Under the pieces are notes generated by a model. It was not told where the DNA came from and ran no database searches. It saw nothing but the letters and a program-made list of their open reading frames with translations. A stretch of DNA of 64,000 nucleotides from Escherichia phage phi456. The number at the start of each line of letters is the position of its first letter. Within the stretch, counting starts at the first letter, position 1. A program made the translations under genes and the position numbers. The stretch lies in sequence record OR339795; one strand, written 5' to 3'. Shown piece after piece: positions 1-64,000 of the stretch.

Positions 1-618
1 GAAGTAAGAACCCATGTCCGTTTCTTCTGCGTAAGGCTTATCGATGTTGCGTGTGTTATCACGACCACCGAACGGAACGTTACCCACAACATGGTCGAAT
101 GAATCGTTAGGCGTGCTTACAGCCAGTTGTTCGAACGGAGAAATCTGTACGCTGTCTTCCGGGTGCAACAGCTGGTTTATACGACCGGAAACACTGCTGA
201 TCTCAGTCGCGGTCATCACCGTACCAACCGGTTTTGTCTCATTAAAAACGCCGGTTCCCGCCGATGGTTCCAGAGTGTTACCTACGTCCGCGCCGTAGAG
301 CTTCATGATCTCCCAGACACCTTCAGCGATCGGCTTTGGTGTGTAATATTCGGAGACGGACCCGCCAATGCCGCCTTCGCCGGTGTACCCAGCCAGGATC
401 TGGCGCTGTTCATCTGTCAGTGTCGCGCCGTCCACCAGCGAATTAAGCAAATCTATCGCCTTCTGATTCGCCTCCCGGCGTAGTCGGTCATAGCTTTTGC
501 CTTCCACCTTTTCCACGCCGTATCTAATCGGCGCTCGGTGAGATGTTATTGCCCTAATGTATTTCAATATTTCGCTGACACTTGAACAGCGAAACACCCC
601 TATAGATAGCTTGTTCAT
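1..618 (-). CDS. darB: DarB-like protein, N-terminal SAM-dependent DNA methyltransferase domain (partial; ORF runs off window start)
   Basis: Minus-strand ORF starts at ATG 616-618 and stays open to position 1. Own translation MNKLSIGVF...LEPSAGTGVF...GNVPFGG shows an MTase motif I (GxG) and an NPPF-like motif IV. Sits divergent from the portal gene. Not in the ORF track because it is truncated. Confidence 0.45.
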   Translation of the reverse strand, partial: MNKLSIGVFRCSSVSEILKYIRAITSHRAPIRYGVEKVEGKSYDRLRREANQKAIDLLNSLVDGATLTDEQRQILAGYTGEGGIGGSVSEYYTPKPIAEGVWEIMKLYGADVGNTLEPSAGTGVFNETKPVGTVMTATEISSVSGRINQLLHPEDSVQISPFEQLAVSTPNDSFDHVVGNVPFGGRDNTRNIDKPYAEETDMGSYF

Positions 619-684
619 TGGTAATCCTTAACAAGTGACTAGTGTTAAATTCCGTTCAAACACGATGCGAATTATTCTAATTAA

Positions 685-3415
<2,731 letters not shown>

Positions 3416-3426
3416 CCACCAAAAAT

Positions 3427-3448
3427 AACCCCGGCAGCTGCCGGGGTT
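3427..3448. terminator. GC-rich hairpin between convergent pro and lyz-operon ends
   Basis: AACCCCGGCAGCTGCCGGGGTT perfect stem; on the minus strand it is followed by a T-run. Confidence 0.55.
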
Positions 3449-3459
3449 CTCGTTAACTA

Positions 3460-3720
3460 TTATCGCCTTCGCCTGCGTGCCATATATTTGCGCACCGCGC
3501 GGCGTGGACAATCTGAAGCGGTTTCTTTCTGCTGCATCAATCTCGCAGCCATGCTCAAAAATGTCAGGCACAGCCGAAGCCCGGCATACAATAGCGGTTC
3601 CAGTGGCCACGTCTCATTGAGCACATATACCGCCATGAAAATCGAGTCAAAAACTATCGCCGCCAGCGATAACTTCATTGTCGAAAGTCGGCGGAGCTGC
3701 CGGAGTTTATTCATTGACAA
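3460..3720 (-). CDS. small membrane protein with Arg-rich C-terminus downstream of endolysin (lysis accessory candidate)
   Basis: 86-aa ORF overlapping the lyz stop; hydrophobic segment LSLAAIVFDSIFMAVYVL and C-terminal RRRRR; followed by the terminator. Confidence 0.3.
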   Translation of the reverse strand: MSMNKLRQLRRLSTMKLSLAAIVFDSIFMAVYVLNETWPLEPLLYAGLRLCLTFLSMAARLMQQKETASDCPRRAVRKYMARRRRR

Positions 3721-4264
3721 GCCCCGTCAGGCAAAGCTGGCGTTCTTTTTCACGGCGAATCTTTAAACCTCGCAGGGGCACGCCGTTACTGTTCACGAAA
3801 TCAGGGAGATGGTTACACATATTCACCCATTCCCCTTTCTGCGCCCACTTGTGGATGGACGTTTCTACTCGCATGCCTCGCGCTTTGCTGTAGTAGGTCC
3901 GTAAGCTATTGCATCCCATATTGAATGCCGCGCTTGTCATTGCACTGAAGGCATTATCGGGCATGTCTTTGCCCCGGAAGTGCTGATTAATACAGCGTTC
4001 AGCGATCAGGATATTCTTTTCCCAATCAGCGGCGATTTGCTGGTCGGTTTTTCGCACACCCGGCGTTACCCCGTGTGTATTACCGATCCCGTCAGTCCAT
4101 ACCCCCGCCGGGCACATGTATGGATCACGTCGGCAACCTTCAGCGTTACCAATCAGCTCAAGCCCCGCCTGGTTGGTTCGCACATTGCCATTACCCATCA
4201 CGATGGTAATCATCACCGCGATAGCGCAAATTGCACCGCCTCCTGCGGCTGTTTTTCCCTTCAT
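3707..4264 (-). CDS. lyz: SAR endolysin (GH24 lysozyme), P1 Lyz
   Basis: From internal Met: MKGKTAAGGGAICAIAVMITIV... (signal-anchor-release segment) then EGCRRDPYMCPAGVWTDGIGNTHG catalytic region; 185 aa; recognised as P1 Lyz from memory. Confidence 0.9.
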   Translation of the reverse strand: MKGKTAAGGGAICAIAVMITIVMGNGNVRTNQAGLELIGNAEGCRRDPYMCPAGVWTDGIGNTHGVTPGVRKTDQQIAADWEKNILIAERCINQHFRGKDMPDNAFSAMTSAAFNMGCNSLRTYYSKARGMRVETSIHKWAQKGEWVNMCNHLPDFVNSNGVPLRGLKIRREKERQLCLTGLVNE

Positions 4265-4397
4265 AAAGACCTCATAAGCGAATTTTTTACGCTCCAGGAC
4301 AAACACCCATTCACAGCCAATACCGACTGACTCGATCCCTTTAGAAGGCACAGGATAATGCAAATCACTTGTTAGCTACGTTTCAAAGATATACATT

Positions 4398-4414
4398 ATT
4401 GCTCTAATTAATTT
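4398..4414 (+). promoter_or_regulatory. C1 repressor operator-like site
   Basis: ATTGCTCTAATTAATTT, close to the P1 C1 operator consensus ATTGCTCTAATAAATTT as I recall it; sits between divergent lyz and ssb. Confidence 0.5.
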
Positions 4415-4433
4415 ATTTTATTAGGTAAGATAA

Positions 4434-4922
4434 GTGGCACAACGCGGTGTAAACAAAGTCATCCTGATTGGTACCCTGGGGCAAGACCCGGAGATCAGGT
4501 ATATACCAAATGGCGGAGCGGTCGGAAGACTCAGCATCGCAACGAATGAATCATGGCGCGACAAGCAAACGGGCCAACAGAAAGAGCAAACAGAATGGCA
4601 TAAAGTCGTTTTGTTCGGAAAACTTGCTGAAATTGCGAGTGAGTATTTACGAAAAGGTTCTCAGGTCTACATCGAAGGAAAACTTAAAACCCGTAAGTGG
4701 ACAGATGACGCCGGTGTAGAACGTTACACGACGGAAATTATCGTCAGCCAGGGCGGCACCATGCAAATGATCGGCGCTCGCCGCGACGATTCACAATTCT
4801 CAAATGGCTGGGGGCAGTCAAACCAACCTCAAAACCACCAGCAATACAGCGGTGGCAGTAAACCTCAGAGCAACGCCAATAGCGAACCTCCAATGGACTT
4901 TGAAGACGATATTCCATTTTGA
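4434..4922 (+). CDS. ssb: single-stranded DNA-binding protein
   Basis: GTG start; OB-fold N-terminus, Gly/Gln-rich linker and acidic C-terminal DDIPF tail. Confidence 0.95.
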
Positions 4923-4959
4923 GAGGGCTGAAAGTTGCTCGATTACTTAAAAATAACTT

Positions 4960-5140
4960 TACCTAATTGGTGTAAAAAAATGGGCGCAACAAAGCGCCCC
5001 AACAATAGAGTTTCAAATTAATAAAAAGGTAATAAATAACATGAAGTTAAATTGAGAAGAGGCAATTTTATTGCCTCTTCAAAGGTGGCATGAGGGTGCC
5101 ACCTATATGCGGGCAGTGACATCACTCCCTTCCCGCATAT
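4960..5140. terminator. cluster of four stem-loops between convergent ssb and porin genes
   Basis: GGGCGCAACAAAGCGCCC, GAAGAGGCAATTTTATTGCCTCTTC, GGTGGCATGAGGGTGCCACC and GCGGGCAGTGACATCACTCCCTTCCCGC palindromes within about 180 bp. Confidence 0.4.
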
Positions 5141-5155
5141 TCTTACCTACCAAAA

Positions 5156-6268
5156 TTAGAATTGGTAGGTCATACCAACAGCAACGATGTTGTCGGTTGC
5201 AACCTCAGATCTTTTGGTAAATTCACTTTCATCAATCAGGTTGATCTTGTAGTCAACGAAAGCGGACATATTTTTGTTGAAGTAATAAGTCGCACCCAAG
5301 TCGATGTATTCAACCAGATCCTGGCTGCCGAACGCACCAATATTTTCACCGCGAGAGTGCAGATAAGCGATGGACGGACGCAGGCCGAAATCAAACTGGT
5401 ATTGAGCAACAGCTTCAAAGTTTTTCGCCTTGTTCGCGATAAAGTCATCACCGAAGACAGTCATATTCTGAGTTTCAGAATAAGTTGCAGCCAGGTAAAT
5501 GTTATTTGCGTCATATTTCAGGCCAGTAGCCCATACTTCAGCAGTTTTACCAGAAGCATTCAGAGGATCCTTTTTAGCATAGGATACCTGCCCATCAGTA
5601 CGATCAGATTTTGCATAGGTTGCACCAACGCCAAATCCTTCATAATCGTAAGTAGCAGACAGACCAAAGCCATCACCATTAGATTCAACTACGTCACGGC
5701 CTTTCCAGTTGTTCACTTTTGCAGCACTATCATTTTTACCTTGATACTGCAAAGCAAAGTTCAGACCATCAACCAGGCCGAAGAAATCATTGTTACGGTA
5801 GGTGGCTACGCCAGTAGCACGCTGGGTCATAAATACATCGGTCTGAGTCCAGGTATCTCCACCAAACTCAGGCAGCACGTCAGTCCAAGCGCCAATATCA
5901 TAAGCTACACCATAGTTGCGACCATAGTCGATTGAACCATAATCAGCAAAACGGAGGCCAGCAAATGCAAGACGAGTTTTATCTTTATCAGAGCCCTCAG
6001 ATTCAGTACGGTTACCTTTAAATTCGTACTCCCACTGACCAAAACCGGTTAACTGGTCATTAATCTGAGTTTCACCTTTGAATCCCAGACGAGCATAAGT
6101 CTTATCTCCGTCATCACTAGCTGAAGAAGAGAAGTAATGTTCTGCGTTAACTTTGCCGTACAGATCCAGTTTATTACCGTCTTTGTTGTAGATTTCAGCT
6201 GCTTGCGCAGACATTGCCATCAGGACAGATGCTGCAACCGCAGAGAGTGCCACTGTGATTTTTTTCAT
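5156..6268 (-). CDS. outer membrane general porin (OmpC/OmpF/PhoE family)
   Basis: 370 aa; signal peptide ending AQA, then [29 protein letters not shown] motifs and C-terminal ...YQF barrel terminus. Confidence 0.9.
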
Positions 6269-7009
6269 TTTTTTTGCCCTTTAGATTGAACTTTTCAGTA
6301 GAAAAGAAGTCACTGCGGACAAATGTTTATCTTTTTTGGATTCGTGTTTCAAGTTTTGCAAATAAAAATCAAGGTATTTTTGTGATCAAAATCACAAATA
6401 ATAGCCTTGAAAACCCAATGGACTATTAGAAAAAACTCAATTCACAGAATAAAAATTGACAAAATAGATCAAAAAACAATCAAAAATAAGCACAAAAGAC
6501 AAACAATTAAATTATCACAAAAATAATAACTGTCAAAAATAGATAGCCTGTTAATTAACAGGGCTTTAATGGATGTAGACTTGAAATCTACTTAAAAATT
6601 AGAATCAAATTAATTACTGCCGATTGGGTATTAAATTGAATCTATATTGTGAGAGTTAAAGACGATGTGTTTTAGTTATAAATGTTATTCCCTAAAATGG
6701 AGCGGTCTCATCGAATCCTGATTAATAACGAGCTAAGCTAATTCATTTTAGTATGTGTATATCTTTACCCTCTGAATATGCAATAAAGAAGAGATATTAA
6801 ACAATATGTAGCTTCAGGATTGACTCTGGAAGAATTAAAAGATCGACTAAAGTGTTCAATATGTGGTGAGCGAAACGCAAAAATTAATTTTTTTTGATCT
6901 AACATATTAGGTAACGGCTTGCTTCCATAACCTAAAGCAAGCCACTACGCGTTTACTTTAAGTACACAATTAACATATCAGAACAGATTATTTTTGCACA
7001 ATCAGGGAG

Positions 7010-7321
7010 TTAATATACGATCTGGTCTACATGATCACCAAAATCATCATCGTCGTCGTCATCATCGCCACCATCTACTGCTGGCCAATCAACAAACCAG
7101 CCAGCGTAAAGATGCAGCGTTCGGAGAACATCACTTGCGGGAGCATCAAGGGTGTTAACGAATCCCATATAGCTATTGGGATTTGCCCCAGCTATGGCTT
7201 CAGCGATCATGTCCTCGGTAATGTCACCGGAGATAATGCTTAAACGCCCGGAAACTTCTTCATTATCATCAAATTCGATAATGGCATCTCCGCCTAATGG
7301 CGCTGCGATTTTAATCTGCAT
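7010..7321 (-). CDS. small highly acidic protein with an 8-Asp tract (distal gene of the dar operon)
   Basis: 103 aa, about 24 D/E against about 3 K/R, run DDDDDDDD; overlaps the ddrB stop. Confidence 0.5.
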   Translation of the reverse strand: MQIKIAAPLGGDAIIEFDDNEEVSGRLSIISGDITEDMIAEAIAGANPNSYMGFVNTLDAPASDVLRTLHLYAGWFVDWPAVDGGDDDDDDDDFGDHVDQIVY

Positions 7322-10298
7322 TATTTAGCTCCTTTGCCACACCTAATAACAGTTCCAGCAATCCGTCACCATTCATCAGTGATGCGGCAGCGGCCTCTTT
7401 GTCATGATACAACTGAAGAGCCATAGAGAATACTTCCGTTGCTGACGTTTTGGAAATAGTCGGTGATTTCTGCCGAATTTTCCCGGTGTTACTTACTGAG
7501 GCTGGCGGGTATACCTTCGCCATATAAATATTACTCAATCGAGATCTGAAGCACCATTCAGGCTTGCCACGCCCACCGATATTAACGAAAGATGGCTTAT
7601 CCCCTTCAACATTGGCCTTCAGGAATGACCGGGCTTTCTCTAACAAACCAGGGTTACTGTACTCAAGATGATGACCCAGCTCGTGCCACAGTGCACTTGC
7701 ATTTTCATCGTTCAAATTGACAGCAACAACACCATTAAGATTTGCATATGCCCTTCCCTGGTGGTGAACCACCTTTGATAAGGTCGAAATTTTACCGCCG
7801 GTCAGGCGATAAATATCAGCAAGTTCCTTGCGCAGGTCTATCCCACCATTCTGTCCAGCGCGGGCTTCTTCCACTTCTTCCGTGATAAAAGAGTCGGCCC
7901 ACTCAAGAGCTTTTTCTTCAGATACGGATGAGTTTGCGATCGCACTGTTCATGGCAGATAACACTTTCTCGTGGACCGAACCCATTCTTCGCTGATTCAT
8001 TTGCCAGCGTGTCTGCGGGTTATATGAGAATCGCTTAAGTAGTTGGTCAAGCTGCTCAAGTTCTTCTTCACTGACATACCTTTTAGCCTCACCAATAATG
8101 CCAGGGAGAATATTGCCGTTAGGATTAAACGCTCGCGAAAGGAAGAGTTTCAGCGCCCCCATGCCCTCCGATGCTTCAATATCACCAATAACCCGGTTAA
8201 CAATGGCCGCACTCTTCGGATTAGCATCCGCCAACGCTCTGGCTACAATTTGCAGGGACGATACGACCTCACGCTGCATATCAGTCCTGATCTCATCAAT
8301 AAACTCTGGCGTTATGCCGTGCTCTTTAAGGATATCCCTGCCTTCCGCCGTTACCCCATCGATATCACCGACATGTTTATTAACCCGACTTTGCAATGCC
8401 TTAAATGCCTTCAGAATTCCACGGGAATCATCCGCTTTACTAACGGCCTTCCTGAATGCTGGCAAGAAGTCTGAGTTAACCTCATTTTGTTGATCGGCCC
8501 ACTGAATGGAGGCTTCTTTCATCTCGTCCAGAGTCAGATCACCCAACGCGGTATGGTCTGTGAATATGAGCGACAACCTCTGAACCATTTCTGCCAATGG
8601 TGATGCCGAATGCGCCGCGCTAAGGAATGCTTTCACCCTGGTTGGGCGAATGGAAAACCAGTCAATAGCTGGTGGCATATCTCCGTTTTTTATCGCCTGC
8701 GCTATCTCGTCAAAGCCATCGCGCCCAAGGGAAGATGCGTGATTTAACAAGCCGCGAAGTAACGAATTGCTGATACCGAATAATCGGCACCATTTTTTCA
8801 CGTCGGCAACAGGCATTCGAACAAAATGCGCAAGCACTTGTACAAGCTGTTCATCCTGGGGATCTGTGCGGGAAAGCAGCCTGATCAGATGAATAATGTC
8901 TTTGATGCCGGATGCCCGATGTAATAGCAAACTGGTATACGGAGCAACACCGTTGTAACTACCGCCGGAAACGGACTCGAAAAGACCGCCGGATATCCCT
9001 TGCATGCCTTCGTTTTCCAGTTCCTGAGACACCTGGCGAAGGATATCCTGTAACGACACATCGCCGCCGCCAAACATATCCCCCAGCGCCTGGCCCTGGT
9101 GCTGTAACTCATCATTGATACGTTGAGCCATCAACTTAAAGGCGGTGGCCATACGCTTCGCGCTACGGTTATTCGCGACGATGAACAACGCGAGAGCTTT
9201 CACTTCCGGGGCTGTTTCGCTGAACATATCCCCCTGAGCAATAACATCGGTAATATGTTGGCCTGACTCCTTCGATTGCCTTACCAGGTCTACCGCATCT
9301 TTCAATGCCGCCAGCGCCTTTTTATCGAGACTATCCGCTGTCTCAATGCCATCAACAATAGTTGTCACAGCCTGCTTGTGCGCTTCACCTGATAAAGCCT
9401 GCATCTGGACAAAATCATTGGCTGCCGCATTAAGCGCCGTCAGAACATTACGCATATCTGGATCAGGTTCTTCTGCAACCATCCTTACCAGGCGCGCATC
9501 CTTATATGCCTTGGCAAAGATCGCGTTTTGTATACGGTCTACAAGTTGCCGTGTTGGTCGCCCATCTTCAGTTACAAGGCCAGCCGCCTGTGTGGCACCA
9601 ACTTGCGTCATAAATCCGCGAATAAACGCGTTATTACTGCGGCTAAGCAGATCTCCGCTTTCTGACGGGTTAAAAAGCGCCATCATCGCCGGTGTTATGC
9701 TGTCGGCATCAACAAAAGCCTTTTCACTGGCTGCCATTTCCTGGAGATCAGAAATATTTGAGTCCTTGGCAAACTGAACACGGTCAACCTTCGTTAACCG
9801 GCGGCGCACCAGTACCGGAGCCGTCATTGATTCAACCTTTTCAGGCCGTATGCCGAATTCGGTCGCATGTTCAATCAGGTACTCCCGATACCGATCCGCA
9901 TTACCGTCCTGATAGGCTTTAATGATCCCCATGGTCCGCCCATTACCTGACTCAACGGCATTGTCCTCACCAATTATCGGCGCACCATGGCTGGATAAAC
10001 CGGAATCAGTAAGCTGAGCAGGCCGCAAATCTTTGGATATCTGGTTAACCTGAAGAAGGCTGGATGCGCGGGTCCGGTCGCGCGGCTGAAGTTCCTGGGG
10101 ATAGTCAGGATTAATTTTCCCATCCAGAGTATTGGATACCAAAAGAGCTGAGGCATCGACGATATCAAACGCTGTTTTTACCTCGTCTCCCTTCGCTGTC
10201 ACCACATACGAAACCCGCCCATAATCGGGCAGGTTCTTAAGCAGCTCGATCAGCGTTTCTATGCTGGTGGCCATTACCACCTGATCGCTTAAGCTCAT
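7311..10298 (-). CDS. ddrB: DdrB-like antirestriction-associated protein
   Basis: 995-aa ORF in the hdf-darA-ddrA-ddrB order; contains WHELGHHLE (HExxH) near the C-terminal quarter. Confidence 0.5.
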   Translation of the reverse strand: MSLSDQVVMATSIETLIELLKNLPDYGRVSYVVTAKGDEVKTAFDIVDASALLVSNTLDGKINPDYPQELQPRDRTRASSLLQVNQISKDLRPAQLTDSGLSSHGAPIIGEDNAVESGNGRTMGIIKAYQDGNADRYREYLIEHATEFGIRPEKVESMTAPVLVRRRLTKVDRVQFAKDSNISDLQEMAASEKAFVDADSITPAMMALFNPSESGDLLSRSNNAFIRGFMTQVGATQAAGLVTEDGRPTRQLVDRIQNAIFAKAYKDARLVRMVAEEPDPDMRNVLTALNAAANDFVQMQALSGEAHKQAVTTIVDGIETADSLDKKALAALKDAVDLVRQSKESGQHITDVIAQGDMFSETAPEVKALALFIVANNRSAKRMATAFKLMAQRINDELQHQGQALGDMFGGGDVSLQDILRQVSQELENEGMQGISGGLFESVSGGSYNGVAPYTSLLLHRASGIKDIIHLIRLLSRTDPQDEQLVQVLAHFVRMPVADVKKWCRLFGISNSLLRGLLNHASSLGRDGFDEIAQAIKNGDMPPAIDWFSIRPTRVKAFLSAAHSASPLAEMVQRLSLIFTDHTALGDLTLDEMKEASIQWADQQNEVNSDFLPAFRKAVSKADDSRGILKAFKALQSRVNKHVGDIDGVTAEGRDILKEHGITPEFIDEIRTDMQREVVSSLQIVARALADANPKSAAIVNRVIGDIEASEGMGALKLFLSRAFNPNGNILPGIIGEAKRYVSEEELEQLDQLLKRFSYNPQTRWQMNQRRMGSVHEKVLSAMNSAIANSSVSEEKALEWADSFITEEVEEARAGQNGGIDLRKELADIYRLTGGKISTLSKVVHHQGRAYANLNGVVAVNLNDENASALWHELGHHLEYSNPGLLEKARSFLKANVEGDKPSFVNIGGRGKPEWCFRSRLSNIYMAKVYPPASVSNTGKIRQKSPTISKTSATEVFSMALQLYHDKEAAAASLMNGDGLLELLLGVAKELNNAD

Positions 10299-10310
10299 CC
10301 CTGTTACGCC

Positions 10311-10676
10311 TTATGCTGCCTCTTCAATGTTGGCGGCTATCCATGCCGCCGTGTGCTGTTTAACCTGGTCCAGGTCGATGTATGTGCCAACATATTGACT
10401 CAAGTCCTGCAAGGTACCGATAAATGCATCTGTGCTCTGATCGACGAATTTATCAGCCAGGAAATCAGCAACCAGTTTTGGCACACCATCATGTACCGAA
10501 GGTTGTTTTTCCTCGCCACTACTGCCGCCGGACGCGCCGTACCCCATCTGTTGCATGATCTGGTCAATTTCATCGCTGATATCCAGCAACTCCATGCCAC
10601 TCGCGGTAGCCGCTTTGGACATCAGAGCATCCAACTTATCGCTGAGATCCATTAACTCAATAGCTGATAGTGTCAT
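10311..10676 (-). CDS. ddrA: DdrA-like protein
   Basis: 121-aa ORF between darA and ddrB, overlapping the darA stop; assigned by synteny. Confidence 0.5.
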   Translation of the reverse strand: MTLSAIELMDLSDKLDALMSKAATASGMELLDISDEIDQIMQQMGYGASGGSSGEEKQPSVHDGVPKLVADFLADKFVDQSTDAFIGTLQDLSQYVGTYIDLDQVKQHTAAWIAANIEEAA

Positions 10677-12592
10677 GCCGCTACCCCCGCTTTCTGGATT
10701 GCTACCAGCAGATCAGCCAGGTGGCGAGCAGCGCCATTAACCAGCTCTTCGTTTTCCTCAAAACGTCCGGCAGCCTGAAGGGCTGCAATCGCTTCCCGGA
10801 CATTGCCCCGGGCGTTACGGATCTCCGCCATGTCAGTGCTTTGCATATCCATCACGTTATTGAGATATTCAATGGCTTTATTAGCCTCTGCATCTGCTTC
10901 GCTAACCGTTTCATCAGGCTGTGCCGGGGCCGGTTCTGGCTGAGTAATCTCACCGACTTCGGCCTGCAATGCATTGATCATGCTCTGCACCATTTTCTCG
11001 GTGCCAGCGCCCCCCGGAAACGCAATATTGGGGAAAGTTTTTTGAAACTGAGTCTTCAGCATTACGCGGAACTCGTCTGGTGAGCTGGTGGCCAGCTCCA
11101 GAGCTTTTTGTGCATATTTGCCAAACGGACCATTAGTAAGTGTCTTCGCCAGGAAGTCGAAAGAATCCTCGCGAGGCAATAACTTCAGGTCGTACTCACT
11201 CATTTGCTGATCAGAAAGCGGGGTATCGTAAGTAGCAATGCCGTAGCGTGCATATTCATAATACGGGTCACCTTCATCAGGGCGCGGCAGAATTGCTTTG
11301 TTACCTTCAGGTATTGCGCCAGGGGCCGCCGGACGCATTTGCAGGGCATATCGATATGCACCTACAGAGACTTCTGGTTCAGGCGAAGAGCTACCGGTAT
11401 CCTCCGCTGGTTCAGGTTCGACGTTTTCCGGTTTATGTTCTTCTGGTTGGACCAGGTATTCCGATACATTACCCGCTTTATAGGCTTTAAACAGCTTGCC
11501 GATCGCATCTGCCATGTCCACACCCTGTATGGATTTAGCCTTGATCATGTACACGCTGCCATCCGAATCGGTTAACTGGATATACCCTTCACCGTCCTCA
11601 ATGAATTGCTTCATTGATGCACCATTACTGAGCGTCACTTCCCCGTTCATATGCATACGATTTTTGATACTTGCAAGGCGATCCGTCATCGCGCGAGAGT
11701 GTCCACCAGTCATCCCCGCAGGAGCAATGGTTTCGCGCCCACCAGTGCGATTGAGCTGATCAATCTCCGTCTGCAAACGCTCATTCTCTTCATAAAGAGA
11801 ATCCGCTTCCGATGCAACAGCGTTAATTTTCTGCTCCAGATCTACCTTCTGCCCTTCTACCGCTGCCACCTGATCCGCGAGGTCGCTCATGGCATCCTCT
11901 TTCTGGTCACTGTCAGCCTGTAGTTGGGTTATTTCATCAACCAGGGCTTTTTTCTTCTTCTGCGCACGCTGGAATTTTGCCGAGTTTTTCTCTGCAAGGT
12001 TGGCAAGTTTCATGGTGACCTGCGCCAGCGTCATATCACGTCCACTCATCGGAGCAACGGTGTGAGTAACGTCTTTTTTATTCAGTAAGAACTGGAAAGC
12101 AACCAGCGTATCGCTATTGGTGATCCGGTTTTCCGCTGTCGGGCTATGAAACAGAATGCTGATAGTCTGACCATCACTGAGCGGAATAATGGCTGGCAGG
12201 ACCGGCAGCCCGTTAACGTTACGTGCCCGGCCAATTTCAGCCCCGCCGATCGCGCGTGCACCGTTCTGGGCCACATCCCCCGTTTTATCACTCCCCGCAG
12301 AGATTCCGGTACCATTCAGCTTCTGGTTCAATGCCCGGACAAATGCCTGCATGGTCCGGTGTAACTGCAAACGAGTAGAACTAATCGCCTCCAGTAAATC
12401 CGTAGCACACCAGTGGATCGGCGTGTCATAGAAGAACGTAGCCTCGATTTCCTCCAGGGTGTTGGATTCCGTCATCAGATAGCGGTCCTCACCGGCCATT
12501 AATGCGCGATATTCATCATCAGTCACTGGCGGGGGAAGCACGTCAAGCCCAGGCTTGAGCGTCACCCCTTTATTGATATTGAACTGTTCCAT
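10673..12592 (-). CDS. darA: DarA antirestriction head protein
   Basis: 639 aa, the size I recall for P1 DarA; shares the segment KNSAKFQ(R/K)... with the adjacent Hdf. Confidence 0.7.
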   Translation of the reverse strand: MEQFNINKGVTLKPGLDVLPPPVTDDEYRALMAGEDRYLMTESNTLEEIEATFFYDTPIHWCATDLLEAISSTRLQLHRTMQAFVRALNQKLNGTGISAGSDKTGDVAQNGARAIGGAEIGRARNVNGLPVLPAIIPLSDGQTISILFHSPTAENRITNSDTLVAFQFLLNKKDVTHTVAPMSGRDMTLAQVTMKLANLAEKNSAKFQRAQKKKKALVDEITQLQADSDQKEDAMSDLADQVAAVEGQKVDLEQKINAVASEADSLYEENERLQTEIDQLNRTGGRETIAPAGMTGGHSRAMTDRLASIKNRMHMNGEVTLSNGASMKQFIEDGEGYIQLTDSDGSVYMIKAKSIQGVDMADAIGKLFKAYKAGNVSEYLVQPEEHKPENVEPEPAEDTGSSSPEPEVSVGAYRYALQMRPAAPGAIPEGNKAILPRPDEGDPYYEYARYGIATYDTPLSDQQMSEYDLKLLPREDSFDFLAKTLTNGPFGKYAQKALELATSSPDEFRVMLKTQFQKTFPNIAFPGGAGTEKMVQSMINALQAEVGEITQPEPAPAQPDETVSEADAEANKAIEYLNNVMDMQSTDMAEIRNARGNVREAIAALQAAGRFEENEELVNGAARHLADLLVAIQKAGVAA

Positions 12593-12593
12593 G

Positions 12594-13205
12594 TTAATTT
12601 CCTGCTTTCAGTTGCTTAAGACGGCGTTTGAGTTCGCCATTTCGGGCCTTTTCGTTATTGAGTCGGCCTGTCTCCTTATCCAGCTTCGCCCGCAAATCAG
12701 TGATCTGCTGTTGATTGAAAGACACCGAGTTCTGAGCTGATTTATAAGCGGCAACCACCTGAGCATTCCGCTGTTTTGCTTCTTGCAGGCGCTGAAAGTT
12801 GGATTTAACTGCCGGTTTCTTGTCTACCGGATTGGCAACACGCTTCGCTTTGGCGATCAGTGATTTCTGGAATTTTGCGGAGTTTTTGCGAGCCGCCTGT
12901 CCCATGACGGTACCAAGCGTCTTGATATCCGGCGACTGAGCGTTAGGAATAGCTTTTCCATTCAGTTTCACAGACGATATATCGCCAGTATCGTTTACCT
13001 GTATGGCAAGAATTTGTCCGTCGTTAAGAACCAGCTTTGCGGTTTTAACTTTAACGCCATCTTTCGTTGTTGCGCGGTTGCTGGAGTCAACCTCAATTAC
13101 CGTAACCCCGGTTTTATTGATCGCCGCGATAAGGGATTTCAGCCCCTTTTCATTAACCTGGTCAAAATCGACCGTTGCATACTTATTTTTCGTCATCTGA
13201 CACAT
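12594..13205 (-). CDS. hdf: Hdf (homolog of DarA fragment)
   Basis: 203 aa; ARKNSAKFQKSLIAKAKR matches DarA AEKNSAKFQRAQKKKKAL; first gene of the operon. Confidence 0.65.
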   Translation of the reverse strand: MCQMTKNKYATVDFDQVNEKGLKSLIAAINKTGVTVIEVDSSNRATTKDGVKVKTAKLVLNDGQILAIQVNDTGDISSVKLNGKAIPNAQSPDIKTLGTVMGQAARKNSAKFQKSLIAKAKRVANPVDKKPAVKSNFQRLQEAKQRNAQVVAAYKSAQNSVSFNQQQITDLRAKLDKETGRLNNEKARNGELKRRLKQLKAGN

Positions 13206-13626
13206 CCTGTGCGAGATTTATTACGTAACTTCTGCGGATTTGCTGAGTAACAGGGAAAATCCGATACAACGGGTTAATGAACGAGTCGCCATGCGTAACC
13301 ATGACGTTGAAATGCCACAGTCGCTCTCCTTTACCCATATATTCAGTGGGTATGTACAACCATTCACTGTTTTCGCCCTGTTCAGCCGACGTCAGACAAC
13401 GTTGTTCGCCTTCAATCACTGTCGTCGGCTTCTGAACATCGCGGATCCAATATCTGACCGTTGCGCCGCGCAAAAACGGGAATTTAGACCGGTATTTGAA
13501 CGGCACCCGGATGAAACCCGGTTTAATTTCCACATCACCAAGTTCTAAATGCGTGATGTCCTTGCGTTTTAGCAAATAGCGATCGGCTAAGGCTAACGCA
13601 AGAACGCATACACCCCAGCCAATCAT
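13183..13626 (-). CDS. lydB: LydB-like antiholin
   Basis: 147-aa ORF immediately downstream of the holin, overlapping hdf; N-terminal hydrophobic segment. Confidence 0.5.
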   Translation of the reverse strand: MIGWGVCVLALALADRYLLKRKDITHLELGDVEIKPGFIRVPFKYRSKFPFLRGATVRYWIRDVQKPTTVIEGEQRCLTSAEQGENSEWLYIPTEYMGKGERLWHFNVMVTHGDSFINPLYRIFPVTQQIRRSYVINLAQDVSDDEK

Positions 13627-13952
13627 TTCCCGCCTCCCTTTTTCACCAAACTTGTAAGAACATTCAGAATGCTATCGATATTCACTCGTTTCATCCCTGA
13701 AATCACCTCATGACCGTTATTGCTGGCTATCGTTACCATTAAGTACGTAATTGATAACTCCCAGCCCTCGTGTTGCCCCAATAGGTACGCCACCGCGCCA
13801 GCTGTCACTGCAACAAAGATCTCCGTAACCAATCCCAACAAATTGCCAGACTGGCGACCGTCTCGGACATCCATCAGGAACGTGCCTATCCCACCAATTA
13901 CTGAAAGCAGGAGCGCAATAGCAACTGGAGCTAATTCCTGTGTGTCAAGCAC
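13623..13952 (-). CDS. lydA: LydA-like holin
   Basis: 109 aa with hydrophobic helices and charged C-terminus (KKGGGK). Confidence 0.55.
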   Translation of the reverse strand: MLDTQELAPVAIALLLSVIGGIGTFLMDVRDGRQSGNLLGLVTEIFVAVTAGAVAYLLGQHEGWELSITYLMVTIASNNGHEVISGMKRVNIDSILNVLTSLVKKGGGK

Positions 13953-14019
13953 AAGTTCCCTCCTACGTTGTCAGGAGGTAATGGTATGCAAAGTAACTTC
14001 TCAACCGGTCATTTGTTGC

Positions 14020-14301
14020 TTAAGAGGCATTTCTATTGAGGTGCGAATCGATAATCCTTTGTAACTTTTCAAGAATGAGCCTGTTATTGATGCTGCAAAT
14101 AATAGTCACGCAATTCTGAAGACTTTCATCCATACCCTTATATTCCGCGAAATACATGCCTATAAAGCCTGCAAGTACGGCAGCAATACACTCGGCCATC
14201 AATTGCCTGCATGACGCTTCGTAACGTTTTTCACGAACCCCATTCAGAAACGAATGCACCCCGCCAAGGATGGAGAGGAGCATTATTGTGAAATCACACA
14301 T
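14020..14301 (-). CDS. small membrane protein (holin-like)
   Basis: 93 aa with two hydrophobic segments; first ORF of the lyd-dar transcription unit. Confidence 0.35.
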   Translation of the reverse strand: MCDFTIMLLSILGGVHSFLNGVREKRYEASCRQLMAECIAAVLAGFIGMYFAEYKGMDESLQNCVTIICSINNRLILEKLQRIIDSHLNRNAS

Positions 14302-14428
14302 AACTATTTCCTTAATAGTGAATTAAATATCATTGGGAAACGGTATGTACTTTGTGATTTCCACACATACTGGTTTTTGTTAATTAAAATCCGCAGCTTG
14401 CTATAAATAACGATAGTGAGCAGAAAAT

Positions 14429-14473
14429 ATGCTAATAGGCTATGTACGCGTATCAACAAATGACCAAAACACT
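14429..14473 (+). pseudogene. cin: Cin/Gin/Hin-family serine invertase remnant (first 15 codons only)
   Basis: ATG then MLIGYVRVSTNDQNT, the conserved invertase N-terminus including the catalytic Ser context; all three downstream frames lose invertase similarity. Confidence 0.6.
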
Positions 14474-14772
14474 GCTTTACTCAGACGCCACCGGAAGGAA
14501 AAATACGTATTTGCGGAGAGAATGGACAACCCGCATGGGGGGATGTTCCTCCTCCAACGAAAGAAGAGCTAATGGCTATTGCAGAAGCCAGGAAATTAAG
14601 CTTAAAGGCTCAAGCGGACTTTGAAATCGCCTGGCGATAGGATGCGGTTGATGCCGGTATCGCGACGGATGAGGAAACCGCCGCGCTTTCTGAATCGAAG
14701 AAATGCCGGATCCTGCTGATGCGCGTTGATACAGCAAAACCCGTATGGCCTGTCAATCCGCAGGATATTTAA
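14464..14772 (+). pseudogene. tail fiber assembly protein C-terminal domain fragment (U'-like) with in-frame amber
   Basis: Frame opens next to the cin remnant: ...GKIRICGENGQPAWGDVPPPTKEELMAIAEARKLSLKAQADFEIAWR, then TAG at 14638-14640, then [43 protein letters not shown]. Resembles the conserved C-terminal domain of Mu/P2/lambda tail fiber assembly proteins. Confidence 0.5.
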
Positions 14773-14986
14773 CGGGGGCGTTGTAGGTGGTGACATATTC
14801 AAGCAGTTCTGTTGGATATGTCACCGTTGCTGCATCTCGCTCTACGTTAAATGTATCCGCTCCCCAGATAACACACTCCCTCAAAAATGCCTCCACCTCT
14901 GGCGAGACTTCAACCGCATCATCAGGTCGCTCTTGTTCAGAAACATAAAAACCAACGGTCGTTGGGCTGAAATACATATTCTCCAT
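14753..14986 (-). CDS. short ORF downstream of tail fiber gene (possible truncated tail fiber assembly U)
   Basis: 77 aa, 3 bp after the S stop; lacks the conserved C-terminal chaperone domain, which is instead found inverted on the plus strand. Confidence 0.35.
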
Positions 14987-14988
14987 AT

Positions 14989-17445
14989 TTAGTATCCTAT
15001 TGCTTCAAAATGCAAAGTCGGAATTTCGCCGAGATTGGGTGTCGTATACGACACAGTGAATCGCGTTCTTGATACGTCAGTGCCAGAATCAGTATCGCGA
15101 TGCGTTGCCAGTGATTTCCCAGCCATTGATGACTGGGTCGAAAAGCTGTAACTCGCTAGTGTTGCCAGCGTTGCTATTTGTGCATTTGGGAATTGTCTGG
15201 GGAAATTAACCCTGTAGTAATGGGTGTAGTACGTCACCCCACCAAGCACCTGCGCGTTGAAGTTACCAACTGGTGTCAGTGTCACAGTGCCAACCTGTCG
15301 AATCATACCATTTGGGAGAATATCCCAGGCAGTTTGTCCGTTTCGCGACATACCAAATGCGGACATGTCCGGGAGTTGATTATTACCGGTTCCGACATCC
15401 CGTTTTGCCGCTTCTCCCAATTGAAGGTATGCGAGAAGACCAGCAACATCCTTTCCACTCAAATTAGTCAGCGTATTGTCCAGCGGTTGTTTGCCCGCCA
15501 GTGCGCTCTGTACTTCGCTTTTGCTGTAGGCATCCAGATCTTTAGGCGTAAGCGTAATATCCTTCGTGCCGTCAAACGGAACGCCGTTGATATTCCGTGC
15601 AGTCTGTAGTTTTGTGGCAGTTGCAGCATTACCAGTGGTGTTCTGATTACCCGTAGTGTTTACACCTGGAAGATTAATATTGGCCGAGCCATCAAATGCC
15701 ACACCGCCAATCGTGCGTGCTGTTTTCAATTTCGTCGCGGTGTCGGCGTTCCCTGTCAGTGCCCCGGTGATCCCGCCGTTGAAAGTCTGGCGTGCACTCC
15801 ATGTGTTAGCCGTACTCAACAGGGGGATCTTTTCACCGCTGGTACCGAGTTCTCTTAAACCAAGGTATTGGATAACGGCCAGTGTGCTTGTTTTAGCCAG
15901 AATATCGCGACCGACTGACGTTAAATCAGTCTGAGCTACCGTATCCTTACCAGTGAAATAAGGCAGTTTGTTTGCACCAGTCGCAAGGGCAGCGAGAGCG
16001 GTTAAAGTTGCATCCAGAGGCTGTTTGCCTGCCAGCGCATTTGTCATTGTTGTCGCAAAGTTCGGGTCATTGCCAAGTGCTGCGGCAAGCTCATTCAGGG
16101 TATCAAGAGCTTCTGGTGATGAACCAACCAATGCGGATATGGCAGCTCTTACATAAGCGGTCGTAGCAATCTGCGTGTTATTCGTACCCTGTGCAGCGGT
16201 AGGCGCAGTAGGGACACCCGTTAATGCAGGGCTTGCCAAAGGCGCTTTGAGAGCCAAGGCATTGTTGATAGTTGTGCTGTAATTCGGGTCGTTATTGATC
16301 GCAGCAGCTATTTCTTTAAGCGTATCCAGTGTGCCAGGCGCACCGTTGATAAGTGCAGTTATAGCTGCCTTAACAAAGGCTGTATTTGCGATCTGCGTGT
16401 TATTCGTACCCTGTGCAGCGGTAGGCGCAGTAGGTATTCCCGTTAATGCAGGACTTGCTAAAGGAGCTTTAAGAGCCAGAGCATTGTTGATAGTTGTGCT
16501 GAAATTCGGGTCGTTATTGATCGCAGCAGCTATTTCTTTAAGCGTATCCAGTGTGCCAGGTGCACCGTTGATAAGTGCCGTTATAGCTGCCTTAACAAAG
16601 GCTGTATTTGCGATCTGCGTGCTATTTGTACCTTGCGCTGCCGTCGGCGCGGTTGGCGTTCCTGTCAGACTCGGGCTTTCTATTGGCGCTTTGGTATCAG
16701 CCAGATCTTTTATAGACTTAACAGCTTTAGGGGTAGCCGCCATTGTTTCGCTGTCGCTGTTAGTTGCGCTACTGAGCTGAACTAATCCCTTTTGCGTTGT
16801 GCTTGCATCCTGTGCCGTATACTTGCTTTTCGCCAGATCGTAGGCTTTTTTAACTGCCAGCGAACTTGCAGCAACATCACTTCTGGTACTGGTTACAGAG
16901 TCTGAAATATCAATGCCGATCGAGCGGTTGATACGCTCGGATGTATCAATCATCTCCTGGGTAATGGCAGATACACTAGCAGGGATATTCACCGTACAAA
17001 CAAGCAGCTCCCCATCTCCTAACTGATATGAATCGGTATAGGTTCTGGCAACAAATTCAGCCGCATGAATATGTGACGCGGTATTCACCTGGTAGGTATC
17101 TTCTCCAAGGAGGTATCTTCCCTTCAGCACAATTGCATATTTCTTGCCTGCACTAAGTGCAAGAGAAATATCCTTACGTTGCTGAATAGTTACCTGGTAA
17201 AATTCACCAATATCCACCGACGCCGCGCCTGCGGTTTTATCACCATCCACTGAGGTAATTAACAGGTTCATCCCACCGCCAGGCTTAGGTAAGAAACCGG
17301 CATAAAATCCCGGGTCAACAATCCCCCTGAATTTTCGGTTTAGCGCGGCTGACAGATATGGTTCGTGGTATTGCACATCGGCCACCAGAGCCAACGACTC
17401 GGATGATGGGTAAGTAACCGATGTAACAACTGTAACGTCATTCAT
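14989..17445 (-). CDS. tail fiber protein S (constant plus variable part)
   Basis: ORF 14989..17532; probable start at Met 17445 (MNDVTVV), 12 bp after R. Three 73-aa tandem repeats NALALKAPLASPALTG...KAAITALINGAPGTLDTLKEIAAAINNDPN typical of tail fiber shafts. Confidence 0.75.
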   Translation of the reverse strand: MNDVTVVTSVTYPSSESLALVADVQYHEPYLSAALNRKFRGIVDPGFYAGFLPKPGGGMNLLITSVDGDKTAGAASVDIGEFYQVTIQQRKDISLALSAGKKYAIVLKGRYLLGEDTYQVNTASHIHAAEFVARTYTDSYQLGDGELLVCTVNIPASVSAITQEMIDTSERINRSIGIDISDSVTSTRSDVAASSLAVKKAYDLAKSKYTAQDASTTQKGLVQLSSATNSDSETMAATPKAVKSIKDLADTKAPIESPSLTGTPTAPTAAQGTNSTQIANTAFVKAAITALINGAPGTLDTLKEIAAAINNDPNFSTTINNALALKAPLASPALTGIPTAPTAAQGTNNTQIANTAFVKAAITALINGAPGTLDTLKEIAAAINNDPNYSTTINNALALKAPLASPALTGVPTAPTAAQGTNNTQIATTAYVRAAISALVGSSPEALDTLNELAAALGNDPNFATTMTNALAGKQPLDATLTALAALATGANKLPYFTGKDTVAQTDLTSVGRDILAKTSTLAVIQYLGLRELGTSGEKIPLLSTANTWSARQTFNGGITGALTGNADTATKLKTARTIGGVAFDGSANINLPGVNTTGNQNTTGNAATATKLQTARNINGVPFDGTKDITLTPKDLDAYSKSEVQSALAGKQPLDNTLTNLSGKDVAGLLAYLQLGEAAKRDVGTGNNQLPDMSAFGMSRNGQTAWDILPNGMIRQVGTVTLTPVGNFNAQVLGGVTYYTHYYRVNFPRQFPNAQIATLATLASYSFSTQSSMAGKSLATHRDTDSGTDVSRTRFTVSYTTPNLGEIPTLHFEAIGY
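15850..15875. other. cix/gix/hix-like invertase crossover site inside S
   Basis: TTCTCTTAAACCAAGGTATTGGATAA resembles the Gin/Hin crossover site family as recalled (AAACC core, GGATAA half-site); lies where an Sc/Sv junction would be (about 290 codons from the S C-terminus). Confidence 0.45.
16060..16700 (-). repeat. tandem approx 219-bp direct repeats (about 3 copies) within S
   Basis: Near-identical DNA blocks, e.g. GCGATCTGCGTGTTATTCGTACCCTGTGCAGCGGTAGGCGCAGTAGG recurring at about 16158 and 16377; they encode the 73-aa protein repeat. Confidence 0.7.
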
Positions 17446-17456
17446 CAAGCATATCC

Positions 17457-17891
17457 TTATGCTGTAGTCGTGTTTATGGCCATAACTGCGGTATATGTTT
17501 TGCCCACATACAGCGAGTCTTCCTGGACACAAATAATGGCGATTGGCTTGTTCTCGTTATCCAGAACAACCAGAGTGTTGAATGGGTAGTTTTTCCCTTC
17601 CTGCAACTGGCTTTGATCAAGGTCCATTCGGACAGTAATTATCCCGCCTGAGTAGGTTGGGACGAGGTTGATGGTGCAAAATTGACTGGTCAGTTCTGCC
17701 AGTTCGAAAGCCTTTGGCAGTTCTCCAATCTCATAAGTGCCATCTCCTTTCTTAGTAACCAGCGAACTGGTACCGAAAACGGCCTTGCTGATTAAAAATC
17801 GAGAGCCTTTGTTAATGGACGATTCAGCGCGCCGCTGATAGTAATAGTCCAACAACTGACTCTTATAGAGGTTTGTTGAGACGTCAGACAT
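17457..17891 (-). CDS. tail fiber-associated protein (P1 R-like)
   Basis: 144-aa ORF immediately upstream of S in the same operon. Confidence 0.4.
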   Translation of the reverse strand: MSDVSTNLYKSQLLDYYYQRRAESSINKGSRFLISKAVFGTSSLVTKKGDGTYEIGELPKAFELAELTSQFCTINLVPTYSGGIITVRMDLDQSQLQEGKNYPFNTLVVLDNENKPIAIICVQEDSLYVGKTYTAVMAINTTTA

Positions 17892-17969
17892 GATTTTCCC
17901 TAATCAATGTTGTGAAGCCTCATTGTAAGATAAGTAACTTGTCACCCCGCCCTGCGGACGGGGTGATTA

Positions 17970-18809
17970 TCAGGCATCACTATCCAGCAGCAAATCATCT
18001 GCGCGGGTGCGATCAAACGTAGGCGTTGCTTTCACAATAGTGCCGCCCGGCGTTGCAGTGATCGGAGCGCTAATCGACGTAACTCCAGTAAGCGAAGTTG
18101 TATCCGAAGTTTCAAACCAGCAGTACGCTTTTTCGGTATCAGAAATCTCGTTCAAAGTGATCATGTCGGCGTGTTCATTTACAACAACCGACAAATAGAG
18201 CGTAAGCCCATCAAACACTATATGCAGTGGCAGTAGAGGCTTTACGAACTGATTAAACTTTCTGAGAATTTCTTCTGTAATTGCGGACTGATCTATCGTG
18301 CCAGTAATCCCCATTGTCCGGGCCAGGTCGTTTATGGGAATACTGATCATCCCTCTGGAAGTCAGAAACATCTCGCCGAATGTGCCGCCGGTAGTCTCCA
18401 GTGTGCTTTCAGGTATTAGAACCGTGCCATAGGGATGACGCTCAAGGTCCACCGGTGCATATATCGGATCCCATAAAACAGAAATACCGTTAAATTCGCG
18501 GTAAATTGTCTGGTTTATAGGGCGTTCAGTCCCCTTAAAGTGAATCTCATCAAGACGCTGTTGTAACAACATCGGAACGGAAGATGAGTTCGACGTTCTG
18601 ATAGTAAAGAACTGGCCAAGTTCATTTGTCCTGGTCTCCAGATCCTCCTTGCTCATGGAAAAAATAGACTTCCGGTTGGTAATTCGCTCCAACCATGGGT
18701 CAACAAAGGTATCCATCATTGACTGAACCAAATCAGCCAATGATTTATAGAGCAATGACTTTTGCTTAGCTGATGTAAGCCGGTTATTAAACCAGGAACG
18801 CTGCATCAC
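17970..18809 (-). CDS. baseplate/tail structural protein (P1 gp16-like)
   Basis: 279-aa ORF overlapping the stop of the upstream baseplate gene. Confidence 0.4.
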   Translation of the reverse strand: MMQRSWFNNRLTSAKQKSLLYKSLADLVQSMMDTFVDPWLERITNRKSIFSMSKEDLETRTNELGQFFTIRTSNSSSVPMLLQQRLDEIHFKGTERPINQTIYREFNGISVLWDPIYAPVDLERHPYGTVLIPESTLETTGGTFGEMFLTSRGMISIPINDLARTMGITGTIDQSAITEEILRKFNQFVKPLLPLHIVFDGLTLYLSVVVNEHADMITLNEISDTEKAYCWFETSDTTSLTGVTSISAPITATPGGTIVKATPTFDRTRADDLLLDSDA

Positions 18810-20239
18810 TCCTCCTCATACGAAATATTAAAGGTGGAGTTTTCTGTATCCAGATAAACGAAATCGTAAAAGCCGTTGGACTCATTCCACTCGACAAATT
18901 CCAGATAAAAGTCGCGGAAATAACCCAGCGTTTCGATAAATGCCCAAACGTCTTTTTTCTTGATTAGGATGTACTTGCCAACACGGTTCGGATCAAAGAA
19001 AGTTGAGTCACGCCCAAATTTTGTTTCCAGTGCCGACTTCAGCTCATCAGTCACGTTCTCAATGGTCAGGCTTGCCGATATCCGCCCGGTGATGGTGATC
19101 TTAAAGGGTAGTTTTCTGACCTCTTTATACGAGAATTTCTTGTTCAACTCATTCGGCACCTTCTTAAAGGCAGCCAGGATCATTTCTTCAAGCTCTGACT
19201 GGCTTTTGTTTGGATGCCATCCTGAAATAAATATCTTATTGATATTCCGAACATTATAAGCACCATCTAATTTCTCTTGCTGGCCTTCGCCCCATGCCTT
19301 TACCCAGGACAGTCCCGGGATGTTACGCACCAGAAAATACGTATAGTCCCCGCCCCATACGACCTGATCATCATAGGCAAGGTAATATTGTGCACGATTA
19401 CGTGTGATCTCCGTTGTTTCGGCATCGGTACCTGCGGTTATGGGTGTCATTGTCTTAACTGAAATCAAATTAGCTAAATTAGCCGCAGAATCGACAGGCG
19501 TCAGATTTTGGCCAGCAACCAAGGTTATATCTCCGTTGGTGCACCATACCTTAAGTGTAATGGTCGAGCCTTCTGGCGGTATTTGCCCAATTAGCCCATC
19601 ACCGAATCGAACCCCCAACTGCTCGGATGGTTTATAAAACTCAACGTAGACCTGGCTTTTACTACCAGCTAACCGGAACATAGTGCTGGAAGACCACTGC
19701 GTGGTCTTACCATCGGTCGTCACGAATACTTCCAGCTTATAGCAGACAGCAGTGAGAGCCTTTGATAACACGACTTCCAGAAATTCTTTGGCTGCCGTAA
19801 CGGTATATGTCACCTCCTGGATTTCCAACTGTGCCACTTCTACCGTACCGGTGCCGTCAACCAACCTGCATACATCCATAGTTATGTAAGGGTACTGGTC
19901 GTCAGATATTAAAGGCATGTTTTTGGGGATTACCGCTGGAGCATCTTCACTTGTGGCGGTGATCTCAATCATCCCCGATGACGGTGTTGGCTTGGTACCA
20001 ACGTAACTATTCGTTTCTGCCGCTGCCAGGATAGAGGAACGCCGCGTCGCGGTCGATATAAAGCCTTCAGCCAGCGCCGCATCGGCATACTGAAAGCACC
20101 TGTAGACAATCTGGGTAATAAACAATGTCAGCATCGAGACAAATTGAGAGCCGACAAACTTCGACCAGAATGAATCTTTCTCGACAAGCTCTTCAAACTC
20201 TGCACGAATACTGTCTTTAGTCGGTGTTGTTTTACTCAT
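18806..20239 (-). CDS. baseplate protein (BplA-like)
   Basis: 477-aa ORF in a translationally coupled structural operon. Confidence 0.45.
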   Translation of the reverse strand: MSKTTPTKDSIRAEFEELVEKDSFWSKFVGSQFVSMLTLFITQIVYRCFQYADAALAEGFISTATRRSSILAAAETNSYVGTKPTPSSGMIEITATSEDAPAVIPKNMPLISDDQYPYITMDVCRLVDGTGTVEVAQLEIQEVTYTVTAAKEFLEVVLSKALTAVCYKLEVFVTTDGKTTQWSSSTMFRLAGSKSQVYVEFYKPSEQLGVRFGDGLIGQIPPEGSTITLKVWCTNGDITLVAGQNLTPVDSAANLANLISVKTMTPITAGTDAETTEITRNRAQYYLAYDDQVVWGGDYTYFLVRNIPGLSWVKAWGEGQQEKLDGAYNVRNINKIFISGWHPNKSQSELEEMILAAFKKVPNELNKKFSYKEVRKLPFKITITGRISASLTIENVTDELKSALETKFGRDSTFFDPNRVGKYILIKKKDVWAFIETLGYFRDFYLEFVEWNESNGFYDFVYLDTENSTFNISYEEE

Positions 20240-20595
20240 AGCACCACGTCCTGTGTGATAGTTATATCCCTGATACGAATGGATATTTTCAACTTATCAA
20301 AAGCATCTCCCTCGGCTACTGACAAGCCAGAAATCGGTATGTCAGGTAAATCTACCGTCAGTTTTTGCAACAGCATTGCCTCAACCGCAATTTGAACATG
20401 CGACAAGTTGGTCGGTTCGTGTTTAAACTGCGGTAAAACATTGCCCCATGACGGATCCCCGTATACCTCACCCTGATAAGTGTTTAGCCACTCATATAAA
20501 CGAGCGCCCCAGGCCTCCTCCTGGGACTCATACGTTTTTACGCCGGATAACTCCAGCGTCAGCAAAGGATCAATTTCGTTATTGTTGGCCATCAA
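20236..20595 (-). CDS. tail morphogenesis protein (PmgA-like)
   Basis: 119-aa ORF coupled between sit and the baseplate gene. Confidence 0.35.
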   Translation of the reverse strand: MMANNNEIDPLLTLELSGVKTYESQEEAWGARLYEWLNTYQGEVYGDPSWGNVLPQFKHEPTNLSHVQIAVEAMLLQKLTVDLPDIPISGLSVAEGDAFDKLKISIRIRDITITQDVVL

Positions 20596-23500
20596 TCAAC
20601 TCTCGCGTAGTCATTCATCAACGGATCATCAATTGACAGTGGTACCGTGCGCATAACGCCCGGCTGAGGCGTGCTGACCTTTACGACAGTTCCCTGGCCT
20701 TTCGCCGAGTCTTTGGTGTGCTCTTCAATCCTGGCAAGCAATGAGGCCATCTGCGCAAACAGCCGCTTCGTTTCACCATCAAGTGAAACGGTATTATCAG
20801 CCAACTGCATTGTCGGCTTGGCACCGGAGCCGCCAAGGTCACTAATAACCTGTCCGTCTATCTGCATACGACCGGTTGGTTGCTGCAAATCGTTGGCGGC
20901 AGTCGTCACCTTGGACGTGGAGGCTGGTTCAGGCGCATTATTTTTCCGCATCCCCGGCGAGTTGCGGAGTTTATCGAATAGTCCATCAATCTCCATTTGT
21001 GCGCCGAGTTGGTCAAAGTAACTTGAGTTGTTGGCCACCGGACGCGCCTCTTCAACTGGCATCGGAGTATCAACATACACATTGCCAGCTGCTGTTGCGG
21101 TCCCCTTCCCTCGTGCACGTTCTTCGAGCGTTCCCTGAACGACTTCCCGACGCATACCCCGGCCATTCATGAATTTGTTGACCAGATCGTTAACGCCAAC
21201 AGCATTGCCGATTTTGTCTACCAGACCGCCTTTCTCAAACGGGCTATCACCAGGGGTAAATGCCAGGCCAGTAGACTGATCGATAACAGCGTTATCAGGC
21301 AGTGGTCCCCTCACTCCATATTGCGCCCCACCCTGTGCTCCTGCTCCAGGTGTATAGATTTCACCACCTAAATAGCGAGCACGATGAGTATTGACCTTGA
21401 TCGCGTACTCACGGTTTTCTTTGGATAAGTCACCTGTGCCTTTTTTCCACTTATTGATAGTGCCAAACCCAGCGTTATATGCAGTGATGGCCTCGTTTAA
21501 GTCTCCATTGGCTTGCTTCAGATACTTGCTCATGAGAAGAGCCGCAGCTTCTGCCGATTTCACAGGATCAAACGATTCACCTTCAGCTAAGCCAGTCTCT
21601 TCACGAGCAATCCCCGTGAACTGAAACATTCCCAGAGCACCGGTTTGGGATTTTGCATACGGATTACCACCAGATTCAGTTGCAGCAATCGCGTAAAGAG
21701 TGCCTTCTGGAAGACCGTATTTATTCTCTAGTTCGGCAAAATACGGAGCCAACTTATCGAGATTTGCCTTACCTTCAGCGCCAAGACTTCCGACTTTTAC
21801 ATCTAAGTTGCCATTGTTGTAAGTATCCGCAGCTTTCTGAATGTCATTCCTGGTGCCAGTAGTATTAAGCGACGATGATGATGAGCTATTTTGACCAATA
21901 GCATTATCAATTTTCTGCAACGCGCTATTGCCCGTTTCTACGGCATTTGCATTGATAATCTGATTGGCAGTTTCTTTAACTGTTTTATTGCTATCTTTCG
22001 CCGTATCTAGGGATGCATTTACAACACGAGTGACAATATTAGCCTTTTTAGGGGTATATTCAGTCTTAGGAGCATTGTCCTCCTGACTTTCTTTAGCTGG
22101 TGTTTTTAATTCAGGTGTAACCTCTTTCGCATCCGCTTTGTTGACTAGCTTTGATGCAACCCAGGCCACAGGGGTGCTCTGAACAGCGGCATCTGCAACC
22201 TCACCTGAAAGCTCTTTTGCGGCACTCCATAGATTACTGCCAGCTTCTTTAATGTATTTCCCTGGGTTCTTAATGAAATCAATTGCACTATCAATTGCAT
22301 CACTGAAAACCTGTTTCAGGTTATCGACAGTAAAGAAGTTTTTGATGGCGTCTAATTTTTCGTTCAGGTTCTTTGTTGTGTCACTGAACCATGCTGAAAT
22401 AGCATCACCAATCTTTGCAGTATAATCACTAAATGTCGTGGATATAGTATCACCAAGGTTAGAAATATATGTTTCTAAATTGGTAATCCCACTATCAATG
22501 GCCTGGGCAATACTTTCCGTCGAAAATGATTGCAACATATTGCCGATATCCTCAAATCCAAGTGATTTGAGAACGCCGCCAATGGCACTGCTAATACCAG
22601 ATACCAGTCCTCCCATATCGAGAACGTTAGCCAGTGTATAAGCCGCTTTTTGCTGAAAAGATGGATCTTCCCCATCCTTAAGCCCAAAGGTCCGACGTTG
22701 TGCTTCTGTATCATTCCAACCGGTTACCGCATCATAGATACCTCCAGCCACCGTGCCGACTAGCGGAATTGCGCGTAAAGCCCCCTTTGCAAGAGCCTTA
22801 ACACCTAGTTTCCCCAATCCCTTAGTTGCAAGTTTTCCGGCACCGCGAGTAGCCAATTCGCCAGCTTCTTTGGCAGCAGCTTTTTTCCCACCAAAGCCCA
22901 ATAAGCTTGCAACTTTTTTTATACCTAAAGCGCCTAGTGCCATCGAGCCAACTTTCTTTAGTACCCCACGGCCAAAAATAAGGGAAGCAATACCACCGGC
23001 CCCCTTCCCTAACAGGCTAAATAGTTTGGACAGCAAGCCGCCCTTCTTTTTCCCGGTGTTTTTGGCTATCTGATCAAGGGCGCTGAGAATCTTGTCATTG
23101 CCCTCTTTAATTTCGCTGGTCTGCTCCTGAAGTTCCTGAACCGTCCGTTTTTGGGTGTTAACCTGAACGACATCGGCACTATTTTGCGATTTACGCCTAA
23201 AAAAACCTTTTCTACGGCTGTTATCGTCATTGCCACGAATCACATCGGCAATAGACTTTCTGGCACCATTAAGCGATCCACCAACTTCTTTTGATATCCC
23301 GCCAAGCTCCTTCCCTGCTGCCCACAATGGACCAGCAACGGCATAACCTAACGCATCGACGGCACGAGTCTCTGAAGGGTTACCTATGCCTTCAGCTACT
23401 TTTGACAGTTTTTTTAATAAACCTGATTCAGCATTTAGACGCTCATCATCCTCTTTGCGCCTGGCCTTTTCAGCACGTTCAGCACGGGCATCTTCCGCTG

Positions 23501-32572: not shown

Positions 32573-33154
32573 TTACTGGAACGCCCGAACAATATCGGAG
32601 CTGTTATATATCGAAGAACCGGTCAACTGGAGGTTGACGGTGTTTTTCAGGAAATGCCCATTGCTGTCCCTGGGCGCATCGAGATCGAAACTTATGTCCT
32701 GGATAGCGACATCAATGATGTTGATCCGGCGACCAATGTTTAGCGTCACACGCTCCGGGATTCGACCACCAATACTGGCATCTTTAAGTTCCGGGCTAAT
32801 CATCGCTGACAATGCGGCGATAGCGCCTGAAACTTCAATGAATGGATTGTTCAAAGCAATGAAAGTTACAGGCAGCGTGAACGTCGGCGGAGTCCCCCCT
32901 TCCCAAACCATTAAGCTATTCCAACGGGCAACCGACGTTGTTTCAGTACCTACTTGCACAAAACCACCCAGAGCACCAGAAACAGATCCCATGGACATAC
33001 CGGTAAACGGCGCTTCCCAATTCTGGGCCATGTTCATTGCCGCTCCCTGGCTGATATATCCGGTAACCTGGTACTGAGAGTTCGTTAAAGTAACTTTCAG
33101 ATATGGCGATACACCGTCAGCCTGGCTGTAAACCCCATAAGCTATAGGAGCCAT
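32573..33154 (-). CDS. hypothetical structural protein
   Basis: 193-aa ORF. Confidence 0.3.
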   Translation of the reverse strand: MAPIAYGVYSQADGVSPYLKVTLTNSQYQVTGYISQGAAMNMAQNWEAPFTGMSMGSVSGALGGFVQVGTETTSVARWNSLMVWEGGTPPTFTLPVTFIALNNPFIEVSGAIAALSAMISPELKDASIGGRIPERVTLNIGRRINIIDVAIQDISFDLDAPRDSNGHFLKNTVNLQLTGSSIYNSSDIVRAFQ

Positions 33155-33189
33155 TCAAGTTAAAGGCCGGAGTTCTCCGGCCTCCTCCT

Positions 33190-34005
33190 TTAGCCAAGGC
33201 GCTTACGGCGCAGTTTCATTGACTTTTTGCGGGCAAGTTTTGCCGCGCCGGTCTGGGCTTTTCGACGCGCTTTTTTCAGCGCCGATTTTTGAGCCGCAGT
33301 CAGACGTTTTTTACGCAGGCGTTTACGGATGAGTTTGATCTCACCGTTACGAACAACCTTCTTAAATGCTTCAGTCAGCATTTCATCAGAAGTGCCAGCA
33401 ACAACAAACGCCGCTTCCAGTTCGTCGCGGTCGTCGCTATCTAAACCAGCGATAGAGGCACCAACATCAGCAGCTGCGTCGTCGTCTTCATCGTCAGCCA
33501 GTGCTTCGATCAGGTCATCATCTACACCGCATGCTGCGAGGAAGTCAGCAACATTTGCCCATGCTTCGTTATAGGCATCGTCCTGTTCTTCTGTAACTTC
33601 GGAGTCGTCGTCATCAGAGATACCAGCGATAGCCTGAACGAAACCATCAAGGGAGTCGAAAGTCAGATCACCGCTATCAGCCCAGGCGAAAACGGCGTCG
33701 GCCGCATCACTCAACGCATTCTGCATAGCACTTCGATTTGCAGCTTCCAGAATCATCTGGTGCGCCTGTTCGACGGTCCATTCTTTACCGTCTTTCTCTT
33801 CCAGGATTTGCTCAGGAGCCGTGGCAGATGGAGCGTTATCGTTAGTCTGTGCCGCCGGTTCCGGATTATTATTAATAACCGGATCTGTTGTCGGTTCGGC
33901 GCTTGCTCGGGCAGACTCCATCAACTGCACAGGATCAGAGTTCAAAGCGAAACGAGACAGTCCATTCCCCAAAAATGCCCCGGATTGAAAAAAGTTTTTG
34001 CTCAT
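33190..34005 (-). CDS. acidic protein with strongly basic C-terminal tail (scaffold/DNA-binding candidate)
   Basis: 271 aa; D/E-rich body then KKVVRNGEIKLIRKRLRKKRLTAAQKSALKKARRK... Confidence 0.3.
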   Translation of the reverse strand: MSKNFFQSGAFLGNGLSRFALNSDPVQLMESARASAEPTTDPVINNNPEPAAQTNDNAPSATAPEQILEEKDGKEWTVEQAHQMILEAANRSAMQNALSDAADAVFAWADSGDLTFDSLDGFVQAIAGISDDDDSEVTEEQDDAYNEAWANVADFLAACGVDDDLIEALADDEDDDAAADVGASIAGLDSDDRDELEAAFVVAGTSDEMLTEAFKKVVRNGEIKLIRKRLRKKRLTAAQKSALKKARRKAQTGAAKLARKKSMKLRRKRLG

Positions 34006-34014
34006 TGTATTTCC

Positions 34015-35604
34015 TTACTTAATAAGCAGCGGTACGCCCTGGATACGACGGGCTACGCCAGTCGGGCAGCAGGCCCAGACTACTTCCCATTTATCGAATT
34101 CCGCCTGCGTAACTTTCAGCACATACGGTTCTGTACCGTCAGCATCAGGATCACGAGGAGCCACCAGAGCGCCGGAGGCGACAAAGCGATCCAAAAGTTT
34201 GGTCATCCCTTTAGTCAGGCCAGACTCAGTAATACCGTCCGGGTTATGCTTCATCTGTCGGGCTAACTGGACAATGAAACGGCTGATTGCGTTCATCAGG
34301 GATGGGACGTGCTGGAAATGCAGATAGTTGTCCTGCGTGCAGCAAGTTAAAGCATCATCGATGATCATCTGGCCCGAAGTACCTACAGATACTTTATTGA
34401 GTCGGCCCTTGACCATAGCTTCTTCGTCCGGGGTGTCTTCAGGATACAGCGGCTGAAGTGATGCACGAGCAATGACGGCACGTTCTTCACCAGCCGGTGA
34501 GTAATGCCAACCGCCGACATCGGAGTTTTTCTTGACGCCACGAGCTTTCGCCGCATACGCCGCGCCAGACAGACCGAAGACCACGCGGGATTGGGTCCAT
34601 TTGTCTTTGCAGGAGAACGGGAAATGATAGACAGCACAGCTTACATAATCGGTACCAAGTAAACCGGTATCTTCAACAGCAGAGATCGCTTCCGTGTACG
34701 TCAATGTCGGTTTGACATCAAAGAAGCCATCAATCAAGCGATCAGAACAGATATTACCTAACGCAGTGATCGCCGCATTGTCATAGCAACCCAGGCCGAG
34801 AACAGCGGTGTACATGTACGGCGCATTGTTCAGCACTTTCACCGCACGCAGGTAAGCAGCAGTGGAAATGTTCGACTGATCGCCGTTGGTACCGCCAGTG
34901 AACGCCAGCGATTTTTTATTTGTTACTTTCGCCGTCGAAATCAGCTCTTCATTAACAACCGCGCGCAGATATTTAGAACGGGCTTCCAGAGCCGTAGGCA
35001 GATAACACAAGCGGCCCATGTCATCTTTCGCTTCTTCCGCCAAAGACACAGTGTGTGTCTCCAGGGTCGTTACCACACCGAGCGAAGTCGTCTGGGTCAG
35101 TTTTAAGAGGAAGCGTTCATTACCCGCGCTGTCCGCTGTTGCCGTTTCGATGGTTAACTCACGGGTAGGAGAAATACACGGATCACCATCATCAACGTAG
35201 ATAGCAAAGGCTTCGCCGCTATCAAGTTCAATTTCAGAACCGTATGGCAACGCACTGTAAGCCGGTTCGCCTGATTCATCGAACATAATAATCGGGAACT
35301 TCGCATCATCCGGAACAGCACGGACAACATAACCAGACGTTTGCTGAATAGCTTCGTACACATGGCGAATTGGTTCGAACTGTGAGCCGGAGGACGGCTT
35401 CAGCGGTTCGCCGAGAACATCTTCGTAATTGGACTCAGTAACCGCAAGAACAGTAAACGGCTTGCCACGCGCAAATACGCCAATACCAGCCCACAAGCTG
35501 CTATTTAATACAACACCGGTAGATAACGTCGCATCGGCATTGATCGGGCTAACAGCGACACCTGATGCATTACCTAATGACTGTTGAATTGAATATTGAG
35601 ACAT
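34015..35604 (-). CDS. tail sheath protein (P1 gp22-like)
   Basis: 529-aa ORF between the capsid-like gene and smaller tail genes; size and position fit a contractile sheath. Confidence 0.45.
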   Translation of the reverse strand: MSQYSIQQSLGNASGVAVSPINADATLSTGVVLNSSLWAGIGVFARGKPFTVLAVTESNYEDVLGEPLKPSSGSQFEPIRHVYEAIQQTSGYVVRAVPDDAKFPIIMFDESGEPAYSALPYGSEIELDSGEAFAIYVDDGDPCISPTRELTIETATADSAGNERFLLKLTQTTSLGVVTTLETHTVSLAEEAKDDMGRLCYLPTALEARSKYLRAVVNEELISTAKVTNKKSLAFTGGTNGDQSNISTAAYLRAVKVLNNAPYMYTAVLGLGCYDNAAITALGNICSDRLIDGFFDVKPTLTYTEAISAVEDTGLLGTDYVSCAVYHFPFSCKDKWTQSRVVFGLSGAAYAAKARGVKKNSDVGGWHYSPAGEERAVIARASLQPLYPEDTPDEEAMVKGRLNKVSVGTSGQMIIDDALTCCTQDNYLHFQHVPSLMNAISRFIVQLARQMKHNPDGITESGLTKGMTKLLDRFVASGALVAPRDPDADGTEPYVLKVTQAEFDKWEVVWACCPTGVARRIQGVPLLIK

Positions 35605-35618
35605 AACTTTCCCTGTTA

Positions 35619-35640
35619 TGCGCCCCGCACGGGGCGCTAT
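35619..35640 (-). terminator. hairpin between capsid-like and sheath-like genes
   Basis: GCGCCCCGCACGGGGCGC perfect stem. Confidence 0.4.
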
Positions 35641-35663
35641 GTTAAACGGAGAACTTCCCCTGA

Positions 35664-37391
35664 TTACTCAGAGTCACCGGCATCAATCGTGTCGCCGCTT
35701 ATAAAGTTAAGCCCGCCTTTTTTGGCCATTGTCAGCGTTACACGAGTGAAGTAATCAGCGCCGTTGCGTGGGTGCATATCGTTGATAGCCGAACCCCACA
35801 GCGTGGTACGGTTGACCAGCGCCGGAGTGGTCGGATGCTGGAACGGGATGGCCGGGACAGCATCACCAGTCACGAAGCCTGCTTTACCCGGATTTTCATC
35901 ACGGACGTAGCACAGCACATCCATCGAGCTGAACTGAATGTTCTCTGTCGTTAAGTTCTTACAAATACCAGCAGGTACTTCGTACACTTTCACGTTACCG
36001 AACAGGGTACCGATGTAGTGAACATACGGAGTCTGGATATAGTCTTCGGCTGGCTGGAAGAAATCCTTCGGCAACTGTTTGAAGAAAGATGCTGCATCAG
36101 CACCAGCAAACATCCCCATCGCACCAGAAGATTTAACGCGCTCAATAATGTCGCGATATACAGTCTGGAATTTGCCACGAATGATGGTTGCCCATACATC
36201 AAAGGACTGGTTAACCGGCAGAGCGATGTCAAAGGTGACGGTCGCAAGAGTACGCCAGATCATGATGTGAAGACGCAGCATATCCTGTTCATGAGACAGG
36301 TATTCCTTCAGGGTGCGGAACTGTAGGGAACCCAGGTCCAGACCAAATTCACGCTGTGCTTCATACGCCGCCTGTACCGTGTGCTCAGCCGCGATAACGA
36401 ACTGACTTGGGAACAGGGTGTATTTCTTCATTTCGTGGTTGATCAGCGGGATCAGCTCAGGAGCGGCTTCAATATTGATTTCCGTCTCAATTGCGATCTC
36501 AGTGCCTTTATCCGGCGCTTTGGAGAACGACAGGGCAATCTGACCAATGTTGTAGTTCAGAGAGCAGGTAACAGTGATTTGCTCACCAGCAGCATTAGTA
36601 AACGAGTGAAGTAGGCTGCCGGAACCGTTATCAACAACAGACTTAATACGGTTAACGTAGATGTTAGTGCGACCTTTTCGGATTGGTACATTCTGGCCTT
36701 CGAAGTCTTCCATCTTGAAGGTTGCGGTTTTGCTGGTGCCATCGGAGCTTGCCACCAGCACATAGCGGCGACGTAACTGGCTGTACACACCGACGGATTG
36801 CATGTCCAGAACATCACCAGCAGCATAAGAACCAAAAGATGAACCTGCCACGTTAAAGACTTCATAGATGTCGGACTGGTCACGCGTAACCGGAATGAAG
36901 GTACACGCATCAGCGGTAGCTGCCCCCAACTGAACAGGCAGGATCATCGCGAGGAATAAAGGCAGACGCATAACACCGTCAGAAACGCTCATCATCTCTG
37001 CTGCGACGGATTCCAGCATCGCTTTATTAGTGGCATCCATGCTATTGCGGGTGGACTCAATCAGGCAGTTTTCCAGCGTCTGGTGGCAGGAGGCCAGAAT
37101 TTCCGGACGCGGCATAGATTTATGTGCTGCGGCGTAGTCAGCCAGTGCACTTGCCCACGCTGTAGCGATTTGAGCGGTGGCATTATCAGAGATACCCGCA
37201 AAAACCGGGTCTTTACGTGCAGCTTCAAGGATAGATGCGGCACGCGCGGCATCATCTTTAATGAATTGGTTATCAGTACCGAACTGCGCAGTGCTTGCCC
37301 AGCCAAGCACAGCTTTAGAGCGTTTTGCGATATCTGCAATACGATTCTGGTATTCGCGTAAGTTACTCAATTTACTCTTCCTTAAACACAA
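35664..37391 (-). CDS. major capsid protein (P1 gp23-like)
   Basis: 575-aa ORF adjacent to parS, as gene 23 is in P1; assignment by synteny and size. Confidence 0.45.
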   Translation of the reverse strand: MCLRKSKLSNLREYQNRIADIAKRSKAVLGWASTAQFGTDNQFIKDDAARAASILEAARKDPVFAGISDNATAQIATAWASALADYAAAHKSMPRPEILASCHQTLENCLIESTRNSMDATNKAMLESVAAEMMSVSDGVMRLPLFLAMILPVQLGAATADACTFIPVTRDQSDIYEVFNVAGSSFGSYAAGDVLDMQSVGVYSQLRRRYVLVASSDGTSKTATFKMEDFEGQNVPIRKGRTNIYVNRIKSVVDNGSGSLLHSFTNAAGEQITVTCSLNYNIGQIALSFSKAPDKGTEIAIETEINIEAAPELIPLINHEMKKYTLFPSQFVIAAEHTVQAAYEAQREFGLDLGSLQFRTLKEYLSHEQDMLRLHIMIWRTLATVTFDIALPVNQSFDVWATIIRGKFQTVYRDIIERVKSSGAMGMFAGADAASFFKQLPKDFFQPAEDYIQTPYVHYIGTLFGNVKVYEVPAGICKNLTTENIQFSSMDVLCYVRDENPGKAGFVTGDAVPAIPFQHPTTPALVNRTTLWGSAINDMHPRNGADYFTRVTLTMAKKGGLNFISGDTIDAGDSE

Positions 37392-37504
37392 GGCACTTGT
37401 GTGAATCCCTTTTCGGAAGAGATTTTATTGAAAGTCACTTGTTGACTTTCTCGTGACAAGCAATTTTTTTATTTTTTTCGGGAGTAGGGGAGGAAGGTAA
37501 AATC

Positions 37505-37590
37505 CAAGGTGAAATCGTGGCGATTTCACCTTGAAATTTTAGATGGATTTACTTTAAAAACAGTAGTTTAATAGTGAAATTTGAATGGCG
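37505..37590 (-). promoter_or_regulatory. parS: parS partition site (ParB boxes flanking an IHF site)
   Basis: Reverse complement reads TCGCCATTCAAATTTCACTATTAAACTACTGTTTTTAAAGTAAATCCATCTAAAATTTCAAGGTGAAATCGCCACGATTTCAC: ATTTCAC heptamers (box A) and TCGCCA hexamers (box B), matching P1 parS as recalled. Confidence 0.75.
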
Positions 37591-37595
37591 AAAGT

Positions 37596-38597
37596 TTAAG
37601 GCTTCGGCTTTTTATCGAGGCTCTTTCTAAGGATATGCCCAATCATCCTGTCGAGTTCTTCCTGTAGCTCTTTTGAAAGTCGATTAAACTCATAAGAAAA
37701 TGCACGGCCTTTCACGCGCTTCCTTGCAAAGCGATCCTTGTCCTCAAATTTCCATAATTCAGTAACTACGGACTTATCTTTAGAACCTTTATCCGTGAGT
37801 AGTGAAGCTTCCTTTGTTATCAAGCGCAGGATTTTATTTTTAACTTCATCTTCGGCCATTTCTTCAATGGATAAGATGTCGTTTATTTCCGGGGATATGT
37901 TTTGAATAAGCTGATCAAACTCTAAATTCTTGTTCCCCATTTCGTCGCCAACAGCACAAAGCGTTTTGTAGTCCGAAAAGGTTAATTCCGACTGCACAGG
38001 GAAAAGGGCGACTAATTCTTCCGGAGCACTCGCTGCCTGGAGAGCACGCGTGACCTTCGCCTGAGATAGCCCTTCTTTGGCTGCAATATCCTTCTGACTC
38101 ATCCCATCATTTTTCATTCGCATCAAACGCAGACCTATTTCTCGAATGCTGTGCTGCAATGCTGTCTGAACGTCTTTCGCTAAATTTTGCGCTTCCTGAA
38201 CGCTGATCTCCTGGTCCGTGACTAAAACCCGCAACCCTACGTTCTCTAAGATGGCAGAAGCTCGACGCCGGGAACCATCCAAAATTTCAATTTTCCCTGT
38301 AGCCCGTCTAACACCTATTGCAGGGTAAAATTGCTGATGCTTAATAGTGCTTCGGATACTTTTTAATGATTTTGGCGTAAGAGATGCCTGGTCACGCCCG
38401 TTGTTATGCTGATCAACAAAGGTATCGCTTTCTACCTGGTTCGGAGGTATTACCTCTTCAATAAATGTGGCCTGGCGACCAGTTGATAACTTGAATACCT
38501 GCTCGACTCGATCGCCAGAGGCTGAAGAACTATCAAATCCGCTTAATATTGAAGGATTAAGGGTTCGCCCAATTGTTGGTCTGTTTTTCTTTGACAT
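37596..38597 (-). CDS. parB: partition protein ParB
   Basis: 333 aa (P1 ParB size), downstream of parA and next to parS. Confidence 0.9.
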   Translation of the reverse strand: MSKKNRPTIGRTLNPSILSGFDSSSASGDRVEQVFKLSTGRQATFIEEVIPPNQVESDTFVDQHNNGRDQASLTPKSLKSIRSTIKHQQFYPAIGVRRATGKIEILDGSRRRASAILENVGLRVLVTDQEISVQEAQNLAKDVQTALQHSIREIGLRLMRMKNDGMSQKDIAAKEGLSQAKVTRALQAASAPEELVALFPVQSELTFSDYKTLCAVGDEMGNKNLEFDQLIQNISPEINDILSIEEMAEDEVKNKILRLITKEASLLTDKGSKDKSVVTELWKFEDKDRFARKRVKGRAFSYEFNRLSKELQEELDRMIGHILRKSLDKKPKP

Positions 38598-38613
38598 GGG
38601 GGTTTCTTACTCC

Positions 38614-39810
38614 TCAGTTAGATCTGATAAATTCAATACGGTCAAAAACTGCTTTAGCAAAATCTTCCGCAGCAATTCGCGCGTTCTTCAATGCATCAGC
38701 ACTACCAACATACGTTGCCGGGTTAGCTGAAATAACAGTGTCAAAAGACTCGCCGCAGCGTTCAAAACCGTCAAGGCGAGGGAGGACAACATCAAGCATA
38801 TCCCCACCGAACACTTCTTTAGCCAGGCTATGGCAATACTTATGGTCTGCCTTGTTACTCAACTTGGACATAAAACCAATGTTAGTTGCAAGCTGACACT
38901 CGCAGCCTTCATCCGAAATGAGTTTCACCAACTCAGGAAGGCGGGCAACGTATTTAAGCGATGAGTGGAAATCAACCGTTGCAGGCGGCAGAGGTGTAAA
39001 CAGTATATTGGCCGAGGCCAAAGCATTTTTCAGGAAGGCGTCAAGGTGAGGACCACTATCAACGAGGATAAAGTCATAATCGCTCTTCAGCTTATCAATC
39101 ACATTTTCTTTCAGGACTGCATGGATGTTCTGACCCGGTAGATGCTCATTGCACAGCTCTCTCCAATCGGATGCAATAAAGGCATCGTCAATCGACGCAG
39201 GCATAACGTCAACCCCAGGTACAACAGAAGGAACAATAAACTCCTCTAACAGCTCTTCACGGCTTACATTCTGCAACATAGCCTGTGCAGATGTTGCGTT
39301 TACGATACCAATAGAGTGTTTATGGCTTAAAAACATCGTTGCTGAAGATTGCGGATCAAGGTCAATAACCAGAATCCTTAAATCTTCCATCAGAAGATGA
39401 GGATGAGCACGCATTGCATGCGCCAGAGAAACCGTCGATACAGTTTTTGACACACCGCCTTTAAGATTGGAGATGAAAATCACATACGCTTCGCTGTAGC
39501 GATCCCGGTATTTTGGCACTCCGCGATGTTCATATATGTCAATGATGTTCTGAATTGACATCGCATATTTCATTGAAGAGCCAGCAGGGCGTTTATCGAA
39601 AACATAACCCTTTTCTTCCATTTCACTTACGGCATAGTCAACGTTCGCACGAGTCAGTAGAGGCAATTTTGCCAGTGCCGCTTTCGCATAGACCTGGTAA
39701 AACTCGTTCGCGTGTAGCTCATCCTTTTGCAACTGTACTTGTTCAGTCAGAACATTGAGCATTCTATTTGCTCTTTGAGCAACCTTGTGAAGCTGGCTGG
39801 AATCACTCAT
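38614..39810 (-). CDS. parA: partition ATPase ParA
   Basis: 398 aa; deviant Walker A NLKGGVSKTVST; long N-terminal DNA-binding extension as in P1 ParA. Confidence 0.9.
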   Translation of the reverse strand: MSDSSQLHKVAQRANRMLNVLTEQVQLQKDELHANEFYQVYAKAALAKLPLLTRANVDYAVSEMEEKGYVFDKRPAGSSMKYAMSIQNIIDIYEHRGVPKYRDRYSEAYVIFISNLKGGVSKTVSTVSLAHAMRAHPHLLMEDLRILVIDLDPQSSATMFLSHKHSIGIVNATSAQAMLQNVSREELLEEFIVPSVVPGVDVMPASIDDAFIASDWRELCNEHLPGQNIHAVLKENVIDKLKSDYDFILVDSGPHLDAFLKNALASANILFTPLPPATVDFHSSLKYVARLPELVKLISDEGCECQLATNIGFMSKLSNKADHKYCHSLAKEVFGGDMLDVVLPRLDGFERCGESFDTVISANPATYVGSADALKNARIAAEDFAKAVFDRIEFIRSN

Positions 39811-39956
39811 CGAAAGCCATCCTTTATGCTGTATTTTTGAATTTAATTAAAAATGCTGCATAAAATAATAATGTATGCGTAGATGCTTGTACATAGCATT
39901 CTCTGCATGTTTGGTTCATTTTGCACGATTGAGAGTTACAAGGAGGGCACAAAAAA

Positions 39957-39971
39957 GCCCCGTTCAGGGGC
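39957..39971 (-). terminator. rho-independent terminator after the T5orf172 gene
   Basis: Minus strand reads GCCCCTGAACGGGGC followed by TTTTTTGTG, immediately upstream of the parA promoter region. Confidence 0.6.
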
Positions 39972-39978
39972 ATCAGTG

Positions 39979-40788
39979 TTATTTGCTAAGAGCAGCGAAT
40001 AATCGTTCGAAATCGATAGTATCTATAGCACGCGTAAGCGCCGGAAGTTCAGCCTCAAAGTACCCGTGTCGATCGTAAAAGAAGGGACCGAAGAGCGAGG
40101 CATGTTGGATTCTACTTCGCCCCAGCCCGGACACACAGTTAAGCCCATTACCGGCTAAAAGGCTAAAAAACTTCTCTGGATTATCGTGGTAAAGCTGGGA
40201 ATCAATGGTGGCGGTTAACTCTTCCATAGGGAAGCACACCCGCCCTGTATCCCAGGGATATTTAGTCCGAAGCATAAACATTGCTTTCAGCAATTCACAT
40301 TGAGCGCGGATCGCGTCCGGTTCATAGCCAGATATGGAGACATAAGCCACGTCCCTCATTCCTGCGTCATCTTTGAAAGTCACGATAGAAGTAACATCCA
40401 GCTCTTTTTCGAAAGAGCAAGCAGCATCTACTGGACGCTGAAGTAAATCATTCGACTTAATGCGCTCGAGAATCCCTCCCCACATATCATTTAGATATTC
40501 GATATGAGCCAAAACCTTATCAAGACACTCTCGTGTAAACCATTCAGTATGCCCGCCACCGGCGCTTTTCTCCCACGGCGCATTCCAGGGGAAAAAGGTT
40601 GCGTGTAAAGCCCGCTCAAGATTAACCATTGCCAAACGCGTACCACGATAGACCCGTGAAAGCGCAAAATCGGGACTCACTTGTAGCCCTTTAAACCGTG
40701 CCAATGGACCACATGAAATGCCGATTTTAAAAGTATCTCCGTTCTCTGGCACCAGAACGTAGAGGTAGTGTTGTTTCTCTTCTTGCAT
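39979..40788 (-). CDS. T5orf172 (GIY-YIG-like) domain protein, cargo gene between parA and incA iterons
   Basis: 269 aa; N-terminus YLYVLVPENGDTFKIGIS...LERALHATF...GGHTEWF matches the T5orf172 signature; C-terminal 170 aa unassigned. Confidence 0.6.
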   Translation of the reverse strand: MQEEKQHYLYVLVPENGDTFKIGISCGPLARFKGLQVSPDFALSRVYRGTRLAMVNLERALHATFFPWNAPWEKSAGGGHTEWFTRECLDKVLAHIEYLNDMWGGILERIKSNDLLQRPVDAACSFEKELDVTSIVTFKDDAGMRDVAYVSISGYEPDAIRAQCELLKAMFMLRTKYPWDTGRVCFPMEELTATIDSQLYHDNPEKFFSLLAGNGLNCVSGLGRSRIQHASLFGPFFYDRHGYFEAELPALTRAIDTIDFERLFAALSK

Positions 40789-40819
40789 ATCAATACCACT
40801 GCTTGATGAGAACCGCGCA

Positions 40820-41080
40820 AATGTTGACTATGCGCGAAGGTTAATGTGAATAGTTGACTATGCGCGATGTGACTACAGTCAAAAGTTGACTGTAGTCGAT
40901 TTAACTCCACCAAAGATCGACTATGTAAGATATTGTCGGGAGAAACGTTGACTATACGCGATGAAATGCCCCTAAAAGCCATCTCAATAGCGACTTGCAG
41001 AATATTGACGCCAGCAAAAATCCACCAGCGTCAACGAATGTCGCCTATAGTCAACTTCTCGCTATCGCATATAGTCAATA
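40820..41080. repeat. incA-like iteron cluster downstream of repA
   Basis: At least 7 copies of a GTTGACTATGCGCGA-like element in both orientations (e.g. 40823, 40853, 40885, 40947, 41042, 41067). Confidence 0.65.
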
Positions 41081-42001
41081 TTATGGATTGCGCTTATGGA
41101 TCTGGAAGCCGATTTTCCTGCCGTTTTTTATCTCTGAAAATTTAAGATATTCAATAGCTTCCAAATCTTTCATGGCTTTTCTGATAACGCTATTTTGCAC
41201 GCTAACGGATGATTTGAGATTAAGCCTCGCTCTAAGGCGCTCAATGCTGACAGGTGCCGGGTTGGCGGGTAGAGCCTCAAAGAATGTATACAGTACCTTG
41301 GCCGTCTCTTTGCGCCCTAGTTTATCCAGCATCTTCAGCTTCAGGATTCGCTTATAGTCAACATAGTAAAGTTCAGATAGCTGTTTCTGCGGCTGGATCT
41401 CGATAACATCAAGCTCGGTATTCAGGCTGCTATATGCCAACAAGTTGACGTTAATGTTATTGAGATGACCTTTTGCCGCCGGGAAGCGGAATTTGACAAC
41501 TGTCTGCTGAATGCGTGTCAGAGAGTCATCAATACTTTTACGGAACGCCTTTGAAAGGCGCTTACGTGGATAGCCGCATCGATCGGCAAACTCGGAGAAT
41601 GGCAGGGTGATTATGCCGTCATCATCAGGTGCGTAGTCAAACAACGCGGAGGTTATGCCCACCCACACCTTAAAATCAGTATCCATATCCAGGCGTGGAC
41701 CATGAATTTCAATTCCCTCATAGCCTTCCTGCTCAACAATTTTGAGGCTTGATAGTTCTTCAGTTGCGTTCGTTGTGTTTGTTGTAACTGACGATCCGCG
41801 ACGTAGCGCCACATTGGTAGATTTTAAGGTTGGCACAAACACACCTAAGCGCAACAAAGCGATGGGTTGTATAGTGCTGTTGTTATTGGGCTTCAGGCTG
41901 TGGATTTCTCCTGTATTTCCTGCAACTTCTTCAACGCTAAGGAAGCCTTTACTTTCTTCCGGCATCACGGTTTCTCCATGTGTGGCGCGGCCTGACGTCA
42001 A
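41081..42001 (-). CDS. repA: iteron-binding replication initiator RepA
   Basis: 306 aa; QPIALLRLGVFVP...GPRLDMDTDFKVWVGI...RLRARLNLKSSV resembles the P1/RepFIB RepA family; flanked by iterons on both sides. Confidence 0.8.
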   Translation of the reverse strand: MTSGRATHGETVMPEESKGFLSVEEVAGNTGEIHSLKPNNNSTIQPIALLRLGVFVPTLKSTNVALRRGSSVTTNTTNATEELSSLKIVEQEGYEGIEIHGPRLDMDTDFKVWVGITSALFDYAPDDDGIITLPFSEFADRCGYPRKRLSKAFRKSIDDSLTRIQQTVVKFRFPAAKGHLNNINVNLLAYSSLNTELDVIEIQPQKQLSELYYVDYKRILKLKMLDKLGRKETAKVLYTFFEALPANPAPVSIERLRARLNLKSSVSVQNSVIRKAMKDLEAIEYLKFSEIKNGRKIGFQIHKRNP

Positions 42002-42044
42002 TTTGGATGGCTGTTATCAACAGCTGTGAATATTCAGACTCTAA

Positions 42045-42260
42045 AATCGCTTACAGTCAATGTTTCTGTCGCGTATAGTCAACAATAAATCGCGTGCAGT
42101 CAACAATAAATCGTGCACAGTCAACATAAAATCGCGTATAGTCAATGTTGATCCCATTTCAGGCCAGTAATGACGCGGCTTACAGCGATCCGGGATCTTC
42201 TTTGGATCTTCCTAGGTTCTCTTTAGGATCTGTTTATTGGATCTATGCTGTGGATAAGTT
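42045..42260. promoter_or_regulatory. plasmid origin (oriR-like): 5 direct iterons, GATC cluster, DnaA boxes
   Basis: Iterons CGCGTATAGTCAACA-like at about 21-bp spacing (42048-42147); five GATC between 42187 and 42243; perfect DnaA box TGTGGATAA at 42249-42257 and near-box TTATCAACA at about 42014. Confidence 0.65.
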
Positions 42261-42479
42261 GAATAAACCGGCCAACAAAGCCGGTTGGAAGGAAGTCATA
42301 TTATTCTACGCTTTCGATAAGAAGACCATGTTCATAACATTTAAGCTCATCGCCTTCATACAGGAATTGGTATCCAACACCACCATCTTCATGGACATTA
42401 GGGAATAACTCATAACTCACTGAAGTGAACCGCCCCGGGAATCCTGGAGACTAAACTTCCTGAGAAAGAGGTAAACAGG

Positions 42480-42806
42480 ATGACTAAAAATACTCGTTTT
42501 TCCCCCGAAGTCCGTCAACGGGCAGTTCGTATGGTTCTGGAAAGTCAGGGCGAATATGACTCACAATGGGCGGCAATTTGTTCCATTGCTCCAAAGATTG
42601 GCTGTACGCCAGAGACTCTGCGCGTCTGGGTTCGCCAGCATGAGCGGGATACCGGGGGCGGTGATGGTGGGCTCACCACCGCTGAACGTCAGCGTCTGAA
42701 AGAGCTGGAGCGTGAAAATCGTGAACTGCGCCGCAGTAACGATATCCTTCGCCAGGCTTCCGCTTATTTTGCGAAGGCGGAGTTCGACCGCCTCTGGAAA
42801 AAATGA
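42480..42806 (+). CDS. IS629 transposase OrfA
   Basis: 108 aa [21 protein letters not shown]... HTH and leucine zipper. Confidence 0.85.
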
Positions 42807-43591
42807 TGCCACTGCTGGATAAGCTGCGTGAGCAGTACGGGGTCGGACCGGTATGCAGCGAACTGCATATTGCCCCGTCAACGTATTACCACTGTCAGCA
42901 ACAGCGACATCATCCGGATAAACGCAGTGCCCGTGCGCAGCGCGATGACTGGCTGAAGAAAGAGATACTGCGCGTATACGATGAAAATCATCAGGTGTAC
43001 GGTGTGCGTAAAGTCTGGCGTCAGTTGTTACGGGAAGGTATCAGGGTGGCCAGATGCACTGTGGCACGTCTCATGGCGGTTATGGGACTTGCCGGTGTTC
43101 TCCGGGGTAAAAAGGTCCGTACGACCATCAGCCGGAAAGCCGTTGCCGCAGGCGACCGCGTAAACCGTCAGTTCGTGGCAGAACGTCCTGACCAGCTGTG
43201 GGTAGCTGATTTTACTTACGTCAGCACATGGCAGGGCTTCGTCTATGTGGCGTTCATCATTGATGTATTTGCCGGATACATCGTGGGGTGGCGAGTCTCA
43301 TCGTCTATGGAAACGACATTCGTGCTGGATGCACTGGAGCAGGCGTTGTGGGCCCGCCGGCCGTCCGGCACAATCCACCACAGTGATAAAGGTTCTCAGT
43401 ATGTATCGCTGGCCTACACGCAGCGGCTTAAGGAAGCCGGCTTACTGGCCTCAACAGGAAGTACTGGTGACTCGTATGACAACGCGATGGCGGAGAGCAT
43501 CAATGGTCTTTACAAAGCGGAGGTAATACACCGTAAGAGTTGGAAAAACCGGACAGAAGTGGAACTGGCCACACTAACGTGGGTGGACTGG
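42803..43591 (+). pseudogene. IS629 transposase OrfB, truncated by IS2 insertion
   Basis: DDE transposase frame diverges after ...TLTWVDW at the IS2 boundary; the remaining C-terminus ([28 protein letters not shown]) is found at 44923-45030. Confidence 0.8.
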
Positions 43592-43602
43592 TGGATTTGC
43601 CC

Positions 43603-44508
43603 CTATATTTCCAGACACCTGTTATCACTTAACCCATTACTGGCCTGCTGCCGCAGATATTCCCGTGGCGAGCGATAACCCAGTGCACTATGCGGATGCC
43701 ATTCGTTATAATGCTCGAACGCCTCTGCAAGGTTCTTTGCTGCCGTTAACCCGTCTGGTTTAGGCATGATACTGATGTAGTCACGCTTTATCGTTTTCAC
43801 GAAGCTCTCTGCTATGCCGTTACTCTCTGGACTCCGCACCGCCGTGTTCTTCGGTTCAAGCCCCAACATCCGGGCAAACTGCCGTGTTTCATTAGCCCGG
43901 TAGCATGAACCATTATCCGTCAGCCACTCTACTGGAGACGCCGGAAGCTCGTTGCCGAAGCGGCGTTCCACCGCTCCCAGCATTACGTCCTGTACTGTTT
44001 CACTGTCGAAGCCGCCCGTAGTGACTGCCCAGTGCAGTGCCTCACGGTCACAGCAGTCCAGCGCGAACGTGACTCGCAGTTTTTCTCCGTTATCACAGCG
44101 GAACTCGAACCCGTCAGAGCACCATCGTTGATTGCTTTCTTTCACGGCCACTTTGCCAGTATGTGCCCGTTTCGATGGCGGTACAGCGGTTTTTCGCTCA
44201 AGCAACAGCGCATTCTGGCGCATGATCCGGTAAACACGTTTGGCATTGATCGCAGGCATACCATCAAGTTCGGCCTGTCTGCGAAGCAGCGCCCATACCC
44301 GACGATAACCATACGTGGGCAGCTCTCCGATAACATGGTGTATACGGAGAAGCACATCCGTATCATCTGAGTGACGGCTGCGGCGACCATCTTTCCAGTC
44401 ATCGGTTCGTCTGAGAATTACGTGCAACTGCGCACGCGACACCCGGAGACAACGGCTGACTAAGCTTACTCCCCATCCCCGGGCAATAAGGGCGCGTGCG
44501 CTATCCAC
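43603..44508 (-). CDS. insD: IS2 transposase InsD (OrfB)
   Basis: 301-aa DDE transposase recognised as IS2 OrfB. Confidence 0.9.
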
Positions 44509-44876
44509 TTTTTTGCACGCCCGTATTCAACGGCTTCTTTAAGGAGTTCATTTTCCATCGTTTTTTTGCCGAGCAGGCGCTGGAGTTCTTTAATCTGCTT
44601 CATGGCAGCAGCAAGTTCAGAGGCAGGAACGACCTGCTCTCCTGCGGCCACAGCAGTAAGACTTCCCTCCTGGTATTGCTTGCGCCAGAGAAATAACTGG
44701 CTGGCTGCCACACCGTGTTGCCGGGCAACAAGGGAGACCGTCATTCCCGGTTCAAAACTCTGCTGAACAATAGCGATCTTTTCCTGTGTAGTACGCCGTC
44801 TGCGTTTCTCCGGTCCTAAGACATCAATCATCTGCTCTCCAATGACTAGTCTAAAAACTAGTATTAAGACTATCAC
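44466..44876 (-). CDS. insC: IS2 InsC (OrfA)
   Basis: 136 aa [24 protein letters not shown]... Confidence 0.9.
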
Positions 44877-45071
44877 TTATTTAAGTGATATTGGTTGTCT
44901 GGAGATTCAGGGGGCCAGTCTAACTGGTATAACAATCGACGATTGCTGGAAAGGCTGGGCCATATTCCTCCGGCAGAAGCAGAAAAAGCTTATTATGCTT
45001 CCATCGGAAATACTGATCTGGCAGCCTGAGTTCACAGATAAAACACTCTCCAGGAAACCCGGGGCGGTTCA

Positions 45072-45254
45072 AACTGCAGTTGCCATGTTTTACGGCAGTG
45101 AGAGCAGAGATAGCGCTGATGTCCGGCAGTGCTTTTGCCGTTACGCACCACCCCGTCAGTAGCTGAACAGGAGGGACAGCTGATAGAAACAGAAGCCACT
45201 GGAGCACCTCAAAAACACCATCATACACTAAATCAGTAAGTTGGCAGCATCACC
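45072..45254 (-). mobile_element. IS1 left-end fragment (about 183 bp including the inverted repeat)
   Basis: Sequence identical in kind to the insA-proximal end of the full IS1 copies, ending ...GTTGGCAGCATCACC; truncated by IS629. Confidence 0.7.
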
Positions 45255-45462
45255 CAGGTGCTGGTGAGAATGAGTGCAAGGACGGCTGAAGAATATTTTT
45301 TCATACCAACACCTTCTGTAGGTTAAAAAGAGAGGAGCTTTTCCGGAGTTATATTAATAATTCATTCATCAGAGAAAACTGTTTTTTTGTTACGGCAATA
45401 ATAATGAGACAATTCCTGGTAAGCCCGGTGCCGTTCTACGGTTGCACCGGGAGGGCTGGAAC

Positions 45463-45777
45463 TCAGTGCGGAGATTTTTTACCATCCTGGCGATATAAAT
45501 GATCATGTGCTGTTTTGCGATCCCTGTATATGCCCATTTCTTTTTCCGTCTGTATTGCAGAACTGCGTAATAATCTGAAGGAGAACTCTTCCTGGCTGGT
45601 TGCTCTCTGTGATTTCATTTTTGCACGTTTCAGGCAGTGCTGTATCCGTCTCTGGATACAGATCCGATCATCTTCCTGCAGGTAGTTCAGCAGCAATTCC
45701 TGCCAGCGTGCAGCGGCTCTGCGCCATAATCCCCGCTGTTTGAGCTCTTCAGCTTTTTTATCAGTAATCATATTCAC
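45463..45777 (-). CDS. PerC/Pch-family transcriptional regulator-like protein
   Basis: 104 aa; KKAEELKQRGLWRRAAARWQELL matches the PerC-family N-terminal signature as recalled. Confidence 0.55.
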   Translation of the reverse strand: MNMITDKKAEELKQRGLWRRAAARWQELLLNYLQEDDRICIQRRIQHCLKRAKMKSQRATSQEEFSFRLLRSSAIQTEKEMGIYRDRKTAHDHLYRQDGKKSPH

Positions 45778-45794
45778 CTCTGCTCTGGTCGGTC

Positions 45795-46595
45795 ATGCTT
45801 TCTTCCCGGTATGTTATAGTTATTAAGATACTTTTGTCCCTGTTCTGTTCCGGAGTGAACATGATTTTTGTCTGTTCTGTTGTACTGGCTGACAAGGCAT
45901 TCACCCTGCAGTTTGCCGGGAAAATGCTGTCCCTTTCTGCAGGAGATGTGCTTCTGATTGATGATACTGATCGTGAGGATTTTCAGCCTCATGCTGCGCA
46001 TATCACTGAGGTGCGGCTGGATGAAAATATCATCCGCAGATATCTGGAGAGTTGTGGCGGCAACCGGGAGGCCGACAACACGGTTTCTTCTGGTTTCATC
46101 AGAGTGGCCTTTGCTCATCCTGCGTTGTTGCGTGACGTTATGCATCATCTGAATTCGGGAGGATTTGTTCATCCCGGATTTTCCGAGCAGATGTTTTTTT
46201 CCTGCATTGCTGTCTTTGCATCAAAAAAAGGCTTTCTTCCTTTGTTGCTGGGCGGAATGCTTTCTGTGGCCGGGAGAGTGAGGCATATCATCTGTACTGA
46301 CTTTTCACGCCAGTGGAAGCTGCGGGATGTCAGCAGTCGTTTGTATATGAGTGAAAGTCAGCTGAAAAAGAAACTGAAGGAAGAAGGATGTTCGTTCACC
46401 GGAGTGCTTCTGGATGTGAGAATGGGCTATGCACGCCGTCTGTTACAGGCCCGTCTGCCGGTCAACAGGGTGGCCGCGCAGTGTGGTTATGTAAGCACAT
46501 CTTATTTTATCTGCGTGTTCAGGGAATGTTTTGGCGTCACGCCTCACCGGATGCTGGCGCTTCAGGAGCACGGGCAGCATAAAAGTGAATGCTGA
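45795..46595 (+). CDS. AraC/XylS-family transcriptional regulator
   Basis: C-terminal dual HTH (...RLLQARLPVNRVAAQCGYVSTSYFICVFRECFGVTPHRM); alternative start at Met 45861; divergent from the PerC-like gene. Confidence 0.75.
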   Translation: MLSSRYVIVIKILLSLFCSGVNMIFVCSVVLADKAFTLQFAGKMLSLSAGDVLLIDDTDREDFQPHAAHITEVRLDENIIRRYLESCGGNREADNTVSSGFIRVAFAHPALLRDVMHHLNSGGFVHPGFSEQMFFSCIAVFASKKGFLPLLLGGMLSVAGRVRHIICTDFSRQWKLRDVSSRLYMSESQLKKKLKEEGCSFTGVLLDVRMGYARRLLQARLPVNRVAAQCGYVSTSYFICVFRECFGVTPHRMLALQEHGQHKSEC

Positions 46596-46754
46596 GTTTG
46601 AATTATTCTGAAGAACGGCGGGCATTTTATGGAAACGGCACATTTCCGTGTCTCTGTGGTCATTCCCGATTGCTGTTGACGCATCGCCACTCACCGGAAA
46701 TGTGCCGGAATATTTTAATCGTTCTTCACCGTCTGTGAAGGTCCTGTGCTTACA

Positions 46755-46950
46755 TTACTGAGCGGAAAATGACCTCAATTTCCTCCTGTGTAGCCTGAAT
46801 CGGGTTTGTCAGACCACATGCATCCTTCAGGGCATTAGCGGCCAGAACAGGGATATCCTCTTCTCTGACGTTCAGGGCTTTCAGACCTGTCGGGATATTC
46901 ACTTTTCCGGCCAGTTCCCTGATTGCAGATATACTGTCAGCGCCAGTGAT
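46755..46950 (-). pseudogene. C-terminal fragment of an iron-containing alcohol dehydrogenase-like gene
   Basis: Minus-strand translation ...[45 protein letters not shown] then stop; N-terminal part is cut by the IS end at 46951. Confidence 0.3.
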
Positions 46951-48420
<1,470 letters not shown>

Positions 48421-48677
48421 GCGTTGACAGCGGGTTCCTGAGTCCGGTGAAGCGCCGGTTACTGGAAAATGTTGTGTACGTCATAACAGAAACGGAGAGA
48501 AAAACGGCGATGCAAATCAGGCGGAGAAGGGTGTATCAGCGGTTACTGAAGGTTGACCCGCTGAAGTGCATCCTGTGCGGAGGTCAGATGCGGTTTACGG
48601 GGCTGAAGCGGGGCTACCGTCTGGCAGAGCTGGTCATGATGCATGAGCCACTGGCACGACAGCGGGTATACAGCTGA
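48421..48677 (+). pseudogene. possible transposase C-terminal fragment (Cys-rich)
   Basis: C-terminal part of ORF 48324..48677, ...PLKCILCGGQMRFTG...; family not assignable with confidence. Confidence 0.2.
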
Positions 48678-48773
48678 GAGCCGCAGAGGGGAAGTTGCGT
48701 CCATTTTTTGAGGAATGGAGCAAAAAATCATCACAGATATAAAAAATCAATCAATGAAAGCCATTTAATTGCC

Positions 48774-53240
<4,467 letters not shown>

Positions 53241-53737
53241 ACTGTTTTTTCTTTAGTGATGCATTTTTTATCAACCATACAAGCACATTATTTCATTGAT
53301 ACCAATCACATCAGGATGAATGTTTTTTCTCAATAGAAATAAGTGTCTTTATTCCTTACTAATTTATTCTGGTTATTCCTCTTATCCAGACGTCTCGTGA
53401 TACTCCCTGTATTTATTATAGAGTATATATATGTACTGCGTTTAAATCATGAAGACGACAACCTGTTTTACATAAATTATTCCTAAGTATTTTTCCAGAG
53501 AAGACCTAGGTATAATGATGTGCACTGTCTGGTTTTCTTACAACTGACTTAGCGATCTGCATATCCGTGATAACGCCTGAATAAATAGGACGAGAGAACT
53601 CTTAACCAAATAATCTAACACTTTTAATCGACAGGAATTAAAAACCCGGGGAGGTTAAAAAAACACAAAAAAATGGTTGTTTATTCAACTCTGGTTACGT
53701 ACCATGAGGACTGCATCCACAATGCACCGGCAATTAA

Positions 53738-54505
53738 GGTAATGACTCCAACTTATTGATAGTGTTTTATGTTCAGATAATGCCCGATGACTTTGTCATG
53801 CAGCTCCACCGATTTTGAGAACGACAGCGACTTCCGTCCCAGCCGTGCCAGGTGCTGCCTCAGATTCAGGTTATGCCGCTCAATTCGCTGCGTATATCGC
53901 TTGCTGATTACGTGCAGCTTTCCCTTCAGGCGGGATTCATACAGCGGCCAGCCATCCGTCATCCATATCACCACGTCAAAGGGTGACAGCAGGCTCATAA
54001 GACGCCCCAGCGTCGCCATAGTGCGTTCACCGAATACGTGCGCAACAACCGTCTTCCGGAGACTGTCATACGCGTAAAACAGCCAGCGCTGGCGCGATTT
54101 AGCCCCGACGTATCCCCACTGTTCGTCCATTTCCGCGCAGACGATGACGTCACTGCCCGGCTGTATGCGCGAGGTTACCGACTGCGGCCTGAGTTTTTTA
54201 AATAGCGGAAAATCGTGTTGAGGCCAACGCCCATAATGCGGGCTGTTGCCCGGCATCCAACGCCATTCATGGCCATATCAATGATTTTCTGGTGCGTACC
54301 GGGTTGAGAAGCGGTGTAAGTGAACTGCAGTTGCCATGTTTTACGGCAGTGAGAGCAGAGATAGCGCTGATGTCCGGCAGTGCTTTTGCCGTTACGCACC
54401 ACCCCGTCAGTAGCTGAACAGGAGGGAGAGCTGATAGAAACAGAAGCCACTGGAGCACCTCAAAAACACCATCATACACTAAATCAGTAAGTTGGCAGCA
54501 TCACC
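53738..54505 (-). mobile_element. IS1 (768 bp), copy B
   Basis: Same orientation as copy A; insB 53753..54256, insA 54175..54450. Confidence 0.9.
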
Positions 54506-54839
54506 GATCATCCTTAGACTCAGGGGCAAAGATTCTGTCTCAGTAAATCAGGCTCTTACCGACAAATTCCTGAGTTTACCGTCAGAACTCAGAAGATCAC
54601 TGACATGGGACAGAGGAATGGAACTGGCCAGACATCTAGAATTTACTGTCAGCACTGGCGTTAAAGTTTACTTCTGCGATCCTCAGAGTCCTTGGCAGCG
54701 GGGAACAAATGAGAATACAAATGGGCTAATTCGGCAGTACTTTCCTAAAAAGACATGTCTTGCCCAATATACTCAACATGAACTCGTCATTGTGGAAAGG
54801 CCGACATCCATAGCGCTGGCTGCATCTACCACGGTGTAA
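54506..54839 (+). pseudogene. IS30-family transposase C-terminal fragment
   Basis: ...VKVYFCDPQSPWQRGTNENTNGLIRQYFPKKT, matching the IS30 transposase C-terminal motif as recalled. Confidence 0.5.
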
Positions 54840-54977
54840 TTCTGGTCAACGACCAGTTGAGCGGATTCGCGTTTAAACTCTGCGCTGAAATTTCTTTTTT
54901 TCATTATGGCACCTGTGTTGTTCTGAGGTGAGCATATCACCTCTGTTCAGGTGGCCAAATTCAGTAAACCACTTCAG
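54840..54977 (-). mobile_element. IS911-like left-end fragment (inverted repeat plus first 21 codons of orfA)
   Basis: Minus strand: TGAAGTGGTTTACTGAATTTGGCCACCTGAACAG... then [21 protein letters not shown]. Confidence 0.55.
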
Positions 54978-55022
54978 AGGGAAACGTTCAAAAGCAACCG
55001 CCGGGAAAATGAAGGCTGAAGG

Positions 55023-55790
55023 GGTGATGCTGCCAACTTACTGATTTAGTGTATGATGGTGTTTTTGAGGTGCTCCAGTGGCTTCTGTTTCTATCAGCTG
55101 TCCCTCCTGTTCAGCTACTGACGGGGTGGTGCGTAACGGCAAAAGCACCGCCGGACATCAGCGCTATCTCTGCTCTCACTGCCGTAAAACATGGCAACTG
55201 CAGTTCACTTACACCGCTTCTCAACCCGGTACGCACCAGAAAATCATTGATATGGCCATGAATGGCGTTGGATGCCGGGCAACAGCCCGCATTATGGGCG
55301 TTGGCCTCAACACGATTTTACGTCACTTAAAAAACTCAGGCCGCAGTCGGTAACCTCGCGCATACAGCCGGGCAGTGACGTCATCGTCTGCGCGGAAATG
55401 GACGAACAGTGGGGATACGTCGGGGCTAAATCGCGCCAGCGCTGGCTGTTTTACGCGTATGACAGGCTCCGGAAGACGGTTGTTGCGCACGTATTCGGTG
55501 AACGCACTATGGCGACGCTGGGGCGTCTTATGAGCCTGCTGTCACCCTTTGACGTGGTGATATGGATGACGGATGGCTGGCCGCTGTATGAATCCCGCCT
55601 GAAGGGAAAGCTGCACGTAATCAGCAAGCGATATACGCAGCGAATTGAGCGGCATAACCTGAATCTGAGGCAGCACCTGGCACGGCTGGGACGGAAGTCG
55701 CTGTCGTTCTCAAAATCGGTGGAGCTGCATGACAAAGTCATCGGGCATTATCTGAACATAAAACACTATCAATAAGTTGGAGTCATTACC
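55023..55790 (+). mobile_element. IS1 (768 bp), copy C, inverted relative to copies A and B
   Basis: GGTGATGCTGCCAACTTACTGAT...GGAGTCATTACC; insA 55078..55353, insB 55272..55775. Confidence 0.9.
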
Positions 55791-55791
55791 G

Positions 55792-56067
55792 GCTGAAGGG
55801 CAGAAAAAAGGTTATCCGGACATGAGTCTCGATAAAGCATGCGGTATTTATCACGGCATGCGAATTGAGCTTAAAGAACCAAATGGTAAAGCCCCGACGA
55901 AAGAGCAGATCGCCTGGATGCGCAGGCTTAGAGAGGAAGGTTACTACGTCGTTCTTGCGTATGGTGCAGAACAAGCGATAACCGCCATCCTGGAATACAT
56001 AAGCCTTAAAAAGGGTGAGGCTATTGAGCATGTATTGAACGGCGATAAGTGGTTGTATGCTGCTTAA
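55792..56067 (+). pseudogene. VRR-NUC-domain nuclease-like protein, 5' end disrupted by IS1
   Basis: ...KKGYPDMSLDKACGIYHGMRIELKEPNGKAPTKEQIAWMRRLREEGYYVVLAYGAEQAITAILEY fits the VRR-NUC pattern; the ORF's first codons lie within the IS1 terminus. Confidence 0.45.
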
Positions 56068-56263
56068 AATAATAAATTAATTAGTGCATATGTGCTCTTT
56101 GATATAGCGCACATTAACATCGGGAGAATAATCGTGTCATTCAAGGCTAATTATGAATCGCTGGCATCGATCATGCCGCGTAATGAACAGGAAGCAGATG
56201 CTGTAGTGGACCCGGTAATCGCTGAAATGAATGCTCGCCTGGAGGCTGAATTTGCAGCTGAGA

Positions 56264-56893
56264 ATGAACATACCACCCAGGGCGACTAGGACTGTTTTTT
56301 GTGTCGGTAGCGGTCCGTCACTCACTCGTGAGGACTGTGCTGCTATAGAAAAAACTGGCTGTTCAATCATCGCGGTTAACAATTCCTGGCAGATGTTCGA
56401 TGACATTTATGCCTTATACGCCGGTGATTTGTCATGGTGGAAGCAATACGGATCCACCATACCGGGAGGGAGATTCCGCAAAGTGACAGCCAACCTGGCG
56501 GCGGCGAAATCATTTTCGTTGGAGTACAGGCGATATTGTGGACCGGCGGAAGGGGTAAATAGCGGCGCGCAGGCTATCAGTCTGGCTGCTGAATCAGGGG
56601 CTGAAGTAGTGGTATTAGTCGGCTATGACTGTTCTCTGCAAAACGGCCTTCATTGGCATGGCGCGCACCCTCAAGCCCTACGGAATCCAACGCAGGTGTC
56701 TATTTCAAAATGGCAACAGCAGTTCCTGGATACCCGCAAAAAACACGCAGATTTACATATTTTGAATGCAAGTAGGAGCAGTGCAATTCAATGTTTCCCA
56801 AGAATAAATTTAGAGGCAGTGATCGCGTTATTATCGTCGGCAGTGGCCCAAGCGCCGCAAACTTTGTTGCGCCGCGCGGAGTGCCGATTATAG
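56264..56893 (+). CDS. GSGPS-motif Rossmann-like protein, paralog 1 (MptE/Maf-like fold suspected)
   Basis: VFCVGSGPSLTREDCAAIEKTGCSIIAVNNSW...; likely start at Met 56264; 3' end overlaps paralog 2 by 103 bp. Confidence 0.4.
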   Translation: MNIPPRATRTVFCVGSGPSLTREDCAAIEKTGCSIIAVNNSWQMFDDIYALYAGDLSWWKQYGSTIPGGRFRKVTANLAAAKSFSLEYRRYCGPAEGVNSGAQAISLAAESGAEVVVLVGYDCSLQNGLHWHGAHPQALRNPTQVSISKWQQQFLDTRKKHADLHILNASRSSAIQCFPRINLEAVIALLSSAVAQAPQTLLRRAECRL

Positions 56894-57417
56894 CGGTCAA
56901 TGGGGCCATCGACTGGCTGAACCGCGCTTCTTATTTTTTCACACTTGATCCATCGCCAGACAATATGCGGCGCGTTGGTCGTGGCCGCCGTCGCCGTGGT
57001 GTTTGTTATTGCATGGCACTACCCGATGTTAAAGAACGTGAAGTCAGAGACGGCGTTCTGTGCTTCCGTCGTGTGGCTGAACGTGGCATGGAGCCAAAAA
57101 ATACGAATTCTCCCGAGTGGTGGGCGTGGCGCTGGTCCGCACATTTCGGACTTTGCGAAGATGAGAATGAAATTGCCAGCGGCAATAGTGCATATGGCGC
57201 TCTGAACCTGGCTTTCCATATCGGATTCAAACATGTCGCCCTGGTGGGCGTTGACGCTACACAAGAACCACGCGTTCACTCCGGCGGCACGCCAAAAAAT
57301 CTAAGTCACCTGCCTTTGTTATTCCAGTCTGCGCGTGAACGGATTGACGTTGTTTCATGCGGGAAAATGGGAGGTATTCCGCAGATGACTCTTAAAGAAT
57401 GGCTGAAGAATACATGA
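56791..57417 (+). CDS. GSGPS-motif Rossmann-like protein, paralog 2
   Basis: [30 protein letters not shown]...; the same motif layout as paralog 1. Confidence 0.4.
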
Positions 57418-58091
57418 TGGCACCAACAATTTATCACCGTATCGACGGTACCAAATACAGGAATATCTGGGTTGTTGGTGATCTGCATGGTTGCTACACC
57501 AGACTGATGTCCGAACTCCATCGTGTGGATTTTGACCCGGCGCAGGATTTACTGATATCGGTCGGCGACCTTATCGATCGCGGTACTGAAAATGTCGAAT
57601 GTCTGGAACTATTGCAGATGCCCTGGTTCAGGGCAGTAATGGGGAACCATGAGCGGTTGATGCTCGATGCGTTAAGTCCTGATGGCAACGTGAATAACTG
57701 GCTAATGAATGGCGGACAATGGTTCTTCATGCTGGACACTGATCAGGAAATATTAGCCAGGGCGCTGGTGGAGTTGGTAAGACGACTGCCCTATATCATT
57801 GAGTTGAACACCGGGCAAGAAACTATCGTTATAGCCCATGCCGACTATCCGGATAATGAATATCAATTCGGTAAGGAGGTGCCGCTTTTCAACGTTGTCT
57901 GGGCGCGCGAGCGTATCAGTGATTCGATGGATGATATTGGTGGCGAAATTTCGGGCGCAGATCGTTTTATCTTTGGTCACACTCCGGTGAAAAGCCCGAA
58001 GACATTCTGGAATCAGCATTATATCGACACTGGTGCCGTATTTTGCGGAAACCTGACATTGATGAAAGTGAAAGGTGATGGTGCAGCATGA
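57399..58091 (+). CDS. PPP-family Ser/Thr protein phosphatase (lambda-phosphatase/PrpA-like)
   Basis: Motifs GDLHG, GDLIDRG, GNHE present in order. Confidence 0.8.
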
Positions 58092-58741
58092 AGATTGCTT
58101 TAGTTCTTCGCTCTGGTGGCGACTATAACGCTTCCGATGTGCAGTGGCTGGTTAATCAACTGCCAAAAGGCTATGAAATTATTTGCCTGACAGACCTGAA
58201 GCGTTTACATGTACCTGGCGTCAAAGTTATCCCATTGATCAACCAGTGGCAAAAGTGCCGTGGCTGGTGGGCGAAAATCGAGTTGTTCCGACCGGATATA
58301 ACCGATGATCTGTTCTATCTGGATTTGGACACGGTTATTGCCGGTGATATACGCCCAATCCTTGAGAATCCACCAACCAGCTTCACCATGCTTAGGGATT
58401 TTTACCATCCACAATATCGTGGTAGCGGTGCCCTGCGGATACCAAATAGTGTAAAAGCGCATATCTGGAGTTCATTCTGGCAAGATCCGGAAGGTTGGAT
58501 TTCTCGTTGTGTCACTACTGAGTGCTGGGGTGATCAGGGGTTCTTACGGAAGGTTATGGGCGATGATACACCAGCATTTCAGGATCTGTATCCAGGATGG
58601 TTTGTAAGTTACAAGGCCGATGTTGTGGAACCTGGTTCAAAATATGCGAGCGCGCGTTACTCCAGGGGGAATGGGGCATTACCAAAGGACTGCCGAATAA
58701 TTTTTTTCCACGGCAAACCGCGACCTCGCGAAGTGTCATAG
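58088..58741 (+). CDS. hypothetical protein with DXD motif (possible nucleotide-sugar transferase)
   Basis: 217 aa; [12 protein letters not shown]; translationally coupled to the phosphatase gene. Confidence 0.3.
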
Positions 58742-58790
58742 GATTGGCTTCCCCTTACCAGCTCGTTTTTTGAGCAAGAATCAGAATAAT

Positions 58791-58856
58791 ATTGCTCTAA
58801 TAATTCCATGTTTTTAAAACGCGATGTACACTCATCACGTTTTTTATTAGAGCAAT
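58791..58856. promoter_or_regulatory. pair of inverted C1 operator-like sites
   Basis: ATTGCTCTAATAATTCC (58791-58807) and inverted TTATTAGAGCAAT (58844-58856), flanking a putative promoter for the downstream operon. Confidence 0.5.
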
Positions 58857-58870
58857 CCATAAGGTGCACT

Positions 58871-59089
58871 ATGTGGCCATTCCGACGGAAATATCACTAC
58901 TGGCTGATCGCCTTTGTTACGCCGACCGGCGGTATCAGGCATGTCATTACCAGGTATCGCAACAAGAGACTCACCTTAGCCAGAATTTTACAGGCTGCCA
59001 TAGGTGAGGGACTGGATACAAATTGCGTAGTCCTTCCACCTTCATACTTAGGAAAAATGACCGAAGCACAAGCTAATACGGAACTTTGA
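58871..59089 (+). CDS. small basic protein, first gene of the C1-operator-associated operon
   Basis: 72 aa from Met 58871 (RBS AAGGTG); stop 1 nt before the next ATG. Confidence 0.3.
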   Translation: MWPFRRKYHYWLIAFVTPTGGIRHVITRYRNKRLTLARILQAAIGEGLDTNCVVLPPSYLGKMTEAQANTEL

Positions 59090-59090
59090 A

Positions 59091-60353
59091 ATGAGCACTT
59101 CAGCACAAAACCAATCAATCGAAAATGTATCTATCCCTGACGTCCTGAATGCCGGTATCCCGGCCATTATCCAGAACATCCGGGCCGCGCAACGCCGCGT
59201 TAGTTGTGATGACCTCACAGCGCGTTTTTTTGATAATGCGGTTCAGTCAGCGGAGATGCTTCACGCACAGCTTATTGATGTTTATAACGCAGAAGCTGAT
59301 AGCCATAACTCCCTGGTAGATGCAGCTGAAAATATGCAGTTGGATCTTGGTCTGAAGGGTAAAGAAATTGAAGAGCTTCAGCTGCAAATTGAACATTTGA
59401 AACGCCAGCAACAGGACGCGATCGACGATGCGACGCATGACGCCAACCAGCGTGCTGATAATGCCGAACGTATAAGCATTGAGCTGGAAACAAAACTCAA
59501 TGAAATGACCGCGATGGTTGAACTGCGGAACTCACAGATTTCAACGCTAAAATCTCAATATAAAGAGATCATGAAACTTGATCCTTTTAACCTTGAGAAA
59601 CGCTATAACAAAGCTAAAAGCGAGCGACAGGAACTGCGTAAGCAGGTCGCCGACCTTAACCAACAGTTCAAAAAAACTATTAAAGATGCAAGCGAAGCGC
59701 GCGTGGCATTTGCTAATAAAAAAGCAGAGGTTACCGCGCTGGTTAATGAGAATGCCAAATTTGCGACGCTCAAGAAGGAAATGTATGGCATTACTGAGCG
59801 CCGTTTCCCTGCAAGCAAACTTCATCCGACGTTAGGGCAAATCTCCTTCTTCCCGCGCCTCCTGGCTTATGGGATCTCATCGCCTAAAGAGTTCAATAAC
59901 GAGCGTCCTTATATCGTTTCTAAGCTGGACTTTGCTTATCAGTTCTGCTGCGACATGGGCTATGCCATTGATATCCGAATCAACGAATGGTTGATGCCAA
60001 ACTTCCAGCCGTTGGCCATTTTCCGCGAGTTCCAGCCGGAAGGTTGGGTAGAGTTCTTCCATGAATTGATCTGTAAAGAGATGGAAAGCCGCCGCCCGGA
60101 ATTGGTCCGTCGAGTTGAGTGGGCGCAAGAGGTTATGTTGGCAGATGCAGAGCTGCCGTTCGAACCGGAATTCATTGATGATCTGGCAACTAAAGGGTTG
60201 CATACCCTGTTTGATGTGGTTACCCGCCGTCATGAGCAGTTGGTTGTCGAATTGGGTTTAGAGGAAACAGCGGCAAGAAGACTTCTCGATGTTTGCTATG
60301 CACGTAGCGATGCATGGGAAAAAGAGAACGGCGGCACTATTTACGTCCGCTGA
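59091..60353 (+). CDS. hypothetical protein, N-terminal coiled coil plus C-terminal globular domain
   Basis: 420 aa; residues about 40-240 heptad-rich (ELQLQIEHLKRQQQDAIDD...). Confidence 0.4.
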   Translation: MSTSAQNQSIENVSIPDVLNAGIPAIIQNIRAAQRRVSCDDLTARFFDNAVQSAEMLHAQLIDVYNAEADSHNSLVDAAENMQLDLGLKGKEIEELQLQIEHLKRQQQDAIDDATHDANQRADNAERISIELETKLNEMTAMVELRNSQISTLKSQYKEIMKLDPFNLEKRYNKAKSERQELRKQVADLNQQFKKTIKDASEARVAFANKKAEVTALVNENAKFATLKKEMYGITERRFPASKLHPTLGQISFFPRLLAYGISSPKEFNNERPYIVSKLDFAYQFCCDMGYAIDIRINEWLMPNFQPLAIFREFQPEGWVEFFHELICKEMESRRPELVRRVEWAQEVMLADAELPFEPEFIDDLATKGLHTLFDVVTRRHEQLVVELGLEETAARRLLDVCYARSDAWEKENGGTIYVR

Positions 60354-60425
60354 TAGTTACAGTGTCACTTTTAATGCTGGTGGAGTGCGCCCACCAGCAT
60401 TTTTTTCGTCCAATGAGGAGGGCAT

Positions 60426-60932
60426 TTGAGTATTTTCAATAAACACGCACACCAGGAACGTCCGTACATCGTCATAGTAGATATTGATGGAACGATATCA
60501 GAGGCAACGGAAGACAGGCTGCATTTACTTCCACCACCTGGCAAAGGTGCATTAACAGAGCACTGGAACGAGTTTAACCTTGCCTGTGACACTGATGCTC
60601 CCATCACTCCAGTTATTGATATGGTGCGCCAGTTGTCCAGCATTTACACGCTCTGGTTTGTAACCGGGCGCTGTGAGATAGCCAGGGATAAAACACGAGC
60701 TTGGTTGCGTAAGCACGTAACAAACGGGGCTGAGCCTTTGCTATCTATGCGTCCTGCCACCGATGACAGAAATGACGGCCCAGCAAAGATTGATCTCCTT
60801 AAGAAAATTGGTATAAGCAAAATTGCGTTCGCGCTGGAAGATAAGATTGAAGTGGCGCATGTTTTCAGGAGGCACGGCGTGCTTACGTTAATGGTCAGGG
60901 AGTATGAAAATGCGCTTCTTCATCAACAATAA
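60426..60932 (+). CDS. HAD-superfamily phosphatase-like protein
   Basis: 168 aa; motif I VIVDIDGT (DxDGT), later FVTGR and K...D elements. Confidence 0.5.
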   Translation: MSIFNKHAHQERPYIVIVDIDGTISEATEDRLHLLPPPGKGALTEHWNEFNLACDTDAPITPVIDMVRQLSSIYTLWFVTGRCEIARDKTRAWLRKHVTNGAEPLLSMRPATDDRNDGPAKIDLLKKIGISKIAFALEDKIEVAHVFRRHGVLTLMVREYENALLHQQ

Positions 60933-60947
60933 TTGCTCTAATAAACC
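60931..60947 (+). promoter_or_regulatory. C1 operator-like site
   Basis: AATTGCTCTAATAAACC, overlapping the stop of the HAD-like gene and upstream of the small peptide ORF. Confidence 0.5.
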
Positions 60948-61030
60948 ATGATTTTTAAAAAAGAGAAAGTGAAAATAAAAACATGCCGCAAGGCGCGGCA
61001 TGTATCCAATCAATCACAGGAGCTGAAAAT

Positions 61031-61117
61031 ATGAACACGGCATTCAAAATCATTATGGCCGCGATCTATTTCTGGCTGTTCTCTATCACTTTTGGCGGCA
61101 TCGTCGCGCATGGGTAA
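61031..61117 (+). CDS. 28-aa hydrophobic peptide (candidate small membrane toxin or leader peptide)
   Basis: MNTAFKIIMAAIYFWLFSITFGGIVAHG; strong RBS AGGAG 9 nt upstream; structured leader CATGCCGCAAGGCGCGGCATG; not in the ORF track (under 60 aa). Confidence 0.35.
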   Translation: MNTAFKIIMAAIYFWLFSITFGGIVAHG

Positions 61118-61196
61118 GGGGAGTATATTAGCCATTTGAAACCCCACGGTCTCTTGCGGGTTTAATTAAGAACCCGCAAGAAAAACACGAATTGGG

Positions 61197-64000
61197 CTAT
61201 ATTTTTCCGCCTACGCCTTTAAACTTCTCAATAAACGAGACGATTTTCTGGAAAACTGCCTGTTTTTTCGTTTTATATTGCGGATTCAACGGACTAAGTT
61301 TTGGTAATGTTTCGTTTAATTCTGTGCCATTTTCTGTGGCATATTCGCGTTTTAAAGACGTGCGAATATAGCGTTTTGCTGCATCTTCATTGAGATTTTC
61401 TTCTTTTATCAATGCTTCTGCTTCACGTTGCTGTTCGCGTTGAGCAAACGTAAAGAATGCGTCAATGATGCTGGCTTTGTCCGGTAAATCATCCAGGTTC
61501 GTTTGCTGAATAAAATCGACCACCAGGCCCTCTTTAGCACGGTTCCCTAAGCTTGAACGAATTAAGCGTTTAACCTCTTCGATCATTTCGCCCTTGCCTT
61601 TATTTTGTCTGTTGTGTTCGAAAATCAGTCCAAGGATATAATCCAGGTTTATTTCCTGAGACTTCAGCAAATCGACCTCAAAAACTACGTCATCCCAGTC
61701 AGTGGTTGATTTCTCTTTTTTCTCAGCTTCTTTCTCACGGCGCTGCCAGTCGCGAATATCGTTATAGGCAGAACGATAATCCTGAATCTTGCGATCAGCA
61801 GGGAGACGAATTGTTTGCAATTCAGCGAGCTTTTCATCATCCACATAATGTTCTGCTTTGAATTTTTCTACTGCAACAGGATCGCTAAGATCGATTTGTT
61901 GCAGGGCTTTCAGCGTGGCAAATTCATCATAGTTTTGCAGGATGTTCTCGGCACGCAGGTATTCACCAAACAGTTTAACGAAGTCTTTCTTCTCTTTTTC
62001 ACTTTCAATACTGGCAGGGTCAGGGAACCGTTGTTCCAGTTCTGAAACTACTGCCATAAAGCCGCGCTTAGCTTCACCAGTGGCAGCATCAGTAAAGCCT
62101 TCCATATACTCTGCATAACTCTTTTCTAAAACCACATTTTTGGTGTTTTTGTCACCAAACAGCGTTATGGCAGCAATAGTTGAGCGTTCCAGATCCCGGA
62201 AAGTGACGATATTACCGAAGGTTTTAGTTGCATCATAAATACGGTTGGTGCGGGAAAATGCCTGCATCAAGCCGTGAAAACGCAGGTTTTTATCGACGAA
62301 TAGCGTGTTCAATGTTGGAGCATCGAAGCCAGTTAAAAACATCCCCACGACAATTAACAGATCGATATCCTGATTTTTAACCCGTTGGGCTAAATCGCGA
62401 TAGTAGTTCTGAAAACCGTTACCGTCGGTGCTGAAGTTAGTTTTAAAATAGCTGTTATACTCACGAATTGCAGCGTCAAGAAACTCTTTAGCACTGCTGT
62501 CCATTGCGCTGGTATCAAAAGTTTCATCGGAAATTTCACCAATGGCATTTTGTTCTTCATTGGCAGCAAAGGAGAAGATTGTCGCAACACGCAGCGGTTT
62601 ATAGGTAGCCGATTTATTAGCTGCTTCCTCTTGTAACCGTTTAAACGCCGCGTAATAGGCTTTTGCAGCATCCACGCTGCTCACTGCCAACATAGCATTA
62701 AAACCTTTTGAGCCAGGGAAGGTGCGGTGGGTTTTCTGGCGGAAATTATTCAGAATATATTGCGTGATTTCCTGTATACGCATGGGATGAAGAAACGCCT
62801 GCTGATTTTCAGCCGCACTTAGTTTTTTCTCGTCAGTTTCTGTCTCTAAAGACTTAAACTGTGGCCGCACATCGTTGTAGTCCACCTTGAATTTGAGCAC
62901 TTTTTCATCACGAATCGCATCGGTAATTACATACGAATGCAATTCACGACCAAATACGCTGGCGGTCGTTTCTGAGCCTAAGGCATTTTCCGGGAAAATA
63001 GGGGTGCCGGTAAAACCAAACTGATAATAGCGTTTGAATTTCTTCTTCAGGTTTTTCTGCGCTTCTCCAAACTGGCTGCGGTGACATTCATCAAATATAA
63101 ACACCACTTGCTGATTGTATACAGGCAGGTCGCTTTCTACTTTCATCAGGTTATTGAGTTTCTGAATAGTAGTGACGATAATTTTGTTATCCTCCTTATC
63201 CAGATTTCGTTTAAGGCCTGCGGTATTTTCCGAGCCGTTGACGCTGTCTGGCGAAAAACGCTGATATTCCTTCATGGTCTGGTAATCGAGGTCTTTCCTG
63301 TCGACCACAAAGAAGACTTTATCAATAAAGTCCAGCTCTGTTGCCAGACGCGCGGCTTTAAAGCTGGTGAGGGTTTTACCAGAACCGGTAGTGTGCCAGA
63401 TATACCCACCGCTTTCCGGTTTTGACCAGTTCTTCGCTGTAAAGGAACTCTTAATTTTCCACAGAATGCGCTCGGTGGCGGCAATCTGGTACGGTCGCAT
63501 CACCAGTAGCGTCTGACTACTGTCAAAAACGCTGTAGTTCACCAGAACATTCAGCAGAGTATGTTTCTGGAAAAAGGTAGCGGTAAAGTCTTTGAGGTCT
63601 TTAATCAGCGTGTTGTCTGATTTCGCCCAATTCATGGTGAAGTCAAAACTGTTTTTATCGCGCTTTGTCGTGTTGGCAAAATAACGGGTATCGGTGCCGT
63701 TAGAAATGACAAACAGTTGCAGATACTTAAACAGGGAATTTTCGCTGTTAAAACTCTCTTTACTGTAACGATGTATCTGGTTGAAAGCCTCACGAATCGC
63801 CACCCCGCGTTTTTTTAGTTCGATTTGCACCAGCGGTAAACCATTAACCAGGATCGTGACGTCATAACGGTTAGCATGAGAACCCGTCTGTTCAAACTGC
63901 TGGATAATCTGCACCTTATTGCGCATGAGATTCTTTTTATCTATCAAATAGATGTTCTCAAGTCGCCCGTCGTCAAAAATAAAGTCGCAGATATAGTCGA
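61197..64000 (-). CDS. hsdR: type I restriction enzyme R subunit HsdR (N-terminus beyond window end)
   Basis: Frame open to 64000; N-terminal nuclease-type motif [19 protein letters not shown]; helicase motifs [24 protein letters not shown]. Confidence 0.85.

Follow-up and report, generated by a model that had tools for sequence, protein, structure and literature searches.

The pmgR-pmgS-pap segment of the P1-type phage-plasmid phi456, with its probable C1 control and proposed roles for its genes

The sequence of Escherichia phage phi456 (record OR339795) contains, at positions 58,791 to 60,947 of the 64,000-nucleotide stretch analysed here (the window, one strand, 5' to 3'), three genes preceded by two sites resembling operators of the C1 repressor, which raises the question of what these genes are and what they do for the phage. 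The initial annotation, made from the sequence, left all three unassigned. Alignment of positions 58700-61000 with phage P1 (AF234172, 82061-84361) gave 98% identity (98.0-98.4% over 2301 bases across P1 records), and the genes under the match are pmgR, pmgS and pap, known as shtA, shtB and pap in phage P7 and annotated in public records of both. The region very probably represents the pmgR-pmgS-pap part of a phage-plasmid of P1 type (Punavirus), regulated by C1 and with the gene roles proposed below. The annotation of the P1 reference genome already includes this operon, so P1 biology gains nothing new from it, and its layout is ordinary. As for the three being known P1 housekeeping functions, this goes half way: the genes are named and partly characterised, whereas the roles of PmgS and Pap we still infer. 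The present analysis shows that two widely spread labels, 'PmgS-like head morphogenesis' and, for Pap, '3'-phosphatase, 5'-polynucleotide kinase', are unsupported, and puts PmgS into a large family associated with early operons in temperate phages, where several lineages have it immediately next to recombination genes.

The correspondence with P1 extends to every element of the segment. Positions 82152-84309 of AF234172 carry OpmgRa and OpmgRb (Op86a/b), PpmgR, pmgR, pmgS, pap and OpmgT (Op88) in the same order, base for base, and the P7 counterparts Op(sht), shtA, shtB and pap correspond in the same way. The proteins show only point differences from those of P1, with identities of 100% for PmgR, 98% for PmgS and about 95% for Pap, and this high identity, with the same order and the same flanks, makes the genes orthologues of P1 pmgR, pmgS and pap. 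The unit that follows Op88 differs: a type I restriction-modification cassette on the opposite strand, reading in, stands where P1 has pmgT-pmgU-pmgV. The gene upstream of the segment, pmgQ, carries a premature TAG in phi456.

Control by C1 is indicated by the exact 13-mer ATTGCTCTAATAA, which occurs three times in the window, at 58791-58803 (plus strand), 58844-58856 (minus strand) and 60932-60944 (plus strand). All three copies fit the 17-bp asymmetric C1 site ATTGCTCTAATAAATTT, with no mismatch in the 13-nt core. When up to two mismatches were allowed, 8 matches were found, against 1.9 +/- 1.4 in shuffled sequences, none of which reached 8 (0/100); of the five near-matches, the two that were checked fall at repressor-controlled loci of P1, one being Op21 before ssb (4398) and the other standing before kilA (29541). 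The first site, OpmgRa (former Op86a; 58791..58807, plus strand; ATTGCTCTAATAATTCC), overlaps the predicted -35 element and equals the protein_bind feature 'phage repressor C1' of P1 AF234172 and P7. OpmgRb (former Op86b; 58840..58856, minus strand) is inverted with respect to OpmgRa and is again the same as the annotated P1/P7 site. OpmgT (former Op88; 60932..60948, plus strand) begins where the pap stop codon ends, on its last base, and serves the following transcription unit instead of pmgR-pmgS-pap. From OpmgRa through OpmgRb, only two positions (58810 and 58822) distinguish the sequence from that of P1 and P7, both operators being identical. The diverged relatives L010, L011 and L012, whose PmgS proteins are 53-71% identical, likewise retain an operator-like inverted pair; the pair in L010 carries the same change, GCTC to GTTC, in both arms, and in L011 an operator-like site directly follows pmgS. 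The c1 gene lies outside the window, and a plasmid 99.9% identical over positions 56000-64000 has c1 approximately 5.8 kb past the window end.

The sigma-70 promoter PpmgR (58792..58820, plus strand) is predicted by transfer from the P1 annotation, with a -35 element TTGCTC at 58792-58797 and, after 17 nt, a -10 element TAAAAC at 58815-58820. It matches the consensus weakly (7/12 by hand count), and a consensus scan did not call a promoter. An alternative -10 element, TACACT (58827-58832), lies in the loop of a palindrome between the operators, and in L010 and L012 the better promoter match also puts the -10 element inside the palindrome loop. No mapping of the PpmgR transcription start was found in the literature, nor usable timing data for pmgR, pmgS and pap in two P1 transcriptome papers. 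In the lysogen, C1 would sit on the two inverted 17-bp operators, whose centres are approximately 49 bp apart, and would keep the unit silent; inactivation of C1 would then allow the weak promoter, which Op86a/b overlap and flank, to fire. The two inverted C1 sites around a promoter noted in the initial annotation are present and annotated in P1, the promoter being a predicted and weak match, and its view of the unit as early and repressor-controlled, and as no standard module for structure or replication, agrees with the P1 GenBank record, which states 'monovalent C1-controlled operator OpmgRa ... controls expression of pmgR and pmgS'.

The palindrome itself (58816..58845; AAAACGCGATG-TACACT-CATCACGTTTT, followed by a T-run) is conserved and is absent from the annotation of the P1 record. 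Its predicted fold has an energy of -9.5 kcal/mol here (z = -4.7) and -13.4 in P1 (z = -5.9). Across five sequences from four lineages, pairing is maintained in 94.5% of cells, compared with 36-67% in slid controls, and 5 of the 11 pairs have changed on both sides. Its function is either to insulate the pmgN-pmgQ operon upstream, as a terminator would, or to bind a protein at a symmetric site, two alternatives that covariation in a DNA palindrome cannot separate. By eye, it bears no resemblance to a LexA or DnaA box.

Downstream of the operators, pmgR (58871..59089, plus strand) begins with ATG behind the Shine-Dalgarno sequence AAGGTG, and its stop codon is separated by 1 nt from the ATG of pmgS (59091..60353, plus strand). 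An intrinsic-terminator-like hairpin (60373..60408, plus strand) of 11 bp, 6 of them G-C, plus a T-run, follows pmgS (-18.1 kcal/mol, z = -3.0); it is identical in P1 and retained in L010 through a compensatory pair (CTGGTGG/CCACCAG to CTGATGG/CCATCAG). The third gene, pap (60426..60932, plus strand), starts with TTG behind the Shine-Dalgarno sequence GAGGAGG, 72 nt past pmgS, and the gap between hairpin and pap is too short for a separate promoter. The proposal that all three genes are translationally close holds for pmgR and pmgS and fails for pap, which stands behind a hairpin conserved in P1 and L010. Moreover, pap is present in L010 and L012 and absent from L011, L004 and L025. The conservation of the terminator and the lack of pap in relatives of P1 indicate that the conserved unit is pmgR-pmgS, with pap as optional cargo. 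The pmgR-pmgS message would be bicistronic and translationally coupled and would mostly end at the strong intrinsic terminator, pap being reached only by read-through.

Pap is a stand-alone HAD phosphatase of 168 aa, of the T4 Pnkp 3'-phosphatase type, which bears out the HAD-like phosphatase with a DxDGT motif (D19-I-D21-G-T23) recognised in the initial annotation. It exceeds the gathering threshold of the Pfam family HAD_PNKP (PF25109; 45.4 bits, cutoff 27.6, E = 1.2e-11), matches PHROG 415 and 505, both labelled 'polynucleotide kinase', and has profile matches to Pnkp1 (4xrp, 6e-6) and to the phosphatase domain of T4 Pnkp (5uj0, 3.7e-5; 1ltq, 2e-4). Residues D19, D21, T23, T80-G81-R82, D113, R115, D117, K121 and E138-D139 are invariant in five homologues, and the motifs that they form, DxDGT, (S/T)GR, D-x-R-x-D-x-x-x-K and an acidic pair, align with those of T4 Pnkp and bacterial Pnkp1. 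Unlike Pnkp, Pap consists of the phosphatase domain alone, its last acidic pair is E-D instead of D-D, and it has no evident partner ligase. The N-terminal P-loop domain of the 5'-kinase is missing: Pap covers only residues 183-292 of T4 Pnkp, and its match to PHROG 505 spans positions 156-292 of 295. Since only the phosphatase part is matched, the '5'-polynucleotide kinase' label in several records is wrong. Pap would strip 3'-phosphates from nucleic-acid ends (end healing), and its gene is probably optional cargo bordering a hypervariable region.

The 420-aa coiled-coil protein seen in the initial annotation is PmgS, which is acidic (pI 5.2) and has three parts. A helical region with a long coiled coil, predicted as long helices, makes up the N-terminal part (residues ~15-232; 59133-59786); a central alpha/beta domain without a structural match comes next (residues ~233-350; 59787-60140), and the C-terminal end is an (HhH)2 domain (residues ~351-412; 60141-60326), in which two helix-hairpin-helix motifs lie within a five-helix domain. 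When the full-length model was compared with the PDB in Foldseek, this C-terminal domain alone was matched, with weak E-values; the viral structures of BFVD yielded nothing useful when searched by fold with the confidently modelled C-terminal half, and a single-sequence search against PDB sequences returned coiled-coil noise only. Remote homology and structure prediction, proposed at the outset as a check, placed Pap as a Pnkp-type phosphatase and the C-terminal end of PmgS as (HhH)2, the central domain being without a match. PADLOC defence models showed a weak likeness of the coiled coil to the SMC-like arms of LmuB/JetC (E = 6e-5 to 1e-2) and gave no match for PmgR or Pap. Membership of PmgS in the matched NCBIfam and PADLOC families was rejected, the similarity being just that of SMC-like coiled coils.

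The C-terminus of PmgS resembles the N-terminal domain of RAD51/RadA, the C-terminal domain of the RNA polymerase alpha subunit and the acidic repeats of NusA but, unlike in those (HhH)2 proteins, it shares its chain with a coiled coil of 230 residues and a central domain that lacks matches. The hairpins of P1-type PmgS are degenerate (ELGLEE, compared with the canonical KGIGxKTA of distant family members) and the domain has a pI of 4.6, features that speak against direct DNA binding; the domain is nearer to the protein-binding NusA repeats than to the DNA-binding versions. PmgS may work as a dimeric adaptor of the coiled-coil type, its acidic (HhH)2 end binding either DNA or proteins of DNA processing or transcription.

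PmgS belongs to a widespread family of 118 clusters at 50% identity. Outside the P1 group, its members were located in the early operons of 15 prophage and viral loci, with repressor, recombination, methylase or integrase genes as neighbours. The gene order in Aeromonas is DUF3799, RecT, a 362-aa protein, PmgS-like, Dam and RdgC, with an integrase further along, and that in Serratia, Brenneria, Yersinia and Pectobacterium is RecT, YqaJ and then PmgS-like, with Pfam confirming RecT and YqaJ in Serratia and YqaJ in Brenneria. In three viral contigs, a CI-like repressor gene is followed by the PmgS-like gene and a gene that is methylase-like by motif reading only. Downstream of a repressor, PmgS relatives take the slot that follows either RecT and a YqaJ-type exonuclease or DUF3799-RecT, as in early (pL-type) operons of the lambda exo-bet-gam type; this is a positional analogy only, no similarity in sequence or fold between PmgS and the members of lambda-type early operons having been found. 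Given the location of its relatives in early prophage operons beside RecT/YqaJ or DNA methylase genes, PmgS probably acts early on phage DNA metabolism and would not be morphogenetic, although the adjacency to recombination genes may just reflect a general clustering of accessory genes in early operons. The family is found in a C1-controlled early unit in P1 and in early operons elsewhere, rather than in late or structural modules.

The 72-aa basic protein (pI 10.1) of the initial annotation is PmgR, 100% identical to the PmgR of P1 and P7 (ShtA). Its homologues are confined to P1-like elements of about 90-97 kb and three more distant phage contigs, in which they are always directly upstream of a PmgS-like gene. 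In-frame deletion of pmgR in P1 prevented the formation of infectious virions, leaving unjoined tails and incomplete heads, and was complemented in trans (PMC9024508). PmgR may be a small basic factor for head completion or DNA filling, and need not be part of the virion; a structural or chaperone role is fully possible because the deletion looks morphogenetic and the annotators of P7 named sheath functions. Database records extend such a role to all three genes: P1 has 'putative morphogenetic function', P7 has 'sheath structure/contraction', and PHROGs and RefSeq have 'PmgS-like head morphogenesis'. These labels and the tails and incomplete heads of the pmgR mutant agree with this reading, but it is very improbable, since pmgS is outside the five essential genes of the virion proteome paper and unmentioned in its main text (PMC9024508), the unit has an early promoter under C1 control and no annotated late promoter, distant PmgS relatives occupy early, recombination or immunity-proximal prophage regions instead of structural modules, and Pap is of a nucleic-acid-end phosphatase type. 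Deletions of pmgS and of pap have been made, pap also being outside the five essential genes (PMC9024508), and both proteins scored nonessential by CRISPRi (PMC10695390). The literature holds no phenotype for either gene, and in these two papers neither a requirement for assembly nor a presence in the virion was found that would justify the label of PHROG 1660; 'head morphogenesis' looks wrong for PmgS. The same dispensability on laboratory hosts (PMC9024508, PMC10695390), together with the early, C1-controlled expression of the unit, would suit a repressor-controlled anti-defence or host-takeover cassette, as the initial annotation suggested, in which Pap would heal nucleic-acid ends damaged by nucleases and PmgS would block a nuclease or defence of the host. 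In agreement with this, pap is variably present, lies at the border of a hypervariable cargo region and encodes a member of the T4 Pnkp phosphatase clade. T4 Pnkp repairs tRNA cut by the PrrC anticodon nuclease, and the early-operon recombination regions of other phages, the kind of genes that PmgS relatives adjoin, encode host-nuclease inhibitors. However, this reading gained no direct support and is quite unlikely: knockouts of nonessential genes left antirestriction activity unchanged, the 24 other single knockouts also plaquing normally (PMC9024508), PmgR is required for virion production, Pap is without a kinase domain and no RNA ligase gene was seen nearby, and PADLOC recorded only the weak coiled-coil similarity to SMC-like arms. 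A PrrC-type anticodon nuclease beside the hsd cassette, countered by Pap, was considered and rejected, the cassette of the near-identical plasmid pHFQ1 being hsdR-hsdS-hsdM with no extra gene.

The lethality of the pmgR deletion could also lie in the relation between the two coupled genes. PmgS would be harmful to late phage development unless limited, the co-translated PmgR would restrain or direct it, pmgR deletion would kill through unrestrained PmgS, and relatives without PmgR would limit PmgS by ClpXP acting on a C-terminal Ala-Ala. This reading is doubtful, and it would account for the small basic gene followed at a 1-nt gap by a coupled larger gene, and for the lethality of the in-frame pmgR deletion when pmgS is outside the essential genes (PMC9024508). 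A dCas12a roadblock on pmgR gave an EOP of 0.94 (PMC10695390), at odds with the lethal deletion, and because such roadblocks are polar on downstream genes (PMC10695390), it should have lowered pmgS as well. All P1-like loci, along with L004, L025 and, weakly, L024, have a PmgR-like ORF directly upstream of the PmgS-like gene, and none of these PmgS-like proteins ends in Ala-Ala, as is never the case with a PmgR partner; those without one mostly do so, including the Aeromonas, Enterobacterales, L018, L022 and L023 groups, with the L005-L007 group as the only exception. Overall, the ending occurs in 29 of 72 family representatives and in 109/109 Aeromonas members, where about 0.8% would be expected, and terminal Ala-Ala is needed by ssrA-like ClpXP degrons (PMC10862746). 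Against this, polar or acidic residues precede the two alanines (KEAA, SEAA) and many such tags are weak (PMC10862746), the lineage counts are small and partly non-independent, and the literature contains no report of PmgS toxicity. A weak knockdown is also the simpler account of the roadblock result, because four further essential genes of P1 (mat, repL, 25 and 26) also escaped the CRISPRi screen (PMC10695390).

Beside the reading preferred here, a C1-regulated P1 segment in which PmgR would serve head completion or DNA filling and PmgS early DNA metabolism, stands a broader and tentative one, unlikely as a whole. In it, PmgS is the P1 member of a widespread, uncharacterised early family of temperate phages, built from a coiled coil, a new central domain and an (HhH)2 domain like the RAD51 N-terminal domain or the alpha C-terminal domain. 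Its members would target intermediates of recombination or replication, or the host machinery that handles these, and their activity would have to be limited by a C-terminal Ala-Ala ClpXP degron or, in P1-like phages, by the co-translated PmgR. If restraint by PmgR is true, the lethal pmgR deletion reflects unrestrained PmgS and not a structural role, and 'head morphogenesis' is a propagated annotation error.

The full 2301 bases of 58700-61000 were covered by 18 records in a megablast search against phage records (97-98.4% identity), all of them P1, P7 or P1-like with pmgR, pmgS and pap beneath the match, and the features of the window map base for base onto the annotated P1 genome (AF234172). 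These features are the operator OpmgRa (formerly Op86a), the predicted promoter PpmgR, the second operator OpmgRb (Op86b) and OpmgT (Op88), whose first base is the final one of the pap stop codon. In P7 the elements are arranged identically and are called Op(sht), shtA, shtB and pap. OpmgRa and OpmgRb are identical among the window, P1 and P7, and two positions differ in the sequence between them. PmgR is 100% identical to its P1 and P7 counterparts, PmgS shares 98% identity with the main P1-type cluster, and Pap is approximately 95% identical. Judging by this feature-by-feature match, the segment is an already known, annotated P1 unit that has been found again. The two inverted C1 operators, intervening promoter and three ORFs described in the initial annotation are all present, but the genes it treated as unassigned had already been named: pmgR, pmgS and pap in P1, and shtA, shtB and pap in P7. 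Its reading of a C1-controlled early unit agrees with the P1 record, in which OpmgRa 'controls expression of pmgR and pmgS'.

A scan of the window placed the exact 13-mer ATTGCTCTAATAA at 58791 (+), 58844-58856 (-) and 60932 (+). With up to 2 mismatches allowed, the operator motif has 8 matches in the window, compared with 1.9 +/- 1.4 in 100 dinucleotide shuffles of the window, none of which (0/100) reached at least 8. Two of the remaining near-matches were examined, at 4398 (Op21, ahead of ssb) and at 29541 (ahead of kilA), and both are other P1 repressor-controlled loci. This enrichment, together with the ssb and kilA sites, argues that the ATTGCTCTAATAA occurrences are real operators rather than chance matches.

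The interval from pmgQ to pmgR retains a pair of inverted operator-like sites in three diverged P1-like relatives (L010, L011 and L012), and in L010 both operator arms carry the identical change from GCTC to GTTC, as co-evolution of a diverged repressor with its sites would predict. The operators are separated by a palindrome with a trailing T-run (58816-58845 in the window, 4117-4146 in the related locus L001 and approximately 3725-3755 in L010, L011 and L012), which is absent from the P1 annotation. Changes on both sides preserve pairing in five of its 11 pairs, and 94.5% of cells are paired versus 36-67% in slid controls. The palindrome could be a terminator insulating the upstream pmgN-pmgQ operon or, just as plausibly, a symmetric protein-binding site, two readings that covariation within a DNA palindrome does not distinguish. 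The best sigma-70 match in L010 and L012 puts the -10 element inside the palindrome loop, where the window equivalent is TACACT (58827-58832), and the full hairpin could not form in transcripts initiating at a promoter within the palindrome. The promoter annotated in P1 (TTGCTC, 17 nt, TAAAAC) has a weak consensus and was not called by the promoter scan. Both operators flank or overlap either candidate, and no mapped transcription start site was found for the pmgR unit.

The gene pmgR (58871-59089, +) starts with ATG preceded by AAGGTG and encodes 72 aa with a pI of 10.1, and pmgS (59091-60353, +; 420 aa) starts with ATG one base past the pmgR stop. The translational closeness proposed for all three genes holds for this pair and fails for pap (60426-60932, +; 168 aa, DIDGT motif), whose TTG start, preceded by GAGGAGG, follows the pmgS stop after a 72-nt gap. 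This gap contains a terminator-like hairpin (60373-60408) of 11 bp, 6 of them G-C, followed by TTTTTTT (-18.1 kcal/mol, z = -3.0), which is identical in P1 and kept with a compensatory change in L010, where PmgS is 71% identical. Approximately 17 nt separate the end of the T-run from the pap start codon, which is too short for a promoter, so pap could be expressed only by read-through of the predicted terminator. Gene content varies among the relatives: pap lies directly 3' of pmgS in L010, an additional 101-aa gene separates the two in L012, an operator-like site is directly 3' of pmgS in L011, which lacks pap, and pap is also missing from the more distant L004 and L025. A PmgR-like ORF of 72-77 aa lies directly 5' of the PmgS-like gene in all five, and these arrangements support a unit consisting of pmgR-pmgS with pap as a probable add-on. 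In a survey of 77 P1-like phage-plasmids, pmgR and pmgS fall within 21 extremely conserved genes, and the region from pmgT, just past pap, is one of eight hypervariable regions.

Pap matches Pfam HAD_PNKP above cutoff and only the C-terminal half of the PHROG 505 'polynucleotide kinase' profile. A profile of five Pap homologues matched Pnkp1 (4xrp, 6e-6) and the phosphatase domain of T4 polynucleotide kinase-phosphatase (5uj0, 3.7e-5; 1ltq residues 183-292, 2e-4), with the DxDGT, (S/T)GR, D-R-D-K and acidic-pair motifs aligned. These matches identify Pap, by homology, as a stand-alone Pnkp-type phosphatase. The label '5'-polynucleotide kinase' in several Pap records is unsupported because the kinase domain is absent.

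In the full-length PmgS model, a mixed domain follows helices at 15-35, 42-160 and 166-232, and a separate model for residues 225-420, based on 56 family sequences, was confident (pLDDT 92.4, pTM 0.87). By sequence, the family profile matches the RAD51 N-terminal domain (4e-8) and the alpha C-terminal domain (7e-7), and Pfam RNA_pol_A_CTD and HHH_5 are each found in 10 of 32 members. The hairpin is a canonical KGIGxKTA in distant members and ELGLEE in P1 PmgS, whose C-terminal domain is acidic (pI 4.6); its (HhH)2 domain thus seems closer to the protein-binding NusA repeats than to the DNA-binding version. The central domain of PmgS had no PDB or BFVD match.

An exhaustive profile search grouped the PmgS family into 118 clusters at 50% identity, most of 360-470 aa with a shared architecture. 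In Aeromonas prophages the gene order is HTH repressors, DUF3799, RecT, a 362-aa protein, the PmgS-like gene, Dam and RdgC, with an integrase further on. In Serratia, Brenneria, Yersinia and Pectobacterium prophages, RecT and a YqaJ exonuclease precede the PmgS-like gene (Pfam confirmed both in Serratia and YqaJ in Brenneria), which in Brenneria is followed by an excisionase-like ORF and an integrase. A Citrobacter prophage encodes an Rv2179c-like 3'-5' exonuclease at the second gene before the PmgS-like one, and the related locus L022 has an upstream C5 cytosine methylase. In three viral contigs the PmgS-like gene lies downstream of a CI-like repressor, in some with two unknown genes in between, and ahead of a methylase-like gene; repressor and methylase were both assigned by reading motifs. 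From these neighbourhoods, the family is best described as an accessory of early operons in temperate phages that frequently adjoins recombination or methylation genes. This fits P1, where pmgS is C1-controlled. The initial view that a coiled-coil protein with a phosphatase makes no standard replication or structural module stands. All four distant members scanned belong to PHROG 1660, whose label 'PmgS-like head morphogenesis' is contradicted by these neighbourhoods.

A P1 knockout library identified pmgR among five new essential genes; HHpred found no relative of PmgR, and the protein was not detected in virions (PMC9024508). One gene of the unit, pmgR, is needed for virion production, its deletion leaving unjoined tails and incomplete heads. 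Neither pmgS nor pap, both of which were deleted, is among the five essential genes, and 24 other knockouts plaqued normally with unchanged antirestriction activity (PMC9024508); an anti-defence role, as initially suggested, finds no backing in published tests. The earlier interpretation is partly supported, the roles of PmgS and Pap being inferred. In a dCas12a CRISPRi screen, pmgR, pmgS and pap scored as nonessential (EOP 0.94, 1.2 and 0.77); according to its authors, pmgR is one of five essential genes it overlooked (PMC10695390).

The clean pmgR deletion is lethal, whereas the CRISPRi roadblock, which being polar should lower pmgS as well, is harmless. This conflict would agree with PmgR being needed only for restraining or directing PmgS, as would a pattern at the PmgS C-terminus. 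The protein ends in Ala-Ala in 29 of the 72 full-length representatives of the family and in 109 of 109 Aeromonas members (approximately 0.8% expected by chance; proteins P0041-P0253, loci L008, L009, L013-L020, L022 and L023). In the loci compared, PmgS-like proteins encoded behind a PmgR-like ORF (the P1 group, L010, L011, L012, L004, L025 and L024) never end in Ala-Ala, and PmgR-less loci have this ending in five groups, with only the L005-L007 group differing. Within one subfamily, L022 and L023 lack PmgR and end in Ala-Ala, and L024, with a weak PmgR-like ORF, does not. The tail may be an ssrA-like ClpXP degron, for which terminal Ala-Ala is necessary but not sufficient in E. coli (PMC10862746). 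However, the lineage counts are few and the screen missed four further essential genes, so that a requirement for PmgR only through PmgS is rather unlikely. Besides this one testable side idea, the analysis yields corrections to two annotations.

In the upstream flank, pmgQ (58088-58789) carries a GAG to TAG change at 58739 that removes the last 16 codons (217 versus 233 aa); the gene is full-length in P1 and in the 99.9%-identical plasmid pHFQ1. PHROGs place pmgQ in a glycosyltransferase family, pmgP weakly resembles MptE-like and sialyltransferase families, and ppp encodes a calcineurin-type phosphoesterase for which the P1 record gives 64% identity to the lambda Ser/Thr phosphatase. By these similarities, the 'putative morphogenetic' genes of 56791-58741 do not look structural, and the 'pmg' naming appears historical across the whole block.

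Downstream, the first ORF past Op88 is MNTAFKIIMAAIYFWLFSITFGGIVAHG (61031-61117, +), a 28-aa hydrophobic ORF with a GGAG Shine-Dalgarno sequence, which differs by at most 1 base from P1 and P7, is missing from the AF234172 annotation and was called by PGAP in a 44-aa version in pHFQ1. The window and P1 cease to be homologous a few bases past its stop codon, exactly the point at which the cargo changes from pmgT-pmgV in P1 to the hsd cassette in the window. The type I restriction gene hsdR (61197-64000, -) extends past the window end, and in pHFQ1 hsdS and hsdM come next, with phd-doc and c1 beyond them; the cassette stands in place of P1 genes pmgT to humD. This arrangement was already known, since the P1 record notes that the flanks are homologous to sequences adjoining the EcoDXXI and R124/3 hsd loci. 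A terminator-like hairpin with a T-run (60981-61003, -) lies between Op88 and the small ORF, approximately 190 nt beyond the stop codon of hsdR, so that hsdR transcripts would cross this ORF antisense before ending. The record closest to 56000-64000 (99.9%) is pHFQ1 (NZ_AP023428.1), a 121-kb IncHI1B plasmid in which the P1-like segment, interrupted by IS1 copies, is linked to genes for cellulose synthesis and to a group II intron; its P1 part is a remnant within a composite plasmid, not an intact prophage.

Follow-up and report, generated by a model that had tools for sequence, protein, structure and literature searches.

The window analysed here, a 64,000-nt stretch of Escherichia phage phi456 (sequence record OR339795), derives from a P1-like phage-plasmid, and the region around its small ORF corresponds to the P1 locus Op88/OpmgT; operator, promoter positions and leader are ∼98% identical to P1 84286-84482. 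The following features were placed at this locus:

60426..60932, plus strand: pap, a HAD/PNKP-type phosphatase gene from the ORF list, 96-98% match to P1 pap
60932..60948, plus strand: C1 operator Op88 (= OpmgT), ATTGCTCTAATAAACCA, at the position of the annotated protein_bind feature of NC_005856
60948..60976, plus strand: sigma-70 promoter P1pmgT, with −35 ATGATT, a 17-nt spacer and −10 GAAAAT at 60971-60976
60981..61003, plus strand: leader stem-loop ACATGCCGC-AAGGC-GCGGCATGT, from folding, at the predicted transcript 5′ end
61006..61022, plus strand: unstructured conserved spacer CCAATCAATCAC and Shine-Dalgarno AGGAG, near-invariant columns of the leader alignment
61031..61117, plus strand: 28-aa ORF, MNTAFKIIMAAIYFWLFSITFGGIVAHG, with ATG at 61031 and TAA at 61115-61117, identical in P1
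61116..61121, no strand: module junction, with P1 homology ending at 61121; junction partners are P1 pmgT, hsd, L046, L095, L097, L099, L198 and L199
61152..61181, no strand: inverted repeat with a 12-bp stem and a 6-nt loop, 16 nt beyond the hsdR stop
61197..64000, minus strand: hsdR, a type I restriction subunit gene, convergent with the small ORF and running past the window end

The pap gene is the last of the preceding C1-controlled pmgR-pmgS-pap operon, and Pfam HAD_PNKP was found on its orthologues. On the other side, the hsdR stop lies at 61197 on the minus strand; plasmid pHFQ1 (99.9% identical) has HsdR annotated there, followed by hsdS, hsdM and phd-doc. The genes pmgT through humD of P1 are replaced in the window by hsdR-hsdS-hsdM. 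A first-pass annotation of this DNA had placed the small ORF between a HAD-like gene and the hsdR 3′ end, which is where we find it, with the same translation. Every other element it named was also present, with coordinates shifted by 1-2 bases, and its observation as a whole is confirmed, while its interpretation is partly supported. The P1 reference annotation (NC_005856) carries Op88/OpmgT and the PpmgT promoters exactly at this place, has no CDS at the position of the small ORF, and treats the ∼150 nt from promoter to pmgT as untranslated, whereas our comparison places a conserved small gene there. The operator, at the same locus as that of the P1 pmgT-pmgU-pmgV operon (Op88/OpmgT, PpmgT), is already documented.

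The site before the ORF, first described as C1-operator-like, coincides with the documented Op88/OpmgT overlying the pmgT promoter; that C1 binds Op88 in P1 is a statement of the NC_005856 annotation. The window operator ATTGCTCTAATAAACCA agrees with P1 ATTGCTCTAATAAATCT at 15 of 17 bases; it is a 17-bp asymmetric ATTGCTCTAATAAATTT-like C1 site that lies between pap and pmgT and overlaps a sigma-70 promoter. Operator bases 1 to 14-15 are kept in six lineages, and the window carries rare changes at positions 15 and 17. PpmgT is itself a predicted feature of the P1 annotation and lies under the threshold of a simple promoter scan, which favours another promoter-like site at 60904-60933; a start from that site would make the leader hairpin internal to the transcript, and the transcription start used here is a predicted position. 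All lineages have a −35 of the type TTGATT/TTGTTT and an nAnAAT hexamer exactly 17 nt apart, despite differing spacer sequence. The −35 reads TTGATT in P1 and most relatives and ATGATT in the window, where by its hexamer it appears weakened, and the window copy may be poorly expressed as a result. This −35 together with the altered operator 3′ end occurs in only two of 87 sequences.

The leader hairpin has 9 bp and a 5-nt loop, and the 63-nt leader folds with an energy of −20 kcal/mol (z = −3.0). At the equivalent place every lineage has a hairpin of differing sequence, beginning 5-7 nt past the −10. The hairpin covaries: both sides have changed in seven of 11 pairs, and 77.6% of alignment cells pair, against 11-40% with the register slid. 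The AGGAG at 61018-61022, 8 nt 5′ of the ATG, is mostly unpaired in the folds and touched by weak local pairs only. The good ribosome-binding site and the structured leader reported earlier are supported. Six lineages share one layout, i.e. operator, −35, −10, hairpin, CCAATCA, GGAGC, ATG and an open frame for a hydrophobic helix, and the recurrence of ORF, ribosome-binding site, hairpin and operator in lineages this diverged is more than chance would give. A scan for sense-strand terminators (window, P1, Salmonella lineage, JK004) found none. The ompA 5′ UTR carries a 5′-terminal stabilizing stem-loop, and the P1-type leader is like it in its predicted layout, with a stable hairpin placed within a few nucleotides of the predicted 5′ end and a ribosome-binding region free of structure after it.

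Conservation of the peptide frame, the absence of which would have spoken against the first reading, was found in six P1-like lineages that share the ORF unit at only 50-70% DNA identity. M1, K6, A11 and W15 are invariant, and the frame stands in the same register behind GGAGC throughout. Synonymous exceeded non-synonymous divergence (pS vs pN) in P1 vs L105 (0.80 vs 0.19), L105 vs Salmonella (0.63 vs 0.17) and L102 vs L103 (0.30 vs 0.03), values that are noisy over 25-28 comparable codons and saturated between distant lineages, where the +1 frame sometimes has a similar contrast. Differences between P1 and Salmonella fall 10/6/16 on the three codon positions, a contrast absent from the other five frames, and the reverse frames contain stops. 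To judge from these substitution patterns, the 28-codon frame is a real conserved gene. It is also common: every one of the 18 Punavirus records of the phage collection has the ORF, with an identical peptide in 17, and it was found in 873 PLSDB plasmids and, full leader included, in ∼10% of complete E. coli genomes. Among 70 pmgT-type copies, picked by leader sequence only, 67 encode the identical peptide.

The 28-aa peptide has a 19-aa Kyte-Doolittle mean of 2.1 (2.0-2.3 across lineages) and a low hydrophobic moment, with a charge of 0 to +1 on the N flank and 0 to −2 on the C flank in all lineages. AlphaFold2 places a helix at residues 2-27 of a 46-aa orthologue, the first 20 residues scoring pLDDT 85-92. 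The transmembrane and amphipathicity check called for at the outset thus yields one predicted helix, and the product has the marks of a small single-pass membrane protein (≤ 50 aa, one predicted TM helix, conserved). We predict a tiny single-helix membrane protein, for which the earlier 'small membrane modulator' is a reasonable description. MgrB, AcrZ, MgtS, MgtR and PmrR are single-pass proteins of ∼30-50 aa that work through contacts between helices; the peptide, with conserved aromatic and small residues in its helix, fits that style, but there is no homology, and the peptide is phage-encoded and predicted to be expressed only on derepression. Orthologues in five other lineages have 46-53 aa, including an acidic tail of 18-28 aa, whereas the P1-lineage peptide stops just past the helix and lacks this tail; the P1-lineage product could therefore be a partly disabled remnant. 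Within the P1 lineage, C-terminal tails of 0, 10, 11, 21 and 37 unrelated residues occur. A 44-aa form from ATG 60983, annotated by some pipelines, was rejected as the product because this ATG falls within the hairpin, lacks a Shine-Dalgarno and is without an equivalent in the other lineages.

Searches of Pfam, NCBIfam and PHROGs with the 28- and 44-aa forms, and of Pfam and PADLOC with the 46-, 48- and 53-aa orthologues, gave no family match, the only hits being at noise level (phrog_27041, E = 0.16; YxzE, E = 0.076; YAF2_RYBP, E = 0.08). When 1.84 billion representative proteins were searched with a profile, only P1-like relatives and one spurious repeat protein came back. In the papers searched, P1 ribosome profiling and RNA-seq included, we found nothing on expression, translation or localization of the small ORF.

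Taken together, we consider it probable that this conserved ORF opens, as first cistron, the early Op88/pmgT operon repressed by C1, and that it encodes a predicted single-pass inner-membrane protein, expressed as follows. In the lysogen the gene would be off because C1 occupies the operator overlapping the −35; upon C1 inactivation the sigma-70 promoter would fire, giving an mRNA whose 5′ end should lie at or within ∼3 nt of the stem-loop. The stem-loop most likely protects this mRNA from 5′-end-dependent decay, and the unstructured CAAUCAAUCA spacer together with the GGAG Shine-Dalgarno would drive translation. The peptide is expected to insert as one helix with K6 in the cytoplasm; in non-P1 lineages, the acidic tail would then be periplasmic. 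In all lineages the next gene overlaps the ORF or begins ≤ 8 nt beyond its stop (the P1 copy ends 8 nt 5′ of pmgT), and with a stop 0-8 nt from the next start, ribosomes may be passed on to the variable early genes downstream. The peptide itself likely acts on the host membrane or a host membrane protein during early lytic growth. In the window, the convergent type I R-M cassette has replaced the operon body and leaves the gene stranded as a monocistronic unit.

The curated annotation of P1, a heavily used tool phage, has no gene here, and a conserved predicted membrane peptide at the head of a repressor-controlled early operon is a candidate for a part in taking over the host, excluding superinfecting phages or remodelling the membrane. 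The P1-like plasmids through which ∼10% of complete E. coli genomes carry the peptide also spread resistance genes. Most of the variable accessory content of these elements sits in the operon behind it, their main slot for such genes, which holds methyltransferases, Ea22-like genes, DUF551 genes and, here, a type I R-M system and whose expression and rearrangement bear on phage-plasmid evolution. For the window alone the picture is mostly ordinary: operator and variable region are both known, and the gene is a small hypothetical one.

Promoter and ORF could instead be a stranded relic in the window and other hsd-type elements, drifting without function, a rather unlikely reading. Peptides are altered in 10 of 20 hsd-type copies against three of 70 of the pmgT type, and some of these alterations put a charged residue into the helix (G22D four times, G23D twice). 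Operator and promoter variants are likewise commoner among hsd-type copies, the window has the rare −35 and operator combination described above, and IncF plasmids retain an IS1-truncated, start-less remnant beside hsdR. On the other hand, the frame is open in 20 of 20 hsd-type copies, with no frameshift or stop, and the window peptide is the consensus sequence. Synonymous variants are also commoner in this group (seven synonymous vs eight non-synonymous), giving a pN/pS of ∼0.36 rather than ∼1, and greater age or diversity of the group may be all that lies behind its variation. A relic in these elements is compatible with a functional gene in P1.

It is improbable, in our view, that the frame is a purely regulatory upstream ORF, of which only translation matters (through coupling or Rho shielding) and whose peptide is functionless. 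The 0-8 nt spacing or overlap with the next start in all lineages speaks for it, as does the C-terminal part, which is freely replaceable in the P1 lineage. However, the helix is under purifying selection, with K6, A11 and W15 invariant across lineages at 50-60% nucleotide identity and the peptide identical in nearly all pmgT-type copies, and the frame stays open in the hsd-type copies, which have lost any downstream gene to couple to. A leader peptide acting in transcription attenuation, which would call for alternative terminator and antiterminator folds ahead of the structural genes and a peptide unconstrained outside its regulatory codons, was rejected as well: the next start follows the stop at a distance of only 0-8 nt, the sense strand has no terminator, and the peptide helix is under purifying selection.

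The first-pass annotation had also seen a resemblance to type I toxins, i.e. a membrane-damaging peptide whose translation is checked by an antisense RNA from the opposite strand. We regard this as very unlikely. In size (28 aa) and in its single hydrophobic helix (Kyte-Doolittle 2.1) the peptide is like Hok, TisB, Ibs and ShoB, and more broadly like the enterobacterial type I toxins (Hok/Gef, TisB, IbsC, ShoB, LdrD, DinQ, ZorO; ∼20-50 aa), with which it also shares plasmid/prophage carriage. On the minus strand, the P1-lineage hairpin followed by TTTTTATTTTC scores as an intrinsic terminator that could end an RNA antisense to ribosome-binding site and ORF, and hsdR read-through in hsd-type elements would be antisense to the ORF. 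Yet when the opposite strand was scanned as proposed, neither the window nor P1 nor the Salmonella lineage showed a promoter-like site, and JK004 gave matches at chance level, although such consensus scans are weak evidence. The T-run of the putative terminator is made up by the sense promoter's own A-rich −10 region; it is absent from the Salmonella and JK004 scans, and none was seen by eye in L102-L105. This backward-read hairpin is the one terminator-like feature of the minus strand, and it is confined to the P1 lineage. As the hairpin is conserved even where the T-run is missing, it is the hairpin itself, on the sense strand, that is under selection; a role as antisense or hsdR terminator would fit the P1 lineage only and was rejected as a conserved one. 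The toxin reading is thus unsupported for want of a conserved antisense promoter or terminator. Nor is there sequence relationship to known toxins: Pfam, NCBIfam, PHROG and PADLOC at E ≤ 10 gave no match beyond noise to toxin families (among them Hok_Gef, Ldr, TisB, Ibs, ShoB and Fst), and no antitoxin RNA family was matched in Rfam even with a permissive threshold. The sole Rfam match, GcvB on the minus strand (E = 0.036; 20 bits vs a cut-off of 42), is sub-threshold, caused by the hairpin and T-run, and was taken as chance.

Regulation differs as well. In type I toxin mRNAs the Shine-Dalgarno is sequestered by a long folded leader, whereas here it is free. The ORF heads a long operon as its first cistron and is controlled, alongside lytic genes, at transcription by the C1 repressor rather than by an antisense RNA. 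Holins are encoded with endolysin under late (Lpa-dependent) promoters and have at least one TM helix and a charged C-terminus; a holin or lysis-cassette protein was rejected here, where a C1-controlled sigma-70 early promoter precedes the gene, pap and pmgT adjoin it, no lysis genes are near, and the P1-lineage product has no charged C-terminus. That there is no gene at all, only a chance frame in a non-coding leader with hairpins serving as terminators for convergent genes, is scarcely credible, for short as the ORF is, absent as it is from the P1 reference annotation, and stable as both hairpins are on both strands, six lineages have an open frame, a conserved start context and conservative substitutions, changes cluster at third codon positions, the reverse frames are interrupted, and the sense strand lacks a U-tract at either hairpin.

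At the 3′ border of the ORF, homology to P1 ends at 61121, and five other downstream modules diverge directly after GGGTA (61112-61116); at least seven different downstream modules join at this point, within the stop codon of the ORF. The left end is fixed and the right ends vary, and four junction partners are interior sequences of other gene arrays with 1-3 nt of (TA-type) microhomology. Inspection of the junction by eye revealed no lox-, cix- or attI-like site, and a search for non-TAA junction variants gave none in JGI metagenomes and one match in IMG/VR. We raise, as a rather doubtful idea, that operator, promoter, hairpin and ORF form a fixed C1-gated expression platform whose 3′ edge after GGGTA serves as a specific site of breakage or recombination. 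The constancy of the left end against changing right ends would then mean a site-directed nick or double-strand break, made e.g. by a free-standing homing-type nuclease or other site-specific activity, which would trim and swap early accessory genes of P1-type phage-plasmids; if GGGTA marks a specific break site, it would loosely resemble the attI slot of integrons. The pap-hsd-phd arrangement of the window belongs to variable region 8/RD-5 of P1-like phage-plasmids, and the portions of PMC9603915 and PMC6906374 available to us describe it as a replacement of pmgT through humD; those portions mention neither the small ORF nor a fixed left border at its stop.

The inverted repeat that had been attached to the peptide gene (61153-61180) is present, spanning 61152-61181 with a 12-bp stem, but belongs to the hsd cassette. 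It folds with z = −5.5 on the plus and −5.1 on the minus strand and has no U-tract on either. It lies outside the conserved unit: it is missing from P1, to which homology extends no further than 61121, and all hsd-type copies, including those on IncF plasmids, carry it.

The region 60400-61300 matched 18 Punavirus records (94-98%) and 951 plasmids by megablast. Upstream of the small ORF lie the ORFs ppp, pmgQ, pmgR, pmgS and pap, ordered as in P1 (NC_005856), and identity to P1 spans 60400 to 61121 and ends there. The best full-query match (99.9%) was plasmid pHFQ1, in which the order after pap and the small ORF is a convergent hsdR-hsdS-hsdM cassette, then phd-doc; a type I R-M cassette therefore stands in place of P1 pmgT through humD, a stretch that passages of two reports term 'variable region 8 / RD-5' of P1-like phage-plasmids (PMC9603915, PMC6906374). 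Beside its P1 backbone segment, pHFQ1 (NZ_AP023428.1), typed IncHI1B/MOBH and 99.9% identical to the window, has bcsC, several copies of IS1 and a reverse transcriptase of a group II intron, so that the element looks rearranged or hybrid. The features of the locus are as follows.

60932-60948: C1 operator, ATTGCTCTAATAAACCA
60981-61003: leader hairpin, 9 bp with a loop of 5 nt
61018-61022: Shine-Dalgarno sequence, AGGAG
61031-61117, plus strand: small ORF, peptide MNTAFKIIMAAIYFWLFSITFGGIVAHG
61152-61181: inverted repeat, 12-bp stem, z about -5 on either strand
61197, minus strand: hsdR stop

The first-pass annotation had proposed a 28-aa frame with an AGGAG Shine-Dalgarno sequence between the HAD-like gene, which is pap, and the hsdR 3' end, and all of this was recovered. 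The P1 copy (84392-84478) is nucleotide-identical to that of the window, stops 8 nt upstream of the pmgT ATG and has no CDS feature in NC_005856; the SJ46 record annotates a 44-aa version as 'membrane protein', and PGAP sometimes annotates the ORF as hypothetical protein WP_001312275.1. The inverted repeat said to follow the ORF is also present, but it does not belong to the peptide gene: it accompanies hsd and is missing from P1. As it lacks a U-tract whichever strand is read, we take it for a hairpin at the 3' ends of the convergent transcripts.

The peptide hardly varies in the P1 lineage: 17 of 18 phage records encode the identical one, even though DNA identity in adjoining pap goes down to 94.5%. 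What we take as decisive for a gene, on comparative grounds, are the diverged relatives.

Small ORF in six lineages: source and length
P1/window lineage: window, NC_005856; 28 aa
L105 lineage: Logan assembly, run SRR10079640; 48 aa
Salmonella lineage: plasmid pCFSAN058588 (L005); 46 aa
Cronobacter lineage: phage JK004; 53 aa
L102 lineage: Logan assembly, run SRR31886163; 53 aa
L103/L104 lineage: Logan assemblies, runs SRR26914674 and SRR25030782; 53 aa

In all six, the ORF lies behind GGAGC at the same place and is open in the same register, with DNA identity over codons 1-25 of 49-73%; the aligned peptides share M1, K6, A11 and W15 plus a hydrophobic stretch of ~20 residues. Conservation of the frame in related elements, the lack of which was to count against the first-pass annotation, is borne out. 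The substitution pattern points the same way, pS exceeding pN between P1 and L105 (0.80 vs 0.19), L105 and Salmonella (0.63 vs 0.17) and L102 and L103 (0.30 vs 0.03), and P1-Salmonella differences falling on codon positions 1/2/3 as 10/6/16, a contrast absent from the five other frames; given saturation between distant pairs and a sample as small as 25 codons, we count this as support short of proof. Finally, 93 IMG/VR loci were gathered via the leader sequence only, and are therefore a sample independent of ORF content. The ORF was complete in 92, its peptide being identical in 78, altered by 1-4 substitutions in 13 and disrupted by an insertion in one. When 1.84 billion representative proteins were searched with a profile, relatives turned up in P1-like contexts only, and no family match was found in Pfam, NCBIfam, PHROG or PADLOC. 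The modest novelty here is a conserved gene for a small membrane protein that matches no family and is absent from the reference P1 annotation. In JK004 (MZ188976.1, locus 4443-4604) the deposited CDS JK004_94 lacks the helix because its annotated start is an internal ATG (locus 4488); reading from the conserved start, which lies 45 nt further upstream, yields 53 aa with the transmembrane helix included.

The upstream site, previously called C1 operator-like, is more than that: the same position is annotated in NC_005856 as OpmgT (formerly Op88), overlapping two predicted pmgT promoters. Operator, promoter and variable region are already known. Across lineages we found conservation of the operator (ATTG[C/T]TCTAATAAAT), the -35 (TTGATT; TTGTTT in JK004, ATGATT in the window), a -10-like hexamer exactly 17 nt from it (GAAAAT, AAGAAT, AATAAT or CAGAAT), CCAATCA, GGAGC and the ATG. 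The leader hairpin, likewise noticed at first pass, folds at the equivalent place in each lineage despite divergence, starting 5-7 nt past the hexamer, and its stems have almost no sequence in common (CATGCCGC/GCGGCATG, GGCCAC/GTGGCC, GGCCGC/GCGGCC, TTGGCAGTCAC/GTGACTGCCAA, GGCGGTCGC/GTGACCGCC). In an alignment of only seven sequences, both sides have changed in 7 of 11 pairs, and 77.6% of cells are paired vs 11-40% with a slid register; this covarying 5' hairpin is a second, again modest, addition. Comparative promoter placement predicts a transcript start at the hairpin base, for which reason the hairpin would be a 5'-terminal stabilising stem-loop, by analogy with ompA-type leaders. A simple promoter scan prefers 60904-60933; if that promoter were in use, the hairpin would be internal. 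At 60946-60953 the operator 3' end/-35 of the window, and of pHFQ1, reads AAACCATGATT, as against AAATCTTGATT or AAATATTGATT elsewhere, a rare variant (2 of 87 sequences) that probably weakens the promoter.

In every lineage the next gene overlaps the small ORF or begins 0-8 nt past its stop, and further downstream come short early genes, each overlapping the next, that encode a winged-helix-like protein, Ea22-like proteins, DUF551 and DUF4752 proteins, D12 methyltransferases and a protein with an N-terminal GmrSD-type domain (PF03235). As first cistron the small ORF therefore stays constant, whereas the C1-gated operon behind it is highly variable. In the non-P1 lineages (L005, L091-L094, L102-L105) it leads long chains of such genes, whose content differs among close relatives, so the downstream chain is a variable accessory operon. 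It is possible that the ORF is a pure 'coupling uORF' for the adjoining gene; such a role leaves selection on the helix unexplained, and the frame remains open in all 20 hsd-type copies, which have no downstream gene to couple.

Transmembrane and amphipathicity analysis, proposed at first pass, found in every orthologue a stretch of 19 residues that averages 2.0-2.3 on the Kyte-Doolittle scale and whose hydrophobic moment is low. AlphaFold2 with the family alignment predicted a single helix in the 46-aa form, spanning residues 2-27, with pLDDT 85-92 over the first 20 residues and a low-confidence tail. This tail is 18-28 residues long, hydrophilic and mostly acidic in non-P1 lineages, whereas the P1-lineage peptide stops three residues past the helix. 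The flanks carry charges of 0 to +1 (N) and 0 to -2 (C), and the likeliest topology would be single-pass, N-in and C-out.

The suggested likeness to type I toxins goes no further than a tiny membrane helix, and we consider such a toxin very improbable: the sole antisense-RNA-like feature, the hairpin followed on the minus strand by TTTTTATTTTC, has a terminator score in both the window and P1, but its T-run is simply the A-rich -10 region seen from the other strand, and other lineages retain the hairpin without it; minus-strand promoter-like sites were absent from the window, P1 and the Salmonella element and occurred at chance frequency in JK004; and the ORF is under repressor control, has a Shine-Dalgarno sequence largely unpaired in folds, and matches no toxin family. 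A weak Rfam GcvB match over hairpin and T-run (minus strand, 60975-61058; 20.3 bits, cut-off 42, E = 0.036) was judged to be chance, reflecting the terminator-like shape. The original observation is confirmed and its interpretation half right, in that a small membrane protein gene lies under C1 control and a type I toxin is not demonstrable.

Downstream of the small ORF the P1 lineage has at least eight forms of sequence, and at least seven different modules (L001, P1; L004, pHFQ1; L046, L095, L097, L099, L198, L199; window 61112-61121) join the ORF at one and the same GGGTA/ of its stop codon. Six forms diverge directly after ...CATGGGTA, that is, after the first two stop-codon bases (GGGTA/); pmgT and hsd types have five further bases in common (TAAGGGG) and then diverge.

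Junctions at the stop codon, with right-hand source where found (slash, break)
L046: TAG ttcgg; P1 pmgT nt 740, GGATA/gttcgg
L095: TAT tcgag
L097: TAC tgggt
L099: TAT accgt; L095 array nt 3099, CTTGT/taccg
L198: TAT cagaa; directly upstream of humD, GTGTA/tcagaa
L199: TAC ccgat; P1 pmgT nt 395, CGATA/cccgat

At four junctions the peptide is extended by 10-37 unrelated residues. Since the right-hand partners of four are interior sequences of other arrays, these junctions arose independently, as deletions or joins at 1-3 nt of microhomology, their left end fixed and their right ends variable. Selection for keeping the ORF would not alone predict a single-nucleotide endpoint, and a recurrent break at GGGTA/ is one possibility. 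This sharply fixed recombination border at the stop codon is also new, in a modest way. P1 pmgT itself (L001, locus 3228-4157) looks mosaic: numbered from the third base of the small-ORF stop codon, nt 1-394 are not common to other arrays, nt 395-705 correspond to the gene that comes first behind the small ORF in L199, and from nt 705 onward the counterpart is the 3' portion of a gene for 310 aa present in L097 and L099. P1 pmgT may therefore have arisen by deletions from a longer ancestral array.

The window encodes the consensus peptide. An altered peptide (G22D, G23D, G28R, T20I and others) occurs in 10 of 20 hsd-type copies vs 3 of 70 pmgT-type copies, with non-synonymous and synonymous variants numbering 8 and 7 in the former and 3 and 4 in the latter; operator and -35/promoter variants are also commoner in the hsd type. 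This suggests relaxed selection in hsd-type copies, and only suggests it, because synonymous variants are likewise more numerous there. These copies are from the IMG/VR loci (L106-L184); the peptide changes cluster where hsd replaced the operon and include charged residues in the helix (G22D, G23D). The same hsdR flank occurs on IncF plasmids and, according to the notes in the P1 record, at the R124/3 and EcoDXXI hsd loci. IS1 cuts the small ORF at codon 3 in the IncF copies, and conjugative IncF plasmids (NZ_CP020496.1, about 5950-6164; ~324 PLSDB plasmids) carry the same hsd cassette with a start-less small-ORF remnant beside hsdR.

Follow-up and report, generated by a model that had tools for sequence, protein, structure and literature searches.

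An EcoR124I-family hsdR gene, very probably in the pap–phd/doc variable site, on a P1-derived plasmid with Dar genes

Introduction

The type IC hsd loci EcoDXXI and EcoR124 are reportedly flanked by DNA of phage P1, an observation that Tyndall, Lehnherr, Sandmeier, Kulik and Bickle are said to have made in 1997 in Mol Microbiol 23:729. In the EcoR124I system, HsdS and two HsdM subunits assemble into a methyltransferase that modifies a bipartite target, and this M2S enzyme methylates hemimethylated targets. HsdR of type IC systems loads via a cleavage-incompetent R1M2S intermediate, which leads to restriction alleviation independent of ClpXP (PMC12707154), and the EcoR124I-type mechanism has been reviewed (PMC3874165, PMC12707154). 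The GenBank record of P1 (AF234172) notes two matches to hsd flanks: the 220 bp that follow pap share 96–98% identity with the DNA downstream of R124/3 hsdR and of the hsd locus of EcoDXXI, and the P1 segment reaching from the humD end across phd and doc shares 98% with the DNA upstream of that EcoDXXI locus. In P1, the site between pap and phd is filled by pmgT-pmgU-pmgV-upfMNO-hot-lxr-humD, without hsdRSM.

In the P1-like plasmid pSvP1, Venturini et al. (2019, PMC6906374) described a type I restriction–modification (R-M) and methyltransferase region “substituting pmg genes”, together with IS-mediated rearrangements; res/mod had been lost. The antirestriction system Dar has six components, DarA, DarB, Ulx, DdrA, DdrB and Hdf, and its proteins work only if packaged into the virion along with the DNA that they protect (PMC12707154). 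Here we analysed a stretch of 64,000 nucleotides (hereafter the window), for which a preliminary description had proposed an offence/defence pairing of a type I R-M system with capsid-packaged Dar functions on one phage-plasmid.

The window ends within a type IC hsdR gene

The end of the window is occupied by a single long reading frame, which we annotated as follows.

61197..64000 (codons 106–1038), minus strand: hsdR, restriction/motor subunit of a type IC (EcoR124-family) system; assigned from the open frame, the alignment to PDB 2W00, Pfam and motifs

According to the list of open reading frames and the translation, the frame has its stop codon at 61197–61199 and extends over 933 codons to 63998, a length far in excess of chance, with no internal stop or frameshift. 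A phmmer search against all PDB chains aligned residues 1–933 with residues 106–1038 of EcoR124I HsdR (PDB 2W00; E=0, 2042 bits). All 933 of the 933 residues were aligned to this archetype, and the 15 mismatches counted correspond to 98.4% identity. The Pfam domains HSDR_N, ResIII/SWI2_SNF2, T1R_D3-like and EcoR124_C followed one another as expected, giving the type IC architecture of a PD-(D/E)xK nuclease, an SF2 helicase motor, a helical domain and an EcoR124-type C-terminal domain, the first 105 residues lying outside the window. The nuclease residues D151 and E165-x-K167 (EcoR124I numbering) were present, as were the helicase motifs GSGKT (Walker A), DECH, TGTP and QAFSRTNR. In its domain order and catalytic motifs, the protein thus matches EcoR124I/EcoR124II of plasmid R124 (PDB 2W00; holoenzyme 7BST). 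The GC content of the hsdR stretch was 0.432, compared with 0.474 for the rest of the window.

These results bear out the preliminary description in placing an hsdR gene here, and add that it lies on the minus strand. The gene is partial solely through the window edge: the C-terminus is complete, and what is missing is the N-terminal part of about 105 codons past 64000. We consider it highly likely that the feature as a whole is the 3′ nine-tenths of a type IC (EcoR124I-family) hsdR gene located in the pap–phd/doc variable site of a P1-family plasmid.

The hsd cassette adjoins P1 sequence downstream of pap

The junction between the P1 backbone and the hsd cassette comprises the following features.

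60426..60932, plus strand: pap, homologue of the P1 phosphatase/kinase and last gene of the P1 backbone ahead of the hsd cassette (94.5% to P1 Pap)
60933..61121, plus strand: P1-homologous DNA downstream of pap (P1 annotation, alignment)
60933–60949: C1 operator OpmgT/Op88, ATTGCTCTAATAAACCA (P1 annotation)
61032–61118: small hydrophobic ORF inside the P1-homologous stretch
61122..61196, no strand assigned: cassette boundary, 75 bp of hsd-cassette DNA before the hsdR stop (alignment of the window, P1, pHFQ1 and pEC21Z063; blast end point)

The genes pap and hsdR are convergent, and the 3′ end of hsdR adjoins post-pap P1 sequence that includes Op88 and, according to the P1 annotation, the PpmgT promoter region within 60933..61121. 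In the alignment of the window with P1 and the two plasmids, identity with P1 ran through CATGGGTAAGGGG (~61121) and was absent beyond it. The next P1 feature past this point is pmgT; the window has hsdR in its place. Together with the flank notes in AF234172, the alignment argues that the hsd cassette and the P1 segment from pmgT to humD are alternative fillings of one site.

Two structures near the junction were considered as terminators of hsdR. On the minus strand, a hairpin followed by a T-run at 61003–60981 is a candidate terminator of hsdR transcripts, with a scanner count no better than that of shuffled sequences. Within the cassette boundary, a 10-bp perfect inverted repeat, CTTGCGGGTT/AACCCGCAAG, was found at ~61164–61191; it was rejected as the hsdR terminator because both strands lack a T-run.

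The arrangement resembles that of the P1-flanked EcoDXXI and EcoR124 loci, in which post-pap DNA likewise borders hsdR and the stretch from the humD end to phd-doc borders hsdM, as judged from the window together with its relatives. The setting differs: each of those loci is a fragment with P1 flanks in a conjugative plasmid, whereas the cassette here lies within an extended P1 backbone, and the host replicon of EcoR124 is the IncFIV plasmid R124, whereas the present hsdR is on a P1-derived plasmid. Another likeness is to pSvP1, a separate individual plasmid with other cargo, which has a type I R-M system in place of pmg genes; this likeness is drawn from the published description.

Close relatives carry complete hsdR, hsdS and hsdM

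The last 3.1 kb of the window was 99.9% identical to plasmid pHFQ1. On that plasmid, hsdS (412 aa) and hsdM (518 aa) come after hsdR (1038 aa) in the same orientation, and a divergent phd-doc pair lies beyond them. The order hsdR-hsdS-hsdM-phd-doc was also found in pEC21Z063-100K, pDETEC37, plasmid 2 of MS14386 and contig RQTX01000035 (L014), the last being among the relatives obtained by an exact-protein look-up with PmgS (L011–L014). The same kind of look-up matched only a 4.8-kb Logan contig with the truncated PmgQ and nothing with Pap. Across PLSDB, RefSeq E. coli genomes and phages, no record covered at least 80% of window positions 40000–64000 or 52800–57000. The window HsdR was identical at 931–932 of its 933 residues to the 1038-aa HsdR of pHFQ1, pDETEC37 and L014, and L014 showed 6 mismatches in 8210 bp against window positions 55791–64000. 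Transposed from the coordinates of L014, the features past the window edge are predicted as follows.

~64313: predicted hsdR start
~64435–65673: predicted hsdS
~65670–67226: predicted hsdM
~67409–68010: predicted phd-doc

Very probably, the window's own replicon has hsdM and hsdS immediately past position 64000. Judging from the 99.9%-identical relatives, the remaining 105 codons of hsdR together with hsdS and hsdM would occupy about 64001–67226, with phd/doc next. Both partner genes had been expected past hsdR in the preliminary description, and they were present in every close relative examined (five); in the window's replicon they are predicted from these. For annotation, the gain is an hsdR on the minus strand, of type IC, with partners expected within 3.3 kb past the window edge.

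HsdM of the relatives matched the EcoR124 M protein over its entire length and was near-identical to it. The 412-aa HsdS, identical at 412 of 412 residues in L014, pEC17CM13_2, pDETEC37 and MS14386 plasmid 2, has EcoR124-like conserved N-terminal, central and C-terminal regions. It differs from that of EcoR124I in carrying three TAEL (LTAE/TAEL) repeats and target-recognition domains unrelated to those of EcoR124I, and because of these unrelated domains a recognition sequence different from that of EcoR124I is expected. In the EcoR124 family, the number of TAEL repeats in the central region determines how long the spacer is.

The hsdR gene could instead be an orphan or disabled remnant, the locus being broken just past the window by an IS in the 5′ end or by loss of hsdS or hsdM, with restriction absent. 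The lineage is indeed full of IS1, IS26 and IS3, and sister plasmids with the same cargo island as the window showed IS26 damage to the locus: in pEC17CM13_2, IS26 truncates hsdR at its 3′ end (an annotated pseudogene), with hsdM and hsdS retained, and L011 and L013 showed no pap or hsdR downstream of pmgS, their homology to the window ending at 60418. A few plasmids have hsdR without hsdS or hsdM. Nevertheless, we regard a remnant as unlikely, given that the 933 codons are uninterrupted with every motif intact and that complete hsdR-S-M was found in 5/5 of the closest relatives having an intact pap–hsdR junction.

P1 backbone, Dar genes and cargo island

We mapped the backbone by blast against the P1 genome and by tblastn with 89 P1 proteins. 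It was collinear with P1, in P1 order and at 94–99% identity, and included most of the Dar operon.

618..1, minus strand: darB, codons 1–206 of 2255, the remainder before the window start (99% to P1 DarB residues 1–206)
7311–10298, minus strand: ddrB, full length (95.9–99% to P1 proteins, a range for the Dar operon that also covers the three genes below)
10311–10676, minus strand: ddrA, full length
10673–12592, minus strand: darA, full length
12594–13196, minus strand: hdf, full length

The partial darB is followed by prt, pro, lyz, ssb and hxr, then by ddrB, ddrA, darA and hdf. The next run consists of lydABC and the tail/baseplate genes S (N-terminal part), R, gp16, bplA, pmgA, sit, pmgB, tub and pmgC, and a further run of icd/ant1, kilA, repL, bplB, pmgG and gp21–23. 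The par/rep module is of another type than that of P1 (43–58% amino acid identity). Past a break in collinearity, the backbone resumes with pmgM′ (C-terminal 93 residues), pmgN, pmgP, ppp, pmgQ, pmgR, pmgS and pap. The cluster before hsdR, which had been left unassigned, does adjoin it, but its genes are assignable, as the P1 block pmgN-pmgP-ppp-pmgQ-pmgR-pmgS-pap. The PmgQ encoded in the window is truncated.

Of the six Dar components, the window shows DdrB, DdrA, DarA and Hdf at full length and residues 1–206 of DarB, with Ulx outside it, so that Dar genes do share the window with hsdR as described. They are inherited P1 backbone and no specially evolved partner of hsd. P1 itself likewise combines antirestriction by Dar with a resident R-M system, in its case EcoP1I res/mod. 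P1 differs from the window at the cin/C-segment and sim regions, in its par/rep type and in a 16-kb block of tail, baseplate, ban and dmt genes. The place of this block is taken by an island of cargo.

41957..55790, no strand assigned: IS-rich cargo island replacing ~16 kb of P1 backbone (collinearity breaks, Pfam)
45795–46595: AraC-type regulator in the island (Pfam)
49743–53240: autotransporter of 1165 aa in the island (Pfam)
48774–49546, 53738–54505 and 55024–55791: three IS1 copies in the island (Pfam)

Pfam also detected IS3-family elements in the island. An OmpC-like porin is among the cargo of the replicon. At the corresponding place, P1 and the predicted prophage vB_EcoM-673R5 have about 16 kb that run from upfA...hrdC through dmt, tRNAs, tciABC, ban, dbn, gp5, 6, 24, 7, 25, 26 and pmgL to the 5′ part of pmgM. 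With P1 proteins as tblastn queries, no match for gp5, 6, 24, 7, 25, 26, pmgL, ban, dbn or dmt was obtained in the window, where the syntenic place is cargo; within the window, the gene set of a functional P1-like phage-plasmid (Punavirus) is therefore incomplete. The third IS1 was considered as the cause of the backbone deletion and rejected, since its 9-bp target duplication, GGCTGAAGG, marks it as a simple insertion; it is absent from L014 and pHFQ1.

The complete sister plasmid pEC17CM13_2 (97,281 bp) shares the cargo island and was collinear with the window, at 94–99.97% identity over long blocks and 83% in one icd/ant segment. Across this whole plasmid, no gp5, 6, 24, 7, 25, 26, pmgL, ban, dbn, dmt, lpa, pacA or pacB was found. 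In four other relatives, IS1 lies between pdcA and c1, and pdcB-lpa-pacAB is gone.

The proposed pairing would require a working P1-like phage-plasmid whose virion-borne Dar overcomes type I systems in new hosts and whose lysogen restricts competitors through type IC hsd. All visible head and Dar genes are complete, as are most tail genes; vB_EcoM-673R5, whose replicon is of the same type, has both Dar and hsdRSM; and many P1-like plasmids of ~95 kb (such as NZ_MG825379 and NZ_CP139806) hold the structural half together with hsdR. Still, a working phage-plasmid is very unlikely in view of the replacement of the block from gp5 to pmgL by cargo and of the absence of the block genes, lpa and pacAB anywhere in pEC17CM13_2; even if it were true, Dar plus R-M would be an ordinary, documented P1 design. 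Most likely, the replicon is a defective, plasmid-only P1 derivative, from a lineage that no longer has its tail, baseplate and replication genes and has probably lost those for packaging as well; in it, hsd, phd-doc and the cargo would work and the Dar ORFs are intact but probably relics. This defectiveness is suggested by the missing syntenic block and by the sister plasmid, and the third of the replicon outside the window could differ. Because the tail, baseplate, ban and dmt block is replaced and the sister also lacks lpa and pacAB, this element is unlikely to deliver Dar in capsids. Of the claim that a single phage-plasmid packages Dar in its capsid, the P1 backbone with Dar genes thus stands, while the phage status is doubtful, and the phage offence half of the pairing is probably non-functional in this decayed, IS-laden P1 derivative.

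The hsd cassette is common among P1-like plasmids

In PLSDB, 846 plasmids held at least 80% of the 3.1-kb hsdR-end query, and 482 held at least 80% of the whole pap-to-doc locus. With a 1041-bp query covered to at least 80%, the pap/hsdR junction was found in 250 PLSDB plasmids versus 172 for the equivalent pap/pmgT junction of P1. By these junction records, hsd is the commoner allele at the pap–phd site in PLSDB, whose sampling is skewed toward clinical isolates. Plasmids of ~93–96 kb, such as NZ_MG825379 and NZ_CP139806, were among the best matches to the Dar/structural half and also matched hsdR. In the phage collection, vB_EcoM-673R5, a full-length P1-like prophage predicted in silico, with the same replicon type, carries Dar and hsdRSM and was the only P1-like record with the hsd cassette; a Klebsiella phage in the same collection had an hsdR 82% identical.

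Carriage of Dar and type IC hsd on one element is clearly routine. The novelty suggested for the offence/defence pairing does not hold, as the P1-flanked type IC locus is classic, pSvP1 provides a precedent, the junction counts were 250 versus 172 plasmids, and P1 pairs Dar with res/mod. The gene family, its structure and mechanism, the position of the cassette in P1-like elements and its co-occurrence with Dar are already documented or follow from public records, so that the locus carries little weight as a discovery and the main gain is in annotation.

The cassette might also serve chiefly to maintain the plasmid or to mark DNA epigenetically, the methyltransferase, or stabilisation together with phd-doc, outweighing phage defence. 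The hsd genes always adjoin phd-doc and are kept in heavily decayed P1 derivatives stripped of phage functions, and pEC17CM13_2 retains hsdM and hsdS though its hsdR is truncated. To our knowledge, type I systems are not established as addiction modules. That hundreds of plasmids have an intact hsdR at 98–99.9% identity points to selection on restriction, and we judge maintenance as the main role to be improbable.

Proposed function of the hsd locus

We infer that the hsd system guards the plasmid-bearing cell against unmodified incoming DNA. At unmethylated targets, HsdR would join the methyltransferase complex, pull DNA through by means of its ATP-driven SF2 motor and cleave at a distance with its PD-(D/E)xK nuclease. 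The visible hsdR sequence shows no departure from the EcoR124I mechanism.

In the assays that we read, Dar protection was measured against EcoK and EcoB (type IA) and EcoA (type IB); among the enterobacterial type I families, type IC alone had no report of such protection that we found. HsdS of the window's lineage was identical to that of vB_EcoM-673R5 at 163 of 418 residues. It is conceivable that P1-family elements use type IC systems against one another, beyond the reach of their own Dar, and that such rivalry drives the diversification of HsdS. This mutual restriction is suggested by the lack of reported Dar cover for type IC, by the majority status of the hsd-IC allele and by HsdS specificities that vary by lineage, and in our view it has a slim chance of being correct. 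As a weaker possibility, the conserved C1-operated PpmgT, which is convergent on hsdR, might lower restriction by antisense transcription on induction.

Distribution of the hsd-IC allele and loss of packaging genes

Among plasmid records, the type IC restriction genes (hsd-IC) are the majority allele at the site between pap and phd, with 250 junctions against 172, whereas among P1-like records deposited as phages only the in-silico predicted prophage vB_EcoM-673R5 carries this allele. This contrast may reflect sampling, or inducible phages may be less frequent among hsd carriers. In four relative plasmids, namely pHFQ1, pEC21Z063-100K, pDETEC37 and MS14386 plasmid 2, an IS1 just past phd-doc-pdcA has taken the place of pdcB, lpa, pacA and pacB between pdcA and c1. 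Despite this loss, all four retain hsdRSM and phd-doc. The pdcB-lpa-pacAB deletion that they share marks a widespread lineage of P1-derived plasmids without packaging.

The region between pap and hsdR

At positions 60933-61121 the window conserves the PpmgT promoter region together with C1 operator Op88/OpmgT. In P1 these elements drive pmgT, whereas here they are convergent toward the 3′ end of hsdR. Two further features lie in this interval:

61032-61118, small hydrophobic ORF, annotated in SJ46 as 'membrane protein'
61003-60981, minus strand, hairpin followed by a T-run

Upon prophage derepression, antisense transcripts might extend into hsdR.

Tail fibre, superinfection exclusion and replication modules

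At positions 14429-16350, unrelated sequence for tail fibres and their assembly stands where P1 has its invertible C-segment with the alternative tail-fibre ends Sv′ and U′, and the cin recombinase persists as a remnant of 19 codons. The match between the S protein of the window and that of P1 is confined to residues 1-415. At 26505-27880 the window lacks the simABC superinfection-exclusion region of P1, and its place is occupied by two ORFs:

26534-27073, minus strand, ORF of 179 aa
27077-27598, minus strand, ORF of 173 aa

The partition and replication module (37596-42001) is likewise unlike that of P1, with amino acid identities of 43% for ParB, 58% for ParA and 42% for RepA, and includes the following gene between parA and repA:

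39979-40788, T5orf172/GIY-YIG-type gene

The same module is present in vB_EcoM-673R5 and in the complete collinear sister plasmid pEC17CM13_2, and in relatives it is typed by MOB-suite as IncFIB/IncHI1B.

Cargo island, porin gene and pmgQ

An IS-bounded cargo island at 41957-55790, which contains three IS1 copies, stands in place of about 16 kb of P1 backbone comprising upfA...dmt, tRNAs, ban, dbn, gp5/6/24/7/25/26, pmgL and the 5′ part of pmgM. It is common to pEC17CM13_2, CP142795 and JAHSRN010000004, and carries:

42803-44508 and 47201-48370, IS3-family transposases
45795-46595, AraC-type regulator
49743-53240, autotransporter of 1165 aa

The third IS1 copy (55024-55791) is flanked on both sides by a 9-bp direct duplication, GGCTGAAGG, and the sequence is continuous at this site in the close relatives pHFQ1 and L014 (contig RQTX01000035). 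This copy is a simple, lineage-specific insertion.

Two further loci were noted outside the island:

5156-6268, minus strand, OmpC-like porin gene of 370 aa (Pfam Porin_1, E=3.9e-148)
58088-58741, plus strand, pmgQ with an early stop

P1 has IS1 and isaA/isaB at the place of the porin gene, which is annotated as ompC in many P1-like plasmids of ~95 kb. Borne on a plasmid of the P1 family, such a porin could change phage receptor or permeability phenotypes. Compared with P1 and all relatives examined, pmgQ of the window ends early, with a stop at codon 218 of 233, and the exact 217-aa product occurs in one other record only, a Logan contig from ERR1790719.
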